From Aestuariivirga sp. (GTDB lineage: Bacteria; Pseudomonadota; Alphaproteobacteria; Rhizobiales; Aestuariivirgaceae), in assembly GCA_035525875.1 (NCBI GenBank), contig DATLDM010000103.1, positions 38,105 to 102,104 of the forward strand: DNA of 64,000 nucleotides. The letters are read 5' to 3'. This document shows positions 1-64,000 of the stretch, in pieces. A program made the position numbers and the translations under genes. A model generated the notes under the pieces. That model worked only from the letters and a program-made list of their open reading frames with translations, was not told the origin of the DNA and made no database searches. Numbering within the stretch: position 1 is the first letter of the stretch; each line of letters opens with the position of its first letter.

Positions 1-1375
<1,375 letters not shown>

Positions 1376-1406
1376 CTACATAGGATATAAAGAATTGAAA
1401 GGCAAG

Positions 1407-1781
1407 TCAGCTGGGGTAGAGTTGCCGGGCCATTTCATCAAATTCATTCACGGCGCGAACCAGTCCTGACAGGAGTTTCTTGCGCTTCGCCTCCTGCTCC
1501 GGGCCGTTGACCGGCTCCAGCTTTTTGGCCAGATCACCAATTTTGCAGGCGCCAATGGCAAGCGCCGATCCCTTCAGCGTATGGGTTGCAATGCGCCAGT
1601 CGGCACGCGAATCGAAATTCTGGAGGCGGTCCAGGATTGCCGGCAGTTGGGCAACAAACAGGCCGACGATCTCGCGCTCAAGCTCCGGGCTGTCCATGGT
1701 GTATTGCGCCAGGTGAGTCCGGTCAAAAATAACGGGGGCTGTTTTTATCCGCACCAATTTTCTTGCTGCCACTTGCGCCAC
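1407..1781 (-). CDS. Stand-alone Hpt (histidine phosphotransfer) domain protein
   Basis: FDRTHLAQYT...ELEREIVGLF...HTLKGSALAIGA; the HxLKGSA phospho-His motif. Confidence 0.85.
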   Translation of the reverse strand: MAQVAARKLVRIKTAPVIFDRTHLAQYTMDSPELEREIVGLFVAQLPAILDRLQNFDSRADWRIATHTLKGSALAIGACKIGDLAKKLEPVNGPEQEAKRKKLLSGLVRAVNEFDEMARQLYPS

Positions 1782-1884
1782 TACGCCGTCCCTGCTTCAT
1801 TTTGGAGCACCAAGCTCTGGGGGAGTTATAGGGTGCGAGCGTAAATGGGCAGTTTTCTGAATCGTTTCAATTCGATCCATAATT

Positions 1885-1954
1885 TTAACCAAACCTTTAA
1901 TTATACTTGCGGACAGCGGCAGAACGGGTTCTATCATGGTTACCAATAGGTTAA
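1885..1954. promoter_or_regulatory. Possible CtrA-like boxes in the Hpt / scaffold divergent promoter region
   Basis: TTAACC at 1885-1890 (TTAA-N8-TTAA at 1885-1900) and TTAC-N7-TTAA at 1940-1954, near the TTAA-N7-TTAA consensus; neither is perfect. Confidence 0.35.
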
Positions 1955-2088
1955 GGTAAGAGTCTTGGCGGGAGGGAATGGAAGGGGCCGGTCTGCATCG
2001 GAAACGCAGATTCTTTCATGAAATCAATCGTCTGCCGGCAGCCCGCAAGGCTGTTGGGCGTTTAAGTTAAGAATGTGGGTAAATCGTA

Positions 2089-5000
2089 ATGGCAAGTAAC
2101 ACGGTGGAAACGCGTCGCAGGGATAAGCGTTTGGCTGAACGGCAAGCAGAACTAAGACGCAGTCCATCCGCGGAAACCGCCTCTTTGCGCGGCCGCCCTG
2201 CCAACGAAAATGACCCCGGCTCCAGCTTGATGCTGGCAAGGCTTAACCGCCAGCCTTCTTATATGGCCTATTACGTGGCTTTCGTGCTGTCCCTGGCCTG
2301 GATATTCGGCTGGTCCATGCTGTACTCGGCCACCCTCTTCAACCAGCCAACCGATGAAACAGTCCGCTCTTTCGCCCTCCTGATTTTGCCCATCGGCATC
2401 ATGTGGGTCATGGCCTATTTCCTCTGGCGCGCCCAGCAGTTGCGCCAGGTTTCGGAAGTTCTGATGCAATCGGCCATGCGCCTGATTCGGCCCCAGGATA
2501 TTGCAACCGAAGGCCTCACTTCCATAGCTCAGGCGGTACGTTCGGAAGTTGATCTTCTCGTGGGCGGTGTTGAGCACGCCGTCCAGCGCGCCACGGTTCT
2601 GGAAGAAATTGTCCACAAGGAAATTTCCGCCATCGAACGCGCCTTCGGCGGCAATGAAGATCGTATCCGCACCTTGGTGACCGGCCTGGAAAACCAGCGC
2701 TCCGCCTTGCACCAGGCATCGCTCGTGGTTGGCAACGAATCGGCTCCCTTACTGGCGCGCCTCGAAATCAACACGCAGAATCTTGATAGCGTCGTCAACA
2801 GCGCCCAGTCCACCCTCGTCAGGTTTGAACAGGGCCTCAAGAATTCCACCACCGAACTCGCCCGCACCATTGATGAGGTCTCCGCCCGCGCCACAGTTGC
2901 CGGCAATGAAATCGGCGGACAGACCACGCAGATGGAACGCATGTCCGGCATGCTGGTGGGCGAGTTGCGCACCTTCTCGCAACACCTGCAGGAACAGATA
3001 CAAACGCTTTCGTCCGCTGCGGGACATCTCAATGCCGAAACCACGAACTTCGGCCGGAATGTGCAGGGCATGGAAAGCAATGTCACGCATCTGCTGGTAC
3101 AAAGCATGGACCAGATCAAGGCGCTCACCGCCGAAATGTCCGATGTGGTTCAAAGCTCCAGCGGAAACATCACCTATCACCTGAAGGCAACCTCAAGCGA
3201 AGTAGCCTCGCTCATCGAGCGCTCCGGCATTGATGCGGCCCAGCAGATTGAACTGAGCCGCGGCCGCGTAGATCAGGGGCTGCAGAATGTCGCCAAGGAT
3301 TACATGGACAAGGTGGCCCGCACCCATGGCGACCTCAAAGGCTACCTCGATCAGGCCGCGACGCAAATTGTCGTGGGCGTGGAAGATGCAACCCACAAAT
3401 TGTCGGATCGCTTGTCGTCAACCAATACTCAATTCCTGACTGGCTTGGACCAGACGGCGAACCAGCTCTTCACCCAGTTGAATGCCGCGGGCTCGGGCCT
3501 CGCCGGTAAGGTGGAGGAAACCACCAACCGCCTCTTCAGTGAAATCGGCCAGAAAGCCACCCAGATCAATTTGAAACTGGACGAAACTTCAACCGGTGTG
3601 TTCGACCGCCTCGACCTTCAGGCAAACTACGTCAACAGCCACATCGAGGAAACCGCATCGAAGCTTTATGGCAATCTCGACAGCCGTGCCAATGCCCTTG
3701 GAACGACCATTGAGAACAATGCCCTGCGCGTCTTTGATGCCATCGATGCGCAAAGCGAACACGTTACTAGCAAGCTCGGGGAAACCGCCGCTACCGTTGC
3801 GGCCAAAATTGATGACGCGACCAACTTTGTTCACACTCGCTTCGAGCAGGCAGACTCCAAGCTTGAGGAAACCGCAGCTTCCTTCGCAAGCCGCATCGAT
3901 CAAGCCACAAACTTTGTTCACACGCGCGTCGATCAGGCAAGCTCCAGCGTTGTCGGCCAACTGCAGGCAACCGGTTCAAACATCAATGACCTGCTGGTGA
4001 CAACCAGCGGCACCATTTCATCCCATCTCAAGGAAACCTCCGACATCGTTTCCCGCCAGATGCAGGATTCAGGCATTGCCCTGGCCCAGAACATCGAGAT
4101 TTCCAGCGGCCTGGTGACCGACAAGATGATTGGCGTATCCGGCGAATTCATCCAGAAAATGGGTGGCGCCCGGGACGACATGTTCAACTTCCTGTCGGAA
4201 ACCTCCGGCCAGATCACCTCGAAAATGGATGAAACCGCCGGACAGCTCTTCGCCCGTCTTGACGATACGTCCCTGTCGATCACCGGCAAGGTCACCACTG
4301 TTACCGAAAATCTCACCAGGAAACTCGATACCTCTTCGACCCAGCTCAACACGCTTCTGGAAACCACCGAAGAGCGGATCGGCTCTCAGCTTGACCAGGC
4401 TTCAACCGAGTTGACCGCCCTGTTCACCGCCAATACCAAGATGATGAGCGACCAGCTGGATCAGACCTCGACCGAGGTAACCAACACCTTCGCCGACACG
4501 GCTGTCCGCGTCGCCCGTCAGGTGCAGGACGCAAACGTTGTCATGACCCAGCGCTTGGAAAAAACTTCCACCGAGGTTGCCGAGCAATTGGCCAGCGCCG
4601 GCAATTCCATGTTCACGCGCATCGACTCCACCGCCCGCGAACTCGGCACGCGCTTCGACATCGCCACTGAAATCCTCGAAAAAGTCACCAGCGATGTTTC
4701 GGGCCGCATTTCCGGCACCGGCGCCAAGTTCGCGGAAATCCTCGATACGGCCAGCAGCCAGATGATCTCCGATCTCGGCAAGGCCAGCGACGCTTTCTCC
4801 GAGGGTTTGGGCCAAACCACGCTGCAGATCAGCGGACGCTTCGAGCAGGAAACTGGTCTGCTTGTTGGCCGCATCGACAAGGCGGTCAAGGAATTTGATA
4901 GCGCCACCTCGGCAACCAACAGCCAGCTTTCGGAAGCCCACCGCAAGTTCTCCAAGCATGTCGAAACGGCCAACACCTATCTGGCCGACCAGCTTTCGAC

Positions 5001-6276
5001 CGCTGCATCATCCATCGATGACCGCCTCGAAAGCATTTCGATGCAGCTCACCGGCAAGCTGGAAATGACCGGCAGCCGCATTTCGGACCGCCTGGAGGAT
5101 GTTTCGGTTCTCGTTGAAAAATCCATCGACAAGTTCAACGGTGAAATGGAAAATGTCCTTCTCAGCCGCAAGGTCGCGCTTGACAGCCTGATTGACGACG
5201 CATCCAAGCGCGCCCAGGAAATCGACGCGGTGATGACCAGCTACATGACCCTCATCGAGGATTCATTGGTGACAGCCGAAGCCCGCGCCAAGGACATCAG
5301 CCGCATCATCGCCGACCAGACCAATGTTGCCGTTGGAAATCTCGAGCAGGAAATTCGCAAGATGGAGGCAAGTTCGGGCGGGCAGATCACTCAGGCCTCG
5401 CGCGTGCTGCGTGAGCAGCATGAGCGCGCCATGGCCTCCATGAATGAAATGCTCTCGTCCACAGCCAGCGACTTCCAGCAAACGGCCCAGGACATGCGCA
5501 TGACGGCCCAGCAGGTAGTCAAGGATATCGACAGCGCGCGCAGCGATCTCAAGCGGGCAATCGTTGACCTGCCGGAAGAAACCCGGACCAACGCCGATGC
5601 CATGCGCAAGGTCGTGGCCGACCAGATTGCCGCCTTGAATACGCTGGCCGATGTCGTCAAGCGCCAGACGGGCATGACCGATTTGTCCGGACCCGGCACT
5701 GGCTACGCACCGCAGCGAAGTACGAGGGATCCCAGCCCGGGAAAATCTGAGGGCGCTACGTTCCTTGCTCCGCAATCGGGAACGTCAGGCGCCCTGAAAA
5801 AAGCCATGGAGCGGCTGGAAAACAAGGGTGCTTCGACCTCGTGGCGGGATGCGGCAATAGAGAGCCCGGGCAAGCCTCAGGCCAAGAAAGCGGCGGAAGG
5901 CAACGGCGTTCCGCGCGAAGTCGAAAGCCTGACCCACGAGCTGAACCGGGTGGCGCGCGATATTGTTGACGTGCTTGAGGATGGCCTGCCCGCCGAGCTT
6001 GAGAAGCGCTATAACAAGAATGAGCGGCATGTTTATACCCAGCGCCTCTATGAGGGCCGTGGCAAGCGCCTGCAAAAGAACATCGCAACACGCTATGAAA
6101 ATGACCGGCCCACGCGCAACCAGGTGGATAGTTACGTCAAGCTCTTCGAGCGCCTGCTTGATACCGTGGCCGAAGCGCCGCAGGGCAATCAGATGGTTGA
6201 AGCCTGCCTCATGTCGGAGTCCGGCAAGATCTATGTGATGCTGGCGGAAGCCTGCGGCCGCATTTCGCCAAGCTGA
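2089..6276 (+). CDS. Large membrane-anchored coiled-coil polar scaffold, GPR/RgsE/TipN-like (apolipoprotein-like helical repeats)
   Basis: 1395 aa; two N-terminal TM segments (YYVAFVLSLAWIFGWSMLY; FALLILPIGIMWVMAYFLW); ~1000 aa of amphipathic helical repeats; C-terminal YTQRLY...VDSYVKLFERLL...SESGKIYVMLAEACGR resembles the conserved end of this family. Confidence 0.75.
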   Translation: MASNTVETRRRDKRLAERQAELRRSPSAETASLRGRPANENDPGSSLMLARLNRQPSYMAYYVAFVLSLAWIFGWSMLYSATLFNQPTDETVRSFALLILPIGIMWVMAYFLWRAQQLRQVSEVLMQSAMRLIRPQDIATEGLTSIAQAVRSEVDLLVGGVEHAVQRATVLEEIVHKEISAIERAFGGNEDRIRTLVTGLENQRSALHQASLVVGNESAPLLARLEINTQNLDSVVNSAQSTLVRFEQGLKNSTTELARTIDEVSARATVAGNEIGGQTTQMERMSGMLVGELRTFSQHLQEQIQTLSSAAGHLNAETTNFGRNVQGMESNVTHLLVQSMDQIKALTAEMSDVVQSSSGNITYHLKATSSEVASLIERSGIDAAQQIELSRGRVDQGLQNVAKDYMDKVARTHGDLKGYLDQAATQIVVGVEDATHKLSDRLSSTNTQFLTGLDQTANQLFTQLNAAGSGLAGKVEETTNRLFSEIGQKATQINLKLDETSTGVFDRLDLQANYVNSHIEETASKLYGNLDSRANALGTTIENNALRVFDAIDAQSEHVTSKLGETAATVAAKIDDATNFVHTRFEQADSKLEETAASFASRIDQATNFVHTRVDQASSSVVGQLQATGSNINDLLVTTSGTISSHLKETSDIVSRQMQDSGIALAQNIEISSGLVTDKMIGVSGEFIQKMGGARDDMFNFLSETSGQITSKMDETAGQLFARLDDTSLSITGKVTTVTENLTRKLDTSSTQLNTLLETTEERIGSQLDQASTELTALFTANTKMMSDQLDQTSTEVTNTFADTAVRVARQVQDANVVMTQRLEKTSTEVAEQLASAGNSMFTRIDSTARELGTRFDIATEILEKVTSDVSGRISGTGAKFAEILDTASSQMISDLGKASDAFSEGLGQTTLQISGRFEQETGLLVGRIDKAVKEFDSATSATNSQLSEAHRKFSKHVETANTYLADQLSTAASSIDDRLESISMQLTGKLEMTGSRISDRLEDVSVLVEKSIDKFNGEMENVLLSRKVALDSLIDDASKRAQEIDAVMTSYMTLIEDSLVTAEARAKDISRIIADQTNVAVGNLEQEIRKMEASSGGQITQASRVLREQHERAMASMNEMLSSTASDFQQTAQDMRMTAQQVVKDIDSARSDLKRAIVDLPEETRTNADAMRKVVADQIAALNTLADVVKRQTGMTDLSGPGTGYAPQRSTRDPSPGKSEGATFLAPQSGTSGALKKAMERLENKGASTSWRDAAIESPGKPQAKKAAEGNGVPREVESLTHELNRVARDIVDVLEDGLPAELEKRYNKNERHVYTQRLYEGRGKRLQKNIATRYENDRPTRNQVDSYVKLFERLLDTVAEAPQGNQMVEACLMSESGKIYVMLAEACGRISPS

Positions 6277-6284
6277 CACGGCAC

Positions 6285-7265
6285 ATGCCTGTTCTTTCAA
6301 TCGCCCAAGAGAGCTGGCCCATTGCCGGAAGCTTCACCATCTCGCGCGGCAGCAAGACAGCGGCAGACGTGGTTGTCGTCACCTTGGAAGAAGAGGGCCA
6401 TCGGGGCCGCGGGGAGTGCGTGCCCTACCCCCGCTATAACGAAACCCTCGAACGAGTCGTGGCAAGCCTTGAAGCCGGACGCGCCGGAATTGAAGCCGGT
6501 TTCTCCCACACCGACGTGCCGCGTCTGGTAAAATCGCGGGCCGCGCAAAATGCCCTGGATTGCGCCCTCTGGGACCTGGAGGCCAAACGCGCCGGAAAGC
6601 CCGTTTGGCAACTGGCGCTGTTGCAACAGCCGAGGCCAATGACCACGGCCTACACCTTGAGCCTCGATACGCCGGAAGCCATGGCCAAGGCCGCAGCTGA
6701 AGCAAGCCACCGCCCGCTGTTAAAACTCAAGCTGGGCCGCGAAGGCGATGTTGAGCGTCTGCGCCTGATCCGCGCGGCAGCGCCCACCAGCCGCCTCATC
6801 GTCGATGCCAATGAGGGTTGGACTCCAGAAGAGCTCCCCCATCTTCTAAAAGCCTGCGCCGCCGTGGGTGTCGAACTCGTTGAGCAGCCGCTGCCCGCAG
6901 GCGATGACGAAGCGCTGCTTCGCATCACCCATGATGTCCCGGTATGCGCCGATGAATCGGCCCATGATCGCCGCAATCTGCACAAGCTCGTCGGCAAATA
7001 TGATGCCATCAACATCAAGCTCGACAAGACCGGGGGATTGACCGAGGCGCTTGCTCTCGCCCAAGCGGCAAAGGAATCGAATTTCAAGATCATGGTGGGC
7101 TGCATGCTGGCAACCTCCCTTGCCATGGCGCCGGCTATGCTTGTGGCTCAATTGGCCCACGTCATTGATCTCGACGGCGCCCTGCTCCTTGCCCGCGACC
7201 GAAACCCCGGCATTACCTTTGATGGCAGCCTTATGTACCCGCCGGAACCAGATCTTTGGGGCTGA
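6285..7265 (+). CDS. Enolase-superfamily dipeptide epimerase (L-Ala-D/L-Glu epimerase / N-acetyl-D-Glu racemase DgcA-like)
   Basis: FTISRGSK, GECVPYPRY, KLKLG, DANEGW, EQP, ADES, NIKLDKTGG, DLDG motifs. Confidence 0.9.
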   Translation: MPVLSIAQESWPIAGSFTISRGSKTAADVVVVTLEEEGHRGRGECVPYPRYNETLERVVASLEAGRAGIEAGFSHTDVPRLVKSRAAQNALDCALWDLEAKRAGKPVWQLALLQQPRPMTTAYTLSLDTPEAMAKAAAEASHRPLLKLKLGREGDVERLRLIRAAAPTSRLIVDANEGWTPEELPHLLKACAAVGVELVEQPLPAGDDEALLRITHDVPVCADESAHDRRNLHKLVGKYDAINIKLDKTGGLTEALALAQAAKESNFKIMVGCMLATSLAMAPAMLVAQLAHVIDLDGALLLARDRNPGITFDGSLMYPPEPDLWG

Positions 7266-8415
7266 CCCGCCGCAAGGCAAAGGCAAAGCTCAGGGCCACC
7301 AAAGACACTGCCGCCATCACCAGATAGGTTCCGCCCAAAAGCTGACCATACAGCATCCCCGATACGGCCATCATGCACGACATGGCGACACCGCCCGAAA
7401 ACGCTGCGTACAGCCCCTGCGCCGAATTGCGCAAACCCTGCGGCACCGTAAGCCGGATGTAATGCATGGTGCCCAGATGAACCATCGTAAAGGAAACGCC
7501 GTGCAGGCTTTGTAGAACAATGCTCACGCCAAGCCCGAAATCATGCGACATGAAAACCCAGCGCAGGAAGCCGCCGAAAATTCCGATCAGTATCAGGTTT
7601 ATCGCGCCGAAGCGCCTGACGAACGCATTGGAGAAGGCAGACACGCTCACTTCGGCAACAATGGAAATGGCCCAGAAGCTGCCAATCGTGAATTTATCAT
7701 AGCCCAGCCTGTCCCACTCCACCGGCCCGAAGGAATAGAGCATTCCATGGGTTGCCTGGCCTAGGCTCACGGCAACAGTGAAAATGACAAAGCTGCCCGT
7801 CATCAAAATCCCGAAGGCGTTGAAAATATTGGCGGGGCGTTCAGCGGACTGCAGCGGCCTGTCCAAATCGGGGTCAGGAGGGAGCAGAAACGCAATGAAA
7901 AACGAAACGCCCTGGGCCAGTGCAATGAGATAGATAAGGTTGTCGATGGGGATATAGAGCAGTAGCGCCCCAGCCCCGAGATTTCCCAGCAGAAAGCTTA
8001 TGGAGCCCCAAAGCCGCAGGCGCCCATAATCCAGCCCGTGGTGGGCGCTCCCATCAACACTGAAGCTCTCGGCCAGGGTAAAAATTGGCGCAATGCAAAC
8101 GGACGCGAGAATTGCGCTGGCGAGAATGGGGAAAAATCCAGAGGACAGCCCCAACAACAAATAGCCAAAAGCCGAAGCAAGGCTGAACAGGATGATAAGC
8201 CCGCGCCGATTGCGGTATAGGTCGGCAAAATAGGCGGCAACGGGAATGGCCACGAACCTGGCCGCCGTCATCCCGGCAATCACCAGCCCGATCTCGGCTA
8301 CCGTCAGCCCCTTGGCATGCAGCCAAAGCGGCAAAAATGGCAACTGCATGCCGAGGCCAATCGTGAGAAAAGCATAAAAAACTGAAAATCGAAGGCCGAA
8401 GATCCGTGCTGACAT
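7231..8415 (-). CDS. MFS transporter (HcaT / nucleoside:H+ symporter-like)
   Basis: About 12 hydrophobic segments; YGRLRLWGSISF and QSLHGVSF motifs. Start ATG 8415 preferred over 8460. 3' end overlaps the epimerase by 35 bp. Confidence 0.85.
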   Translation of the reverse strand: MSARIFGLRFSVFYAFLTIGLGMQLPFLPLWLHAKGLTVAEIGLVIAGMTAARFVAIPVAAYFADLYRNRRGLIILFSLASAFGYLLLGLSSGFFPILASAILASVCIAPIFTLAESFSVDGSAHHGLDYGRLRLWGSISFLLGNLGAGALLLYIPIDNLIYLIALAQGVSFFIAFLLPPDPDLDRPLQSAERPANIFNAFGILMTGSFVIFTVAVSLGQATHGMLYSFGPVEWDRLGYDKFTIGSFWAISIVAEVSVSAFSNAFVRRFGAINLILIGIFGGFLRWVFMSHDFGLGVSIVLQSLHGVSFTMVHLGTMHYIRLTVPQGLRNSAQGLYAAFSGGVAMSCMMAVSGMLYGQLLGGTYLVMAAVSLVALSFAFALRRVSPKDLVPAGT

Positions 8416-8525
8416 GATTCCCTGCAAGGCAAAATAAACCAAAACTTCACCACTTTCCACGATACTTGGCGCTGGTATGACCTGCGCGTATTGCGGGGCC
8501 GACGGAAAGTTTGTGGAGTTCGGGT

Positions 8526-9104
8526 ATGTCAGCGCAAAATGAGGGTTATCGGAACGAAAGTTTCGAAAGTCTGGAAGCGGCCGTCCTGGAAACCCAACGG
8601 GGACGCTGGTTTCTTGAGGAATATGCCCGGCGTCAGCGTTCGGCCGAAACCCTGGCCATCCTCGAAATCCTTAAAAAACTCGAAAATTCCATTACAAATT
8701 CCAGTTTCCTGCCGCCCTCCAAAAGCCTTGAGCCAGCCCCGGCCCTGAAAACCGAGCAGCTCAAGTTTTTCAAGCAGGACGAAGAAATATTTGTTGAACC
8801 CACCATCGCAGCACCTGCCCTTTCCGTTGTAAGCAGCCCGCCCAAAGTGGACATTACCCCGCCGCCCGAACCCAAGGGCGCAAAGCTTAAGATTCAACGC
8901 ATGCCATCTTCGGCAATTCCGGAATTCATAGCCGCAGAGCCAGAAAAGCCTGCGCCGACTGTCCCGGTGGAAGAGCCTAAAGCCAGCTTTGCGCCACAGC
9001 CTGCAGCGGAACCAAAGCAGCGGGTTGTCATCATTCGCCGGCCCGCCAGCGAGGCCGCTGAAATTCCACTGATGGAAGAAAAGTCGTCGGAAGCAGCCGC
9101 CTAG
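8526..9104 (+). CDS. Hypothetical protein with an alphaproteobacterial ETxRGRWFLxEYARR N-terminal motif and a Pro/Glu-rich tail
   Basis: FESLEAAVLETQRGRWFLEEYARRQRSAETLAIL followed by low-complexity P/E/A/K sequence. Confidence 0.65.
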   Translation: MSAQNEGYRNESFESLEAAVLETQRGRWFLEEYARRQRSAETLAILEILKKLENSITNSSFLPPSKSLEPAPALKTEQLKFFKQDEEIFVEPTIAAPALSVVSSPPKVDITPPPEPKGAKLKIQRMPSSAIPEFIAAEPEKPAPTVPVEEPKASFAPQPAAEPKQRVVIIRRPASEAAEIPLMEEKSSEAAA

Positions 9105-10087
9105 GCCTCCGTCAGGATATCGGCGAACAGGGCTGGGTCAACATTGCCGCCGGACAGGATGATGCCGATGTTCCTGCCCCTGGTCGGAACCTTTCCGCTC
9201 AGCACCGCCGCAAGCCCGGCCGCGCCCCCCGGTTCAACCACCAGCTTGAGTGATTCGAAGGCAAAGCGCACGGCGCGGCGAACCTCCGCCTCCGAAACAG
9301 CATAACCTTCCGCCAAACGTCCCTCGTTCATGGCAAAAGTCATTTCGCCAGGTTGCGGCGTAAGCAGCGCATCACAAATTGATCCGGAAGAACGCGGATT
9401 CTTCTCGCGTACGCCGGAGCGCAGTGACCGCGCATAATCATCAAAGCCCTCAGGCTCCACCGAATGCACTTTCGTCTTCGGTGATTTCTCTGAAAATGCC
9501 AAAGCAATGCCCGCCGTCAATCCACCGCCACTGCAATTGACCAGCATGTCATCAAGCACCACTCCACGGGCCTGAAGCGCGACGATAATCTCCAGGCCGC
9601 TGGTGCCCTGCCCCGCAATAATATCGGCATGTTCAAACGGCGGCACCAAAACCGCCCCGCGCTTTGCCACATAGCTGTTTGCGATCTCTTCGCGGCTTTC
9701 TGTGGCGCGGTCATAGGTCACGACCTCCGCGCCATAGGATTTGGTATTGGCCTTTTTAATCTCCGGCGTGTCTTCCGGCATGACGATGAGTGCCGAAATG
9801 CCGCGAAGCTGCGCCGCCGCGGCAACCCCTTGTGCGTGGTTTCCCGATGAATAGGCCACAACGCCGCCCTTGTTCACGGCCGGATCGAGTTTCGAAATGC
9901 AGTTCCAGGCGCCCCGGAATTTGAATGATCCCGTGCGCTGCAGGCATTCCGCCTTGATGAATACGCGCCCGCCTGCGAGGGCGTTCAGTTTTACATTTTC
10001 AACAAGGGGCGTGAGAACGGCCTCGCCCTTAATTCTTGTGGCGGCCAATTCAATGTCTGAAAACACTGGTAGGTCCTGAATTGCCAA
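9101..10087 (-). CDS. PLP-dependent threonine/serine dehydratase family protein
   Basis: KAECLQRTGSFKFRGA (PLP Lys), SSGNHAQG, GGGL, EPGGA, SGGNVD; TTG start with a GGAG RBS. Confidence 0.92.
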   Translation of the reverse strand: MAIQDLPVFSDIELAATRIKGEAVLTPLVENVKLNALAGGRVFIKAECLQRTGSFKFRGAWNCISKLDPAVNKGGVVAYSSGNHAQGVAAAAQLRGISALIVMPEDTPEIKKANTKSYGAEVVTYDRATESREEIANSYVAKRGAVLVPPFEHADIIAGQGTSGLEIIVALQARGVVLDDMLVNCSGGGLTAGIALAFSEKSPKTKVHSVEPEGFDDYARSLRSGVREKNPRSSGSICDALLTPQPGEMTFAMNEGRLAEGYAVSEAEVRRAVRFAFESLKLVVEPGGAAGLAAVLSGKVPTRGRNIGIILSGGNVDPALFADILTEA

Positions 10088-10193
10088 AATAACTCCTGCC
10101 TTTTCTGTCGCAAAATCGGGTGAACCTGCCGCCTGTATTGGTTCTTATGCCCAAAGGCTGTTAGAAATCAAAGGCCTGTTGAAAGGGAACCCA

Positions 10194-12242
10194 ATGGCCC
10201 GAGACCCCCGCTACGATATTCTCTTTGAACCCGTGAAAATTGGCCCCGTTACGGCGCGCAACCGCTTTTACCAGGTTCCCCACTGCAACGGCATGGGCTG
10301 GCGTGATCCCTCGGCTCTTGCCGCCATGCGCGGCATGAAGGCCGAAGGTGGCTGGGCCGTGGTTTGCACCGAAATGACCGAGATTCATCAGACGGCTGAC
10401 GTCGCCCCATACGTGGAACTGCGCCTGTGGAGCGATCAGGACATTCCCCTGCACTCCCGCATCGCGGAAAAAATCCATGAGCACGGTTCGTTGGCCGGCA
10501 TTGAATTGTGCCACTCCGGCTACACCTCATCAAATCTCTGGTCGCGCGAAATTCCCATGGCGCCCACCGCCATGCCAACTTCCAGTTCCTTCAATAGCCC
10601 GATCCAGGCCCGCACCATGGACAAGGAAGATATCAGGAATCTGCGCCGCGCCCACCGCGCCGCCGCGCTGCGCTCGCGCACCGCCGGCTATGATCTCGTC
10701 TATGTCTATGCCGGACATGGCCTGGGCATTTTCCAGCAGTTCCTGTCGCGCGCCACCAATATGCGGAGCGACGAATACGGCGGTTCCCTTGAAAACCGCG
10801 CCCGCCTGCTCCGCGAAGTGATCGAAGACACCAAGGAGGCGGTGGGCGACCGCTGTGCCGTTCCCGTCCGCATCGCCATGAATGAATTTCTCGGCCCCAA
10901 TGGCCTTGAGCCTGCGGAGGTGGAAGATGCCATTGGCCTGATGGCGGAACTGCCGGACCTTTGGGACCTGTCGCTCTCAAGCTGGGAAAAGGATTCGCAA
11001 ACCTCGCGTTTCTCCGAGGAAGGCTTTCAGGAACCCTACATCAAGGGCGTGAGAAAGCTGACCACCAAGCCGGTCGTCGGCGTTGGCCGCTATACCTCGC
11101 CCGACACCATGGTGCGGGTGATCAGGCAAGGCATCATGGACATGATCGGCGCGGCAAGGCCCTCCATCGCAGATCCTTTCCTGCCCAAAAAGATTGAGGA
11201 AGGCCGCCTCGACGACATCCGGGAATGCATTGGCTGCAATATCTGTGTGACCGGTGATTTCACCATGTCGCCCATCCGCTGCACCCAGAACCCGACCATG
11301 GGGGAGGAATGGCGGCGCGGCTGGCATCCCGAACGCATCCGCCCTGCCGGAAGCGTAAAGAATATCCTCATTGTCGGCGCAGGCCCGGCGGGCCTTGAAG
11401 CGGCCCGCGCCCTTGGAACGCGCGGCCACAAGGTAACTCTTGCCGATGCCCGAAGCGAGGCAGGCGGCCGCGTTGCGCTGGAGTGCCGGCTTCCCGGTCT
11501 TGCCGCCTGGGGCCGGGTGCGCGACTGGCGCCTTCTGCAAATAGCCAAGCTGCCCAATGTGGAACTTTATCTCGAAAGTGAAATGACCCCCGAAACCCTG
11601 GCGGAATTCGGCGCCGGTCACATCGTCATGGCGACCGGCTCAAGCTGGCGCAGGGATGGCGTGGCCCGCCACCATACAAGGCCCATTTCGATTGACGGGT
11701 CCGCCGATGTCTTGACGCCCGATGATATCCTGGCTGGCAAACGGCCCAAGGGCAAAAACCTCGTCATCTATGACGATGACCATTACTACATGGGCGGCGT
11801 CATCGCCGAACTGCTGCGCAAGGAAGACTATGCAGTGACGTTGGTTACGCCCTCCAGCCTTGTGTCCGCGTTTACCTACGCGTCTCTGGAACAACATGCG
11901 ATCCAAGCCGGTTTGCTGGAACTCGATGTTAAAATCGAAGCAAACGCGAGCCTGCAGGCCATTGCAGCCGATCACGTCACGCTGGGCTGTGTTTTCACCG
12001 GTCGTACCCGCGAACTCGAAGCAGGTTCCGTCGTTCTGGTCACCGCCAGAAATGTCACGGACCAACTGTTTCAATCTTCTGTGGAAAAAATAAATAATGT
12101 GGCCCGCATTGGCGATTGTTTTAGCCCCGGAACCATAGCCGCCGCCGTTCATTCCGGCCGCAAATTTGCTGAGGAATTCGGCTCTCCCCCTCTGGACTTC
12201 CTCGACCTGCCTTATCGCAGGGAAGTGATCGAACTATCTTAA
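10194..12242 (+). CDS. Histamine/trimethylamine dehydrogenase family iron-sulfur flavoprotein
   Basis: RNRFYQVPHC (Cys for 6-S-cysteinyl-FMN), KAEGGW, CIGCNIC...CTQN [4Fe-4S], GEEWRRGWHPE, GAGPAG ADP-binding motif. Confidence 0.9.
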   Translation: MARDPRYDILFEPVKIGPVTARNRFYQVPHCNGMGWRDPSALAAMRGMKAEGGWAVVCTEMTEIHQTADVAPYVELRLWSDQDIPLHSRIAEKIHEHGSLAGIELCHSGYTSSNLWSREIPMAPTAMPTSSSFNSPIQARTMDKEDIRNLRRAHRAAALRSRTAGYDLVYVYAGHGLGIFQQFLSRATNMRSDEYGGSLENRARLLREVIEDTKEAVGDRCAVPVRIAMNEFLGPNGLEPAEVEDAIGLMAELPDLWDLSLSSWEKDSQTSRFSEEGFQEPYIKGVRKLTTKPVVGVGRYTSPDTMVRVIRQGIMDMIGAARPSIADPFLPKKIEEGRLDDIRECIGCNICVTGDFTMSPIRCTQNPTMGEEWRRGWHPERIRPAGSVKNILIVGAGPAGLEAARALGTRGHKVTLADARSEAGGRVALECRLPGLAAWGRVRDWRLLQIAKLPNVELYLESEMTPETLAEFGAGHIVMATGSSWRRDGVARHHTRPISIDGSADVLTPDDILAGKRPKGKNLVIYDDDHYYMGGVIAELLRKEDYAVTLVTPSSLVSAFTYASLEQHAIQAGLLELDVKIEANASLQAIAADHVTLGCVFTGRTRELEAGSVVLVTARNVTDQLFQSSVEKINNVARIGDCFSPGTIAAAVHSGRKFAEEFGSPPLDFLDLPYRREVIELS

Positions 12243-12323
12243 TCAGGCCACAACTTTTTAATAGCGTCTTTACCCAGATCAGTGATTCTCTGTGCGTAGC
12301 TTCTCAGGTCTTGGGGTTTTGGG

Positions 12324-13601
12324 GTGTTTTCTCAGCTTTTTACGCGTCGTGCCTTCCTCGGTGCTGTCTCTCTGGCGGCTGCCGCCTCCGTGGCGCATGC
12401 CCAATCGGCTGAAATCACCGGCTCGATTACCTCTATCGCCCCCAAACTGGCCGTAGCCGGAAAGCTTGCAACGAGGACCGAGTTTCTGGCTGATCGCCAG
12501 GAAGCGGCCATGGTGAGCGCCGGATCAATTCGCGCCCTGGAAGGCGCCATTCAGTTGTACGAGGAATTCGTGGCTGGCGGCGGCTGGCCCAAGGTTGGCA
12601 AGGGCAAGCTCGAAAAAGACGTAAAGAGCGAGTTGGTCGTGACGCTGCGCCAGCGTCTCGTGGCCGAAGGCTATTTGCCTTTCGAGGATATGTTCGTGGA
12701 AGCTGCCGACGTCTTTGACGTCAATATCATCGAGGCGGTCAAATTCTTCCAAACCAGCCATGGCGTTGCCCCATCCGGCACTGTTGATGACCGCACCCGC
12801 GCCGAGCTTAACATCACGGCCCGCGCCAGGCTTCAAACCCTGCGTGAAAACTATCCCCGCGTCGGCGAATACGCCCTGGATTTGCACGAGCGCAACATTC
12901 TGGTGAACATCCCCTCCGCCCAGCTTGAAACCGTTGAATTCGGCAGGGTCCGTTCGCGCCACAACGTGGTTGTCGGAAAACGCGACAGGCCATCGCCGGC
13001 GCTCAAAAGCGTCGTCAGCGATATCAATTTCAATCCTTACTGGAACGCCCCGGCCTCCATCGTGCAAAAGGACCTGGTGCCCAAGTTCCTCAAGGATCCC
13101 ACAATTTTTGAGCAGATGAACATCCGGATTTTTGATGGCGTCGGCGGCCCTGAGATTGATCCCTATACGGTTGACTGGGTCAACACCGATCCCGAGCGCT
13201 ACCACTTCCGCCAGGAACCCGGCGAGGGCAACGCCCTGGCTACCATGAAAATCAACTTCGCCAATAGATACATGGTCTATATGCACGATACGCCGCACCG
13301 CGAACTGTTTGAAGTCAATGCGCGCTTCGAAAGCTCCGGCTGTGTCCGCGTTGACAAGGTCAGCGACGTCGTGAACTGGATCCTGGGCGGCCAGGACGGG
13401 ATTGACGCCACCGAAATCGAAATGATCACTGCCAGCCAGGAACGCTACGATGTGAAGGTGGCAAACCCGCCGGACGTGCGCTTCATGTATCTCACCGCTT
13501 GGGTTACCGAAGATGGCCGGATCAATTTCCGCCCCGATATCTATGGCCTCGATGGCAAGGGGTTTGTGCTGGGCCAACCCCGCGCCACCCGCGGTATATA
13601 G
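12324..13601 (+). CDS. L,D-transpeptidase (YcbB/LdtD type) with peptidoglycan-binding domain and Tat-like signal
   Basis: RRAFLG twin-arginine leader; AVKFFQTSHG PG-binding segment; NPYWNAP, YMHDTP...SSGCVRV catalytic motif. Confidence 0.9.
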   Translation: MFSQLFTRRAFLGAVSLAAAASVAHAQSAEITGSITSIAPKLAVAGKLATRTEFLADRQEAAMVSAGSIRALEGAIQLYEEFVAGGGWPKVGKGKLEKDVKSELVVTLRQRLVAEGYLPFEDMFVEAADVFDVNIIEAVKFFQTSHGVAPSGTVDDRTRAELNITARARLQTLRENYPRVGEYALDLHERNILVNIPSAQLETVEFGRVRSRHNVVVGKRDRPSPALKSVVSDINFNPYWNAPASIVQKDLVPKFLKDPTIFEQMNIRIFDGVGGPEIDPYTVDWVNTDPERYHFRQEPGEGNALATMKINFANRYMVYMHDTPHRELFEVNARFESSGCVRVDKVSDVVNWILGGQDGIDATEIEMITASQERYDVKVANPPDVRFMYLTAWVTEDGRINFRPDIYGLDGKGFVLGQPRATRGI

Positions 13602-13664
13602 CTTGTAACTGAGTTCTAAGAATGATTGCTTGTACCCCTTCTATGGGGTGAGTATCTGGCAATC

Positions 13665-14273
13665 ATGCCCCAGGATCTTTCATTTATTCATCGTTTTGAA
13701 CCCGGCACCTCAACCGCCGCACCCCTTCTCCTGCTCCATGGAACAGGCGGCGACGAAAATGACCTTCTGCCCTTGGGCAAAGCCCTGGCGCCGGATCGTG
13801 CGTTGCTATCGCCTCGCGGCAAGGTGCTCGAAAACGGCATGCCCCGCTTTTTCCGGCGCCTCGCCGAAGGCGTTTTCGACGAGCAGGACGTGATCAAGCG
13901 CGCCCATGAACTGGCCGATTTCATTGCCGAAGCCGGCAAGGCCTACAAGCTGGAAAAGCCTATTGCCGTTGGTTTTTCCAATGGGGCCAACATTGCCGCT
14001 GCCATTCTTCTGCTGCGGCCGGAGGCCCTGAGCGGAGCCATTCTGCTGCGTGCCATGGTGCCGCTTGCAAAGCCTCCGCAGGCCGAACTTGCGCAAACCC
14101 CGGTACTCATTGTCTCCGGCGCCAGTGATCCCATCATTCCCGCCAGCAATGCAAACCTGTTGGCCACCATGTTGAAGAACGCCCACGCCGATGTGCAGCA
14201 TGTAACGCTGCCAACCGGACATAACCTTACCCAGAATGACGCAACCCTCGCCACCAAATGGCTGAACCGATAG
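13665..14273 (+). CDS. Alpha/beta hydrolase (phospholipase/carboxylesterase, MhqD-like)
   Basis: [22 protein letters not shown] nucleophile elbow, GHNL. Confidence 0.88.
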
Positions 14274-14281
14274 GACACAAA

Positions 14282-15205
14282 ATGCAACTCAATGGCCTGC
14301 ACCACCTCACCGCCGTTACCGCCGATGCCCCCAGCAACCACAATTTCTATACGAAAACCCTGGGCCTCCGCATGGTGAAGAAAACCGTGAACCAGGATGA
14401 TACCTCGGCCTATCACCTGTTCTATGCCGACGGTCTGGGTTCGCCTGGCACCGATATTACCTTTTTCGATTGGCCCGTAGGCCGTGAACGCCGCGGCACC
14501 CATTCCATTGTTCGCACCGGCCTTCGCATCAAGGGCGAAGCCGCCTTCAAGTGGTGGGCCGATCATTTCAAGGCTCGCGGCGTTACAGCCGAAAAGGTTG
14601 TCGAAAGAGATGGCCGCCTTACCCTCGACTTCGAGGACTTCGAGGGCCAGCGCCTGAGCCTTGTCGATGATAATGGCACAGCCGAGAGCCACCCTTGGAA
14701 CGAAAGCTCCATTGCCGCTGAAAACCAGATTCGCGGCCTTGGTCCCATCACCCTCAGCGTGCCGGATTTGCGGCCAACCGAAGTGATCCTGACCACTGTC
14801 ATGAACATGACGAAGGCCCGTGAGTATGGAAACACCAGCGTGTTCAAGATGAACGGCTCCGGCCCCGTCTCCGAACTGCATGTCCGCGTTGACAAGGGCT
14901 TGCCGCCCGCCCAGCAGGGCGCCGGTTCGGTCCATCACGTGGCCTTCAACATTCCCTCGGTTGATTACGATGCTTGGGCTAGCCGCCTGAAGGAACTCCG
15001 CATTCCCAACAGCGGCCCGGTGGACCGCTTCTGGTTCAAAAGCCTCTATTTCCGCGAACCCAACGGCGTCCTCTTCGAACTCGCTACTGATGGTCCAGGC
15101 TTCGCCACCGACGAATCCCTGGAAAATCTCGGCAAGACCCTGTCCCTGCCGCCCTTCCTCGAAAACCGCCGGACCCAGATCGAAGCCGCATTGAAGCCGC
15201 TGTAG
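14282..15205 (+). CDS. Ring-cleaving dioxygenase / glyoxalase (MhqA/MhqO-like)
   Basis: [58 protein letters not shown]. Confidence 0.92.
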
Positions 15206-15210
15206 TTCCC

Positions 15211-15247
15211 TTCACCCCTCCCTCTTGAGGGAGGGGCTGGGGGTGGG
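15211..15247 (+). repeat. REP-like palindromic repeat, copy R1
   Basis: TTCACCCCTCCCTCTTGAGGGAGGGGCTGGGGGTGGG; perfect 10-bp stem CCCCTCCCTC/GAGGGAGGGG. Confidence 0.85.
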
Positions 15248-15718
15248 TGCAGGCCGCAACCGAGATCGGGAAGCTTCTTGCGCCTCCCTCCACAATTTAC
15301 GTCGCAGGTATTTTCGTGGCACCACGTGACTCCGTGCAAAACTCAGGTCCGGAGCCTCAACAATATCTTCCAAGCACCCTTCCAGCGCCGCAAGGATGGA
15401 GTCGCACACAGCTTCGCGTGCCTGCAGCACCGTGACCGAGGGCACACGTAGAATGGAATAACCCTCATTCAGCATGTGTGCATCGCGACGCATGTCATAT
15501 CCGCTCTCCACATGCTGGCTGCCATTGACTTCGACGAGAAGCATGCGCTCCCGGCAAGCAAAGTCCGCAAAATATGGACCAACTGGAAACTGCCGCGTGA
15601 ACTTGTAGCCACCGAGTTGGCGCGCTTTCAATACGTTCCATAGGCATTGCTCAGCCGGATTGGCAGTTTGCCGCATTGCCCGGGAGCGAAGTGTCGTCGG
15701 ATTAGTGTTGGCGCGCAT
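15212..15718 (-). CDS. DUF559 (Vsr-like) endonuclease domain protein
   Basis: MRQTANPAEQCLWNVLKARQLGGYKFTRQFPVGPYFADFAC...VEVNGSQH...RDAHM...GYSILR. Confidence 0.88.
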   Translation of the reverse strand: MRANTNPTTLRSRAMRQTANPAEQCLWNVLKARQLGGYKFTRQFPVGPYFADFACRERMLLVEVNGSQHVESGYDMRRDAHMLNEGYSILRVPSVTVLQAREAVCDSILAALEGCLEDIVEAPDLSFARSHVVPRKYLRRKLWREAQEASRSRLRPAPTPSPSLKREG

Positions 15719-15790
15719 GCTGTCCTCCCTGTTTCAACAAGGACGGGTATAAGGGTGGAATCCGTCTATGGTTTTGGGGACAATTTCAGC

Positions 15791-15824
15791 CCCACCCCTG
15801 CCCCTCCCCAAGGGGAGGGGTGAA
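15791..15824 (-). repeat. REP-like palindromic repeat, copy R2 (inverted)
   Basis: Reverse complement TTCACCCCTCCCCTTGGGGAGGGGCAGGGGTGGG; 9-bp stem. Confidence 0.85.
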
Positions 15825-15871
15825 AACGTAGAACACCCTTACCCAAGGGAAGGGATTACAGATCTTATTAC

Positions 15872-15905
15872 TTCACCCCTCCCTTGAGGGAGGGGCGGGG
15901 GTGGG
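15872..15905 (+). repeat. REP-like palindromic repeat, copy R3
   Basis: TTCACCCCTCCCTTGAGGGAGGGGCGGGGGTGGG; 9-bp stem; forms an inverted pair with R2. Confidence 0.85.
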
Positions 15906-15912
15906 CGAGGGC

Positions 15913-16938
15913 CTAAGGCAGATTATCCCGCATGAAGATGTCGATGCGGATGCGTTCCTGCGATTCAATCAGCGGCATCTTGTCGGCGTTGGCCATGAGC
16001 ACACGCACCGCGCTGCGCACCTCATGGCCCGCATCCTGATTGATAATCGCGTCGATCGAGCCGCGGATCAGCGCCCGGCGCGACAGGTCTGTAACCTCAT
16101 GGGCAATGAACACGATGTCCTTGGCGCGGCCCGCCGCCTCAAGGCCAGAAACAATGCCGCGCGTGCCGCCACCAACATTGTAGATGCCGATGAGATCGGG
16201 ATGCTCGGTCAAAAGTTGCCGCGTCATCTCCTCAATGCGGGCCCAGTCATCGCGCGATTCCCGCACCGGCAAAACGGCGAGATGGGAGTATTCATGCGCC
16301 ATCACCTGCTCGAAGCCAAACTGCCGCTCGATATGATCGCGCAGCGCCAGCGAACCCGCAAACACGCCAACCGTTCCCGTCATGCCGCGGAGAAATCGTC
16401 CCATGAGATTGGCCGCGGTACGCCCAGCAGAAGAGTTGTCGATACCGGCATAATGCTGGCGCTTCGACCCCGGCACATCGGACACCAGCGTCACTACCGT
16501 AATCCCGCGCGACACCAGCGCGTTGATGGCTTCGCGCACCGCCGGATGATCCAGCGCCACGACTGCAACCCCGTCCATAGCCTTGTCGATGGAATCAAGC
16601 GTTTGGGCCAGCAGTTCGCCGTCAAACACATCAACGCGCTTGACGATGATCGAAACCCGCTCGGCCTCCATGCGCTCCGTGGCAAGCCGCACCTCGTCGG
16701 CAATACGCATGAAAAACTCGCCGGTGCTCACCGGCAAGACAAAACAGAAGCGGTATTCCCGTGACCGCGCCAGCCGCGCCGCAATGCGGTCGGGCTGGTA
16801 ATTCAACTCGCGGATGGCGGCTTCGACCTTCGCGATGGTAGGGGCACGCACCCCCTGCCTGCGATTGAGCACCCGGTCGATGGTTGCAACACTCACCCCC
16901 GCAAGCCGCGCCACATCCTGAATCGTAAATTTCGCCAT
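15913..16938 (-). CDS. LacI family transcriptional regulator
   Basis: TIQDVARLAGVSVATIDRVLN HTH followed by a periplasmic-binding-protein-like sensor domain. Confidence 0.93.
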   Translation of the reverse strand: MAKFTIQDVARLAGVSVATIDRVLNRRQGVRAPTIAKVEAAIRELNYQPDRIAARLARSREYRFCFVLPVSTGEFFMRIADEVRLATERMEAERVSIIVKRVDVFDGELLAQTLDSIDKAMDGVAVVALDHPAVREAINALVSRGITVVTLVSDVPGSKRQHYAGIDNSSAGRTAANLMGRFLRGMTGTVGVFAGSLALRDHIERQFGFEQVMAHEYSHLAVLPVRESRDDWARIEEMTRQLLTEHPDLIGIYNVGGGTRGIVSGLEAAGRAKDIVFIAHEVTDLSRRALIRGSIDAIINQDAGHEVRSAVRVLMANADKMPLIESQERIRIDIFMRDNLP

Positions 16939-17073
16939 GGGGCTATCAAGCGCAGGGTCGGCAACTTGTCAAATTTCCGGTCCACCCCGGCTAGGCATTT
17001 GAACATTGTGCTTGACTAGAGGCAGTCACAAGGCTTCGATAAGAAAAAACAATTTCATTGAGATGGGGAGCCC

Positions 17074-18183
17074 ATGAAATCACGTGCCGCCATTGCCTTT
17101 GAAGCAGGCAAACCCCTTGAAATTGTTGAAGTTGATTTGGCCGGCCCCCAGGAGGGCGAGGTTCTGGTTGAAATCAAGGCCACCGGCATTTGCCACACCG
17201 ATGAATTCACCATTTCCGGCGCCGATCCCGAAGGCCTGTTTCCGGCCATCATGGGCCATGAGGGCGCGGGCGTCGTGGTGGAGGTCGGCAAGGGTGTGAC
17301 CTCGCTTGCCAAGGGCGACCATGTCATTCCACTTTACACGCCGGAATGCCGCGAATGTGAATATTGCCTGAATCCCAAAACCAACCTGTGCCAGAAAATC
17401 CGCACCACCCAGGGCAAGGGCTTGATGCCCGATGGCACCTCGCGCTTTTCCTACAAGGGCAAGATGGTGCATCACTACATGGGTTGCTCCACCTTCTCGA
17501 ATTACACGGTGCTTCCCGAAATCGCGTTGGCAAAGGTGCGCAAGGACGCGCCGTTCGACAAAATCTGCTACATAGGCTGCGGCGTCACCACCGGCGTAGG
17601 GGCTGTCATCAACACCGCCAAGGTCGAGATCGGCTCAACCGCAATCGTCTTCGGCCTCGGTGGCATTGGCCTCAATGTGATTCAAGGCCTGCGCCTTGCG
17701 GGCGCCAGCCAGATCGTCGGCGTTGATCTCAATGAGGAGCGTGCCACCTGGGGCAAGCGCTTCGGCATGACCCATTTTGTCAATCCGTCAAAGGTTGATG
17801 GCGATCTCGTGGCCCATCTCGTGGGCCTCACCAATGGCGGCGCCGATTACACCTTCGAATGCATCGGCAACGTGAAGGTGATGCGCATCGCCCTTGAAGC
17901 CGCCCACAAGGGCTGGGGTCAATCCATCATCATCGGCGTGGCCGGCGCCGGCCAGGAAATTTCTACCCGGCCCTTCCAGCTGGTCACCGGCAGGTCCTGG
18001 CGCGGCACTGCTTTTGGCGGCGCCCGTGGCCGCACTGATGTTCCTAAAATCGTTGACTGGTACATGAACGGCAAGATCGAGATTGATCCCATGATCACCC
18101 ACATCTTGCCGCTGGAGAAAATAAATTCCGCTTTCGATCTCATGCATGAAGGCAAGTCGATCCGTAGCGTTGTCGTGTTCTAG
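17074..18183 (+). CDS. frmA: S-(hydroxymethyl)glutathione dehydrogenase / class III alcohol dehydrogenase
   Basis: GICHTD, GHEGAG, CRECEYC...C Zn sites, [24 protein letters not shown]. Confidence 0.97.
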
Positions 18184-18208
18184 AATTAGAAACTGAGGGA
18201 GGACCACC

Positions 18209-18823
18209 ATGGCCAAGAAAGCCAAAACCAAAGCTGCCGCAAAGAAATCTAAGGCAATTTCCCTTCACCCCGCCATTGACAAGGGCGTGAAGGGCAAGGC
18301 CAAGGCGAAGTTTGCCGGCGGAACATTGACCTGCAAATGCGCAACCGATCCCGTAACCGTGAGCATTGGGGCGCAATCCGCCCATAATCACGCCTGCGGC
18401 TGCACCAAATGCTGGAAACCAGCCGGAGCCATATTCGCGGTTGTGGCCGTTGTTGGCCGCGACCATGTGAAGGTCACGGCAAACGGCGAGAAGCTGAAGA
18501 TCATTGATGCCAATGCGACCATCCAGCGCCATGCCTGCACCGGCTGCGGCGTTCACATGTATGGCCGCGTCGAGCGCACCTCGCACGGCTTCTATGGCCT
18601 CGATTTCATCCACACGGAGTTGTCCAAGGAAAAAGGCTGGTCGCCGCCGGAATTCGCGGCCTTCGTCTCGTCCGTCATCGAAAGCGGCACAAAGCCCGAA
18701 GCCATGCCGGCCATCCGCAAGCGCCTGAAACAGGTTGGCCTGCCGCCTTACGATTGCCTGTCGCCAGGGCTTATGGACTATCTCGCAACCCATGCGGCCA
18801 AGGCCTCCGGCGTCCTGAAATAA
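18209..18823 (+). CDS. gfa: Glutathione-dependent formaldehyde-activating enzyme (S-(hydroxymethyl)glutathione synthase)
   Basis: [45 protein letters not shown]. Confidence 0.95.
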
Positions 18824-18884
18824 CGGCCGGGCCGCGCAAGGCTTCTTATTTTAGACATAAATTCCCGTTGAGGTTTATGTTGGA

Positions 18885-20048
18885 ATGAAGGAGCTTTGCG
18901 TGGCCAGGTTATTCTTCTGTTTTTTAGTGGCCCTATGGTCCGCCTGCTCCGCTTCCAGCGCGGCAGAAAACCCGGCATTGTCCCCGCGCGGGGTCGCAAG
19001 GCTCATCACCGCCGCCGAAAAGAACGTCACGGATCCCCGGGGCTGGGCCGCTGATCTGCTCGATGTGCTGAAGCTCCACGATCTGCCCGCCAGCAAGGAA
19101 AACATCTGCGCTTCCATCGCCATCATTGACCAGGAATCAAGTTTCGTTGCCAATCCAGCCGTTGCCGGCCTCGGCGAGATTTCGGAAAAGGCCTTGCGCG
19201 CCAAGATGGACAAGGTGCCCGTTCTCGGGCGCCTTGCCCTTCGTTTTCTGGAAATTAAGCCAAGCCCCGCCGACAACTATCTGGCGCGCATCCGCGCCGC
19301 CCGCACCGAGCGCGATCTTGACCTTGTCTACCGCGCCATGGTGACGGACGCCGCCAAGCAATCCGGCCTTGGCCGGGTAATCAACAGTGGCCTGCTCAAC
19401 CGGCAGATCGACGGGCGCAACGAAATCGACACCATCGGCTCCATGCAGGTATCGGTCGATTTTGCCCTGGAGGTTGCCAAACAGCGGCGCTGGCTGCCCA
19501 TGTCGCTGGACGATGTTTACGCCCTGCGCGATGAACTCTACACCCGCCATGGCGGCATGTATTACGGCGTCCTCCTGCTGCTGGGTTACGAAACGGGTTA
19601 CGACCGCAAGCTCTATCGCTTTGCCGATTTCAACGCCGGCCGCTATTCAAGCCGCAATGCGGCAATCCAAAGCCAGATCGCCGAATTGAGCGGCAATGCC
19701 CTGGCCACCGATGGCGACCTGCTGCTCTATGATAAATCGGGAAAGGTGGGCGGTGGCGTCAGCAACACGGAAAAGGCTTTGCGAGCTGTCCTCAAAAGCT
19801 CCAATTTCGAATTGACTGACGAGGATATCCGCAAGGACCTGCTGCGCGAGAAGGACAATGACTTCGTGCAGACGCTGACCTACAGCGCGCTCCGGGCAAC
19901 TTACGAACAGGTGACCAAGAAGGAGCCGGCGTTTGCCATGGTCCCCAAAATTGCCCTGTCGAGTCCCAAGATCAGGAGCAAGATGACAACCCGCATTTTC
20001 GCTGAAAGCGTGGATCGGCGCTACCAGTCCTGCATGGCGCGGAAATGA
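18885..20048 (+). CDS. DUF1615 family protein (YaiW-like, exported)
   Basis: Hydrophobic leader; IIDQESSF, RTERDLD, TIGSMQVS, LYTRHGGMYYG, YRFADFNAGRYSSRNAA, SPKIRSKMTT. Confidence 0.8.
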   Translation: MKELCVARLFFCFLVALWSACSASSAAENPALSPRGVARLITAAEKNVTDPRGWAADLLDVLKLHDLPASKENICASIAIIDQESSFVANPAVAGLGEISEKALRAKMDKVPVLGRLALRFLEIKPSPADNYLARIRAARTERDLDLVYRAMVTDAAKQSGLGRVINSGLLNRQIDGRNEIDTIGSMQVSVDFALEVAKQRRWLPMSLDDVYALRDELYTRHGGMYYGVLLLLGYETGYDRKLYRFADFNAGRYSSRNAAIQSQIAELSGNALATDGDLLLYDKSGKVGGGVSNTEKALRAVLKSSNFELTDEDIRKDLLREKDNDFVQTLTYSALRATYEQVTKKEPAFAMVPKIALSSPKIRSKMTTRIFAESVDRRYQSCMARK

Positions 20049-20054
20049 CAGGCT

Positions 20055-20987
20055 TTAGCCTTTCTTCACCGCCACCACGTGTTTCCCGAACGCATCAGTT
20101 GCCATAAGTTTTTTGCAGCGCTCGAAGCGGTTGATCGAATAGGCCCAGAAATCATCCACCGGATTCTTGTTGGCATGCTGGATGAGGCCCCATAGCGTCC
20201 ATAGCAAATCGCACATGGCCTTGTAGATCACAAAACGCCCCCGCTCCGCTGGCGTCGGCGTGCCATCAAAATAGGCGGCGATCATCTCTTCTTCCTGCGC
20301 CGTGTTGAATTGCCCCTCAACCGCCAAATCGCCCAGATCCCACAGCGGATCATTCATTCCCGAATATTCCCAGTCCACAATCCACATGCGCTTGCCCGTA
20401 TCGAGAAAATTCTCGCACAGCGGGTCACAATGGCAGGCCACCAGCGGCAGCTTGTGCGCCGAGAGCGCGCGCCGGACTGATTCCGCGTCTTTCACCACCT
20501 CTGCATAGCCATCCGGCAGGGAAATATCCTTTGTCGCCAGGATTTTCAGGTAGTCGTCAATCATCGCAAAAAGCTCAAAGCGGAAATTGAACTTGGCGCC
20601 TGAAGAATGGAGCTTCTTGAACGCCTCGCCCGCCCGCTTTGGCGAACCTTCGCGGGCTTTGAAATTCTCCGGCGACATGGTGACGCCATGGTCCACAAAG
20701 CGGGTGACCATCACACCCGTTTTCTCATCGAAATGAACCACGTCAGGGCTTACCTTGGCCTTCGCCGCCTCCCGCGCTGCATGGGCCTCGTTCTTGCGGT
20801 TGATGTATTCCTCCGTGCCCTTGCCCGGAATGCGCAGCACATATTGCTCGCCGTTGAGACTCACGAAGAACACCAGGTTGGTCAGCCCGCCCAAGCGCCT
20901 CACCTCGACGTCCGTGTCATCAAGGCACCAGAAGAGCTGAATCTGTTTCAACGCCTCCCGCGCCAGGCCTATGCCCTGATCATCCAT
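20055..20987 (-). CDS. Choline/ethanolamine kinase family phosphotransferase
   Basis: RLGGLTNLVF, LRIPG, CHCDPLCENF (Brenner motif), VDWEYSGMNDPLWDLGDL. Confidence 0.9.
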   Translation of the reverse strand: MDDQGIGLAREALKQIQLFWCLDDTDVEVRRLGGLTNLVFFVSLNGEQYVLRIPGKGTEEYINRKNEAHAAREAAKAKVSPDVVHFDEKTGVMVTRFVDHGVTMSPENFKAREGSPKRAGEAFKKLHSSGAKFNFRFELFAMIDDYLKILATKDISLPDGYAEVVKDAESVRRALSAHKLPLVACHCDPLCENFLDTGKRMWIVDWEYSGMNDPLWDLGDLAVEGQFNTAQEEEMIAAYFDGTPTPAERGRFVIYKAMCDLLWTLWGLIQHANKNPVDDFWAYSINRFERCKKLMATDAFGKHVVAVKKG

Positions 20988-21082
20988 AGCCCGTTTTGCC
21001 TTTCGATAAATCCCATAAATAACAGATGCTTATATAGGTCTTCTGAATCACATTATGAAGATCAAAAAAGTGGCCTATCGGC

Positions 21083-23494
21083 TCACGCTTTCAGCCTTTC
21101 CATCTTCGCATCATAAAGGCAGCGTGGCCCGCGCGCGGCGTTGTGGGCTTTACCAAAGGCTTCGATGACGAATTCCTTCTGATCGGCAATCTCCATCGGA
21201 AGATAGCCAAATGCGATGGTCTTACCGAGTGTATGCCCATAGCCAACACTCGTGGTCGAACCCACAACTTTGCCACCGTGGAAAATGGCTTCACCACCAT
21301 GCAGCGGCGCAAAGCCATCAATTGTGAAGGAGCAGAGCTTTCGCCTCAGGCCCGCGGCCTTGATTTTCACCAGCGCCTCACGTCCGATAAAATCGCCCTT
21401 CTCCAGCGCCACGCAAAACCCCAATCCTGCTTCATACGGATTGTAGTCCGGTGAAATGTCGCCGGACCAGTAGAGATAACCCTTCTCCATGCGGCAACTG
21501 TCAATCGCCCGGTAGCCCGCATTGGCCATGCCATGGGCCGCGCCCGCGGCCCACAACGTATCATAAACATGGGCGCTAAACTCCTGGGGAATGTAAAGCT
21601 CGTAACCAAGTTCGCCCACATAGCCCACGCGCACCGCCAGCACCGTTGCTTGACCCATCTCAATCCGTCGCACCCCGAAAAACGGAAGTGCTGCATTGGA
21701 AATATCCGAATCCGTCACCGATTGCAGGATGTCCCGCGAACGCGGCCCGCAGATATTGATCACCGCCATAGCGTTCGTGACCTCGCGGATCTGCACCGAG
21801 GACGGCAGATGCTTCGTCACCCAGCCGCTGTCGCGCACCCCGAAGCCAGAACCCGTGATCAGATAGAAATGCTCAGGGCCTACATGAACCAGCGTCACAT
21901 CCGCCTCGATACCGCCCTTCTCGTTGCAAAGCTGCGAGTAAACCGCTTTCCCCGGCGGGCCTGAAAGATCATTGGCCGCAATCCGCTGCAACGCCGCCTC
22001 GGTTCCAGCCCCCGAAATCTCAAATTTCGCAAACGACGTCTGGTCAATCAGCACGGCGCGTTCGCGGATGGCGCGGCATTCTTCAGCCACGTGAGAAAAC
22101 CAGTTCGGCTTGTCTTCAAAGGACGGAACATCAACCGGTTTAACACCCGCCGGGGCAAACCAGTTCGGCCGCTCCCAGCCCGCCCGCGAGCCAAACACCG
22201 CGCCGGCCCGTTTCAAGGTCTCATGCAGCGGCGAAAGCCTTAAGTTGCGCCCCGCCTGAGTTTCCTCAAGCGGCCAATGCACCTTGTAATAGGCCGCATA
22301 GGCTTCAATCGCCCGTGCCTCCAGATAACGCGGCTGCGCATGAACCCCACTGAACCGCCTCACATCGAAAGGCCAGAGGTCCATGCCCGCGTCGCCATGC
22401 AAAATCATGTTGGCCATCGCAAGGCCCGCCCCGCCCGATGCCGCAATGCCCGCCGTGAAGCCGCAGGCCACATAGAAATTATCAAGCTCCGGCGCCAGCC
22501 CCATGATCGGCTCGCCATCGGCCGAAACCGGAATGGGACCATTGATCACCGTCTGAATGCCCGTCTCGTTAAGCACCGGCAGGCGCTCTGATGCGGGCAA
22601 TGCAAAAAGCTCTAACCGCTCCATGTTGGGCGCAAATAGCTCCCGGCCAAAATCAAGTGGTGGAAGCCCACGATGGAAGCCGCGCGAGCCTTCTTCCCAG
22701 CCGCCAATGGCAAAGGAACCCGTATCAGGCTTCAGGTAGAAATTCTTGTCCGGATCGCGCAGCGTCGTAAGCCCCGCATCAAGCGACAGGGTTTTCTCCG
22801 TAAGAAAGTATTGGTGCTCCACGATGCCCGCCGCAAGCGCTACACCTGCCATGTTACCCACCCGCTTGGCCCAGAGCCCGGCACAGTTCACCAGGATGTC
22901 ACAGGCGATATTGCCCTTGTTGGTGACAACCCCAAGCGCCCGCCTCCCCTCAAGCACGATCTCCTCGACGCAAACCCGTTCCTCGATCCTCACCCCATAG
23001 GCCCGCGCCCCCTTGGCATAGGCCATGGTCAGCGAATAGGGATCGATATAACCGTCTCCCGGAATATAGGCGGCCCCCTCTATGCCATCGGTAGTGATAT
23101 AGGGAAAAAGCTTCTTGGCCTCAGCCGCCGACAGCGATTGGCACTCAACCCCAAAGCTCTTGGCTTGCCCCATGGACCGTTGAATTTCGCTCCACCGCGC
23201 CGCACTTGAAGCAAGGCGCAGCGATCCCACTTTCTTCCATGAAATGTGTTGTCCCGTTTCCGCTTCCAGCCGGTCGAACACCGCTACGGAATTCTGCATC
23301 AATCGCGTCAGGTTTTTCTTGCCGCGCAGCTGGCCCACAAGCCCCGCCGCATGCCAGGTGCAGCCCTCGGTGAGCTGGGCCTTTTCAACCAGCAAAACCT
23401 CCTTCGCCCCGTCTCGCCCCAAGTGATAGGCCAATGATGTGCCGATGGCCCCGCCGCCAATAATCAGTATACGGACGTGTTTATCCCAGTTCAT
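21083..23494 (-). CDS. GcvT-family FAD-dependent oxidoreductase (dimethylglycine/sarcosine dehydrogenase-like)
   Basis: IIGGGAIG, TWHAAGLVG, GWERPNWF, DQTSFAKF, YVGELGYEL, RMEKGY; FAD domain plus THF-binding T-protein domain. Confidence 0.92.
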   Translation of the reverse strand: MNWDKHVRILIIGGGAIGTSLAYHLGRDGAKEVLLVEKAQLTEGCTWHAAGLVGQLRGKKNLTRLMQNSVAVFDRLEAETGQHISWKKVGSLRLASSAARWSEIQRSMGQAKSFGVECQSLSAAEAKKLFPYITTDGIEGAAYIPGDGYIDPYSLTMAYAKGARAYGVRIEERVCVEEIVLEGRRALGVVTNKGNIACDILVNCAGLWAKRVGNMAGVALAAGIVEHQYFLTEKTLSLDAGLTTLRDPDKNFYLKPDTGSFAIGGWEEGSRGFHRGLPPLDFGRELFAPNMERLELFALPASERLPVLNETGIQTVINGPIPVSADGEPIMGLAPELDNFYVACGFTAGIAASGGAGLAMANMILHGDAGMDLWPFDVRRFSGVHAQPRYLEARAIEAYAAYYKVHWPLEETQAGRNLRLSPLHETLKRAGAVFGSRAGWERPNWFAPAGVKPVDVPSFEDKPNWFSHVAEECRAIRERAVLIDQTSFAKFEISGAGTEAALQRIAANDLSGPPGKAVYSQLCNEKGGIEADVTLVHVGPEHFYLITGSGFGVRDSGWVTKHLPSSVQIREVTNAMAVINICGPRSRDILQSVTDSDISNAALPFFGVRRIEMGQATVLAVRVGYVGELGYELYIPQEFSAHVYDTLWAAGAAHGMANAGYRAIDSCRMEKGYLYWSGDISPDYNPYEAGLGFCVALEKGDFIGREALVKIKAAGLRRKLCSFTIDGFAPLHGGEAIFHGGKVVGSTTSVGYGHTLGKTIAFGYLPMEIADQKEFVIEAFGKAHNAARGPRCLYDAKMERLKA

Positions 23495-25938
23495 GATTTC
23501 ACGCGTTGATTCAAACTGTCATATATTGGCTGCAAGTGTATGTTTGCCCTCACGATTTCCTTGGCCACCACAAGCTCGTAACGGCCAGCTTCGAGATAGG
23601 CCTCGTCAACCCCATCAGCATTTCGCACATAACCAAAGCCCACCGGTTTTCCAATCGTGTAGCCATAGCCGCCGCTGGTGAGATAGCCCGCAAACGCGCC
23701 GTTGCGCAGGATTGTTTCCCGCCCCGAAAGCACGATGTCCTCGCGCTCCGTAGTGAAGCCCGCCAGCATTTTTGTGAGCGGCGCTTGCGCAATTTTTTCA
23801 ATCGCCTCGCGGCCCAAAAACCCTTGGTTGCTTTTCATCTTTACTGCCCAGCCCAGCCCCGCATGCAGCGGTGTGTCGTTGGGCGTAATGTCGGAGCTCC
23901 AGGCCCGGTAGCCCTTCTCAAGCCGCAGTGATTCCAGCGCCCGGTAGCCCACAGGCGCAATGCCATGCTGCTTGCCCGCCGCCATCAAGGCATCGAACAC
24001 CTCGCCCGTGACGGCAATGGGCATGTGCAGCTCCCAGCCCAGCTCGCCCACATAGGTCACGCGCAGCGCCCGCACCCCTTGGCCCGCGATCTCAATTTCG
24101 TGCGCCTCGCCGAATTTGAACGCCGCATTCGACATATCAGCTTTTGTTACAGCTTGAATCACTGCCCGCGACTTCGGCCCCATGACCGAAAGCGTCCCAT
24201 ACTGTTCGGTGATGTCGGTCAGCTTCGCCTCAAGCCCCGGCTTGAAGTGATCCTCGATCCAGGCAAAGTCATGGGTCCGGAAGCCAGTGCCGGTCACGAT
24301 GTAGAAATGATCCTCCGCCAGCCGCGCTACCGTCAGGTCGCACTCGATGCCGCCGCGCGAATTCAGCATCTGCGTATAGGTGAGCTTGCCCACTGGCCGC
24401 GCCACGTTATTGGCGCAAATCCAGCCCAGCGCCTCCTCCGCGTCTTTCCCCCGCAACTCATACTTGGCAAAGGACGACTGGTCGAACACGCCCACCCGCT
24501 CACGCACGCAGCGGTGCTCCTCGCCCACCGCCGCAAACCAGTTCTGCCGGCCCATGGTGTAAATGTCGCGCGCCTCTTCGCCTGCGGGCGCAAACCAGTT
24601 GGGCCGTTCCCAGCCCAGCTTCGACCCAAAGCAGGCGTTGAGTTTTTTCAAGCGGTCATAAAGTGGCGACACAATGCGCGGCCTCCCCGATTGATATTCC
24701 TCGTGGGGAAAACCGATGGTGTAATGCTTGCCATAGGCTTCAAGCGTGCGTTCTGAAGTCCAGGTGCGGTCCTTGTGCAAATCCGAGAAGCGGCGGATAT
24801 CAACCACCCATAAATCCATGGGCGCTTCATCCCGCGCAACCCAGTCAGCCAATACCCAGCCTGCCCCGCCGCCAGAGGCAATGCCAAAAGCATTGAAGCC
24901 TGCGCCTACATAAAAGTTTTTTAGCTCCGGTGCCGCGCCCAAAATAAAGTTGCCATCCGGCGTAAAACTTTCCGGCCCGTGGATCATTTTCTTGATGCCG
25001 GTATTTTCAAGCGCCGGCACGCGCACCAGCGCTTCGGTCATGTGCTGCTCGAAATGATCCCAGTCATCTTCAAATAATTGGAATTCGAAATTGTCGGGCA
25101 CATCCTCTTGCGTCCAGGCAATGGGGTTCGGCTCATAGCCGCCGAACACCAGCCCGCCCACCTCCTCCTTGAAATAGGTGCGCCGGTCCGGATCGCGGAT
25201 GGTCGCCGCATCAGCCGCAAGCCCCGCCACCTTTTCGGTAATCACATATTGATGTTTCACCGGCTGCAGCGGAACGCTCACCCCAGCCATGGCCCCAATC
25301 TGCCTCGCCCATTGCCCGCCGCAATTCACCACCTTCTCGCAAACAATCTTGCCTTGAGTGGTGTTCACGGCAATCACGCGGCCATCCTTGATATCAAACG
25401 AGGTCACCCGCGCCCCTTCAATAAGCTTCGCGCCATGCATGCGGGCACCCTTGGCAAGCGATTGCGCAATGTCGGAAGGTGAAGCCTGCCCGTCTGTCGG
25501 CAGGAATGAGGCGCCGACCAGATCGTCAATGTTGAGCAGCGGCCACATCTTCTTCACCTCGGCAGGCGAAAGCAGATGCATCTCCATGCCGAAACTCTGC
25601 GCCGTGGTGGCCAGCCTTTTGTATTCAATCCAGCGGTATTCATTGTTGGCCAGCCGCAGGCAGCCCGTCATTTTCCAGCCCGTGGCAAGCCCCGTCTCCG
25701 CATCGAGCTTCTTGTAAAGCTCCACCGAATATTTCAGCACCTGTGTAATTGACGCAGAAGAACGCAACTGCCCGACGAGTCCTGCTGCATGCCAGGTGGA
25801 ACCGGACGTGAGTTTGTTCTGCTCAAGCAGAACCGCATTCAATTTGTGGTCCTTCGCCAGATGATACGCCGTCGAGCAGCCGATAATGCCGCCGCCGATA
25901 ACCACGACATCCGCCTGGGTGGGAAAATTCTGTGTCAT
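23491..25938 (-). CDS. GcvT-family FAD-dependent oxidoreductase (dimethylglycine/sarcosine dehydrogenase-like), second paralogue
   Basis: VIGGGIIG, GSTWHAAGLVG, GPESFTPD, GWERPNWF, YVGELGWEL, RLEKGY. Confidence 0.92.
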   Translation of the reverse strand: MTQNFPTQADVVVIGGGIIGCSTAYHLAKDHKLNAVLLEQNKLTSGSTWHAAGLVGQLRSSASITQVLKYSVELYKKLDAETGLATGWKMTGCLRLANNEYRWIEYKRLATTAQSFGMEMHLLSPAEVKKMWPLLNIDDLVGASFLPTDGQASPSDIAQSLAKGARMHGAKLIEGARVTSFDIKDGRVIAVNTTQGKIVCEKVVNCGGQWARQIGAMAGVSVPLQPVKHQYVITEKVAGLAADAATIRDPDRRTYFKEEVGGLVFGGYEPNPIAWTQEDVPDNFEFQLFEDDWDHFEQHMTEALVRVPALENTGIKKMIHGPESFTPDGNFILGAAPELKNFYVGAGFNAFGIASGGGAGWVLADWVARDEAPMDLWVVDIRRFSDLHKDRTWTSERTLEAYGKHYTIGFPHEEYQSGRPRIVSPLYDRLKKLNACFGSKLGWERPNWFAPAGEEARDIYTMGRQNWFAAVGEEHRCVRERVGVFDQSSFAKYELRGKDAEEALGWICANNVARPVGKLTYTQMLNSRGGIECDLTVARLAEDHFYIVTGTGFRTHDFAWIEDHFKPGLEAKLTDITEQYGTLSVMGPKSRAVIQAVTKADMSNAAFKFGEAHEIEIAGQGVRALRVTYVGELGWELHMPIAVTGEVFDALMAAGKQHGIAPVGYRALESLRLEKGYRAWSSDITPNDTPLHAGLGWAVKMKSNQGFLGREAIEKIAQAPLTKMLAGFTTEREDIVLSGRETILRNGAFAGYLTSGGYGYTIGKPVGFGYVRNADGVDEAYLEAGRYELVVAKEIVRANIHLQPIYDSLNQRVKS

Positions 25939-26816
25939 GTCTTTCCAAACTTTGCATTGAAATCTGCCAGCATGTTCTCATAACGCCCGAGATATTCGCG
26001 GGCGTAAGCCACATAATCCACACCCGGCGCATTGAGATGAATTTCCGAAACCATGCCCCACACGGCTTCGCGCAAAGCACTGGCGGTTTTCATCGCGTAA
26101 AACGAACGCAATAACGCCTGGTCAGGCGCGCGCTCGAAATAACGCGTCAGCAAATCCTTCTCCGCCTGTTCGGTAAATTGATTGTTGGAAGCGATATTGG
26201 CGAGATCGAACATCGCCGTGCCGAAGCCGCCATATTCCCAGTCAATCAGCCACAGCCGTTTTCCATCATCCATGAAATTTGTCGGCAGCAGGTCGTGATG
26301 GCCGAAAATAATCGGCAGCGGCACCTGCGCTTTTTCCAATCGCTCCACTTGCGCCATCCAGCGCGGAATGTCGGGCACATGACGGTGCTTCCCGGCGGTG
26401 ATGGTGTGGGCGTAATCGCGCAGCACATGGAACACCCAGAAAATATTGGCGCGGCCCGAAATGCGCTTGCCCATTTCCTTGTGGCAGCGCTTCACAATAT
26501 CGACGCAAGGCCCGGCGTTCTCCCGCACATTAGCCTCCCCATAGGTGCGCGCCTCAATAAAGCGCACCACCATGATGCCGGGTTCCGTATAGACAACCTC
26601 CGGCGACAGCCCCGCCTCAAACGCAGCTTGGCTCGCGATGACTTCCGCCTCGCGGAACACATGGTGGAAGGGATAATCCTCGCCGACCCGGGCCACAAAT
26701 TTGCCGGTTCGGTCCTCAACCGTGAAACTGGCGTTGCTCACGCCCCCCTTGAGCGGAACTAACTCAATAGGCCCTGTCCAGCACGGCAGTCCCCGAACCC
26801 TGTCTTCTGCAGGCAT
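25935..26816 (-). CDS. Choline/ethanolamine kinase family phosphotransferase, second paralogue
   Basis: LKGGVSNASF, GHHDLLPTNF, IDWEYGGFG...FDLANI. Confidence 0.9.
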   Translation of the reverse strand: MPAEDRVRGLPCWTGPIELVPLKGGVSNASFTVEDRTGKFVARVGEDYPFHHVFREAEVIASQAAFEAGLSPEVVYTEPGIMVVRFIEARTYGEANVRENAGPCVDIVKRCHKEMGKRISGRANIFWVFHVLRDYAHTITAGKHRHVPDIPRWMAQVERLEKAQVPLPIIFGHHDLLPTNFMDDGKRLWLIDWEYGGFGTAMFDLANIASNNQFTEQAEKDLLTRYFERAPDQALLRSFYAMKTASALREAVWGMVSEIHLNAPGVDYVAYAREYLGRYENMLADFNAKFGKT

Positions 26817-26969
26817 GTGGCCTTCTCCCTTCCCCGAAATGAAGCCTTTTGAAGCTCGGAGGTCAACTGCGATGTTGCTTTATGTGGCAATTCTGAATCA
26901 TTTGTGTGGTTTAATGACCGAAATATCAACATAATTGCCAAAAACCACAAAGTGTGGTCAAAACCGTCC

Positions 26970-27740
26970 ATGGCCACCGGACTCAGCAAGCGCCAAACCC
27001 AGATTCTCAGCCTCGTCCGCGAGCAGGGAACCTGCTCCGTCGCCGATTTGGCCAAGGCCTTGGACGTTTCCTTTGAAACCGTCCGCCGCGATATCAAGCC
27101 CCTGGTCGACTCCCGCGAGGTCTCGCGCCGTCATGGCTCCATCGCTCTGCCCCATGAATTGGGCGAAGCCCCGTTCGAGCGCCGCCTCCGCGAGCATTTC
27201 GCCGCCAAGCGCGCCATCGCGCGCCGCGCCGCACGGCTGATCGAGGATGGCGACAGCCTGATGCTCGACACCGGCACCACCACCAGCATTTTCGCCCGCG
27301 AACTCCTCAAAAAACGCAATCTCACCGTTGTCACGAACTCCTCCGATATCGCCCGCACTCTGGCCACCGTGAACGGCAACCGGGTTTATATGGCAGGCGG
27401 CGAATTGAACGGCTCCAATGGCGCGGCCTTTGGCCCATCCGCCATCGCCTTTGCCGCAAGCTTCCATGTCCGCCACGCCATCATCTCGATTGGCGCGCTG
27501 GATGCGGACTTTGGCCCCTCCGACAGCTATCTCGCCGAAGCCGAATTTGCCCGCATGGTGCTGTCGCGCGGCGAAACGCGCGTGATGCTGTCCGATGCTT
27601 CGAAATTCGGCCGCACCGCGCTGATCAAGGTCTGCGACTTCAAGGACCTCAATCGCCTCATTACCGATGCCATTCCCGATGCTAAGCTTGCCGCCGTGCT
27701 GCAGGAGGCTGGCGTCAGCGTGAATGTTGTGGCGCGTTGA
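26970..27740 (+). CDS. DeoR/GlpR family transcriptional regulator
   Basis: SVADLAKALDVSFETVRRDI HTH; AKRAIA, LDTGTTT, VVTNS, DASKFG. Confidence 0.93.
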   Translation: MATGLSKRQTQILSLVREQGTCSVADLAKALDVSFETVRRDIKPLVDSREVSRRHGSIALPHELGEAPFERRLREHFAAKRAIARRAARLIEDGDSLMLDTGTTTSIFARELLKKRNLTVVTNSSDIARTLATVNGNRVYMAGGELNGSNGAAFGPSAIAFAASFHVRHAIISIGALDADFGPSDSYLAEAEFARMVLSRGETRVMLSDASKFGRTALIKVCDFKDLNRLITDAIPDAKLAAVLQEAGVSVNVVAR

Positions 27741-27847
27741 TAAATGCCGCAGGGCAGCCATGAATTATGTATAGAAAGAAATAAGCCGGTTGACCAAAAC
27801 GCATGGAACAGGCCAAACTGGCGCGGGAACTCAAAAACAGGTGAATA

Positions 27848-28708
27848 ATGCGATACGAAGCACCGGAAACACTTAAATCGGCCGTCACGATGCTGGCCAA
27901 GGAAAAGGGCCTGGCCTTTGTCCTCGCGGGAGGAACGGACCTGCTGGTCAAAATGAAAGGCGGCTTCCTGGAGCCTGACCTAGTCGTTGATATCAAGCGC
28001 ATCAAGGGTGTCTTTGACATCACCAAATCCGCCACCGGATTCAAGATCGGCGCCGCCGTTCCGGGAGTTGCTCTCGGTGAACATGCAGCCCTGGTGAAAG
28101 CCTGGCCCGGCATCGTTGAAGGGGCAAATCTCATCGGCTCCAAGCAGGTGCAGGGCCGCTGCACCATGGTCGGCAATCTGTGCAACGGTTCGCCCGCTGC
28201 TGATGGCGTGCCGGCCCTCATTGCCGCCAATGCCAAGGTTGTGATTTCCGGCCCCAAGGGCAAGCGCACCATTCCGGTCGAACAGGTTCCGGTGTCGCCG
28301 GGTCGCATTTCGCTCAAGAAGGGCGAGATCATCGAAGCCATTCTGCTGCCCAAGCGCCCGGCAAATTCCAGCGATGCCTATCTGCGTTTCATTCCACGCA
28401 CCGAAATGGATATCGCCGTGGTCAGCGCCGCCGTCAATCTTACGCTTGATGGCAAGGGCACGATCAAGGATGCCCGCGTTGTTTTGGGCGCGGTCGCTCC
28501 AACGATCATCGTGGTCCCCGCCGCCGCAAAAGCCCTGATCGGCTCGAAGCTTGATGCCGCGGCGCTGGCGAAACTCGCCGCCGCCTGCTCCGCCGCCTGC
28601 AAGCCCATTGATGACAAGCGCGGCACCATCGAATTCAGAACCAAGGTTGCCGGCGTCCTTGCGCGCCGCGCCGCAGAAATCGCGTACAAGCGCGCAGGAG
28701 GAAAATAA
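27848..28708 (+). CDS. Molybdenum hydroxylase FAD-binding (medium) subunit
   Basis: LAGGTDL, TMVGNLCNGSPAAD, PIDDKRGT. Confidence 0.92.
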   Translation: MRYEAPETLKSAVTMLAKEKGLAFVLAGGTDLLVKMKGGFLEPDLVVDIKRIKGVFDITKSATGFKIGAAVPGVALGEHAALVKAWPGIVEGANLIGSKQVQGRCTMVGNLCNGSPAADGVPALIAANAKVVISGPKGKRTIPVEQVPVSPGRISLKKGEIIEAILLPKRPANSSDAYLRFIPRTEMDIAVVSAAVNLTLDGKGTIKDARVVLGAVAPTIIVVPAAAKALIGSKLDAAALAKLAAACSAACKPIDDKRGTIEFRTKVAGVLARRAAEIAYKRAGGK

Positions 28709-29184
28709 TGTCTGGCGTTCACGTAACCACTACCATTAACGGGGATGCCGTTGAGTTCGTCTGCAATGCCGATGAGCCGCTGCTCGACGTGCTGCGCAAC
28801 CGTTTGGGCATGACCGGCGCCAAGGAAGGCTGCGGCACTGGGGATTGCGGCGCCTGCAGCGTCACCATCAATGGCCGCCTCGTCTGCTCCTGCCTCGTGC
28901 TCGGCGCTGAAATCCAGGGCGCCAAGGTTGGAACCATCGAAGGCATGGCCAAGGGCGACAAGCTTCATCCCCTGCAGCAAAACTTCATCTCCCATGCCGC
29001 CCTTCAATGTGGCATTTGCACCCCGGGCTTTTTGATCGCGGCCAAGGCGCTGCTCGACAAGAACCCGGATCCTTCCGAAGAGGAAATCCGCTTTGGCCTG
29101 GCCGGCAATCTCTGCCGCTGCACCGGCTACGATAAAATTGTTCGCGCCGTTCAGGCCACCGCAAAAGAAATGAGAGGAGCTTAA
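28708..29184 (+). CDS. Molybdenum hydroxylase 2x[2Fe-2S] (small) subunit
   Basis: KEGCGTGDCGACSV, QCGICTPG, GNLCRCTGY. Confidence 0.95.
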   Translation: MSGVHVTTTINGDAVEFVCNADEPLLDVLRNRLGMTGAKEGCGTGDCGACSVTINGRLVCSCLVLGAEIQGAKVGTIEGMAKGDKLHPLQQNFISHAALQCGICTPGFLIAAKALLDKNPDPSEEEIRFGLAGNLCRCTGYDKIVRAVQATAKEMRGA

Positions 29185-29185
29185 C

Positions 29186-31447
29186 ATGCCACTCGACACA
29201 AACTTCACCAACCAGAAATTCAAACAGGTCGGAACACGGCCCCTGCGCCCCGATGGCGTGGACAAGGTCACCGGCCGCGCCAAATATGGTGCTGACTACA
29301 ACGCACCGGGCCAGCTCATCGCCCTCGTCTTGCGTTCGCCCCATGCGCACGCCAGGATCAAGAAGATCGACACCTCGAAGGCTGAAAAACTTGCCGGCGT
29401 AAAAGCCATCATCACCAGCGCTGATCTTCCCGATCTCACCGCCGGTGACCGCGGCATGCGTGACATGCTGGAAAACTGCATGGCCCGCAAAAAGGTTCTC
29501 TATGACGGCCACGCCGTTGCCGCCGTTGCCGCCATTGATCAAACCACGGCCCGCAAGGCGCTGAAACTCATTCAGGTCGACTATGAGATTCTGCCCCATG
29601 TCACTGATCTTGATGAAGCCCTGAAGCCCTCGGCTCCGGTCATTCACAACGACATCTTCACCGAAGGCGTTGAGCCAAAGCCCACCAAGCCTTCCAATAA
29701 CAACAAGCGCGCCAGCTTCGGCCACGGCGACATTGAGCAGGGCTTCAAGGATGCCGACGTCATCGTCGAACACACCTACAAGACCGAGCAGACGCACCAG
29801 GGCTATATCGAGCCCCACGCCTGCGTGGCTAACGTCAGCCCCGATGGCCAGGGCGAACTGTGGGTCTGCACCCAGGGCCACTTCGTCTACCGCAACCAGT
29901 GCGCCGCCCTTCTTGGCATGGATATTTCCAAGCTGCGCGTCACCGCCTCCGAAATCGGCGGCGGCTTCGGCGGCAAAACCCACATCTGGACCGAGCCTTT
30001 GGCCCTTGCCCTTTCGCGCAAGGCCAACCGTCCGGTGAAGCTCACCATGAGCCGCGAGGAAGTGTTCCGCTGCTCGGGTCCGACAAGCTCAACTTCCATC
30101 GACATGAAAATCGGTGCGAAGCGCGACGGCACCATCACCGCTGCCCATGGCGTGCTCCGCTATCACGGCGGCGCTTTCCCCGCCACCTGGGCCGAGTTCG
30201 GCGCCATGACGGCCTTTGCCTGCTACGATCTGAAGAACGTCAAGAGCGAAAGCATCGAGGTCATTGTCAACCGCCCGAAGACAGCCGCCTACCGCGCGCC
30301 GTCGGCTCCCATGGCCGCCTTCGCCGTGGAAAGCGCCATTGATGAGCTGGCCAAGAAGATCGGCATGGATGCGGTTGAACTCCGCATCAGGAATGCCGCC
30401 AAGCAGGGCACCAAAAGCTCCTATGGCCCGGTTTATGGCCCCATCGGCATTGGCGCTACGCTTGAAGCGGCAAAGAACCATGCGCACATGAAAGCACCGC
30501 TCGGCAAGAACCAGGGACGCGGCATGGCCTGCGGCTTCTGGTTCAACTTCGGCGGCCAGACCTGCTGCGACATCAACGTCACCCCCGATGGCACGGTCAC
30601 CGTGGCCGTGGGTACCATCGACGTCGGCGGCTCGCGCGCCTCCATCGGCCTGATGGCGGCGGAAGAGCTGGGTCTTCCCTATGAAAACGTCCGCGTGGTG
30701 ATTGCCGATACCTCCTCGCTCGGCCACAACGACATGACCGACGGCAGCCGCGGCACCTTCTCCACCGGCCTTGCCACCATCGCCGCCGCCCGCAACTGCA
30801 TCAAGGTACTGTGCGCCCGCGCCGCGAAGATGTGGGACATTCCGGAAGACGCCGTCGTCTGGGAAGATGGCCACGCCAAGCCTGCCGGCACCAACGCAGG
30901 CAATTTCCCGCCGCTCTCCATCAAGGAAATCGCAGCGGCCGCCGGCAACACCGGCGGGCCGATCGCCGGCCACAATGAACTGGTGGCCGATGGCGCCGGC
31001 GTTTCCTTCGCCACGCACATCTGCGATATCGAGGTCGACCCGGAAACGGGCCGCTCCACCGTCAAGCGCTACACGGTTATCCAGGATGCGGGCAAAGCCA
31101 TTCATCCCAGCTATGTCGAAGGCCAGTACCAGGGCGGCGCCGCCCAGGGCATTGGCTGGGCCCTGAACGAGGAATATATCTACGGCAAGGATGGCCGCCT
31201 GCAGAACGCGGGCTTCCTCGATTACCGCATCCCGGTCTGCTCGGACCTGCCCTTCATTGATACGATGATCCTGGAAATTCCCAACCCCAACCACCCCTAT
31301 GGCGTGCGCGGCGTCGGCGAAACCTCCATCGTGCCGCCGCTTGCAGCGGTGGCCAACGCCATGTCGAACGCCGTCGGCATCCGCATGACGCATATCCCCA
31401 TGTCGCCGCCCCGCGTGCTCAAGGCGATCAGCGCCCGCAAGCACTAG
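29186..31447 (+). CDS. Xanthine dehydrogenase-family molybdopterin-binding (large) subunit, substrate unknown
   Basis: DKVTGRAKY, HQGYIEPH, IGGGFGGK, AYRAPS, GQYQGGAAQGIG, RGVGE (catalytic Glu). Confidence 0.92.
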   Translation: MPLDTNFTNQKFKQVGTRPLRPDGVDKVTGRAKYGADYNAPGQLIALVLRSPHAHARIKKIDTSKAEKLAGVKAIITSADLPDLTAGDRGMRDMLENCMARKKVLYDGHAVAAVAAIDQTTARKALKLIQVDYEILPHVTDLDEALKPSAPVIHNDIFTEGVEPKPTKPSNNNKRASFGHGDIEQGFKDADVIVEHTYKTEQTHQGYIEPHACVANVSPDGQGELWVCTQGHFVYRNQCAALLGMDISKLRVTASEIGGGFGGKTHIWTEPLALALSRKANRPVKLTMSREEVFRCSGPTSSTSIDMKIGAKRDGTITAAHGVLRYHGGAFPATWAEFGAMTAFACYDLKNVKSESIEVIVNRPKTAAYRAPSAPMAAFAVESAIDELAKKIGMDAVELRIRNAAKQGTKSSYGPVYGPIGIGATLEAAKNHAHMKAPLGKNQGRGMACGFWFNFGGQTCCDINVTPDGTVTVAVGTIDVGGSRASIGLMAAEELGLPYENVRVVIADTSSLGHNDMTDGSRGTFSTGLATIAAARNCIKVLCARAAKMWDIPEDAVVWEDGHAKPAGTNAGNFPPLSIKEIAAAAGNTGGPIAGHNELVADGAGVSFATHICDIEVDPETGRSTVKRYTVIQDAGKAIHPSYVEGQYQGGAAQGIGWALNEEYIYGKDGRLQNAGFLDYRIPVCSDLPFIDTMILEIPNPNHPYGVRGVGETSIVPPLAAVANAMSNAVGIRMTHIPMSPPRVLKAISARKH

Positions 31448-31451
31448 TCCC

Positions 31452-31697
31452 GTGGCGGAAGTCCACCTCTGGGGAGCGCTCCGGCCAATCGTTGGCGGAG
31501 CGCTTTCCGTTTCGGTGGAAGCAAAAAACATCCGCGAGCTTTTCAAGATGCTGGCCGAGCAATATCCCGCCATCGAGCCCCACCTGCAACGCGGCATCGC
31601 CGTCTCCATCAACGGCAAAATCTACCGCGACACCTGGGACCAGGCATTGCCGCCGGATGCCGAAATCTACCTCCTGCCCCGCATTCCGGGTGGATGA
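31452..31697 (+). CDS. MoaD/ThiS family sulfur carrier
   Basis: 81 aa beta-grasp-like protein ending IPGG (C-terminal GG); GTG start 4 bp after the large-subunit stop. Confidence 0.85.
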   Translation: MAEVHLWGALRPIVGGALSVSVEAKNIRELFKMLAEQYPAIEPHLQRGIAVSINGKIYRDTWDQALPPDAEIYLLPRIPGG

Positions 31698-31699
31698 AT

Positions 31700-32632
31700 T
31701 CACATCGAGGTTTCGGCCGTGTTTTTCCTGGAACCGAACCTCTGGGCATAGAGCCACGTAAATTCGGCGCCCAACAAAAAAATCTGGGCCGAGTAGTAAA
31801 CCCACAGCACCATGGCGATCACGGTTCCTGCCGCTCCAAATCCCGAGACCACCCCGGTCTTGCCAATGTAGAAGCCAATCAGAAACTTTCCCAAATTAAA
31901 AAGCAATGCGGTGAATACGGCTCCGATGATCACGTCGCCCCAAGCCACCGAAACGCGGGGAAGTAGTTTAAACAACATCGCGAATAGGCCCGTGATTATG
32001 ATGAAGCTGACAGCGAAGTTGATCGCCTGCCAGGCTATTTCCAGCTCATCGGATCGCGTAATCCATAAGGATTGCAGCGCCGATATAAAGGCGCTGATAG
32101 TGAGGGAGACTAAAAGGAGAAATGCCACCGCCAAAAGCATGCCAAATGTAAGAATGCGGCGGCGCAGCAAATACCAGATGCCCGCTTGATACTCTTTCAC
32201 CGGCGTTTGCCAAATGCGGTCCATCGCCCCCTGCAATTCGGCGAACACTCCCGTTGCTCCGAAAATCATGAAAAACAGGCCGACAAATGTTGCGAGGAAG
32301 CCTTCAGCCGGCCGGCGGGCACTTTGGACAAGACCCTGCAAGGCAGTCGCCCCTTCTGCCCCCAGCAAACTGCGCGCTTGGGAATAAACTTGCCCCTGTG
32401 CGGCATCCGCCCCAAAGAAAAAACCTGCTATTGCCATCGTGATTATGAGCAGCGGAGCAATGGAAAAAATTGTGTAGAAAGCGATAGCGGCACCCATGCT
32501 TGCTGCACTGTCCGTGTTCCACGCTATTCCTGCGTCTTTTAGCAAGCGCAGCATTTCTTTCAGACCAAGCCGCGCAACTTTCGTCTCCCGGGAGGCTGGA
32601 TTGTGAACTTTTGCGTGAGGTTTTAGCACCAT
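31700..32632 (-). CDS. YihY/virulence factor BrkB family membrane protein
   Basis: GAAIAFYTIFSIAPLL, GATGVFAELQGAMDRIW, WGDVIIGA, FGAAGTVIAMVLWVYYSAQIFLLGAEF. Confidence 0.9.
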   Translation of the reverse strand: MVLKPHAKVHNPASRETKVARLGLKEMLRLLKDAGIAWNTDSAASMGAAIAFYTIFSIAPLLIITMAIAGFFFGADAAQGQVYSQARSLLGAEGATALQGLVQSARRPAEGFLATFVGLFFMIFGATGVFAELQGAMDRIWQTPVKEYQAGIWYLLRRRILTFGMLLAVAFLLLVSLTISAFISALQSLWITRSDELEIAWQAINFAVSFIIITGLFAMLFKLLPRVSVAWGDVIIGAVFTALLFNLGKFLIGFYIGKTGVVSGFGAAGTVIAMVLWVYYSAQIFLLGAEFTWLYAQRFGSRKNTAETSM

Positions 32633-32729
32633 CGGATTTCCCGCGTTAAGTGGACGACCCCTATTCCAACTCACATACCACAGCGCGGGTTCCAATCTCC
32701 ATCCAGCCGTGGAGGTGACGGCCTTCAAA

Positions 32730-32819
32730 TTCTGTCACCCCGACGCAAGTCGGGGCCCAGACTTTCAATCAACACGCATGCGTCACGTCTGGGTCCCGGC
32801 TTTCGCCGGGATGACAGAA
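32730..32819. repeat. REPIN/MITE-like element: two inverted 33-bp arms, each with an internal hairpin
   Basis: Left arm TTCTGTCACCCCGACGCAAGTCGGGGCCCAGAC; right arm (reverse complement) TTCTGTCATCCCGGCGAAAGCCGGGACCCAGAC; 24-bp spacer. Confidence 0.85.
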
Positions 32820-32861
32820 GTGCGTAGTTGTCAAATTAGTCCGTATACAGATGTTTTTTCT

Positions 32862-33542
32862 TCAGCTTGTGTCGAGTTTCTCGGCCTCCCAGGCGAGCCA
32901 GTGGCAGTTGGCGAGGATTTCATCGACCTTGTGAGTGGGCTTCCTGCGGTGGCCGGGCGGCTGGCCGGGACGGAGCGGCGATTTGAACGTCGGAGTTTTG
33001 GAGTTCTTCCGCCTGACCCGCCAGCGGGTCATGCGTTTGGCCTGGCGCGGCAGATCATCGAGCGCCAGCTTGAGAGCCTGGAGCCTGCGGGCAAGGCGCT
33101 GGGCATTGACCAAGCCATCGGGCGGCGGCGGGGGAACGGCGACAGGCTGTGGGGCCGACACCAGGGTATCATACGGGAAGACATGGATGCGCGGAGGATT
33201 CTTCATGTACTTTACCCGGCGCTGGCGCAGTTCCGGGAAATCTTTCCGTGTATCGAAAAGCTTGAAGGAGGGAACCGTATTCCCGCCACCCTTTCCGATC
33301 TTGAGTCCCTTGGGCATGGGACGGGAAGGCACAACCTTCACCACAAGGCCCCGCGCCGCGATGACAATAAGGCGGCGCACGGCGGATTCGGCAGGCCTGA
33401 GCACCCGCAGCACGGCCCGGTGCAGGGGCGGTGGAATCCGTCCCACCGTGGCGTCACCATCAAGTCCCAGCATAGCGAACAGGGCCGCAATTATACCCTG
33501 GAGCGCTTCGCTGTTGCGTTTGATAACCAAGTCCCAGTTCAT
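32862..33542 (-). CDS. Basic hypothetical protein (MNWDLVIKRNSEAL... type)
   Basis: 226 aa, Arg/Lys/Pro-rich; own promoter and RBS; LHRAVLRVLRPAESAVRRLIVIAAR, LQALKLALDDLPRQAKR and PLRPGQPPG...DTS resemble a rhizobial hypothetical family (recall). Confidence 0.75.
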   Translation of the reverse strand: MNWDLVIKRNSEALQGIIAALFAMLGLDGDATVGRIPPPLHRAVLRVLRPAESAVRRLIVIAARGLVVKVVPSRPMPKGLKIGKGGGNTVPSFKLFDTRKDFPELRQRRVKYMKNPPRIHVFPYDTLVSAPQPVAVPPPPPDGLVNAQRLARRLQALKLALDDLPRQAKRMTRWRVRRKNSKTPTFKSPLRPGQPPGHRRKPTHKVDEILANCHWLAWEAEKLDTS

Positions 33543-33556
33543 GTGCTTTCCCGCCA

Positions 33557-33602
33557 GAATAAAACAGGAACATAAATGGCATATTAGGAATATAGTGTCA
33601 AG
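33557..33602 (-). promoter_or_regulatory. Sigma70-type promoter with an overlapping LexA (SOS)-like box
   Basis: Minus strand: CTTGAC (33602-33597) - 17 nt - CCATTT (33579-33574), then GTTC-N7-ATTC (33571-33557), 14 nt upstream of ATG. Confidence 0.6.
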
Positions 33603-33619
33603 GGTATTTATTCACATTT

Positions 33620-34171
33620 TTACCTGTCACTTGAATGGCCCAAATCCAGAGCCGGGGCGATATTTCCCCTCAATAGCACTGCAATCCAACCCGTCAGGGT
33701 GGCCACCAAAACGGGATAGGCAAAGAATGGAAGCGGTTGCGACAATGGCGGGATCTGGGCGCCGGCGAAAATGAGGCATGCCGTCCATGCGAACAGGATT
33801 GCCGCTGCAGCTCCGAGAAGCCGCACAATAATTGGAAACACGCGCGGCGCGCTGATCAGTACAAGTCCGGCGGCCCAAAGTCCCACTCCGGCGCCGAATG
33901 ACGGCGTGCTGGCCGCCAACTCCATTGCCGAACCGGAAACCACAAGGCTTTCTCCGATTGCAAAAACCAGAAAACCGGCTGCCACGAATTCATGTCCCAT
34001 TCTGGAGAACCAGAGTGTCAGCAGCGAACACGCAATGATCAGCGCGATGCCATCGATGCCCCACACCAAACCGCGCAGGGAGTCCGATGGCGCGAACGTC
34101 CCCGCAAGGCCCAGCACCCCGCCAACGCCAAGCCCGATCGAAGCCAGAACCTTAATCTGTTTATCGTTCAT
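33620..34171 (-). CDS. Hypothetical integral membrane protein
   Basis: 183 aa with about 6 hydrophobic segments. Confidence 0.7.
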   Translation of the reverse strand: MNDKQIKVLASIGLGVGGVLGLAGTFAPSDSLRGLVWGIDGIALIIACSLLTLWFSRMGHEFVAAGFLVFAIGESLVVSGSAMELAASTPSFGAGVGLWAAGLVLISAPRVFPIIVRLLGAAAAILFAWTACLIFAGAQIPPLSQPLPFFAYPVLVATLTGWIAVLLRGNIAPALDLGHSSDR

Positions 34172-34215
34172 TTTTTGACCCTAAATCAAAACTCGCTTTT
34201 CCCAACAATAGAGCC

Positions 34216-34773
34216 TCAAGCAGCCGGCGCGTAACGCAACAACGTCACGCCCTGGGGAAGGCTTTCCGTGCCGAGCGGCGTCAACGCCAGCGACAGGCCG
34301 GACTCGAAGTATGGCTTGCCGCCGCCCAGCACGACCGGGTGCATGTAGAGCCGGTACTCGTCGATGAGATTTACCCGTGCAAGATGCGCCGCAAGTTCGG
34401 CGCCGGCCACGCTGATATAGCCTTCCGTTTTCAGCTTGAGAGAACTGACCACGTTCTCAACATCGCCGTTCATCAGCTTGGCATTGGGGCCTACCTCGCG
34501 AAGCGTCGTCGAAAACACGATCTTCGGGGTCTTTTGCCAGGCGCGGGCAAAATCCCGCTCGACCTCCGAAGCGCTGGTCTCCCGCTCCGGGCTGTCCCAG
34601 AAGCGCATCGCCTCATACATCCGGCGGCCGCAGAGCTCCATCGAGGTCTGCTTCATCATCTCGTTGAAATGCCGGTGCAGGTCTGCATCGGGCACCGGCA
34701 AGCCAATGTCTCCGTCCGGCCCGGCGATGTAGCCGTCCAGCGACACCATCATGGAATAGACGATCCGGGCCAT
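34216..34773 (-). CDS. Dihydrofolate reductase / RibD C-terminal domain family protein
   Basis: SMMVSLDGYIAGP, GRRMYE, PKIVFSTTL, IDEYRLYMHPVVLGGGKPYF. Confidence 0.9.
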   Translation of the reverse strand: MARIVYSMMVSLDGYIAGPDGDIGLPVPDADLHRHFNEMMKQTSMELCGRRMYEAMRFWDSPERETSASEVERDFARAWQKTPKIVFSTTLREVGPNAKLMNGDVENVVSSLKLKTEGYISVAGAELAAHLARVNLIDEYRLYMHPVVLGGGKPYFESGLSLALTPLGTESLPQGVTLLRYAPAA

Positions 34774-35703
34774 CTAGCTTCCCTTCGCCATCATCGCCTC
34801 GATCTCGGCCCGCATCGGCATCGAGGGCGCGGTTCCTGCCTTGGTCACCGAGAGCGCCGCGCAGGCGCAGGCAAAGCGCATGGCGTCGACCGGTGCGCGC
34901 CCCTCGCCGATGGCCACCGCAAAGGCCCCGTTGAAGGCATCGCCCGCCCCCGTGGTTTCAACTACCTTCACCTTGTAACTGGGCACATGCACCGATTGCG
35001 TGGCGTTGTGCAGCAGCGCGCCGTTGGAGCCCAATGTGATGAGCGCGTTCCTGGCGCCAAGCTTCAGCAAGCCGTCGCCCGCCTTGCGCGCATCGTCAAC
35101 CGTGTTGACGGGAACCCCGGTGATCTCCGCCGCCTCGGTTTCATTGGGCGTCACATAATCGCAGAGCCCATAGATCGCCGTATCGATTTTTGCCGCGGGC
35201 GCCGGATTGAAGATCGTGGTCACGCCGTGTTTGCGCGCCAGTTCCAGCCCGCGCCGGCTGGCAGCCACCGCCGTTTCAAGCTGCGTGACCAAAACCTTTG
35301 CCCCTGAGATCGCTTTCTCCGCCAGGTTCACGTCATCTGCGGTGAGCGTGCCCGCCGCCCCCGCCTCGACGATGATGGCGTTGTCGCCCGTCTCGCTCGA
35401 TACGAAAATGAAGGCGGCCCCCGTCGGCACCGAATCCGAAATCATCACCTGCGAGGTGTCGATGCCGTCGGCGGCCCAGGTCTTGAGCGCGATATCGCCA
35501 AACGAGTCGCGGCCAAGCTTGGCGATGAAGCTCACATCGCCTCCCGCCCTTGCCGCCGCCACCGATTGGTTTGATCCCTTGCCGCCCGGCCCCATGGCAA
35601 AGCCCTGGCCCAGCAGCGTTTCGCCCATCACCGGCAGGCGCTTGGCCCGGAACGCGAGATCCGCCACGAAGATTCCGAGAATGGCAATGCGCGGTTTGCT
35701 CAT
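34774..35703 (-). CDS. rbsK: Ribokinase (PfkB family)
   Basis: GPGGKGSNQSVAAARAG, PTGAAFI, FNPAP, TPNETEA, DTTGAGD-like ETTGAGDAFNG; ATGA overlap with the upstream gene. Confidence 0.9.
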   Translation of the reverse strand: MSKPRIAILGIFVADLAFRAKRLPVMGETLLGQGFAMGPGGKGSNQSVAAARAGGDVSFIAKLGRDSFGDIALKTWAADGIDTSQVMISDSVPTGAAFIFVSSETGDNAIIVEAGAAGTLTADDVNLAEKAISGAKVLVTQLETAVAASRRGLELARKHGVTTIFNPAPAAKIDTAIYGLCDYVTPNETEAAEITGVPVNTVDDARKAGDGLLKLGARNALITLGSNGALLHNATQSVHVPSYKVKVVETTGAGDAFNGAFAVAIGEGRAPVDAMRFACACAALSVTKAGTAPSMPMRAEIEAMMAKGS

Positions 35704-36152
35704 GGCGCGTCCGGAGGGATGACGCCTTTCTTGAATACGAAGCAGCCATAAAAGCGCCGCTCCCCCGTCTGGATCACGCAATAGGCCTTCTTGGCTTTCT
35801 CATAGAATGCAAAGCGTTCGATGGAGCCCATGGGCCAGGATTTTCCCTCGGCCTTGTCGATCTCCACCTGCACTTCCGCCTGCACCGGCGGAACCTCATT
35901 GGGCTTGCCGACAATTTCCATGCGCTCTGCCGGCTTGTCGACAAAGCTGTCGAGCGGCATGACGGAAAGTACGGCACGCGCCACGCGGGCAGCGCTCGCG
36001 TCGATGCGCAGCAATTGGCCAAGCACCGTTTCGTGTGCCACCGAATCCGCCGGAAAATTGGTATCGCAAATGATGAGCTCATCGCCATGTCCCATGGATC
36101 GCAGCGCATAGAGAACATCGGCATTGAGAAGCGGATCAATTGATTTCAGCAA
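35700..36152 (-). CDS. RbsD/FucU family sugar mutarotase/pyranase
   Basis: MLKSIDPLL, MGHGDELIICDTNFPA, ERFAFYE, TGERRFYGC. Confidence 0.92.
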   Translation of the reverse strand: MLKSIDPLLNADVLYALRSMGHGDELIICDTNFPADSVAHETVLGQLLRIDASAARVARAVLSVMPLDSFVDKPAERMEIVGKPNEVPPVQAEVQVEIDKAEGKSWPMGSIERFAFYEKAKKAYCVIQTGERRFYGCFVFKKGVIPPDAP

Positions 36153-36194
36153 GATGTTCTCCCATGTTTGTTTTAGAGCATTTGAACCATAAAT

Positions 36195-36659
36195 TTACGG
36201 CAGGTCCAATCTTATTTCATCGATCAAAACTTCCTCGAGATTGGCGCCCGGCCCTCTCCGGTCCACAACCAGAAAGCGGCTATCGGCATCAAGTACCAGA
36301 AGCGGATGATGCCAGGCATTGCGGGCATAATTGATGCCCTGGCGGCCCGTGGCCGAAAAGGCGCGGAAGCTGGCGCGGTCCGTGGGATCCCCGCACACCA
36401 GAACCAGCCACGGCCGGTCCTGCAGCGGATAAAAAATCTGGCTGCCCAGCGGGTGCCGTTCCATCAGCGTGATCGCAATGGGCCGCGGCCGCGGGTTGGC
36501 AACGACGATGCTGATGTTGACCGCCTCGGCATCGACCGAGGCCAGATCATTGAAGCGCTCGGCGAACCCCTGATTGATCGGAAAATGCTGCGCACCATCA
36601 ATTTCAATGACCTCGCCGAACGGCGCGAAGCCCGCCTTGGTCAGCGCCTGGATTTTCAT
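36195..36659 (-). CDS. allA: Ureidoglycolate lyase
   Basis: LTKAGFAPFGEVI, MERHPLGSQ, QGINYARNAWHHPL, VVDRRGPGANLEE. Confidence 0.92.
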   Translation of the reverse strand: MKIQALTKAGFAPFGEVIEIDGAQHFPINQGFAERFNDLASVDAEAVNISIVVANPRPRPIAITLMERHPLGSQIFYPLQDRPWLVLVCGDPTDRASFRAFSATGRQGINYARNAWHHPLLVLDADSRFLVVDRRGPGANLEEVLIDEIRLDLP

Positions 36660-37483
36660 TTGCCGCCGAGCTTCATGTGGCGGTTCACGTCCTTGTAGAG
36701 CAGGTAGCGGAACGGCCCCGGCCCGCCCGCGTAGCAGGCCTGCGGGCAGAAAGCGCGCAGCCACATGTAGTCGCCCGCCTCCACCTCGACCCAGTCCTGG
36801 TTGAGCCGGTAAACCGCCTTGCCCTCCAGAATATAAAGCCCATGCTCCATCACATGGGTTTCGGCGAACGGGATGACGCCCCCCGGCTGGAAAGTGACGA
36901 TGGTCACATGCATGTCATGGCGCAGGTCGTCGAGGCTGACAAACCGCGTCGTCGCCCACACGCCATTGGTGTCCGGCATCGCAATGGGCGCGATATCCTT
37001 TTCATTCGCCACGAAGGCCTCGGGAACATCGAGCCCGTCCACAAAGTCATAAGCCTTGCGGATCCAATGGAACTTGACTGATTTCCCGCTCTTGTTCCGC
37101 ACGCTCCACTTCGCCCCCGGTGGAATATACGCATAACCGCCGGGCTGCATCACATGGACCTTGCCGGAAAGCGTCAGGCTCAACTCCCCTTCCACTACAA
37201 ACAGCACACATTCCGCCTTTGCATCGGGCTCCGGTTTATCACTGCCGCCGTCCGGCTTCACGTCCATGATGTATTGCGAAAATGTTTCGGCAAATCCCGA
37301 CAGGGGCCGCGACAGCACCCAGGCCCGCGTCTTCTCCCAAAAAGGAAAGTAGCTCACCGTGATATCGCGCAGCACGCCTTTGGGGATCACCGCATAGGCT
37401 TCCGTGAACACGGCGCGATCCGTGAGCAATGCGGCTTGCGGCGGCAATCCGCCCTGGGGTGCGTAATAGGTGCGGTTGGTCAT
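36656..37483 (-). CDS. allE: (S)-ureidoglycine aminohydrolase / bifunctional allantoicase (cupin)
   Basis: RAVFTEAYAVIP, SRPLSGFAETFSQY, ETHVMEHG, WLRAFCPQACYAGG, YLLYKDVNRH. Confidence 0.93.
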   Translation of the reverse strand: MTNRTYYAPQGGLPPQAALLTDRAVFTEAYAVIPKGVLRDITVSYFPFWEKTRAWVLSRPLSGFAETFSQYIMDVKPDGGSDKPEPDAKAECVLFVVEGELSLTLSGKVHVMQPGGYAYIPPGAKWSVRNKSGKSVKFHWIRKAYDFVDGLDVPEAFVANEKDIAPIAMPDTNGVWATTRFVSLDDLRHDMHVTIVTFQPGGVIPFAETHVMEHGLYILEGKAVYRLNQDWVEVEAGDYMWLRAFCPQACYAGGPGPFRYLLYKDVNRHMKLGGK

Positions 37484-37491
37484 GTCTTGTC

Positions 37492-38778
37492 CTATCCTAT
37501 GTACACGGCGCGGAAATCATTGACGTTGGTCAGCGTCGGCCCGGTGATGATCTGGTCGCCCAGCTTCTCAAAAAATCCATGCCCGTCATTATTGGCAAGC
37601 GAGGCCCAGGGATCAATCCCCAAAGCGCGGGCCCGCGAAAGCGTATCTGGCGTAATAAAAGCCCCCGCCACTTCGCGCGCCCCATCAACCCCGTCCGTAT
37701 CAGCCGCAAGCGCCATGATCTTCTCGGCCCCGTCAAGCTTGAGCGCCAGCGCCAGGAGAAATTCCACATTGCGCCCGCCAGCCCCGCTGCCCCGCACCGT
37801 CACCGTTGTCTCACCCCCCGAGATCAAAACGCAAGGTGCCGGCAAGGGTTGCCCGAAACGCCGCGATTGCAAGGCAATGCCCGCCATCACAAAGCCCACC
37901 TCGCGCGCCTCGCCTTCAATGGAATCGCCCAGAATAAGCGGTGTGATGCCAGCCTTGCGCGCGATGGCGGCCGCCGCCTCAAGCGATTTCTGCGGCGAGG
38001 CAATGAGTTTTGTTTCGACGCCTGCAAGCCGCGGATCACCGGGTTTCGGCGTTTCATCAACGGCCTGCTTGAGATGGCGGATGACAGCGGGCGGCGCATC
38101 GATATGATACTTTGCAATAATGGCGCGGGCCTGCGCGAATGTCGTGGGATCAGCCACCGTGGGGCCGGAGCCAACCGCGGCGAGATCATCACCCGGCACA
38201 TCGGAAATCACCAGGCTCACCACCCGCGCCGGATGCGCTGCCGCCGCAAGCCTGCCGCCCTTGATGGCCGAGAGATGCTTGCGCACGCAATTCATTTCCG
38301 AAATCGGCGCGCCACTCTTAAGCAGCGCCCGGTTGACGGCGCGCTTTTCCTCCACCGAAATCCCTTCCGCCGGAAGGCTGAGCAGTGCCGAACCGCCGCC
38401 GGAAATAAGTGCAATGACGAGATCATCCTTGGTGAGCCCCTTCACCATGGCCAGCATCCGCCGCGCCCCGTTGGTGCCCGCATCATCGGGAACCGGATGG
38501 GCCGCTTCAACAATTTCAATCTGTTTGCAGGGAACGGCATGGCCATAGCGCGTGACGATCAGGCCCGAGAGCGGGCCGTTCCAGGATTTTTCAAGCACCT
38601 GCGCCATGGCCGCCGAAGCCTTGCCCGTGCCGACAACAATCGTTCGGCCCTTCGGTTTTGCCGGCAGGTTCTGCGGCACGCATTGATCCGGCATCGCCGC
38701 CGCCACTGCGGCGTCAAACATGGTCCGCAGCAATTTGCGCGTGGCATCTGGTGCCATGGCATCAACGCTCTTGGTCAC
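37492..38778 (-). CDS. Glycerate 2-kinase (MOFRL/TtuD family)
   Basis: VVGTGKASAAMA, AAHPVPD, ISGGGSAL, RKHLSAIKGG, GGETTV, GGRNVEF, TLTNVNDFR. Confidence 0.93.
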   Translation of the reverse strand: MTKSVDAMAPDATRKLLRTMFDAAVAAAMPDQCVPQNLPAKPKGRTIVVGTGKASAAMAQVLEKSWNGPLSGLIVTRYGHAVPCKQIEIVEAAHPVPDDAGTNGARRMLAMVKGLTKDDLVIALISGGGSALLSLPAEGISVEEKRAVNRALLKSGAPISEMNCVRKHLSAIKGGRLAAAAHPARVVSLVISDVPGDDLAAVGSGPTVADPTTFAQARAIIAKYHIDAPPAVIRHLKQAVDETPKPGDPRLAGVETKLIASPQKSLEAAAAIARKAGITPLILGDSIEGEAREVGFVMAGIALQSRRFGQPLPAPCVLISGGETTVTVRGSGAGGRNVEFLLALALKLDGAEKIMALAADTDGVDGAREVAGAFITPDTLSRARALGIDPWASLANNDGHGFFEKLGDQIITGPTLTNVNDFRAVYIG

Positions 38779-39554
38779 GAATTCATCAACTTCATCCAGC
38801 CCAGGCCTTCAACTGTCGTGCCCTTCGGCTTGTACTCGCAGCCAACCCAGCCGCCATAACCCAGTGAATCAATCAGCTTGAAGATATAGGGATAGTTGAT
38901 CTCGCCCGTGCCTGGTTCATGCCGCCCCGGATTGTCGGCAATCTGGATATGGCCGATGCGCGGCATGAGTTTTTTCAGCGTTGCCCCAAGCTCACCCTCC
39001 ATGCGCTGCATGTGATAAACATCATACTGGAATTTGAGATTGTCGGAGCCCACGTCATCCATGATTTCAACCGCCTCTTTCGAACGGTTTAGGAAAAATC
39101 CCGGAATGTCATGGAAGTTGATGGCCTCGGCGATGAGCAGGATGTTTTCTTTTTTGAAGGCCTTGGCCGCGAAGGCAAGGTTGGAAACCAGTGTGGTGTA
39201 GCCGGTGCGCCGCGACACATCGCTGGGCAGAATGCCCGCCAGGCAATTCACCGTGGGGCAGCCCAGCGCCTTGGCATAATCAATGGCCGTGCCGACACTG
39301 TCCTGAAACTCGCCCACCCTGTCCGGCAGGCAGCCAAGGCCGCGCTCGCCCGGCTCCCAGTTTCCCGCCGGAAGGTTGAACAGAACCTGCTTCAAATTGT
39401 TCTTCTGCAGAAGCTCAGCCACCTGCTCCTTGGGATAGGCATAGGGCCCCACATACTCCACTGCGGCAAAGCCCGCCTTTGCCGCCGCCGGAAAGCGCTC
39501 GAGGAAATCATGCTCGGGAAACAGCATGGAAAGATTGGCGCTGAATTTTGGCAT
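38775..39554 (-). CDS. hyi: Hydroxypyruvate isomerase
   Basis: MPKFSANLSMLF, LFNLPAGNW, EAINFHDIPG, DVYHMQ, HIQIADNPGRHEPGTGEINY, GCEY. Confidence 0.93.
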   Translation of the reverse strand: MPKFSANLSMLFPEHDFLERFPAAAKAGFAAVEYVGPYAYPKEQVAELLQKNNLKQVLFNLPAGNWEPGERGLGCLPDRVGEFQDSVGTAIDYAKALGCPTVNCLAGILPSDVSRRTGYTTLVSNLAFAAKAFKKENILLIAEAINFHDIPGFFLNRSKEAVEIMDDVGSDNLKFQYDVYHMQRMEGELGATLKKLMPRIGHIQIADNPGRHEPGTGEINYPYIFKLIDSLGYGGWVGCEYKPKGTTVEGLGWMKLMNS

Positions 39555-39646
39555 CAGGAAATCTCCGAAGTCGAATGGTGCAGGTGCGCCCGAAAAAGCC
39601 CTGACATCATCGATATAGCTTCCAAGGCAACACCTGTCGATTCCCC

Positions 39647-39729
39647 CTAAACCGGGAAGGTCCTATGCCAATGCCGGGCGATATCAACGCGCCGGGCGAT
39701 CCAGACCTTGTCATGGGATTGCACATAAT
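39647..39729 (-). pseudogene. Displaced puuE 3' end (attR-like remnant)
   Basis: Minus-strand translation YVQSHDKVWIARRVDIARHWHRTFPV* parallels the current puuE end YVQSHDKVWIARRIDIARHWYENFPG*. Confidence 0.85.
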
Positions 39730-39900
39730 AGTGCCACCAGCTTCAGATACCTTAGTTCCAGCCGACAGTCGGCCTTCATACCCTCATGCGCAACGACGCA
39801 ACAGCACTGGCCCGCCGCTTCGTCGAGTTCCCAAGGCGTTAAGATTCTTGACTGAATCGCGTAGGCACCCCTTTCTCTGCCAAAATCGCCAAATCGGGCA

Positions 39901-39936
39901 TTGCAAATACTGTAGCCTATGAGCTACAATAGCTCA
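39901..39936 (+). promoter_or_regulatory. Island promoter with overlapping palindromic operators
   Basis: TTGCAA (39901-39906) - N18 - TACAAT (39925-39930); TGTAGC-N6-GCTACA at 39911-39928 and TGAGCTA-N3-TAGCTCA at 39920-39936. Confidence 0.6.
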
Positions 39937-39944
39937 CACAGCAA

Positions 39945-40542
39945 GTGGATTTAATTGTGATCAAACTCAATCCTCAGAAAATCGAAGGAAGATGGAAATC
40001 CGGCATTGCTTTGGACTTTCATACGACCAGCAGTACACCAATTGGCTACAATGAATTCGGGCACATGCAATTTGATACTGTAAGGCCCGAAATTGCTGAA
40101 CTACTTTATCAGCTCAAATCTCGGCAGAATCTAGCAGTGGCGCCACAAATCATTGAGGCGGCTGCAGCATTCCTCAGTACACCGATCAAAGTTTGACCTA
40201 ATAGTACCGGTACCGCCCTCGGCTGCGCGCGCAATTCAACCCGTTCTTGTCTTAGCAAATGGCATTGGCGCAGCGATCAGCGTGCCTGTCGTCAATTGTG
40301 TCACCACCACGCGAGCAACCGCACAGCTAAAGAACATAACCGAACCTGAAAAAAGAAAAGAACTAGTTGAGGGGCTCTACGTAATTGATGCCAGTAAAAC
40401 CGTTGGCAAAAGGATTCTGCTATTCGATGACCTATTTAGGTCGGGCACAACTATGAACGAGATTACAGACGTGTTACTGGCTCAAGGTCAAACGACCAGC
40501 GTAAGCGCTCTCACAATAACAAAGACAAGGAGCAACAAATGA
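39945..40542 (+). pseudogene. ComF-like phosphoribosyltransferase, split by a frameshift near 40170-40196
   Basis: ORF 39945-40196 (IALDFHT...ELLYQLK) continues in the +1 frame as KFDLIVPVPPS...QLK...ILLFDDLFRSGTT (PRPP-binding loop)...TKTRS. Confidence 0.85.
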
Positions 40543-41408
40543 ACACCGTTTTTATAGGCGGTTCACGAAATATTTCGCGATTAACCGCTCAGGTCAGGGA
40601 ACGTTTGAATACTGTTATTGAGAAAGGTCATCAAGTCATCGTCGGAGACGCTAACGGTGCCGACAAGGCAGTACAAAAACTTTTGATGGAAGCCGCCTAC
40701 GACAAAGTGACTGTTTTCTGCTCTGGGAACCATCCTAGAAACAATATTGGTCACTGGAATACTCGAAATGTTACGCCACCAAAAGGTGTTCGAGGGTTTG
40801 AGTTTTATGCAGCCAAAGACCGCGAGATGGCAAGAGAGGCCGATTTTGGACTAATGATTTGGGATAGCAAAAGTGCAGGTACAGTTTTAAATGTTTTGCG
40901 TTTGGTACGTAGGGGCAAGATTGCCGTCCTCATAAATGTACCCGATAAGTCAACTACTACAGTCAAGACGGAAACAAACTGGCAAGATTTTTTGGCAAAA
41001 TGTAGTCCATCGCTGAGAGCCGATATTAAGGAGCGAGCAACGAAGGACGAATGGAAATTTTTGACTGCCGACATGCAAGCAAACTTGTTTGAAACTCATG
41101 ATCTATCAATCTTGGGTACAAATAAAGACCCGTCAACTAGCTCACCAGAAGAAGAATTAGCAGTCGAAATAAATGCAGCACTGGATTCAGGGGACTCTGG
41201 CTCATTTGTCGATGCGCTTGGCAACATAGCACGCGCACGTGGCATGACCCAAGTCGCAAAGGAAACCGGTTTAGCGCGTGAAAGTTTGTACCGCTCATTA
41301 GGTAGCGGGGGCAATCCAGAATTCGCTACAGTGCTTAAGATCCTGGCTGCCTTGGGGCTACGACTAGAAGCGCGAAAGACGCGCGAAAGTCGATCCGCAA
41401 AACTCTGA
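40539..41408 (+). CDS. SLOG (YspA/DprA-like) domain fused to a C-terminal HI1420-like addiction-antidote HTH
   Basis: N-terminus VFIGGSR...IVGDANGADKAVQ...KDREMAREADFGLMIWDSKSAGT; C-terminus ALGNIARARGMTQVAKETGLARESLYRSLGSGGNPEFATVLKILAALGLRL; ATGA-type overlap with the PRTase stop. Confidence 0.8.
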   Translation: MNTVFIGGSRNISRLTAQVRERLNTVIEKGHQVIVGDANGADKAVQKLLMEAAYDKVTVFCSGNHPRNNIGHWNTRNVTPPKGVRGFEFYAAKDREMAREADFGLMIWDSKSAGTVLNVLRLVRRGKIAVLINVPDKSTTTVKTETNWQDFLAKCSPSLRADIKERATKDEWKFLTADMQANLFETHDLSILGTNKDPSTSSPEEELAVEINAALDSGDSGSFVDALGNIARARGMTQVAKETGLARESLYRSLGSGGNPEFATVLKILAALGLRLEARKTRESRSAKL

Positions 41409-41452
41409 AATGAATCCAAAATTGCGGAATCTCGGCTTTAAGCAAGCTTCCG

Positions 41453-42346
41453 CTAGCCGGGAAAATTCTCGTACCAATGCCGGGCGATATCAATGCGCCG
41501 GGCGATCCAGACCTTGTCATGGGATTGCACATAATCGAGGAATTTCGCCAGCCCCTGTGCGCGGCCGGGGCGGCCGGCAAGGCGGCAATGCAGCCCTATC
41601 GACATCATTTTTGGCGAGCCGCGCTTTCCTTCCTCATACAGGCAATCGAAGGAGTCCTTCAGATACTGGTAGAAATGCTCGCCCGTATTGAAGCCCTGCG
41701 GCATGGCAAAGCGCATGTCATTGGCATCCAACGTATAGGGAATGACCAGATGCTTCTCCACCCAATAGGGCAGCTCATCCGCATAGGAATCCGATGAATA
41801 AAGAAAGCCGCCCTCATGCCTGATAAGGCGCTGGGTGTTCATCGAGCAGCGCCCCGTGTACCAGCCCAGCGGGCGCTCGCCGGTCACCTCCTTATGGATG
41901 CGGATGGCATCCTGGATGTGCCGCCACTCTTCGTCTTCCGGCATATCCTTGTAGTCAATCCACTTGAGGCCATGGCTGGCAACTTCCCAGCCCGCCTCGA
42001 TCATGGCGCGCGTCTGCTCCGGCGAGCGCTGCAGGGCGGTGGCCACGCCATAAATCGTCAGCGGAATCTTGCGCCCCGTGAACAGGCGCCACAGCCGCCA
42101 GAAACCAGCCCGCGCCCCATATTCATAAACCGATTCCATGTTCCAGTTGCGCTGCCCCGGCCAGGCAACCGCCCCGACGGTTTCAGAGAGAAAAGCTTCC
42201 GAGGCCGCATCGCCATGGAGAATGTTGTTCTCGCCGCCCTCTTCGTAGTTCAGCACGAACTGCACGGCTATGCGCGCTCCGTCCGGCCATTTCGGGTCCG
42301 GAATGGCTAAGGCGTAGCCCTTCAGGTCACGCGGATAATCGGTCAT
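41453..42346 (-). CDS. puuE: Allantoinase PuuE (polysaccharide deacetylase fold)
   Basis: YPRDLKGY, QFVLNYEEGGEN, ESVYEYGARAGFWR, WEVASHGLKW, YTLDANDMRF, GLHCRLAGRPGR. Confidence 0.96.
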   Translation of the reverse strand: MTDYPRDLKGYALAIPDPKWPDGARIAVQFVLNYEEGGENNILHGDAASEAFLSETVGAVAWPGQRNWNMESVYEYGARAGFWRLWRLFTGRKIPLTIYGVATALQRSPEQTRAMIEAGWEVASHGLKWIDYKDMPEDEEWRHIQDAIRIHKEVTGERPLGWYTGRCSMNTQRLIRHEGGFLYSSDSYADELPYWVEKHLVIPYTLDANDMRFAMPQGFNTGEHFYQYLKDSFDCLYEEGKRGSPKMMSIGLHCRLAGRPGRAQGLAKFLDYVQSHDKVWIARRIDIARHWYENFPG

Positions 42347-43619
42347 GAACTTTTTCTCCCGCCACATAGGTAGCACGAATGGCCCTGTCATCGCCCAGTA
42401 TCATCAGGGCGAACAGCATGTCCTCCAGCGATTGCGACAGCTCCTGCCGCGCCGCCAGAACCGGCGTCGCCCGCTGGTCCAGCACCACGATATCCGCGTA
42501 TTTGCCCGTCTCCAGCGCCCCGATTTCATGATCAAGCCGCAGGCGCTCCGCATTGCCACGCGTGGCCATCCGGAAGAGTTCCAGCGCCGCTGGCTTGTAG
42601 CCCGTGAGCATCTGAACCTTGTAGGCCTCGCCAAGGGTTGCCAGCATGGAATACGTGGTGCCGCCGCCCACATCGGTTGCCAGCGCAACGGGAACGGGCC
42701 GTTCCTTCTTGCCCAAATGCTTCATCGCCATCAACCCGGAACCCAGAAAATTATTCGACGTGGGGCAATGGGCGATGGTCGCCCCCGCCTCATGCAGCCG
42801 CTGGCATTCGTTCTCCGACAAATGAACTCCATGGGCAAATATGCCGTGATCATTCACCAGTCCGAAGCGCTCGTACACCGCTGTGTAATCCCGGTCATTA
42901 GGAAACAGCGACTTGATCCAGGCAATTTCGCCCGGGCTTTCCGAAAGATGCGTCTGCATCAGGGCATCGGGATAGGATTTGAGAAGCTCGCCAGAAACCT
43001 TTAACTGCGCCTCGGTTGAGGTAATCGCAAAGCGCGGCGAAATGGCATAGCGCAAACGCCCGTTGCCATGCCACGTTTGATAAAGCGCCTCGGAATCCTT
43101 GGCCCCGGTTGTCGCATCATCATGCACTGCCGGCAACGCATTGCGGTCCATCATCGTCTTGCCGGTCACCAGCGCCATCCCGCGCAACTGCGCTTCGCCA
43201 AACAACGCATCGGCACAGGTCTTGTGGACCGAGCAGAAGGCCATGGCTGCCGTCGTGCCATTTGCAAACAGGCTTTGCAAGAAAGTCTTGGCATTCACCC
43301 TGGCGTAGTCGGCATCGGCATAGCGCGCCTCTTCCGGAAAGGTAAAGCGGGTCAGCCAGTCCAACAAATCCTTGCCTGGGGCCGCGAGCATGCGAAGCTG
43401 GGGGAAATGAATATGCGCGTCAATGAAACCCGCCATGACGATATTGTCGCCATAATCATCCGTTGCAAGGCCCTGGAAATTTCGCGGCAGCAGCGTGAGC
43501 GGCCCGCTCCACAAAATTGTTCCGTCATCGCCAATGACAACTCCGCCTTTGCTTTCATGGGTGACCTCATGATGCGTCTTGCCGAAATTCAGGGTTTGCC
43601 CGCGAACAAGTTTTGTCAT
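42327..43619 (-). CDS. guaD: Guanine deaminase
   Basis: GFIDAHIHFPQ, LLDWLTRFTFPEE, YAISPRFA, QTHLSES, HCPTSNNFLGSG, ATDVGGG. Confidence 0.95.
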   Translation of the reverse strand: MTKLVRGQTLNFGKTHHEVTHESKGGVVIGDDGTILWSGPLTLLPRNFQGLATDDYGDNIVMAGFIDAHIHFPQLRMLAAPGKDLLDWLTRFTFPEEARYADADYARVNAKTFLQSLFANGTTAAMAFCSVHKTCADALFGEAQLRGMALVTGKTMMDRNALPAVHDDATTGAKDSEALYQTWHGNGRLRYAISPRFAITSTEAQLKVSGELLKSYPDALMQTHLSESPGEIAWIKSLFPNDRDYTAVYERFGLVNDHGIFAHGVHLSENECQRLHEAGATIAHCPTSNNFLGSGLMAMKHLGKKERPVPVALATDVGGGTTYSMLATLGEAYKVQMLTGYKPAALELFRMATRGNAERLRLDHEIGALETGKYADIVVLDQRATPVLAARQELSQSLEDMLFALMILGDDRAIRATYVAGEKVHDRLSA

Positions 43620-44113
43620 GGGGCGACGCGGTCCTCGATGCGGAAGCGGAAGATGCGGCACACCTGGTCCAGCGCCATGGCGAACTCGTCCTCCTTGGAA
43701 TGATTCACCCGCTCGGCGAAACTCGAGAGGATTTGCTGCTTGGTGGCCCCCTTCACCGCAAAGATAAAGGGAAAATCAAACTTGGATTTATAAAGCTCGT
43801 TGAGATGGGTGAAGCGCGCAAACTCTTCGGCAGTCAGCGCGCCCAAACCCGCTTGCGCCTGCTCATGGGCAGAATCATCGGTAAGCTTTGCCTTGCTCGC
43901 CAGATCGGGATGCGCCCGGATCAAGGCCAACTGCGCCGTTTCCGATGCGGAATGAACCGCCTCGTGAAAAGCCCTGATCATGGATTCCCGCGACACAAAG
44001 GGCCTGTCGCCCGCTGCATTGCGCGCCACCCAGGGCGAATGCTCCGCCACATCGCCAAAGGTTTTTTCAAATTCCGTGGAACTTAGCGCGTTCACCTGCT
44101 GAATTGTTTTCAT
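43616..44113 (-). CDS. uraD: OHCU decarboxylase
   Basis: FGDVAEHSPWVA, LIRAHPDLA, EQAQAGL, YKSKFDFPFIFAVKG, RIFRFRI; ATGA overlap with the puuD stop. Confidence 0.93.
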   Translation of the reverse strand: MKTIQQVNALSSTEFEKTFGDVAEHSPWVARNAAGDRPFVSRESMIRAFHEAVHSASETAQLALIRAHPDLASKAKLTDDSAHEQAQAGLGALTAEEFARFTHLNELYKSKFDFPFIFAVKGATKQQILSSFAERVNHSKEDEFAMALDQVCRIFRFRIEDRVAP

Positions 44114-46188
44114 TGCGTGTTTATCCATGCCCCCAGCTTCGCCCGTTCTTCGGCCATCATGCCCGTCTTGTTGCCAAGCGGCATGGCCTTGTTCTTCACC
44201 GCCTGCATTTCAATCTGCTGCGCATAGCGCTTCAATTCGTCCAGTGTTTCCAGCGCAATTCCCTTCGGCGCCGTCTTGATCGTGGCATCGCTTGGCGTTT
44301 GCGCATGGCAGGAAGTGCAGCGCGTCTTGACGATTATCAGCGCCTCTTCATCCCCGACGGTGCCGGAATAAGTTGGAGTTGCCGCCGGTTCCGTGAACCA
44401 CAGGGCCGCGGCCAGCGCCCCGCTGATGATCGGAATGGTCCAGGCAATTTGCGCAATTGGGTCACCCACTTCAAGGCGGACAAGAAAGTGGCGCAGCGCC
44501 GCACCGCCGACAACAATCAGGCCAACCAATATCCATGCATGCATATGCTCGGTGATCATCGGATAGTGGTTGCTGATCATCATCAGGAGAACCGGCAGCG
44601 TGAGATAGGTGTTGTGCAGCGAGCGCTGCTTGCCCGTGATGCCAAAGCTTGGATCGGGGGCTTCGCCGCGCAGCAGCGCCTGGGTGGTTTTCTTCTGGTT
44701 CGGAATGATCACCATGAAAACATTGGCCGCCATGATCGTGCCGATGAAGGAACCTACATGGATCAGCGCCCCGCGCCCCGAAAACACCTGGGTAAAGCCA
44801 TAGGCCGCAGCGAGGATAAGCAGGGCCACGCAGAAGGCGAGAAGCTCCGGCTTCCGCACGAGGGCCGAGCGGCACATCAGGTCATAGATGATCCAGCCCG
44901 CGACAAGGCTTGCAACGGATATACCGATGGCCTGCCATGGCGTAAGCACCAGCACATCCTGGGAAATCAGATAGGTACTGGCATTGAGATAATACTGCAC
45001 GATGAGCAGCAGGAAACCCGTGGCCCAGGTGAGATAAGCCTCCCATTTGAACCAGATGAGATCACCGGGCAGCTGGGCCGGAGCCACCAGATATTTCTGC
45101 ACATTGTAAAAGCCACCGCCGTGAACTTCCCAGGCTTCTCCCGAAACACCGGCTGGCAGGCCTTCCCGCTTGCGCAGGGAAAAATCCAGCGCCACAAAAT
45201 AGAAGCTCGTGCCGATCCAGGCGATGCCGGCAATCATGTGGCCCCAGCGCAGCAGCAGGTTCCACCAGTCTTCATCGAGCGGACCGGCACCCGTCAGCCA
45301 GAAGGCGAGGCCCAACGCCAGAAATATGACCGGGAGGGTCCAGGCAATTTTGTTCAACGGATCGCCTACTTCATGGCGCACCAGGAAATGCCGCAGCGCC
45401 ACCCCGCCCACAATGATGAGCCCTGCAAGAAGCCACGCCTGCGGATGATCGGTGAGCATCGCATAATGGTTTGAAACCATCATCACCAGCACCGGCAGGG
45501 TCAGATAGGTATTATGCAAGGAGCGTTGCTTGCCGGTTGCGCCAAAGGCGGGATCGGGCGTTTCGCCGCGGATCAGCGCCACGGTAATCTTGCGCTGGTT
45601 GGGAATGATCACCGCGAACACATTGGCCGCCATCAAGGTGCCGATGAATATGCCGATATGGATGAAAGCCCCGCGGCCGGAATAGACTTGGGTGTAGCCA
45701 TAGGAGGCTGCCATGATCAGTACGAAAACCAGGCCAGCCAAGAGCTGCGGTTGAGACACCGCAAACCGGCGGCACAGAAAATCATAGGCGATCCAGCCCG
45801 CCGCAAGGCTGCCCAGCGAGATCGAAATCGCCTGCCAAGGCAGCAGGGATAACACAGCCGGATCAATCAGATAGGACCCAGCGTTAACGTAATACTGTAA
45901 GCAGAGAAGCAGAAATCCCGTGACCCAGGTGAGATACGCTTCCCACTTGAACCAGATCAGGTCTTCGGGGAGTTTGGGCGGCGCGCTCAGGTATTTGCGG
46001 ACGTTATAAAAGCCGCCGCCGTGAATTTCCCACGCCTCGCCCGAAACGCCTTCCGGCAGGCCCGCCGGTTTCTTCAAGGAAAAGTCCAGCGCCACGAAAT
46101 AGAACGACGTGCCAATCCACGCGATGCCGGCAATCATGTGCCCCCAGCGAGCAAGCAAATTCAGCCATTCTATTACAAACGGATCCAT
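44110..46188 (-). CDS. puuD: Urate hydroxylase/oxidase PuuD with a tandemly duplicated membrane (DUF989) domain and one C-terminal cytochrome c
   Basis: RWGHMIAGIAWIGTSFYFVALDFSL, WFKWEAYLTW, GKQRSLHNTYLTLPVL and SNHY each occur twice, 300 aa apart; a single CTSCH heme motif; lies within the purine cluster. Confidence 0.9.
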   Translation of the reverse strand: MDPFVIEWLNLLARWGHMIAGIAWIGTSFYFVALDFSLKKPAGLPEGVSGEAWEIHGGGFYNVRKYLSAPPKLPEDLIWFKWEAYLTWVTGFLLLCLQYYVNAGSYLIDPAVLSLLPWQAISISLGSLAAGWIAYDFLCRRFAVSQPQLLAGLVFVLIMAASYGYTQVYSGRGAFIHIGIFIGTLMAANVFAVIIPNQRKITVALIRGETPDPAFGATGKQRSLHNTYLTLPVLVMMVSNHYAMLTDHPQAWLLAGLIIVGGVALRHFLVRHEVGDPLNKIAWTLPVIFLALGLAFWLTGAGPLDEDWWNLLLRWGHMIAGIAWIGTSFYFVALDFSLRKREGLPAGVSGEAWEVHGGGFYNVQKYLVAPAQLPGDLIWFKWEAYLTWATGFLLLIVQYYLNASTYLISQDVLVLTPWQAIGISVASLVAGWIIYDLMCRSALVRKPELLAFCVALLILAAAYGFTQVFSGRGALIHVGSFIGTIMAANVFMVIIPNQKKTTQALLRGEAPDPSFGITGKQRSLHNTYLTLPVLLMMISNHYPMITEHMHAWILVGLIVVGGAALRHFLVRLEVGDPIAQIAWTIPIISGALAAALWFTEPAATPTYSGTVGDEEALIIVKTRCTSCHAQTPSDATIKTAPKGIALETLDELKRYAQQIEMQAVKNKAMPLGNKTGMMAEERAKLGAWINTQ
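44392..46188 (-). repeat. Intragenic tandem duplication, 900-bp unit (boundaries approximate)
   Basis: The TGG-GGN codons of RWG are at 46146-46141 and 45246-45241; copies differ at synonymous positions. Confidence 0.9.
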
Positions 46189-46197
46189 CAAGGCTCC

Positions 46198-46233
46198 AAA
46201 AAGTTGCCGGATATCATGTGCTGATACCCGGCA
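46198..46233 (-). terminator. Probable Rho-independent terminator downstream of the BMP gene
   Basis: Minus strand UGCCGGGUAUCA-GCACA-UGAUAUCCGGCA (12-bp stem with one GU pair) followed by ACUUUUU. Confidence 0.6.
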
Positions 46234-46251
46234 TCTGATGTCTGATCCCTG

Positions 46252-47319
46252 TTATTGCGGCAACTTATCGTCAACGCCCTTCACGTACCAATTCATTCCC
46301 AGAATATCGCCATCGGGAAGCGGCTTGCCGGCTTCGCCGGCAACCGTGCCGTCCTGCCTGGTGATGGGTCCGGTGAACGGATGAAGCGTGCCGGCCGTGA
46401 TGGCGGCCTGCGTCTCGGTGGCCATCTTGGCCACGTCATCAGGCATGTTGGCGTAAGGGGCCATCGTTACCGCGCCTTCGGCCATGCCCTCCCAGGATTG
46501 CGTTGAGGTCCACGTTCCATCCATGGCAGCCTTGACGCGTTTCACATAGTAAGGCCCCCAGCTGTCAACAATTGCCGTGAGTTGTGCCTTGGGGGCAAAG
46601 GCCATCATGTCTGAGCTCTGGCCAAAGCCGAACTTGCCCTGTTCCTGGGCAATCTGCAGGGGCGCGGTGGAGTCCGTGTGCTGGACCATGATATCCGCGC
46701 CCTGGCTCAACAGAACCTTGGCCGCATCGGCTTCCTTGCCTGGGTCAAACCAGGTGTTCACCCAAACGATCTTCACCTTGAAATCCGGATTGACCGTCTG
46801 CGCCCCCAGCATGAAAGCGTTGATGCCGGAAACAACTTCCGGAATGGGGAAGGAAACGATGTAGCCCGCCGTTCCGGTTTTTGACATCTTGGCGGCAATC
46901 TGGCCGATCACGTAGCGGCCCTCGTGGAACTTCGCATTGTAGGTCGCCACATTGGCGGCGGTCTTGTAGCCCGTCGCATGCTCGAACTTCACGTCCGGAA
47001 ATTTGGCGGCGACCTTGATGGTCGGATCCATGAAACCGAAGGAGGTGGTGAAAATCAGCTTGCAGCCGTCACGCGCCAGGCGCTCGATGGTACGGTCGGC
47101 ATCGGGTTCGGGGACATTTTCAACATAAACCGTCTCAACCTTGTCGCCCAGTTCCTTTTCAACATCCTTGCGGCCAACATCGTGCTGGTAGGTGTAGCCG
47201 CCATCGCCCACCGGGCCCACATAAACCCAGCAGGCCTTGTATTTTTCTGCCAGCGAGGCCGTTGTCCCCAGCCCCAGCGCAACCGCCGCCATTGCGGCTG
47301 TCATCAATAATTTCTTCAT
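46252..47319 (-). CDS. BMP family ABC transporter substrate-binding protein (purine/nucleoside)
   Basis: Signal peptide; VYVGPVGDGGYTYQH, IFTTSFGFMDPT, GINAFMLGA, WFDPGKEADAA, QHTDS. Confidence 0.93.
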   Translation of the reverse strand: MKKLLMTAAMAAVALGLGTTASLAEKYKACWVYVGPVGDGGYTYQHDVGRKDVEKELGDKVETVYVENVPEPDADRTIERLARDGCKLIFTTSFGFMDPTIKVAAKFPDVKFEHATGYKTAANVATYNAKFHEGRYVIGQIAAKMSKTGTAGYIVSFPIPEVVSGINAFMLGAQTVNPDFKVKIVWVNTWFDPGKEADAAKVLLSQGADIMVQHTDSTAPLQIAQEQGKFGFGQSSDMMAFAPKAQLTAIVDSWGPYYVKRVKAAMDGTWTSTQSWEGMAEGAVTMAPYANMPDDVAKMATETQAAITAGTLHPFTGPITRQDGTVAGEAGKPLPDGDILGMNWYVKGVDDKLPQ

Positions 47320-47401
47320 GTTCTATCTCCCTGTTATTCTGTTCATTCTGCGGCTTTGTTCGACGTGACCCTGTCCGCCGCGTGGCAGGGCCGGTTGCTG
47401 A

Positions 47402-48277
47402 CTATCTATCAGGCACAAAAGATTGGGCAAGGCAAGCCGGTGTATTGGCCTGCGTCAGCCGCTTGTTTCCGGAAATGATCACCAGCGCGATTACTGTTAC
47501 AAGATAAGGCAGTGCCGAAAGGAATTGCGAAGGGATGCCAAGCCCCATGGACTGGACGACAAAGCCCAGAATGGACACCGCGCCGAAAAGATAGGCTCCC
47601 ACCAGCGTGCGCAGGGGCCGCCAGGATGCAAAAACCACAAGGGCAAGCGCAATCCAGCCCCGCCCCGCCGTCATATTCTCGATCCACTGCGGCGTATAGG
47701 CAAGCGACAGGTAACCCCCCGCAAGGCCCGCGCAGGCCCCGCCAAACATCACGCTGAGATAGCGCAGCGCAATGACCCGGTAACCCAGCGCATGCGCCGA
47801 ATTATGGCTGTTGCCGACCGCCCGGATCACCAGCCCGATCTTGGTTTTGAACAGCAAATAGGCCACCCCCGCCGTGAGAATGAAGGAAAACGGCACCAGC
47901 GCGTCGATGCCGAAAAGCGTGGGCATCTTAAGGCCGGGCTGGCCCACAAAGGCCTCGCCGATCAGGCCGGAAAGGCCAAGCCCCAGAAGGGTGAGCGCCA
48001 GCCCCGCCGCCACCTGATTGGCCACCAGGGTGAGCGTGAGAAATCCAAACAGCGCCGACATGGCAATGCCCGCGAGGATGGCGGCAACCGCCCCCAGCAA
48101 GGTCGATCCCGTGAGGAAGGCCACCGCAAAGCCCGCCACCGCCCCCATCACCATCATGCCTTCAACACCCAGATTGAGCACCCCTGAACGCTCGACGACC
48201 AGCTCGCCCATAGCGGCAAGCAGCAGCGGCGTTGCGGCGGCAATGATGGTGAGCAAAACTGCAAAGCTCTGGTCCAT
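47402..48277 (-). CDS. ABC transporter permease (nucleoside type)
   Basis: ERSGVLNLGVEGMM, AGRGWIALALVVF, ALPYLVT. Confidence 0.93.
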   Translation of the reverse strand: MDQSFAVLLTIIAAATPLLLAAMGELVVERSGVLNLGVEGMMVMGAVAGFAVAFLTGSTLLGAVAAILAGIAMSALFGFLTLTLVANQVAAGLALTLLGLGLSGLIGEAFVGQPGLKMPTLFGIDALVPFSFILTAGVAYLLFKTKIGLVIRAVGNSHNSAHALGYRVIALRYLSVMFGGACAGLAGGYLSLAYTPQWIENMTAGRGWIALALVVFASWRPLRTLVGAYLFGAVSILGFVVQSMGLGIPSQFLSALPYLVTVIALVIISGNKRLTQANTPACLAQSFVPDR

Positions 48278-48281
48278 CCCC

Positions 48282-49364
48282 CTACTCCGCCGCCTTGAGC
48301 GCGCCTATGCGGCCCATCTCGAATTTGATCCGGTAGAGAATAAGCGTGTCGCAGGACAGGATGAAGAACAGCAGGATGCCCTGAAACACCTTGGCGATCT
48401 TGTCGGAAATTCCCAGCGTTACCTGTGCTGCCTCGCCGCCGATGTAGCTCAGCGCCAGCAGCAATCCGGCAAACAAAACCCCAAGCGGATTGAGGCGGCC
48501 AAGGAAGGCCACGATGATCGCCGCAAACCCATAGCCGGGGGATATTTGCGGCTGCAGCTTGCCGATTACGCTGGCGACTTCGCAAATCCCCGCAAGCCCC
48601 GCAAGTCCTCCTGACAGCAGGAAGCAGAGCATCACCATCCTGTCCCGTGAAAATCCGGCAAACCGCCCGGCGCGCGGCGCGTTGCCCGTAACCTTGATCT
48701 CAAATCCGATGAGCGTCCTGGCCATGACAAAGGCAAGGGCGGCACAGGCAAGCAGCGCGAAAAGTGCTCCGAGATGGATGGTTCCGCCAAAGGTTGGAAG
48801 CAATTGCCAGCCGGCAAAAGTTTTTGTGACCGGAAAATTATACCCTTGCGGATCGCGCCACGGCCCGCGCACCAGCCAATCGAGAAAAAGTCCCGCCACA
48901 TAAACCAGCATGAGCGATGTCAGGATTTCATTGGCATTGAAACGTGTTTTGAGCAGGCCCGGAATGGCCCCATAAAGCGCCCCTCCAACCGTTCCCATGA
49001 TGAGCATGACAACAAGGATTGAAGGGTCCTGCCAGTCCGGAAACATGACCGGTGCAATGCTGCCGGCAATGGCCCCCATGGTCAGTTGCCCCTCGGCCCC
49101 AATGTTCCAGACATTGGCCATGTAACAAACCGCTAGCCCAACGCCGATGAGAACGAGCGGCGCGGCCTTGACGACCAACTGCTCAACCGACCAAAGCTGC
49201 GTGAGGGGTTCAACAAAATAAACATAAAGCCCCTCGAGCGGATTGAAGCCGCGCAAGGCGAAGATCAGTCCGCCGGCAATGAGCGTCAGCAGCAGCGCCA
49301 GAAACGGCGAGGCAATGGCAAAGAATGGCGAGCGGTCGGCCCGCTTCTCAAGAATGAGCCGCAT
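48282..49364 (-). CDS. ABC transporter permease (nucleoside type)
   Basis: WNIGAEGQ, NEILTSLML, PGYGFAAIIVAFLGRLNP. Confidence 0.93.
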   Translation of the reverse strand: MRLILEKRADRSPFFAIASPFLALLLTLIAGGLIFALRGFNPLEGLYVYFVEPLTQLWSVEQLVVKAAPLVLIGVGLAVCYMANVWNIGAEGQLTMGAIAGSIAPVMFPDWQDPSILVVMLIMGTVGGALYGAIPGLLKTRFNANEILTSLMLVYVAGLFLDWLVRGPWRDPQGYNFPVTKTFAGWQLLPTFGGTIHLGALFALLACAALAFVMARTLIGFEIKVTGNAPRAGRFAGFSRDRMVMLCFLLSGGLAGLAGICEVASVIGKLQPQISPGYGFAAIIVAFLGRLNPLGVLFAGLLLALSYIGGEAAQVTLGISDKIAKVFQGILLFFILSCDTLILYRIKFEMGRIGALKAAE

Positions 49365-50889
49365 GAGGCGTCTCCTTCTCGTGCGAACCGGCCATCATCA
49401 GGCCGATTTTTTCCGCCGTCATTTCATGGGCAGGGTGCGCCTCGGAAAGCTGCCCGCGGGAAATCACCGCAATGCGGTCAGCCAGTTCGAAAATTTCGTC
49501 CAAATCCTGGCTGATCACGACAACCGCCGAGCCCGAACGCGCAAGATCGATAAGCGCCTGGCGAATTGTTGCCGCAGCACCCGCGTCAACGCCCCAGGTC
49601 GGCTGGTTGACAACCAGCACCTTCGGCTGGCGGTCCAACTCGCGCCCCACCACAAATTTTTGCAGGTTGCCGCCGGACAGCGACCGGGCTTCCGGGTCAG
49701 GCTTGCCCATGCGCACATCGTAGGTTTTGATCACCCGATCGGAGATGGAGTGCGCCTTGCCGCGATTCAGCAGCCCTTTTTCCGCCAGCGACGCATCATC
49801 CGAATGCCGCGTGAGCACAACATTTTCAGATAACGGAAAGACCGGGACCGCGCCATGGCCAAGACGCTCCTCTGGCACAAAAGCGGCCCCCATCCTGCGG
49901 CGTGCGGTCACCCCGATGGCGCCGCACGAGGCGCCATCGATTGAAACCGCATTGCCATTGGACAGGGGCCGTTCCCCGGAAATCGCATCGAAGAGTTCCG
50001 ATTGGCCATTGCCCGCAACCCCGGCAATGGCAATGACTTCACCGCCACGCACCTCAAGATTGATATTCTTAAGCTCGACCGCGAAAGGCCCATCGGCATC
50101 GAGGCTGGCATCCTTCAGCGAGAAGCGCACCGCGCCGTCCCGCGGCGCCTTGGCGGCGCGCACCGTGTGAATATCGCCGCCCACCATGAGCCTGGCGAGA
50201 CTGGCCGCTGTTTCCTCGCGCGGATCACAGGAGGCAACCACCTTGCCGTGGCGCAGGATCGTCGCCCAATGGCACAGGCGCTTCACTTCCTCCAGCCGAT
50301 GCGAAATATAAAGCACCGAACAGCCCTCGCTTGCCAAAAGCCGCAAGGTGAGAAAAAGCAGGTCCGCTTCCTGCGGTGTCAGAACCGCCGTCGGCTCGTC
50401 AAGGATCAGCAGCTTGGGTTCCTGCATCAGGCAGCGCAGGATTTCAATGCGTTGGCGCTCGCCCACCGATAGGTCCGCCACCGTGGCCTTAGGGTTCAGC
50501 GGCAGGCCGTATTCATCCGAATAAAAATCCACCTTCTTGGAAAGCGCATCGAGATCGAATTTTCCGGGCATGGCCAGGGAAATGTTCTCGACGACAGTCA
50601 GGGCTTCAAACAGCGAGAAATGCTGGAACACCATGCCGATGCCAAGCTTGCGCGCCGCATTGGGATTGGGAATGACCACCTCCTGGCCTTTCCACTTGAT
50701 CGTTCCGGAGGTGGGTTGCAGCGAGCCGTAGAGCATTTTGACAAGGGTGGATTTACCGGCCCCGTTTTCCCCCAGAAGGGCATGGATCTGGCCGGGCGCC
50801 ACCTGCAGGGTGACACCGTCATTGGCCCGCAACGTGCCGAACACTTTGACGATGTCGATGGCCTCAAGCAGGTATTCCGGTGCCGTCAT
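49348..50889 (-). CDS. ABC transporter ATP-binding protein (two NBDs, CUT2 type)
   Basis: GENGAGKST, LSVGERQRIEI, LILDEPT, LSGGNLQK, PTWGVD. Confidence 0.96.
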   Translation of the reverse strand: MTAPEYLLEAIDIVKVFGTLRANDGVTLQVAPGQIHALLGENGAGKSTLVKMLYGSLQPTSGTIKWKGQEVVIPNPNAARKLGIGMVFQHFSLFEALTVVENISLAMPGKFDLDALSKKVDFYSDEYGLPLNPKATVADLSVGERQRIEILRCLMQEPKLLILDEPTAVLTPQEADLLFLTLRLLASEGCSVLYISHRLEEVKRLCHWATILRHGKVVASCDPREETAASLARLMVGGDIHTVRAAKAPRDGAVRFSLKDASLDADGPFAVELKNINLEVRGGEVIAIAGVAGNGQSELFDAISGERPLSNGNAVSIDGASCGAIGVTARRRMGAAFVPEERLGHGAVPVFPLSENVVLTRHSDDASLAEKGLLNRGKAHSISDRVIKTYDVRMGKPDPEARSLSGGNLQKFVVGRELDRQPKVLVVNQPTWGVDAGAAATIRQALIDLARSGSAVVVISQDLDEIFELADRIAVISRGQLSEAHPAHEMTAEKIGLMMAGSHEKETPHAAHS

Positions 50890-51821
50890 GACGCGCGTCT
50901 CCCCGCGCCGACTTTATCCAAACGCAAGGCCTCCGCGAGTGGCGATTCAGCGCATCTCATGACTTCGTCGCGTTCGAGAAGCTGGACCGCCGTTGCCGCC
51001 GCAATTGCCGAGGGGTGCTTGGATTTTATGCTGGAAATGCCAATAGGGCAGACCAGTTCTTCGATCCGGCTTTCCGCGACACCAGCCTCGCGCAGCCGCT
51101 TGCTGAACCTTGCCCGTTTGGTGGCGCTGCCGATCAGGCCCGCATAGGCGAATCTTGGACTGCGCAACACCGCATCAATGATTTCGAGGTCAAGTGGATG
51201 GCTATGAGTCATCACCAGCGCAAAACTGCCGGGAGGTGCATCCGCGATCTCGCCAGCGGGATTTTCGCTTTGAATGGTAACCACATTGGAAGGCACGGCC
51301 GCAGGAAAAGCCCCTTCGCGGGGATCAATCCAGATGACGTCAAACGGCAGTGGCGCGAGCGCCAGGATAAGTGCGCGGCCCACATGCCCCGCCCCGAAGA
51401 GATAGAGCTTGCGGATGCTGTCGCCAAACTGCTCGCAGAAATCCGGCGCCAGAATACGCCCCGTGACCGCAAACAAGCCGGTCTCTTCCCGAGCCGCAAA
51501 TTCCTTTGCTACGACCACGTCTTCGCGCGCAAACACTTCCGTCACCAGTTCCACCCGCCCGCCGCAGCATTGCCCGAGGTCAGGTCCGAGCGAATGGACG
51601 CTCAACTTGTGCTGTGTCGGCTTGCCGAGCAGGGCCTGCGCCTTGGCAATGGCCTGCCATTCCAGTGTGCCGCCGCCAATGGTCCCATGAAATCCCAATG
51701 GTGTGACGACAATGCGGGCGCCCGCTTCCCGTGGCGTGGACCCTTCAACCCTGACAACCGAAATCATGGCGCAGGTGCCATGCGCGTCCAGTGCCTTGGC
51801 GACATGGGCCCAGACCTTCAT
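50886..51821 (-). CDS. xdhC: Xanthine dehydrogenase accessory protein
   Basis: GSTPREAGA, GTIGGGTLE, LGQCCGG, LFGAGHVG, MTHSHPLD, GLIGSATKR, CPIG. Confidence 0.95.
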   Translation of the reverse strand: MKVWAHVAKALDAHGTCAMISVVRVEGSTPREAGARIVVTPLGFHGTIGGGTLEWQAIAKAQALLGKPTQHKLSVHSLGPDLGQCCGGRVELVTEVFAREDVVVAKEFAAREETGLFAVTGRILAPDFCEQFGDSIRKLYLFGAGHVGRALILALAPLPFDVIWIDPREGAFPAAVPSNVVTIQSENPAGEIADAPPGSFALVMTHSHPLDLEIIDAVLRSPRFAYAGLIGSATKRARFSKRLREAGVAESRIEELVCPIGISSIKSKHPSAIAAATAVQLLERDEVMRCAESPLAEALRLDKVGAGRRAS

Positions 51822-54130
51822 GCCTGCATCCCCTTCACCGCCCGCAAAATAGCCTCCGGCGTTGCCGGCACTGCAAGCTTTGGAATAACGCCGGGCTTCA
51901 GGCTGCCGACCGCATCGGCAATGGCGCACCATACGGAGATCGGCAGCATCAGCGGCGGCTCGCCCACCGCCTTGGAACGGTAAATCGAATCCGCCGGGTT
52001 CCCGCCGCTTTCATAAAGCTTCACCCTGAAATCGGCCGGCACATCCGAGGCGCAGGGTATTTTGTAAGTGGACGGCGCATGGGTGCGCAGACGACCCTTC
52101 TCGTCAAATACCAGTTCCTCGGTGGTAAGCCAGCCCATGCCTTGCACGAAACCACCTTCAATTTGCCCCATGTCAATGGCGGGATTGAGCGAGCGCCCCA
52201 CATCATGGAGAATATCAACCCGGTCCACCCGCATTTCCCCAGTCATCGTATCGATGGTCACTTCCGAGCAGGATGCGCCATAGGCGAAATAGAAAAATGG
52301 ATTGCCGCGCCCATTGGGCCGGTCCCAGGTGATCTTCGGCGTTGAATAGAAGCCCGTGGAGGACAGCGACACCCGCCCGCCATGCACCTTCTTGGCGAGC
52401 TCGCCGAAGGAAATGCGCTGGTTGCCGATCAACACCTGGCCCTTTTCAAATTTGATGCGCGACTTCGCGACCTTCCATTCCTTCGCCGCGAAATCGATCA
52501 TGCGGGTTTTGATGGCCGACGCCGCGATCTTTGCCGCCATGCCGTTCAGGTCCGAGCCCGATGACGCTGCCGTTGGCGAGGTGTTGGGAACCTTGCCGGT
52601 GGTCGTAGCTGTGATGCGCACCATGTCCGCCGAGATGCCGAACACTTCCGCCACGACCTGGGCGACCTTGATATAGAGCCCCTGCCCCATTTCGGTGCCG
52701 CCATGGTTGAGATGCACTGAACCATCCGTATAGACATGGACAAGGGCGCCCGCCTGATTGAGATGGGTGAGTGTAAACGAAATGCCGAACTTGACCGGCG
52801 TGAGCGCAATACCCTTTTTCAGAACCGTACTCTGCCGGTTAAAGGCCGTGATCTTCTTCCGCCGCGCGCGGTAACTGCTGGATTTCTCCAGCGCCTCGAT
52901 AACCTCAAGAGCAATATTGTCTTCAATCTTTTGCCGGTAGGGCGTCACATCGCGCCCGCGCCCATAGAGATTGCGCTTGCGCACATCAAGCGGATCAAGC
53001 CCCGTTTCAACGGCAATCGCATCCATCACCCGCTCGGCAAACATCATGCCCTGCGGTCCGCCAAAGCCCCGGAACGCCGTATTGGAAACTGTATTGGTGC
53101 GAAGCCGCCGCGACTTGATATGATAGGTGGGATAGAAATAGGCATTGTCCGCATGGAACATCGTGCGGTCGCACACGCCTTGCGAAAGGTCCGCCGAGTA
53201 ACCGCAGCGCGCCAGAAAATCCACGTCGACGGCCGTCAGGCGCGCCGTATCGTCATAACCAATCTTGTAATCGATGCGAAAGTCATGGCGCTTGCCCGTC
53301 ATGATCATGTCCTGGTCGCGGTCCAGCCGGCACTTGGCCGGGCGCCCCGTGACATGGGCGGCAAGCGCCGCCAAGGCCGCCCATTGCGCCGCCTGGCTTT
53401 CCTTGCCGCCGAAAGCCCCGCCCATGCGCCGGCATTCGCACGTCACCATGGCATCGGGAACCTTGAGCATCTTGGCAATGCAATGCTGAACCTCGGTTGG
53501 ATGTTGCGTGGAAGAATAGACGGTCATGCCGCCTTTTTCCTCGGGCATGGCCAAGGCAACTTGCCCTTCAATATAGAAATGCTCCTGCCCGCCCACATGG
53601 AAACTCTCTGAAATCACATGGGGCGCTGCCTTGAGCGCTTTTCCCACATCGCCGTGAGTGAAGGCATATTCCGGCACCACATCCCGGGTGCCCATGGCCA
53701 GCGCGTCTTCCACCGTTACCGCCGGGGGCATCGCAGCCACATCAATCTTCGCCAGCCGCGCCGCGCGCCGCGCAATTTCCCGCGTCTCGGCAACCACGGC
53801 AAAAACCACCTGGCCATGAAATTCGATCACGCCTTCCGCAAAGATCGGATCATCGCCAAGGGCCGGGCTGCAATCATTGACACCGGGAATATCTTGCGCC
53901 GTCAGCACCGCCACAACGCCGGGAAAGGCGCGGACCGCATCAAAGTCAAGGCCGGTAATTTTCCCGCACGCATCGCTGGGGGCGTAACCCGGCTCGACGT
54001 GCAGTGTGCCATCGGGTTCGCGCATGTCATCGATGTAGACAGCCGTTCCCTGAACATGCAGCGCGGCGCTGTCATGGGCGAGTGCCAAGCCAACCGTTTC
54101 TGTTTCAAGGATGCGGGCCCGCACATTCAT
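51818..54130 (-). CDS. xdhB: Xanthine dehydrogenase molybdopterin subunit
   Basis: GGQEHFY, STQHPTEVQ, RRMGGAFGGKESQ, AFRGFGGPQG, SPTAASSGSDLNG, SKAVGEPP. Confidence 0.97.
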   Translation of the reverse strand: MNVRARILETETVGLALAHDSAALHVQGTAVYIDDMREPDGTLHVEPGYAPSDACGKITGLDFDAVRAFPGVVAVLTAQDIPGVNDCSPALGDDPIFAEGVIEFHGQVVFAVVAETREIARRAARLAKIDVAAMPPAVTVEDALAMGTRDVVPEYAFTHGDVGKALKAAPHVISESFHVGGQEHFYIEGQVALAMPEEKGGMTVYSSTQHPTEVQHCIAKMLKVPDAMVTCECRRMGGAFGGKESQAAQWAALAALAAHVTGRPAKCRLDRDQDMIMTGKRHDFRIDYKIGYDDTARLTAVDVDFLARCGYSADLSQGVCDRTMFHADNAYFYPTYHIKSRRLRTNTVSNTAFRGFGGPQGMMFAERVMDAIAVETGLDPLDVRKRNLYGRGRDVTPYRQKIEDNIALEVIEALEKSSSYRARRKKITAFNRQSTVLKKGIALTPVKFGISFTLTHLNQAGALVHVYTDGSVHLNHGGTEMGQGLYIKVAQVVAEVFGISADMVRITATTTGKVPNTSPTAASSGSDLNGMAAKIAASAIKTRMIDFAAKEWKVAKSRIKFEKGQVLIGNQRISFGELAKKVHGGRVSLSSTGFYSTPKITWDRPNGRGNPFFYFAYGASCSEVTIDTMTGEMRVDRVDILHDVGRSLNPAIDMGQIEGGFVQGMGWLTTEELVFDEKGRLRTHAPSTYKIPCASDVPADFRVKLYESGGNPADSIYRSKAVGEPPLMLPISVWCAIADAVGSLKPGVIPKLAVPATPEAILRAVKGMQA

Positions 54131-54131
54131 C

Positions 54132-55604
54132 TCAGGCGGCCTCCCCACGAAGCCCAACCACGCGCGTTGCCGCCGAATGCCCCGAAGCAACTTCCATCAG
54201 GGCCTTGCGAAGCAGGGCGCGGGCCGCAACCAGCCGGTATTCCGCCGAGGCCCGCATATCGCCAATGGGTTGGTAATCCTCCGCCATCGCCAAAATCGCC
54301 CGCTCCCAATTCTGCGGCGCGTCAAGCGAAACGCCGCGCAGCGCCGCGTCGGTTTTCACCGCCCGCTTCGGCGTTGCCGCCATGCCGCCAAAGGCAATGC
54401 GTGCAGATGCGATTGTGCGCCCCTCAAGCTTGAACTTGAAGGCGCCCATGACCGCCGAAATATCCTGGTCAAACCGCTTGGTCAGCTTGAAGGCGCGAAA
54501 CGCTTCATTGGCCTTGAGCTTCGGAACATCAATGCGCCAGACCAATTCGCCGGCGCCGCGGTCCTGCTTGCCATAGGCAACAAAGAAATCTTCTAGCGGC
54601 AGAAACCGTTTGTTTCTGCCCTGGCGGAGATGAAGCGTTGCGCCCAGAGCGATCAGCATCGGCGGGCTGTCGCCAATGGGCGACCCGTTGGCGATATTGC
54701 CGCCAACGGTTCCGGAAGCGCGCACCTGCTTGGCTCCGATCCGGCGGATCACTTCGCCGATATCGGGATCAATGGCGGCGAGAAACGCTTCAGCGCTGGA
54801 ATAGGTAGCCGCGGCCCCAATGGAAACATGCGGGCCTTCGTCGGTGATTTTATCCAGCCCCTTGGTCCGGCCGATATGAATGATTTTCGGCAGGGTTCGA
54901 AGCTGCTTGGTGACCCACAGCCCCACGTCCGTGGCACCCGCAACAACCGTGGCATCGGGATGATCTGCGTAAAGCCTGGTGAGTGCCTCCTCATGGTAAG
55001 GTGCTGCAAAGAAAGTGCTGGTATCGCCCATAAAAACATCTGCAGCGTCATTAAGCGCTGCCAATTGAACCGCAGTTGCCCTGGCCGCTGCCACCCAGGC
55101 ATCGGCTGGTTTGCCCGTGCAGGATTTCGCCGCCGCATCCACAATCGGGCGGTAGCCCGTGCAGCGGCACAGGTTACCCGCGATATGATCAACGATCTCC
55201 TGCCGCGTGGGCTTCTTGCCCGCGTGATAAAGCGTGAACAGGGACATGACGAAACCCGGCGTGCAGAAGCCGCATTGCGAGGCGTGATTGTCGACAAAGG
55301 CCTTCTGCACCGGATGCAATTTTCCGCCGATGGCCAGATCGTCAACGGTGACCAACTCCTTGCCGTCAATCTGGCCCAGCAGAAGAATGCAGGCATTGAC
55401 CGGTTCATAGACCACGCGGTCATTTTCAAGTGAACCCAGCGCTACGGTGCAGGCGCCGCAGTCGCCTTCGTTGCACCCCTCTTTGGTCCCTTTGGATTTT
55501 TCCTCAAGGCGCAGATAATCCAGCAGCGTGCGCGTGGGCGAGATGGAGGAAAGTTCCACCACCTGTCCCCGGCGCAAAAAGCGAATTGTCTGGCGTGTCA
55601 TCAT
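54132..55604 (-). CDS. xdhA: Xanthine dehydrogenase FeS/FAD subunit
   Basis: GTKEGCNEGDCGAC, SQCGFCTPG, GNLCRCTGY, AGATDVGLW, GNIANGSPIGD, KRFDQDIS. Confidence 0.97.
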   Translation of the reverse strand: MMTRQTIRFLRRGQVVELSSISPTRTLLDYLRLEEKSKGTKEGCNEGDCGACTVALGSLENDRVVYEPVNACILLLGQIDGKELVTVDDLAIGGKLHPVQKAFVDNHASQCGFCTPGFVMSLFTLYHAGKKPTRQEIVDHIAGNLCRCTGYRPIVDAAAKSCTGKPADAWVAAARATAVQLAALNDAADVFMGDTSTFFAAPYHEEALTRLYADHPDATVVAGATDVGLWVTKQLRTLPKIIHIGRTKGLDKITDEGPHVSIGAAATYSSAEAFLAAIDPDIGEVIRRIGAKQVRASGTVGGNIANGSPIGDSPPMLIALGATLHLRQGRNKRFLPLEDFFVAYGKQDRGAGELVWRIDVPKLKANEAFRAFKLTKRFDQDISAVMGAFKFKLEGRTIASARIAFGGMAATPKRAVKTDAALRGVSLDAPQNWERAILAMAEDYQPIGDMRASAEYRLVAARALLRKALMEVASGHSAATRVVGLRGEAA

Positions 55605-55608
55605 GCCC

Positions 55609-55959
55609 CTAGCTTCCCCGATAGGTTGAATAGCCATAAGGCGAGAGCAGCAAGGGCACATGATAATGCTGCGATGAATTGGCAATGCCGAACCGGATGG
55701 GAATCACATCAAGGAAGGCGGGCTCGTCAAGCTTCACGCCACTCGCCTTGAGATAAGCCCCCGCATGAAACCTGAGTTCATAGGTGCCGGTCTTGAAATC
55801 ATCGCCTTCGAGAATGGGGCCATCAACCCGGCCATCCCGATTGGTGCTGACCGACTTGATAAGCTCCGGCGTTGCGGCCAGCGACCACAATTCTATCTTC
55901 AGCCCGGCGGCAGGCTTGCCTGAACTTGTATCGAGGACGTGCGTCGTAAGACGGCCCAT
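55609..55959 (-). CDS. uraH: 5-hydroxyisourate hydrolase (transthyretin-like)
   Basis: [32 protein letters not shown]. Confidence 0.97.
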
Positions 55960-56016
55960 GCATTTCCCCTGTAAAACTCATTAAAAGCCGCTCTTTGTGG
56001 CGGATTTAGATTTTTT

Positions 56017-56033
56017 AACAGATTCTCACTGTT
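56017..56033. promoter_or_regulatory. Candidate operator upstream of the purine operon
   Basis: AACAG-N7-CTGTT inverted repeat in the AT-rich lysR-uraH gap. Confidence 0.3.
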
Positions 56034-56066
56034 CTAAAAGGAATAAAAAAAGCACATCAACAATCT

Positions 56067-57005
56067 CTATTTTCGCACATCGAAAATCCGTGGAAGCCGT
56101 TGCTTGGCAAGCTCCAGAAACGCCCCCGCCGCCGTTTTCCGGTCAAGCCCCGGGCGATGCACGAGGGTAACCCGGCTGGGGGCCAGCTTGCGGTCAGAAA
56201 GCGGTATGAAAACCAGACTTTTTTCGGCAACGTCCCGCTCAATGCCAAACAGCGTTTGAAAGGCAATGCAGCCGCCATCCCGCGCCAGGGCCGCTATCAC
56301 CCGCAAGGAATTGCATTCAAACAGGCGGTCCCGCCGCACCGTTCGCGCCCCCAGGGCCCGGTCCAGGATGTGGCGGATGCTGAGTTCGCGCGCCGGCCAG
56401 GCAACCGGGTATTCCAGGCATTGCGCCAAAGTTAGGGATTTCGATTTGGCGAGCGGATGGGTGGGCGCCATGGTCGCCCCCAAGGCAATGACTCGCTCGA
56501 ACTCAACCGTCAAGCCGTCAAGCGCCGAGGGATTGAAGGCCACGCCCACATCGGCTTCACGCTCACGCACCAGTTCCGTCACCGTGTCGGAACCGGCAAC
56601 CGTGATGGACGCCTGCACGCCGGGGAATTTCCGTGAGAAGGCGATCAGCAAATCAGGCAAAAACGTGATCGAAAGGCTTTCCACCACCGCGATGTTCACC
56701 CGCCCGCGCGTAATGCCCTTCAAACGGGCCAGCAGATCAATCGTGCCTTCATGGGTCTGGTTCGCCGCTTGCAGGCCGCGCAGCAGCTCAACCCCCGCTT
56801 CGGTCAGGGCAAGGCTGCGCGTGTGGCGCTCAAACAGGGCAATTCCCAATTGCGCTTCAAGAAGCCCGACCTGCCGGCTGATGGCCGAGGCCGCCACGTT
56901 GAGCTGGCGCGAAGCGGCCCGCACCGAACCAAGTGTGGCCACCGCAACAAAGTGACGGTAGCCCGTGGCAAGATGTGAATCCGATAAAAGCACAGCAGGG
57001 AACAT
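56067..57005 (-). CDS. LysR family transcriptional regulator
   Basis: HFVAVATLGSVRAASRQLNVAASAISRQV...LFERH...LTEAG HTH. True start at ATG 57005; the 511-aa ORF-track version overlaps hydantoinase A. Confidence 0.92.
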   Translation of the reverse strand: MFPAVLLSDSHLATGYRHFVAVATLGSVRAASRQLNVAASAISRQVGLLEAQLGIALFERHTRSLALTEAGVELLRGLQAANQTHEGTIDLLARLKGITRGRVNIAVVESLSITFLPDLLIAFSRKFPGVQASITVAGSDTVTELVREREADVGVAFNPSALDGLTVEFERVIALGATMAPTHPLAKSKSLTLAQCLEYPVAWPARELSIRHILDRALGARTVRRDRLFECNSLRVIAALARDGGCIAFQTLFGIERDVAEKSLVFIPLSDRKLAPSRVTLVHRPGLDRKTAAGAFLELAKQRLPRIFDVRK

Positions 57006-57089
57006 TGCGGCCACTGTTCTGGCCCTGTCAACCCAGCCATGTTCGAAGGCCCTAGGCTTTGTGTGCGCGCAATAGTAGGTATCTCGGCC

Positions 57090-59168
57090 ATGAGCAAAGC
57101 CATCAAACTCGCCGCCGATATTGGCGGCACCTTCACCGATATTGTCCTTGAAGCAGGAGCCAAGCGCTGGAGCGGCAAGGTTCTGACCACGACACAGGCG
57201 CCGGAGCTTGGTGTCATCGAGGGCATCGGTCTTGTCCTCGAACAATCCGGGATAAAACCGGCCGACATCGGCGTATTCATTCACGGCACCACCCTTGCCA
57301 CCAATGCGCTTATCGAGCGCAAGGGTGCCAAAACCGCCTTCATCACTACCAAGGGCTTCCGCGATATTCTCGAGCAGGGCTATGAAAAGCGCTTCGATCA
57401 CTATGACCTGATGATTGACCGCTCGGTGCCGCTGGTGCCACGGACCCTGCGCTTCACGGTTGAGGAGCGCCTGTCCGCCGATGGCGACGTTCTGCTGCCG
57501 CTCGATGAATCCGCCTTGCAAAGTCTGGCGCAGCAGTTGCGCGACGAAAATGTGAAGGCCGTGGCCATCGGCTTTCTCCATGCCTATGCCCATGATGGCC
57601 ACGAGCGCCGGGTGCGCGAAATCCTTTCCGCTGCTTTGCCCAAGGACGTAACCATCTGCATCTCCAGCGAAGTGGCGCCGGAATTCCGCGAGTTCGAGCG
57701 TTTTTCGACGGTTGTGGCCAACGCCTATGTGCGGCCGCTCATGGCGGGTTACCTACACCGCCTGCGCGACCAGTTGCGCGGTATGAAAATGGATTGCCCA
57801 CTCTTCCTCATGATGTCCGGCGGCGGACTCACCACCTTGGAAACAGCGGCGCGCTTCCCTATCCGCCTGGTTGAATCGGGCCCGGCAGGCGGCGCCATCC
57901 TTGCTTCCGAAATTGCTGCCGAATGCGCCCTGCCCGAAGTCGTCTCCTTCGACATGGGTGGCACCACCGCCAAGATTTGCCTGCTCACCAATGGCGAACC
58001 CGAGCGCGCCCGCAAGTTTGAAATCGCCCGCGCCTACCGCGACATGAAGGGCTCCGGCATTCCAGTCCGCATCCCAGTCATTGAAATGGTGGAGATCGGC
58101 GCCGGAGGAGGCTCCATTGCCCGCGTCGACAAATTGAACCGTATTACCGTGGGACCCGACAGTGCCGGCTCAACCCCCGGCCCCGTCTGCTATGGCCGCG
58201 GCGGCACCGAACCCGCCGTCACCGACGCCAATCTGGCGCTGGGCAAAATCGATCCCGCCTATTTTGCCGGCGGCAAGATCAAGCTTGATGAAGCCAGCGC
58301 CAAGGCCGCCTTACAAAAGGCCATTGGCAATCCATTGGGCCTCAAGGATTTCTGGCCGGCGGCGGGCGTCACTGAAATCGTCGAGGAAAACATGGCCAAT
58401 GCGGCGCGCGTCCATGCCATCGAGCGCGGCCGCGACATCGCCGCCTGCACCATGATTGCCTTCGGCGGCGGCGCTCCGCTGCATGCCTGCCGGCTTGCCG
58501 AAAAAGTCGGCGTGAAAACCATCATCGTGCCCATGGGGGCGGGCGTTGGCTCTGCCATCGGCTTCCTCCGCGCCCCCATCGCCTATGAAGTCACGCGCAG
58601 CGCCGCGGTCTCGCTTGATGCCTTCAATGCAAAAACCGTGAACACCCTGCTGCACCACATGACAAACGATGCCCGCGCCGTGGTGGAGCCCGCGCTCGGC
58701 AAAACCAAGGCCACGGTGCAGATCATCGCCGACTGCCGCTATGTCGGCCAGGGCCATGAAATCCGAGTAATGGTTCCAGTGAAGACACTAAGTGATGCCG
58801 ACGGCAAAAAGCTCAAGGCTGCGTTCGAGGCCCAATATGAACAGGTTTATGGGCTTCGCATTCCCAATCAGGAGGCAGAAGCCATCACCTGGTCGGTCAC
58901 CGTTTCGTCAATTGCAAAGAAGCCAAAGCGGGCCGCGAAAACCTCCGCTAAATCCACGCCAAAGCCCAGAAGCAAGCGGCTGATCTACGATCCCGCCCTG
59001 GGCAAACAAGTCATGGTGCCCGTCTATTGGCGTTTCGACATGAAGCCCGGGGCCACATTCAAAGGCCCGGCAATTATCGCCGAGGATGAAACCTCAACTA
59101 TCGTGGGCGCCAATTTCAAAGCGAAGATCAACAGCCTGGGCTACATCATTCTGGAGCAATCGAAATGA
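57090..59168 (+). CDS. Hydantoinase/oxoprolinase subunit A
   Basis: DIGGTFTD, HGTTLATNAL, ESGPAGG, DMGGTTAK, GAGGGSIA, GPDSAGSTPGP, FGGGAPLH. Confidence 0.95.
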   Translation: MSKAIKLAADIGGTFTDIVLEAGAKRWSGKVLTTTQAPELGVIEGIGLVLEQSGIKPADIGVFIHGTTLATNALIERKGAKTAFITTKGFRDILEQGYEKRFDHYDLMIDRSVPLVPRTLRFTVEERLSADGDVLLPLDESALQSLAQQLRDENVKAVAIGFLHAYAHDGHERRVREILSAALPKDVTICISSEVAPEFREFERFSTVVANAYVRPLMAGYLHRLRDQLRGMKMDCPLFLMMSGGGLTTLETAARFPIRLVESGPAGGAILASEIAAECALPEVVSFDMGGTTAKICLLTNGEPERARKFEIARAYRDMKGSGIPVRIPVIEMVEIGAGGGSIARVDKLNRITVGPDSAGSTPGPVCYGRGGTEPAVTDANLALGKIDPAYFAGGKIKLDEASAKAALQKAIGNPLGLKDFWPAAGVTEIVEENMANAARVHAIERGRDIAACTMIAFGGGAPLHACRLAEKVGVKTIIVPMGAGVGSAIGFLRAPIAYEVTRSAAVSLDAFNAKTVNTLLHHMTNDARAVVEPALGKTKATVQIIADCRYVGQGHEIRVMVPVKTLSDADGKKLKAAFEAQYEQVYGLRIPNQEAEAITWSVTVSSIAKKPKRAAKTSAKSTPKPRSKRLIYDPALGKQVMVPVYWRFDMKPGATFKGPAIIAEDETSTIVGANFKAKINSLGYIILEQSK

Positions 59169-60835
59169 GCAAGTCGGCCCTTGAAGCCATTCGCACCCAG
59201 GTCATGTGGAACCGCCTGATCGCCGTTGTCGAAGAACAGGCGCAATCGCTGCTGCGCTCGGCCTTCGGCACCATCACCCGCGAGGCGGGCGACCTCTCAG
59301 CCGGCGTCTATAACGCCGAAGGCCACATGATCGCCCAGGCCATGACCGGAACCCCGGGCCACGTAAACACCATGGCCACCGCCGTGGGCCATTTCTTCAA
59401 GCACTACCCTCAATCCACCATGAAGCCCGGTGACGTCTATGTGACCAATGATCCATGGCTCGGCACCGGCCATCTCTTCGATTACGTGATGATGACGCCA
59501 GTGTTCCTTGGTAAAAAGCTCGTCGCATTTTTCGCCAGCACCTGCCACGTGATTGACGTGGGCGGCGTCGGCATGTCGGCCAAGGCCAATTCTTCCTTCG
59601 AGGAAGGAACCCTCATTCCCCATTTGAAAATGCGTAAAGAGGGCAAGATCAATGAGGAGCTGCTCGCGGTGATCCTCGCCAATTCGCGCAATCCCGTTGA
59701 GGTGCGCGGCGATCTTCTTTCGTTGGTGAGCGCCAACGATACGGGCGCACGCCGGTTGATCGAGATGATGACAGAGTTCAAGCTCACAAGTCTGGAGCCG
59801 CTGGCCAAACACATTCTCACCACCTCGGAAAAAGGCGCGCGCGAAGCCATCAAATCGATGCCGGAAGGCGAATGGTCATACGAAATGCCGCTTGACGGCT
59901 ATGAGGGCCCGATCACCCTCAGGTCAAAACTTACCATCAGGAACGGCAAGATCACCATTGACTATACGGGCTCATCAGCCGCGTCCATTTTCGGCATCAA
60001 TTCCCCCCGCACCTATACCCACGCCTATTCCGTCTTCGGCCTCAAGGCGGTGATCGCGCCGCATGTGCCCAACAACATCGGCTCGCTCTCCTGCTTTGAT
60101 CTCATAACAGTGGCGGGCACTTGCGTTGATCCCATCAGGCCCTCGCCCGTCACCGCGCGTCATGTCACCGGCCAGATGCTGGCTGACGCGGTGTTCGGTT
60201 GCCTGGCGCAGGCGCTGCCGGGAAAAGTGCAGGCGGAAAGCGCCGGCTCCATCTGGATTCTCGGATTGAACAGCGCCCATGGCCGCGTGCCCGCCCATGA
60301 AACGGCGAAAGCGAAAGAGTTCGGCGTGATCAGCATCGCGCTCGGCGGCATCGGTGGCAGGCCGGGCAAGGATGGCCTGGCCACCACCGCCTTCCCCTCC
60401 GGCATCGGCGCCATCCCGATCGAAGTCACCGAAAACCAGTGCCCGCTTTATTTTAAGCGCAAGGAATATCTGATGGACAGCGCCGGCGCCGGCGAATGGC
60501 GCGGCGGGCTTTCGCAGACAATCGAAATCGCCAACCGCGAAAAAGCCCCCTTCACCATTTCCGCCGCAACCTTCGACCGCATCAAAAACCCGGCCAAGGG
60601 GCGGCATGGCGGCGGCTCCGGCGTGAAAGGCGTGGCGCGCTTGGGCTCGGGCAAAGCAATCCCCGACAAGGGTATCCATGTCATCCCGACCGGCGACAGC
60701 CTCGTCGTCGAACTCCCCGGCGGCGGCGGCTTCGGCGATCCCAAATCGCGGACACGGGTCCTGGTCGAGGCCGACGTAAAGGCCGGGGTCGTGAGCCCGG
60801 AATCGGCGAAAGAAGATTATTTTCTTGAAAAATAA
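59165..60835 (+). CDS. Hydantoinase B/oxoprolinase subunit
   Basis: REAGDLSAG, NDPWLGTGHLFD, HVIDVGG, EEG, PGGGGFGDP; ATGA overlap with subunit A. Confidence 0.95.
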   Translation: MSKSALEAIRTQVMWNRLIAVVEEQAQSLLRSAFGTITREAGDLSAGVYNAEGHMIAQAMTGTPGHVNTMATAVGHFFKHYPQSTMKPGDVYVTNDPWLGTGHLFDYVMMTPVFLGKKLVAFFASTCHVIDVGGVGMSAKANSSFEEGTLIPHLKMRKEGKINEELLAVILANSRNPVEVRGDLLSLVSANDTGARRLIEMMTEFKLTSLEPLAKHILTTSEKGAREAIKSMPEGEWSYEMPLDGYEGPITLRSKLTIRNGKITIDYTGSSAASIFGINSPRTYTHAYSVFGLKAVIAPHVPNNIGSLSCFDLITVAGTCVDPIRPSPVTARHVTGQMLADAVFGCLAQALPGKVQAESAGSIWILGLNSAHGRVPAHETAKAKEFGVISIALGGIGGRPGKDGLATTAFPSGIGAIPIEVTENQCPLYFKRKEYLMDSAGAGEWRGGLSQTIEIANREKAPFTISAATFDRIKNPAKGRHGGGSGVKGVARLGSGKAIPDKGIHVIPTGDSLVVELPGGGGFGDPKSRTRVLVEADVKAGVVSPESAKEDYFLEK

Positions 60836-60846
60836 TTCCTCGGCTC

Positions 60847-62103
60847 TCAAGCCCCCACTGTCACCCCCGCATCGTCCGGCACCTTTTCGATCGCCGGCAA
60901 TGCCTCGCCCCGCAGCGTCGCTTCAAAGGCCCGCAGGCGCTTGTAGATCGAGATCAGATCGACAATCGTGGTCCAAGAATTGACCAGATATTGAAACGAC
61001 GAACGCACTTGCCTGAAGGCATGCAGAATCCGCTCCATCGTGCCGAGTGTTATTTTTGCTGCCACGATTGTGGGCGCCAGTACGATGAAAGGAAATATAT
61101 TGTCGGTCTGCAGATAGAAAAATCGTCCGATATTGAAATACATGTAATTGAAATAGAGCCGGAAGTAGTTGGCGCGCACTGCGGCGAAGAGCTCTGCCAC
61201 GGTTTGTGGCTGGGCCCGGGTTCCGTCATCCTCGGCGTAGACCAGTTCCTTGCGATAGGCTGCCTCGACCCGCTGGTTGCGGAACTCCAGCCCTGGCAGC
61301 CTGATGCCGATGAGCGCCAGGAAACCCGTGCCAAAGAGCGACCAGACAATGGCGATGACAACCAGCGCATTGGGAATGTGGCCGATCAGCGGAAGTTCGG
61401 TGACATTGGCCGAGAGTTGCATAAGCACTGGAAGAAAGGCAATGAGCGTCATCACCGAATCGATAAGATTGACGCCCAGAACTTCCATGGTGGTCGAAAA
61501 GCGCATGGTGTCTTCCTGCACGCGCTGCGAGGCGCCCTCGATGGAGCGCAGCCGCGGCCAGTTGGCCATGTAGTAATCATTCATCGCAGTGCGCCAGCGG
61601 AAGATATAATGGCTGACAAAAAACCGGGTGAGCACGGCAACAAAAACCGCGACCATGGCAATTCCGGCGAAGGTGGCGAGCTGGCCATAGAATTGCACAA
61701 GTGTCACCTGCCCCGGCGCCGTAAGTGCTTTCTGGACCAAATCATAAAACGGCCCATACCAGGCATTGACGGCAACACTCACCTGCACCTGAAAATACGT
61801 GGTGAAGATGATGAGCGCCGAACCCAGGATGGACCAGCGCGCCCACCTGTGCGGCGCGTACCATTCCCAGAAACCGGCAAAGAGCGCCACGGCCACCGTA
61901 AAATAGATGTAAAACCAGATGAAGGGGCGCGAGAGGAAGACAAAGACGCTCGCCCCCCTGGTCGGATCGTCGGGTGCAGGCAAAAGGCCCAGCGCCGTGC
62001 CCATGCTGTCGCCCGCATAATACCAGAGCAGGATCATGGCGATTGTCCATAGCGCGGTGGACCAGAAGAACAGTTTTGGTGTGGGGAAAAAGGAAACAAA
62101 CAT
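60847..62103 (-). CDS. bacA: Peptide antibiotic transporter SbmA/BacA
   Basis: [98 protein letters not shown]. Confidence 0.93.
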
Positions 62104-62310
62104 GGCCTTGGCCTTTCTGCGCTGGGTGTCATGCGAAGGGTTACCGCAATTTCGGAAAGCCCGCGACTGAACAGTTTGCGTCATGAATCGTTAGACCATG
62201 CATCGTTCAGTATCCAAAAGTTCCATGCCTGGCAGTCAAATAAAGGTGAATTGTACCGCAATTGCCCGTCCTTTAGGTTTCCCCCAGGCGGAAAACCAAA
62301 GGAGAAAAAC

Positions 62311-62967
62311 ATGCGGAATTTAAATATCCTGGCCCTCTTCGTGCCCGTAGCCCTCACCCTAACCGTGGCACCGGCAGCCTTCGCCCAAGACACAAAAATG
62401 GGATTCTTCGTCACCAGCGCCGGCTCCGGCAAGGGCGCCGATCTTGGTGGCCTCGACGGGGCCGACAAGCATTGCCAGACCCTTGCCGAAGCAGCGGGGT
62501 CCACCGGGCAAACCTGGCGCGCCTATCTCTCGACGCAAGGCGATGGCGCGGTGAATGCCAAGGACCGTATCGGTGCGGGGCCGTGGGCCAATGCAAAGGG
62601 CGAGGTGATCGCCAAGGATGTGGCGGAACTTCACGGCACCAACAATCTCACCAAGGCCACCGCCCTTACTGAAAAAGGCGAAGTGGTGAACGGCCGTGGC
62701 GATACGCCCAACATGCATGACATTCTCACGGGCACCCAGTCGGACGGGACGGCATTTGCTGCAGGAGAAGACCGCACCTGCGGCAACTGGACCCTGAGCG
62801 GAGCCGAAGGCGCCGTGATGCTGGGTCATAGCGACCGCACTGGCCTTGATGACTCGGCTCCCGCCAAGTCATGGAACACCTCGCACCCCTCGCGCGGCGG
62901 CTGCAGCCAGGATGCCTTGAAAGGCACGGGCGGCAATGGACTTTTCTATTGTTTCGCCGCGAATTGA
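62311..62967 (+). CDS. Exported lectin-like (endostatin/DUF1554-like) protein
   Basis: GGAG RBS; signal peptide ending AFA; FFVTS...GADLGGLDGADKHCQTLA...WRAYLS...ARDRIG-like KDRIGAGPW...CGNWT...LFYCFA. Confidence 0.75.
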   Translation: MRNLNILALFVPVALTLTVAPAAFAQDTKMGFFVTSAGSGKGADLGGLDGADKHCQTLAEAAGSTGQTWRAYLSTQGDGAVNAKDRIGAGPWANAKGEVIAKDVAELHGTNNLTKATALTEKGEVVNGRGDTPNMHDILTGTQSDGTAFAAGEDRTCGNWTLSGAEGAVMLGHSDRTGLDDSAPAKSWNTSHPSRGGCSQDALKGTGGNGLFYCFAAN

Positions 62968-63110
62968 ACCCGGCTGGCGGTGGCCGGAGCACTCTCCGGC
63001 CCCGCTCAAAAGCCCTGTTAAATTCTCCCCCTCCCATCTTGCAACGCCCGGATTTACCGTTACAGTGAGGAATAATAGTTTCCGTTCGTGAATAATTCCG
63101 GGAGATGTAG

Positions 63111-64000
63111 ATGGCATTGAGTTGGAGATTTTCGGTTCTGGGGGACCGCCACCGCGCTTTGGGTTCAAAGCTTGAAGACTGGTCCGGCATGGGCACGGCC
63201 TGGACTTATGACAAGGACATTTACGCCGAGCACATCGCGGTGCGCACCAAAGCGGGCCTTATGGATGTGTCCGGTCTCAAGAAGGTGCATCTCGTGGGGC
63301 CGCATGCCATTAACGTGCTGGAATACATCACCACCCGCGACATGACCAAGATCTATCCCGGCCGCTCGGTCTATGCCTGCATGCTGAATGACCGCGGGCA
63401 TTTCACCGATGACTGCATCGTCTACCGCACCGGGCCGAATTCCTGGATGCTGGTCCACGGCTCGGGTTCCGGCCATGAGGAAGTGGTGAAGCAGTCGCTG
63501 GGCCGCAATGTGGCCGTGCTGTTTGACGATGACCTCCATGATCTCTCGCTGCAGGGCCCGCTGGCCGTTGATTTCCTGGCCAAGCACGTGCCCGGCATCC
63601 GCGACCTGAAATATTTCCACCATATGCAGACCACGCTTTTTGGCGCACCCGTGATGATCTCGCGCACCGGCTATACCGGCGAGCGCGGCTACGAGCTTTT
63701 CGTGCGGGGCCAAGATGCGCCGAAGATCTGGGATACGATTTTGGCGGAAGGCAAGTCCATGGGCATCATCCCCGTGTGCTTCAGCGTGCTCGACATGCTG
63801 CGGGTGGAAAGCTACCTGCTGTTCTACCCTTACGACAATTCGCAGATGTATCCCTTCGCCAATGAACAGCCCGGCGATTCACTTTGGGAACTGGGCCTCG
63901 ACTTCACCGTGAGCCCCGGCAAGACCGGCTTCCGCGGCGCCGAGGAACACGCGCGGCTCAAAGGCAAGGAGCGCTTCAAGATATTCGGCCTTTTGATCGA
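63111..64000 (+). CDS. GcvT-like aminomethyltransferase (THF-binding; DmmD-like), runs off the window
   Basis: Manual translation from ATG 63111: MALSWRFSVLGDRHRALGSKLEDWSGMGTAWTYDKD...RTKAGLMDVSGLKK...SRTGYTGERGYEL...RVESYL; absent from the ORF track because truncated. Confidence 0.85.
   Translation, partial: MALSWRFSVLGDRHRALGSKLEDWSGMGTAWTYDKDIYAEHIAVRTKAGLMDVSGLKKVHLVGPHAINVLEYITTRDMTKIYPGRSVYACMLNDRGHFTDDCIVYRTGPNSWMLVHGSGSGHEEVVKQSLGRNVAVLFDDDLHDLSLQGPLAVDFLAKHVPGIRDLKYFHHMQTTLFGAPVMISRTGYTGERGYELFVRGQDAPKIWDTILAEGKSMGIIPVCFSVLDMLRVESYLLFYPYDNSQMYPFANEQPGDSLWELGLDFTVSPGKTGFRGAEEHARLKGKERFKIFGLLI

What the first reader, a model, noticed from the sequence alone, without database searches (positions are those of the whole stretch)
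44110..46188. Urate oxidase PuuD with two membrane domains and a single cytochrome c
Seen: about 690 aa made of two 300-aa units exactly 900 bp apart plus one CTSCH domain. Both units keep RWGH, WFKWEAY, RSLHNTY and SNHY, and they differ at synonymous sites, so this is an older duplication under selection rather than an assembly duplication. Known (recall): characterised PuuD is about 400 aa with one membrane domain plus cytochrome c. Inference: a covalent pseudo-dimer in which two membrane units share one heme, suggesting PuuD works as an asymmetric dimer or that the units have specialised (for example transport versus catalysis).
Basis: partly seen in the sequence, partly recalled or inferred. 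Interest (0 to 1): 0.7.

Follow-up and report, generated by a model that had tools for sequence, protein, structure and literature searches.

The report
Tandem-doubled membrane urate oxidase PuuD
This is a real, conserved version of the bacterial membrane urate oxidase PuuD in which the 8-helix membrane domain is present twice in one chain ahead of a single cytochrome c, a variant found throughout one soil and water genus that hints the enzyme normally works as a pair.

Summary
The gene at 44110-46188 (minus strand, 692 aa from the ATG) encodes two full-length Urate_ox_N (DUF989) domains exactly 300 codons apart, then one CTSCH cytochrome c domain. The units are 71% identical in protein and DNA.

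It is not an assembly artefact:
- About 60 species-level genomes carry it, including the Aestuariivirga litoralis type strain and a complete chromosome.
- About 175 protein clusters carry it.
- An independent assembly of a soil metagenome spans the junction at even depth.

Single-unit relatives in the same family have identical gene order, so this was an in-frame tandem duplication in place.

Both units keep all 33 family-conserved residues. Both are under similar purifying selection (omega 0.16 and 0.19). Specialisation into transport versus catalysis is therefore not supported.

A 6-residue periplasmic linker and an AlphaFold pTM of 0.78 fit a covalent parallel pseudo-dimer feeding one heme c. 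This is an inference, not a demonstration.

A second, unrelated marine clade made the same fusion independently, also inside a urate operon.

No searched paper describes the doubled form. Databases already label these proteins PuuD. I rate it a new variant of a known kind, of moderate interest.

The parts
44110..46188 (-). Doubled puuD gene (692 aa from ATG 46188; stop TGA 44110-44112)
   Evidence: ORF. GGAG 5 nt upstream of the ATG. Two PF06181 domains. Homologues are 692 aa.
45292..46188 (-). Unit 1: first Urate_ox_N / DUF989 domain with 8 TM helices (aa 1-300 in TTG numbering)
   Evidence: Pfam E 1.4e-121. AlphaFold helices 4-38, 81-101, 118-143, 148-169, 172-207, 214-242, 252-274, 285-300, plus a beta-hairpin at 49-67.
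44392..45291 (-). Unit 2: second Urate_ox_N / DUF989 domain (aa 301-600), exactly 900 nt after unit 1
   Evidence: Pfam E 6e-122. Direct repeats spaced 900 nt. 71% ungapped identity.
45274..45291 (-). Six-residue linker (aa 301-306) between TM8 of unit 1 and TM1 of unit 2
   Evidence: DSSP of the AlphaFold model shows coil at 301-306 between helices 285-300 and 307-338. The unit offset is exactly 300 aa in 164 of 172 doubled homologues.
44113..44391 (-). Linker plus C-terminal mono-heme cytochrome c domain (aa 601-693)
   Evidence: Weak Cytochrome_CBB3 and Cytochrome_C hits. Invariant C625, C628, H629, M670. Family description in PMC4562309.
44305..44319 (-). CTSCH heme c attachment motif (aa 625-629)
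   Evidence: Sequence. Invariant in 58 homologues.
43616..44113 (-). uraD (OHCU decarboxylase). An ATG overlaps the puuD stop (ATGA). An upstream ATG at 44128 is also possible.
   Evidence: PF09349 E 2.4e-46. Sequence.
42327..43661 (-). Amidohydrolase, read here as guanine deaminase (the name is an inference from context)
   Evidence: PF01979 E 2.1e-51. Conserved synteny.
41453..42391 (-). Polysaccharide-deacetylase-type protein, read here as PuuE allantoinase (the name is an inference from context)
   Evidence: PF01522. Synteny.
46252..50889 (-). BMP-family ABC transporter (binding protein, two permeases, double ATPase) directly upstream
   Evidence: PF02608, PF02653, PF00005.
51818..55685 (-). 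Xanthine dehydrogenase subunits (xdhB 51818-54190, xdhA 54132-55685)
   Evidence: MoCoBD, FAD_binding_5 and Fer2_2 domains.
55609..55959 (-). uraH (5-hydroxyisourate hydrolase, transthyretin-like, C-terminal YRGS)
   Evidence: Motif scan. The name rests on the YRGS signature recalled for the family, not on a Pfam scan.

Best explanation
The gene encodes a 16-helix inner-membrane urate oxidase. It arose by one in-frame tandem duplication, in place, of the first 300 codons of an ordinary puuD. Those codons are the whole 8-TM DUF989 domain. The single C-terminal periplasmic cytochrome c was left untouched.

The domain is Nout-Cout with an even number of helices, so two copies can be joined head to tail without disturbing topology. 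The 6-residue periplasmic linker forces TM8 of unit 1 next to TM1 of unit 2. The two bundles must therefore pack side by side as a parallel pseudo-dimer.

Both units keep the full set of family-conserved residues. I infer that both oxidise urate to 5-hydroxyisourate at their cytoplasmic face. Electrons would pass to the one heme c (His629/Met670) and on to the respiratory chain. The product would go to UraH, to the translationally coupled UraD, and then to PuuE.

What is shown: the architecture, its age, its conservation, the equal constraint on both units, the purine-catabolism operon context, and an independent origin of the same fusion elsewhere.

What is inferred: that the units contact each other, that both are catalytic, that they share the heme, and hence that ordinary PuuD works as a homodimer in which one cytochrome domain suffices.
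For: - Architecture: two complete PF06181 domains and one CxxCH.
- Breadth: the top 120 90%-identity clusters are all about 692 aa, at 94-68% identity.
- Genomes: about 60 species-representative genomes carry it. They include A. litoralis KCTC 52945 (L035) and the complete chromosome NZ_OZ245771 (L046).
- Independent assembly: a 998-nt Logan contig from soil metagenome X1 crosses the unit junction with 0 differences, at even depth of 16-25x.
- In-place duplication: the gene order xdhB-ABC-puuD-uraD-guaD-puuE is identical in doubled genomes and in single-unit relatives such as Taklimakanibacter.
- Single event: the unit offset is exactly 300 aa in 164 of 172 proteins, with a homologous junction.
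- Both units intact: 33 of 33 family-conserved positions are kept in both units. Eighty-nine columns are invariant in both with the same residue, and entropy profiles correlate at r 0.75. Omega is 0.16 versus 0.19.
- Packing: AlphaFold gives pLDDT 79.8 and pTM 0.78 for the whole chain, against 0.83 for one unit plus cytochrome c.
- Convergence: a second clade (P0123, P0124, P0270-P0278) has two units plus one CxxCH. Its 22 units are monophyletic (bootstrap 96) and its offsets are 302-312 aa. It also sits in a urate operon.
- Known biology: the topology and function of single-unit PuuD come from PMC4562309.
Against: - No coordinates were returned, so inter-unit contact rests on the linker length and on pTM only.
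- AlphaFold tends to pack membrane bundles together regardless.
- No activity, heme stoichiometry or oligomeric state is known for any PuuD.
- Unit 2 shows mild relaxation at a few commonly conserved sites. D136 becomes D/T/S, H272 becomes T/L/I, and TM7 entropy is 0.78 versus 0.39. Some asymmetry therefore exists.
- The cytochrome c domain is below Pfam thresholds and has no PDB sequence match.
- The unit trees are NJ only. Monophyly of unit 1 and of unit 2 is poorly supported (bootstrap 49/10 and 6/12).
- Single-unit loci L065 and L069 nest beside the window's doubled group (bootstrap 100). The history therefore needs at least two events.
Confidence: 0.6

Rival explanations
1. Two independent catalytic modules on one chain. 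The duplication simply doubles the number of active membrane domains per polypeptide and per heme c. That would be a dosage or cofactor-economy effect, with no functional interaction between units and no implication for the quaternary structure of ordinary PuuD.
For: Both units keep all conserved residues and evolve under the same constraint. Nothing measured here demonstrates cooperation.
Against: The 6-residue linker makes physical independence of the bundles unlikely. The whole-chain pTM of 0.78 points the same way. The same fusion with only one cytochrome arose twice. That is more easily explained if the two domains already sat together.
Confidence: 0.22
2. Subfunctionalisation. One unit remains the urate oxidase. 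The other has become a structural, regulatory or substrate-channelling/transport module.
For: Mild asymmetry exists. TM7 and positions D136 and H272 are more conserved in unit 1 than in unit 2. A243 versus P243, next to SNHY, is the one clade-wide fixed difference. In the older second clade each unit has lost a few family-conserved residues in some members. Examples are H225Q in 1 of 11 unit-1 copies and 2 of 11 unit-2 copies, and changes at P70 and P232 in unit 2.
Against: 33 of 33 family-conserved positions are retained in both units in all 53 species. Mean entropy (0.635 versus 0.682, n.s.) and omega are equal. There is almost no fixed divergence between the units. PMC4562309 argues that DUF989 is catalytic, not a transporter. 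A separate ABC transporter lies next door.
Confidence: 0.12
3. Assembly or annotation artefact: a falsely duplicated segment, or two adjacent puuD genes read as one.
For: None found.
Against: The copies are only 71% identical in DNA, so they cannot be an assembler's duplicate. The reading frame is uninterrupted. The same architecture occurs in about 60 genomes, including an isolate and a long-read complete chromosome. An independent Logan contig crosses the junction at even depth.
Confidence: 0.01

Closest known systems
PuuD, integral-membrane cytochrome c urate oxidase (COG3748; Agrobacterium fabrum Atu2314; Doniselli et al. 2015, PMC4562309)
   Same: It has the same DUF989/Urate_ox_N 8-TM domain with all family-conserved residues. 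It has a C-terminal CxxCH cytochrome c. It sits in a purine-catabolism operon with uraD, uraH, xdh and an allantoinase. NCBI names its homologues 'urate hydroxylase PuuD'.
   Different: The membrane domain is present twice in tandem (16 TM, 692 aa, against about 400 aa) with still only one cytochrome c. The paper does not contain the words 'duplicat', 'tandem' or 'two copies'.
Single-unit PuuD of Taklimakanibacter and related Aestuariivirgaceae MAGs (L065-L070, L073, L074, L076-L080)
   Same: Each window unit is 70-80% identical to them. Most of them (L065-L067, L069, L070, L073, L074, L077, L079) have identical flanking gene order. L076 and L078 lack the ABC transporter between xdh and puuD. 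They belong to the same bootstrap-100 clade in the unit tree.
   Different: They have one unit of about 393 aa. Their branches in the unit tree are shorter than those of the doubled units.
Second doubled PuuD clade (P0123, P0124, P0270-P0278; marine and estuarine MAGs, one labelled Candidatus Cloacimonadota)
   Same: Two DUF989 units plus one CxxCH in 701-745 aa, embedded in a urate-to-allantoate operon.
   Different: It is only about 40% identical to the window protein. Its unit offset is 302-312 aa, not 300. Its units form their own clade (bootstrap 96) with a deeper unit 1-unit 2 split (distance 0.90 against 0.37). It is therefore an independent and older duplication.
Short 4-TM DUF989 proteins without cytochrome c (described in PMC4562309)
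   Same: They share helices I, II, V and VI of the domain.
   Different: They are the opposite architectural trend: half a domain, no cytochrome and a different gene context. They were not examined here.

Membership tests
PuuD (COG3748) membrane cytochrome c urate oxidase | Full-length DUF989 / Urate_ox_N (PF06181) 8-TM domain | tested here: met
   Two full-length matches, E 1.4e-121 and 6e-122. AlphaFold shows 8 helices per unit.
PuuD (COG3748) membrane cytochrome c urate oxidase | C-terminal cytochrome c domain with strictly conserved CxxCH and a distal Met ligand | tested here: met
   CTSCH at 625-629. C625, C628, H629 and M670 are invariant in 58 homologues. Pfam cytochrome hits are only sub-threshold, and PMC4562309 rests the domain on the conserved CXXCH motif.
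PuuD (COG3748) membrane cytochrome c urate oxidase | Conservation of the family's invariant residues (RWGH, HGGG, WFKWE, RSLHN, SNH) | tested here: met
   33 of 33 positions conserved in at least 90% of 105 distant PuuDs are present in both units.
PuuD (COG3748) membrane cytochrome c urate oxidase | Genomic association with urate-degradation genes (uraD, uraH, allantoinase, xdh) | tested here: met
   uraD overlaps the stop codon. guaD and puuE lie downstream. xdhAB and uraH lie upstream.
PuuD (COG3748) membrane cytochrome c urate oxidase | Urate oxidase activity without H2O2 release, dependent on cytochrome c | not testable with these tools
   Needs genetics or biochemistry. It has been shown only for A. 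fabrum PuuD (PMC4562309).
PuuD (COG3748) membrane cytochrome c urate oxidase | Canonical architecture: one membrane domain per cytochrome c (about 400 aa) | tested here: not met
   Two membrane domains per cytochrome. This is the point of variation. It is an architectural variant of the family, not a different family.
Internally duplicated (fused-dimer) membrane proteins | Two homologous repeats in one chain with compatible (parallel) topology and a short connecting loop | tested here: met
   Each repeat has 8 TM, Nout-Cout (PMC4562309). The linker is 6 residues. The offset is fixed at 300 aa.
Internally duplicated (fused-dimer) membrane proteins | The repeats pack against each other about a pseudo-twofold axis that mirrors a homodimer of the unfused protein | tested here: inconclusive
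   The whole-chain pTM of 0.78 suggests confident relative placement. No coordinates were available and no PuuD structure exists.

The most novel reading that the evidence does not exclude
PuuD is an obligate parallel dimer in which a single periplasmic heme c serves two membrane catalytic units. The two independent natural fusions reveal this 2:1 stoichiometry. In Aestuariivirgaceae the doubled form can also collapse back to a single unit, as the single-unit L065/L069 loci nested beside the doubled window group suggest. The oligomeric state would then be genetically toggled between a homodimer and a fused pseudo-heterodimer.
Probability: 0.3. Interest if true: 0.55.

Novelty: new variant of a known kind. 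Interest (0 to 1): 0.4.

Why it matters
PuuD is the least understood of the urate oxidases. It has no solved structure and no detectable structural relative. Its membrane-domain cofactor and its oligomeric state are unknown.

A naturally fused form that is conserved, kept intact in both halves, and arose twice is a free experiment. It suggests the membrane domain works in pairs and that one cytochrome c per pair is enough.

It also gives a construct in which each half can be mutated separately. That is impossible with a homodimer.

For annotation, it shows that 692-aa 'PuuD' entries in Aestuariivirga are real and not fusions made by gene callers.

The effect on the wider field is modest. It changes no pathway and adds no new chemistry.

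Tried and rejected
- **NCBIfam scan:** no family at E<=0.01.
- **Sequence search of the PDB:** the full protein and the cytochrome c tail found nothing meaningful.
- **Foldseek against the PDB:** the full model and a single-unit model gave a best E of 0.2-1 and TM of at most 0.3. They offered no fold relative and no mechanistic lead.
- **Chimera test:** I asked whether the nested single-unit proteins (L065, L069, L073, L080) are unit 1/unit 2 recombinants. At 32 sites fixed between the window group's units, the pattern is a mosaic of conservative changes. It is not a clean crossover, so the test is inconclusive.
- **Clade-wide diagnostic sites between units:** only one was found (A243/P243). 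No specialisation signature could be mapped.
- **Gene conversion test:** a unit 1 is only slightly closer to its own unit 2 than to other species' unit 2 (p-distance 0.294 versus 0.308). That is weak and not decisive.
- **First dN/dS attempt:** it used the wrong register and was discarded. It was redone on a codon alignment.
- **'Joints' skipping 944-963 nt in run X3:** the flanks are only 22-23 nt and the skip is not 900. I judged them to be cross-mapping of related strains, not collapsed alleles.
- **Coevolution analysis for inter-unit contacts:** not attempted, because there are too few diverse sequences.
- **Literature searches:** queries for a tandem PuuD found only the 2015 paper, which does not mention duplication.
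Full report
**1. What is there**

The region holds one uninterrupted ORF on the minus strand, 44110..46191 (693 aa from a TTG). A GGAG lies 5 nt before the next codon, the ATG at 46188. Homologues are 692 aa.

Pfam finds two full-length Urate_ox_N (PF06181, formerly DUF989) domains. Scanned separately, aa 1-300 and 301-600 each match about 290 of 295 profile positions at E about 1e-121.

At the DNA level, direct repeats lie exactly 900 nt apart at 71-73% identity. An ungapped comparison of the two 300-codon units gives 71% identity in both protein and DNA. Identity is only 54% at third codon positions.

After unit 2 comes a short linker and a small domain with one CTSCH (aa 625-629). It hits cytochrome c models only below threshold. 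C625, C628, H629 and M670 are invariant among 58 homologues.

**2. It is real and conserved**

A search of 5.8 billion proteins returned, among the best 120 clusters, only proteins of about 692 aa, at 94% down to 68% identity. Several are named 'urate hydroxylase PuuD [Aestuariivirga sp.]'.

A scan of one genome per species found the doubled gene in about 60 species-level genomes:
- Nearly all are Aestuariivirga or unclassified Hyphomicrobiales MAGs.
- They include the cultured type strain A. litoralis KCTC 52945 (L035).
- They include a complete chromosome (L046).

In a soil metagenome that holds 96% of the region's words, independently built contigs tile the gene at even depth. One 998-nt contig crosses the unit junction without a difference. 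Copies that differ at 29% of bases cannot be an assembler's duplicate.

**3. Context**

The gene lies in a complete purine-catabolism cluster on the same strand. The order is:
- uraH
- xdhA and xdhB
- a BMP-type ABC transporter
- puuD
- uraD
- an amidohydrolase (guanine deaminase by context)
- a PuuE-type allantoinase

The puuD stop overlaps an ATG of uraD (ATGA), which suggests translational coupling.

**4. How it arose**

Most of the closest single-unit PuuDs (about 393 aa; Taklimakanibacter albus and lacteus, and several MAGs, all in or near Aestuariivirgaceae) have exactly the same flanking gene order. Two of them, L076 and L078, lack the ABC transporter between xdh and puuD. The doubling was therefore an in-place, in-frame tandem duplication of the first 300 codons. 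It was not a fusion of two separate genes.

The offset between the units is exactly 300 residues in 164 of 172 doubled proteins, and the junction sequence is homologous throughout. This argues for a single event.

In NJ trees of individual units, all Aestuariivirga-type units plus 13 single-unit relatives form one clade (bootstrap 100). The order inside that clade is unresolved.

A tree of six flanking proteins (2064 columns) places two single-unit loci, L065 and L069, as sister to the window's doubled group (bootstrap 100). They are nested among doubled lineages. The history therefore needs at least two events. The common junction favours one gain followed by reversion to a single unit. Two gains or gene exchange cannot be excluded. 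Tests for a recombinant origin of those single units were inconclusive.

**5. Are the units equivalent?**

- All 33 positions conserved in at least 90% of 105 distant single-unit PuuDs are kept in both units in 53 species.
- Eighty-nine columns are invariant in both units, always with the same residue.
- Per-site entropies correlate at r 0.75, and their means (0.635 and 0.682) do not differ significantly.
- On a codon alignment the units differ by dN 0.23 and dS about 1.1 in the window (clade median 0.97), which is near saturation.
- Among orthologues, omega is 0.16 for unit 1 and 0.19 for unit 2.
- Only one position is fixed differently across the clade: A243 in unit 1 and P243 in unit 2.

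Mild asymmetry exists. Unit 2 is looser in TM7 and at D136 and H272. Nothing suggests a degenerate or re-purposed unit. The 2015 paper also argues that DUF989 is catalytic rather than a transporter (PMC4562309).

**6. How it probably works**

Published topology for the domain is eight helices, Nout-Cout, with conserved loops facing the cytoplasm and the cytochrome in the periplasm (PMC4562309). An even-helix Nout-Cout domain can be repeated head to tail without topological conflict.

AlphaFold with a 58-sequence alignment gives eight helices and a cytoplasmic beta-hairpin per unit. A 6-residue coil (301-306) joins TM8 of unit 1 to TM1 of unit 2. Mean pLDDT is 79.8 and pTM is 0.78. One unit plus cytochrome alone gives pTM 0.83.

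A 6-residue linker forces the bundles to be adjacent. A pTM this high for two 300-residue domains implies confident relative placement.

I therefore favour a covalent parallel pseudo-dimer in which both units oxidise urate and hand electrons to one heme c. The contact, the dual activity and the sharing of the heme are inferences. No coordinates were returned and no PuuD structure exists.

**7. Convergence**

An exhaustive HMMER search of 1.84 billion cluster representatives found 606 family clusters at E<=1e-30. Its list of the best 150 hits holds only three doubled representatives.

Two of these (P0123, P0124) lead to a second clade of at least 11 confirmed doubled clusters, 701-745 aa long, each with two units and one CxxCH. 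P0279 (679 aa) probably belongs to it too:
- Its members come from marine and estuarine MAGs.
- They sit inside a urate operon with allantoinase, allantoicase, OHCU decarboxylase and a transthyretin-type HIU hydrolase.
- Their 22 units are monophyletic (bootstrap 96).
- Unit 1 and unit 2 separate reciprocally, at a deeper distance (0.90).
- The offset is 302-312 aa.

The same fusion, again with one cytochrome, thus arose independently. This strengthens the idea that the membrane domains already work side by side.

**8. Comparison with what is known, and verdict**

This is a member of the PuuD family by every sequence and context criterion tested. It departs only in the number of membrane domains per cytochrome.

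The searchable literature contains one paper on the family. That paper does not mention duplication. Databases already carry these proteins under the PuuD name.

It is a new variant of a known kind. It is useful as a natural handle on the quaternary structure and electron-exit stoichiometry of an enzyme without a structure. It is not a new system. Interest: 0.4.

Noticed in passing
window 40539-41408 (+), low-GC patch 40001-42000: A 289-aa ORF has a C-terminal half that matches PF21716 (probable addiction-module antidote protein). It sits in a 2-kb stretch of GC 0.50, against about 0.59 elsewhere, just past the end of the purine operon. It may be a small inserted element or a toxin-antitoxin remnant.
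   Followed up: no
L065 and L069 (also L073, L080): single-unit puuD loci: On a six-protein flanking-gene tree these single-unit loci are sister to the window's doubled group (bootstrap 100) and nested among doubled lineages. This implies either reversion from double to single or a second gain. A site-by-site chimera test was inconclusive.
   Followed up: partly
P0160 (627 aa), from the representatives search: A fusion of an OHCU decarboxylase domain (UraD) to the N-terminus of a single-unit PuuD with cytochrome c. It is another architecture that links steps 1 and 3 of urate degradation in one chain.
   Followed up: no
P0253 (591 aa), from the representatives search: A PuuD membrane domain with no CxxCH. 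It is followed by a low-complexity linker and an unrelated C-terminal domain of roughly 200 aa. This would be a PuuD without its cytochrome c.
   Followed up: no
window 44110-44113 and 46186-46197: The puuD stop TGA overlaps an ATG of uraD (ATGA), suggesting translational coupling. A GGAG lies 5 nt before the ATG at 46188, so the TTG at 46191 listed by the ORF finder is probably not the start.
   Followed up: yes
window 44632-46000, run X3: Short contigs from a related soil metagenome appear as 'joints' skipping 944-963 nt between the two units, with only 22-23 nt on one side. The skip is not 900 nt. I took these as cross-mapping of diverged strains rather than collapsed single-unit alleles.
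   Followed up: partly
window 55609-55959 (-), 36656-37483 (-), 57039-60835 (+): Further nitrogen-catabolism genes surround the cluster. They are a transthyretin-type HIU hydrolase ending in YRGS upstream of xdhA, a bicupin protein, and a hydantoinase/oxoprolinase A/B pair.
   Followed up: no
L035 (A. litoralis), puuD units: The intragenic dS between units is much lower in A. litoralis (0.42) than in the other loci printed (0.97-1.59; clade median 0.97). Stronger codon bias or some gene conversion between units in that lineage could explain it.
   Followed up: no
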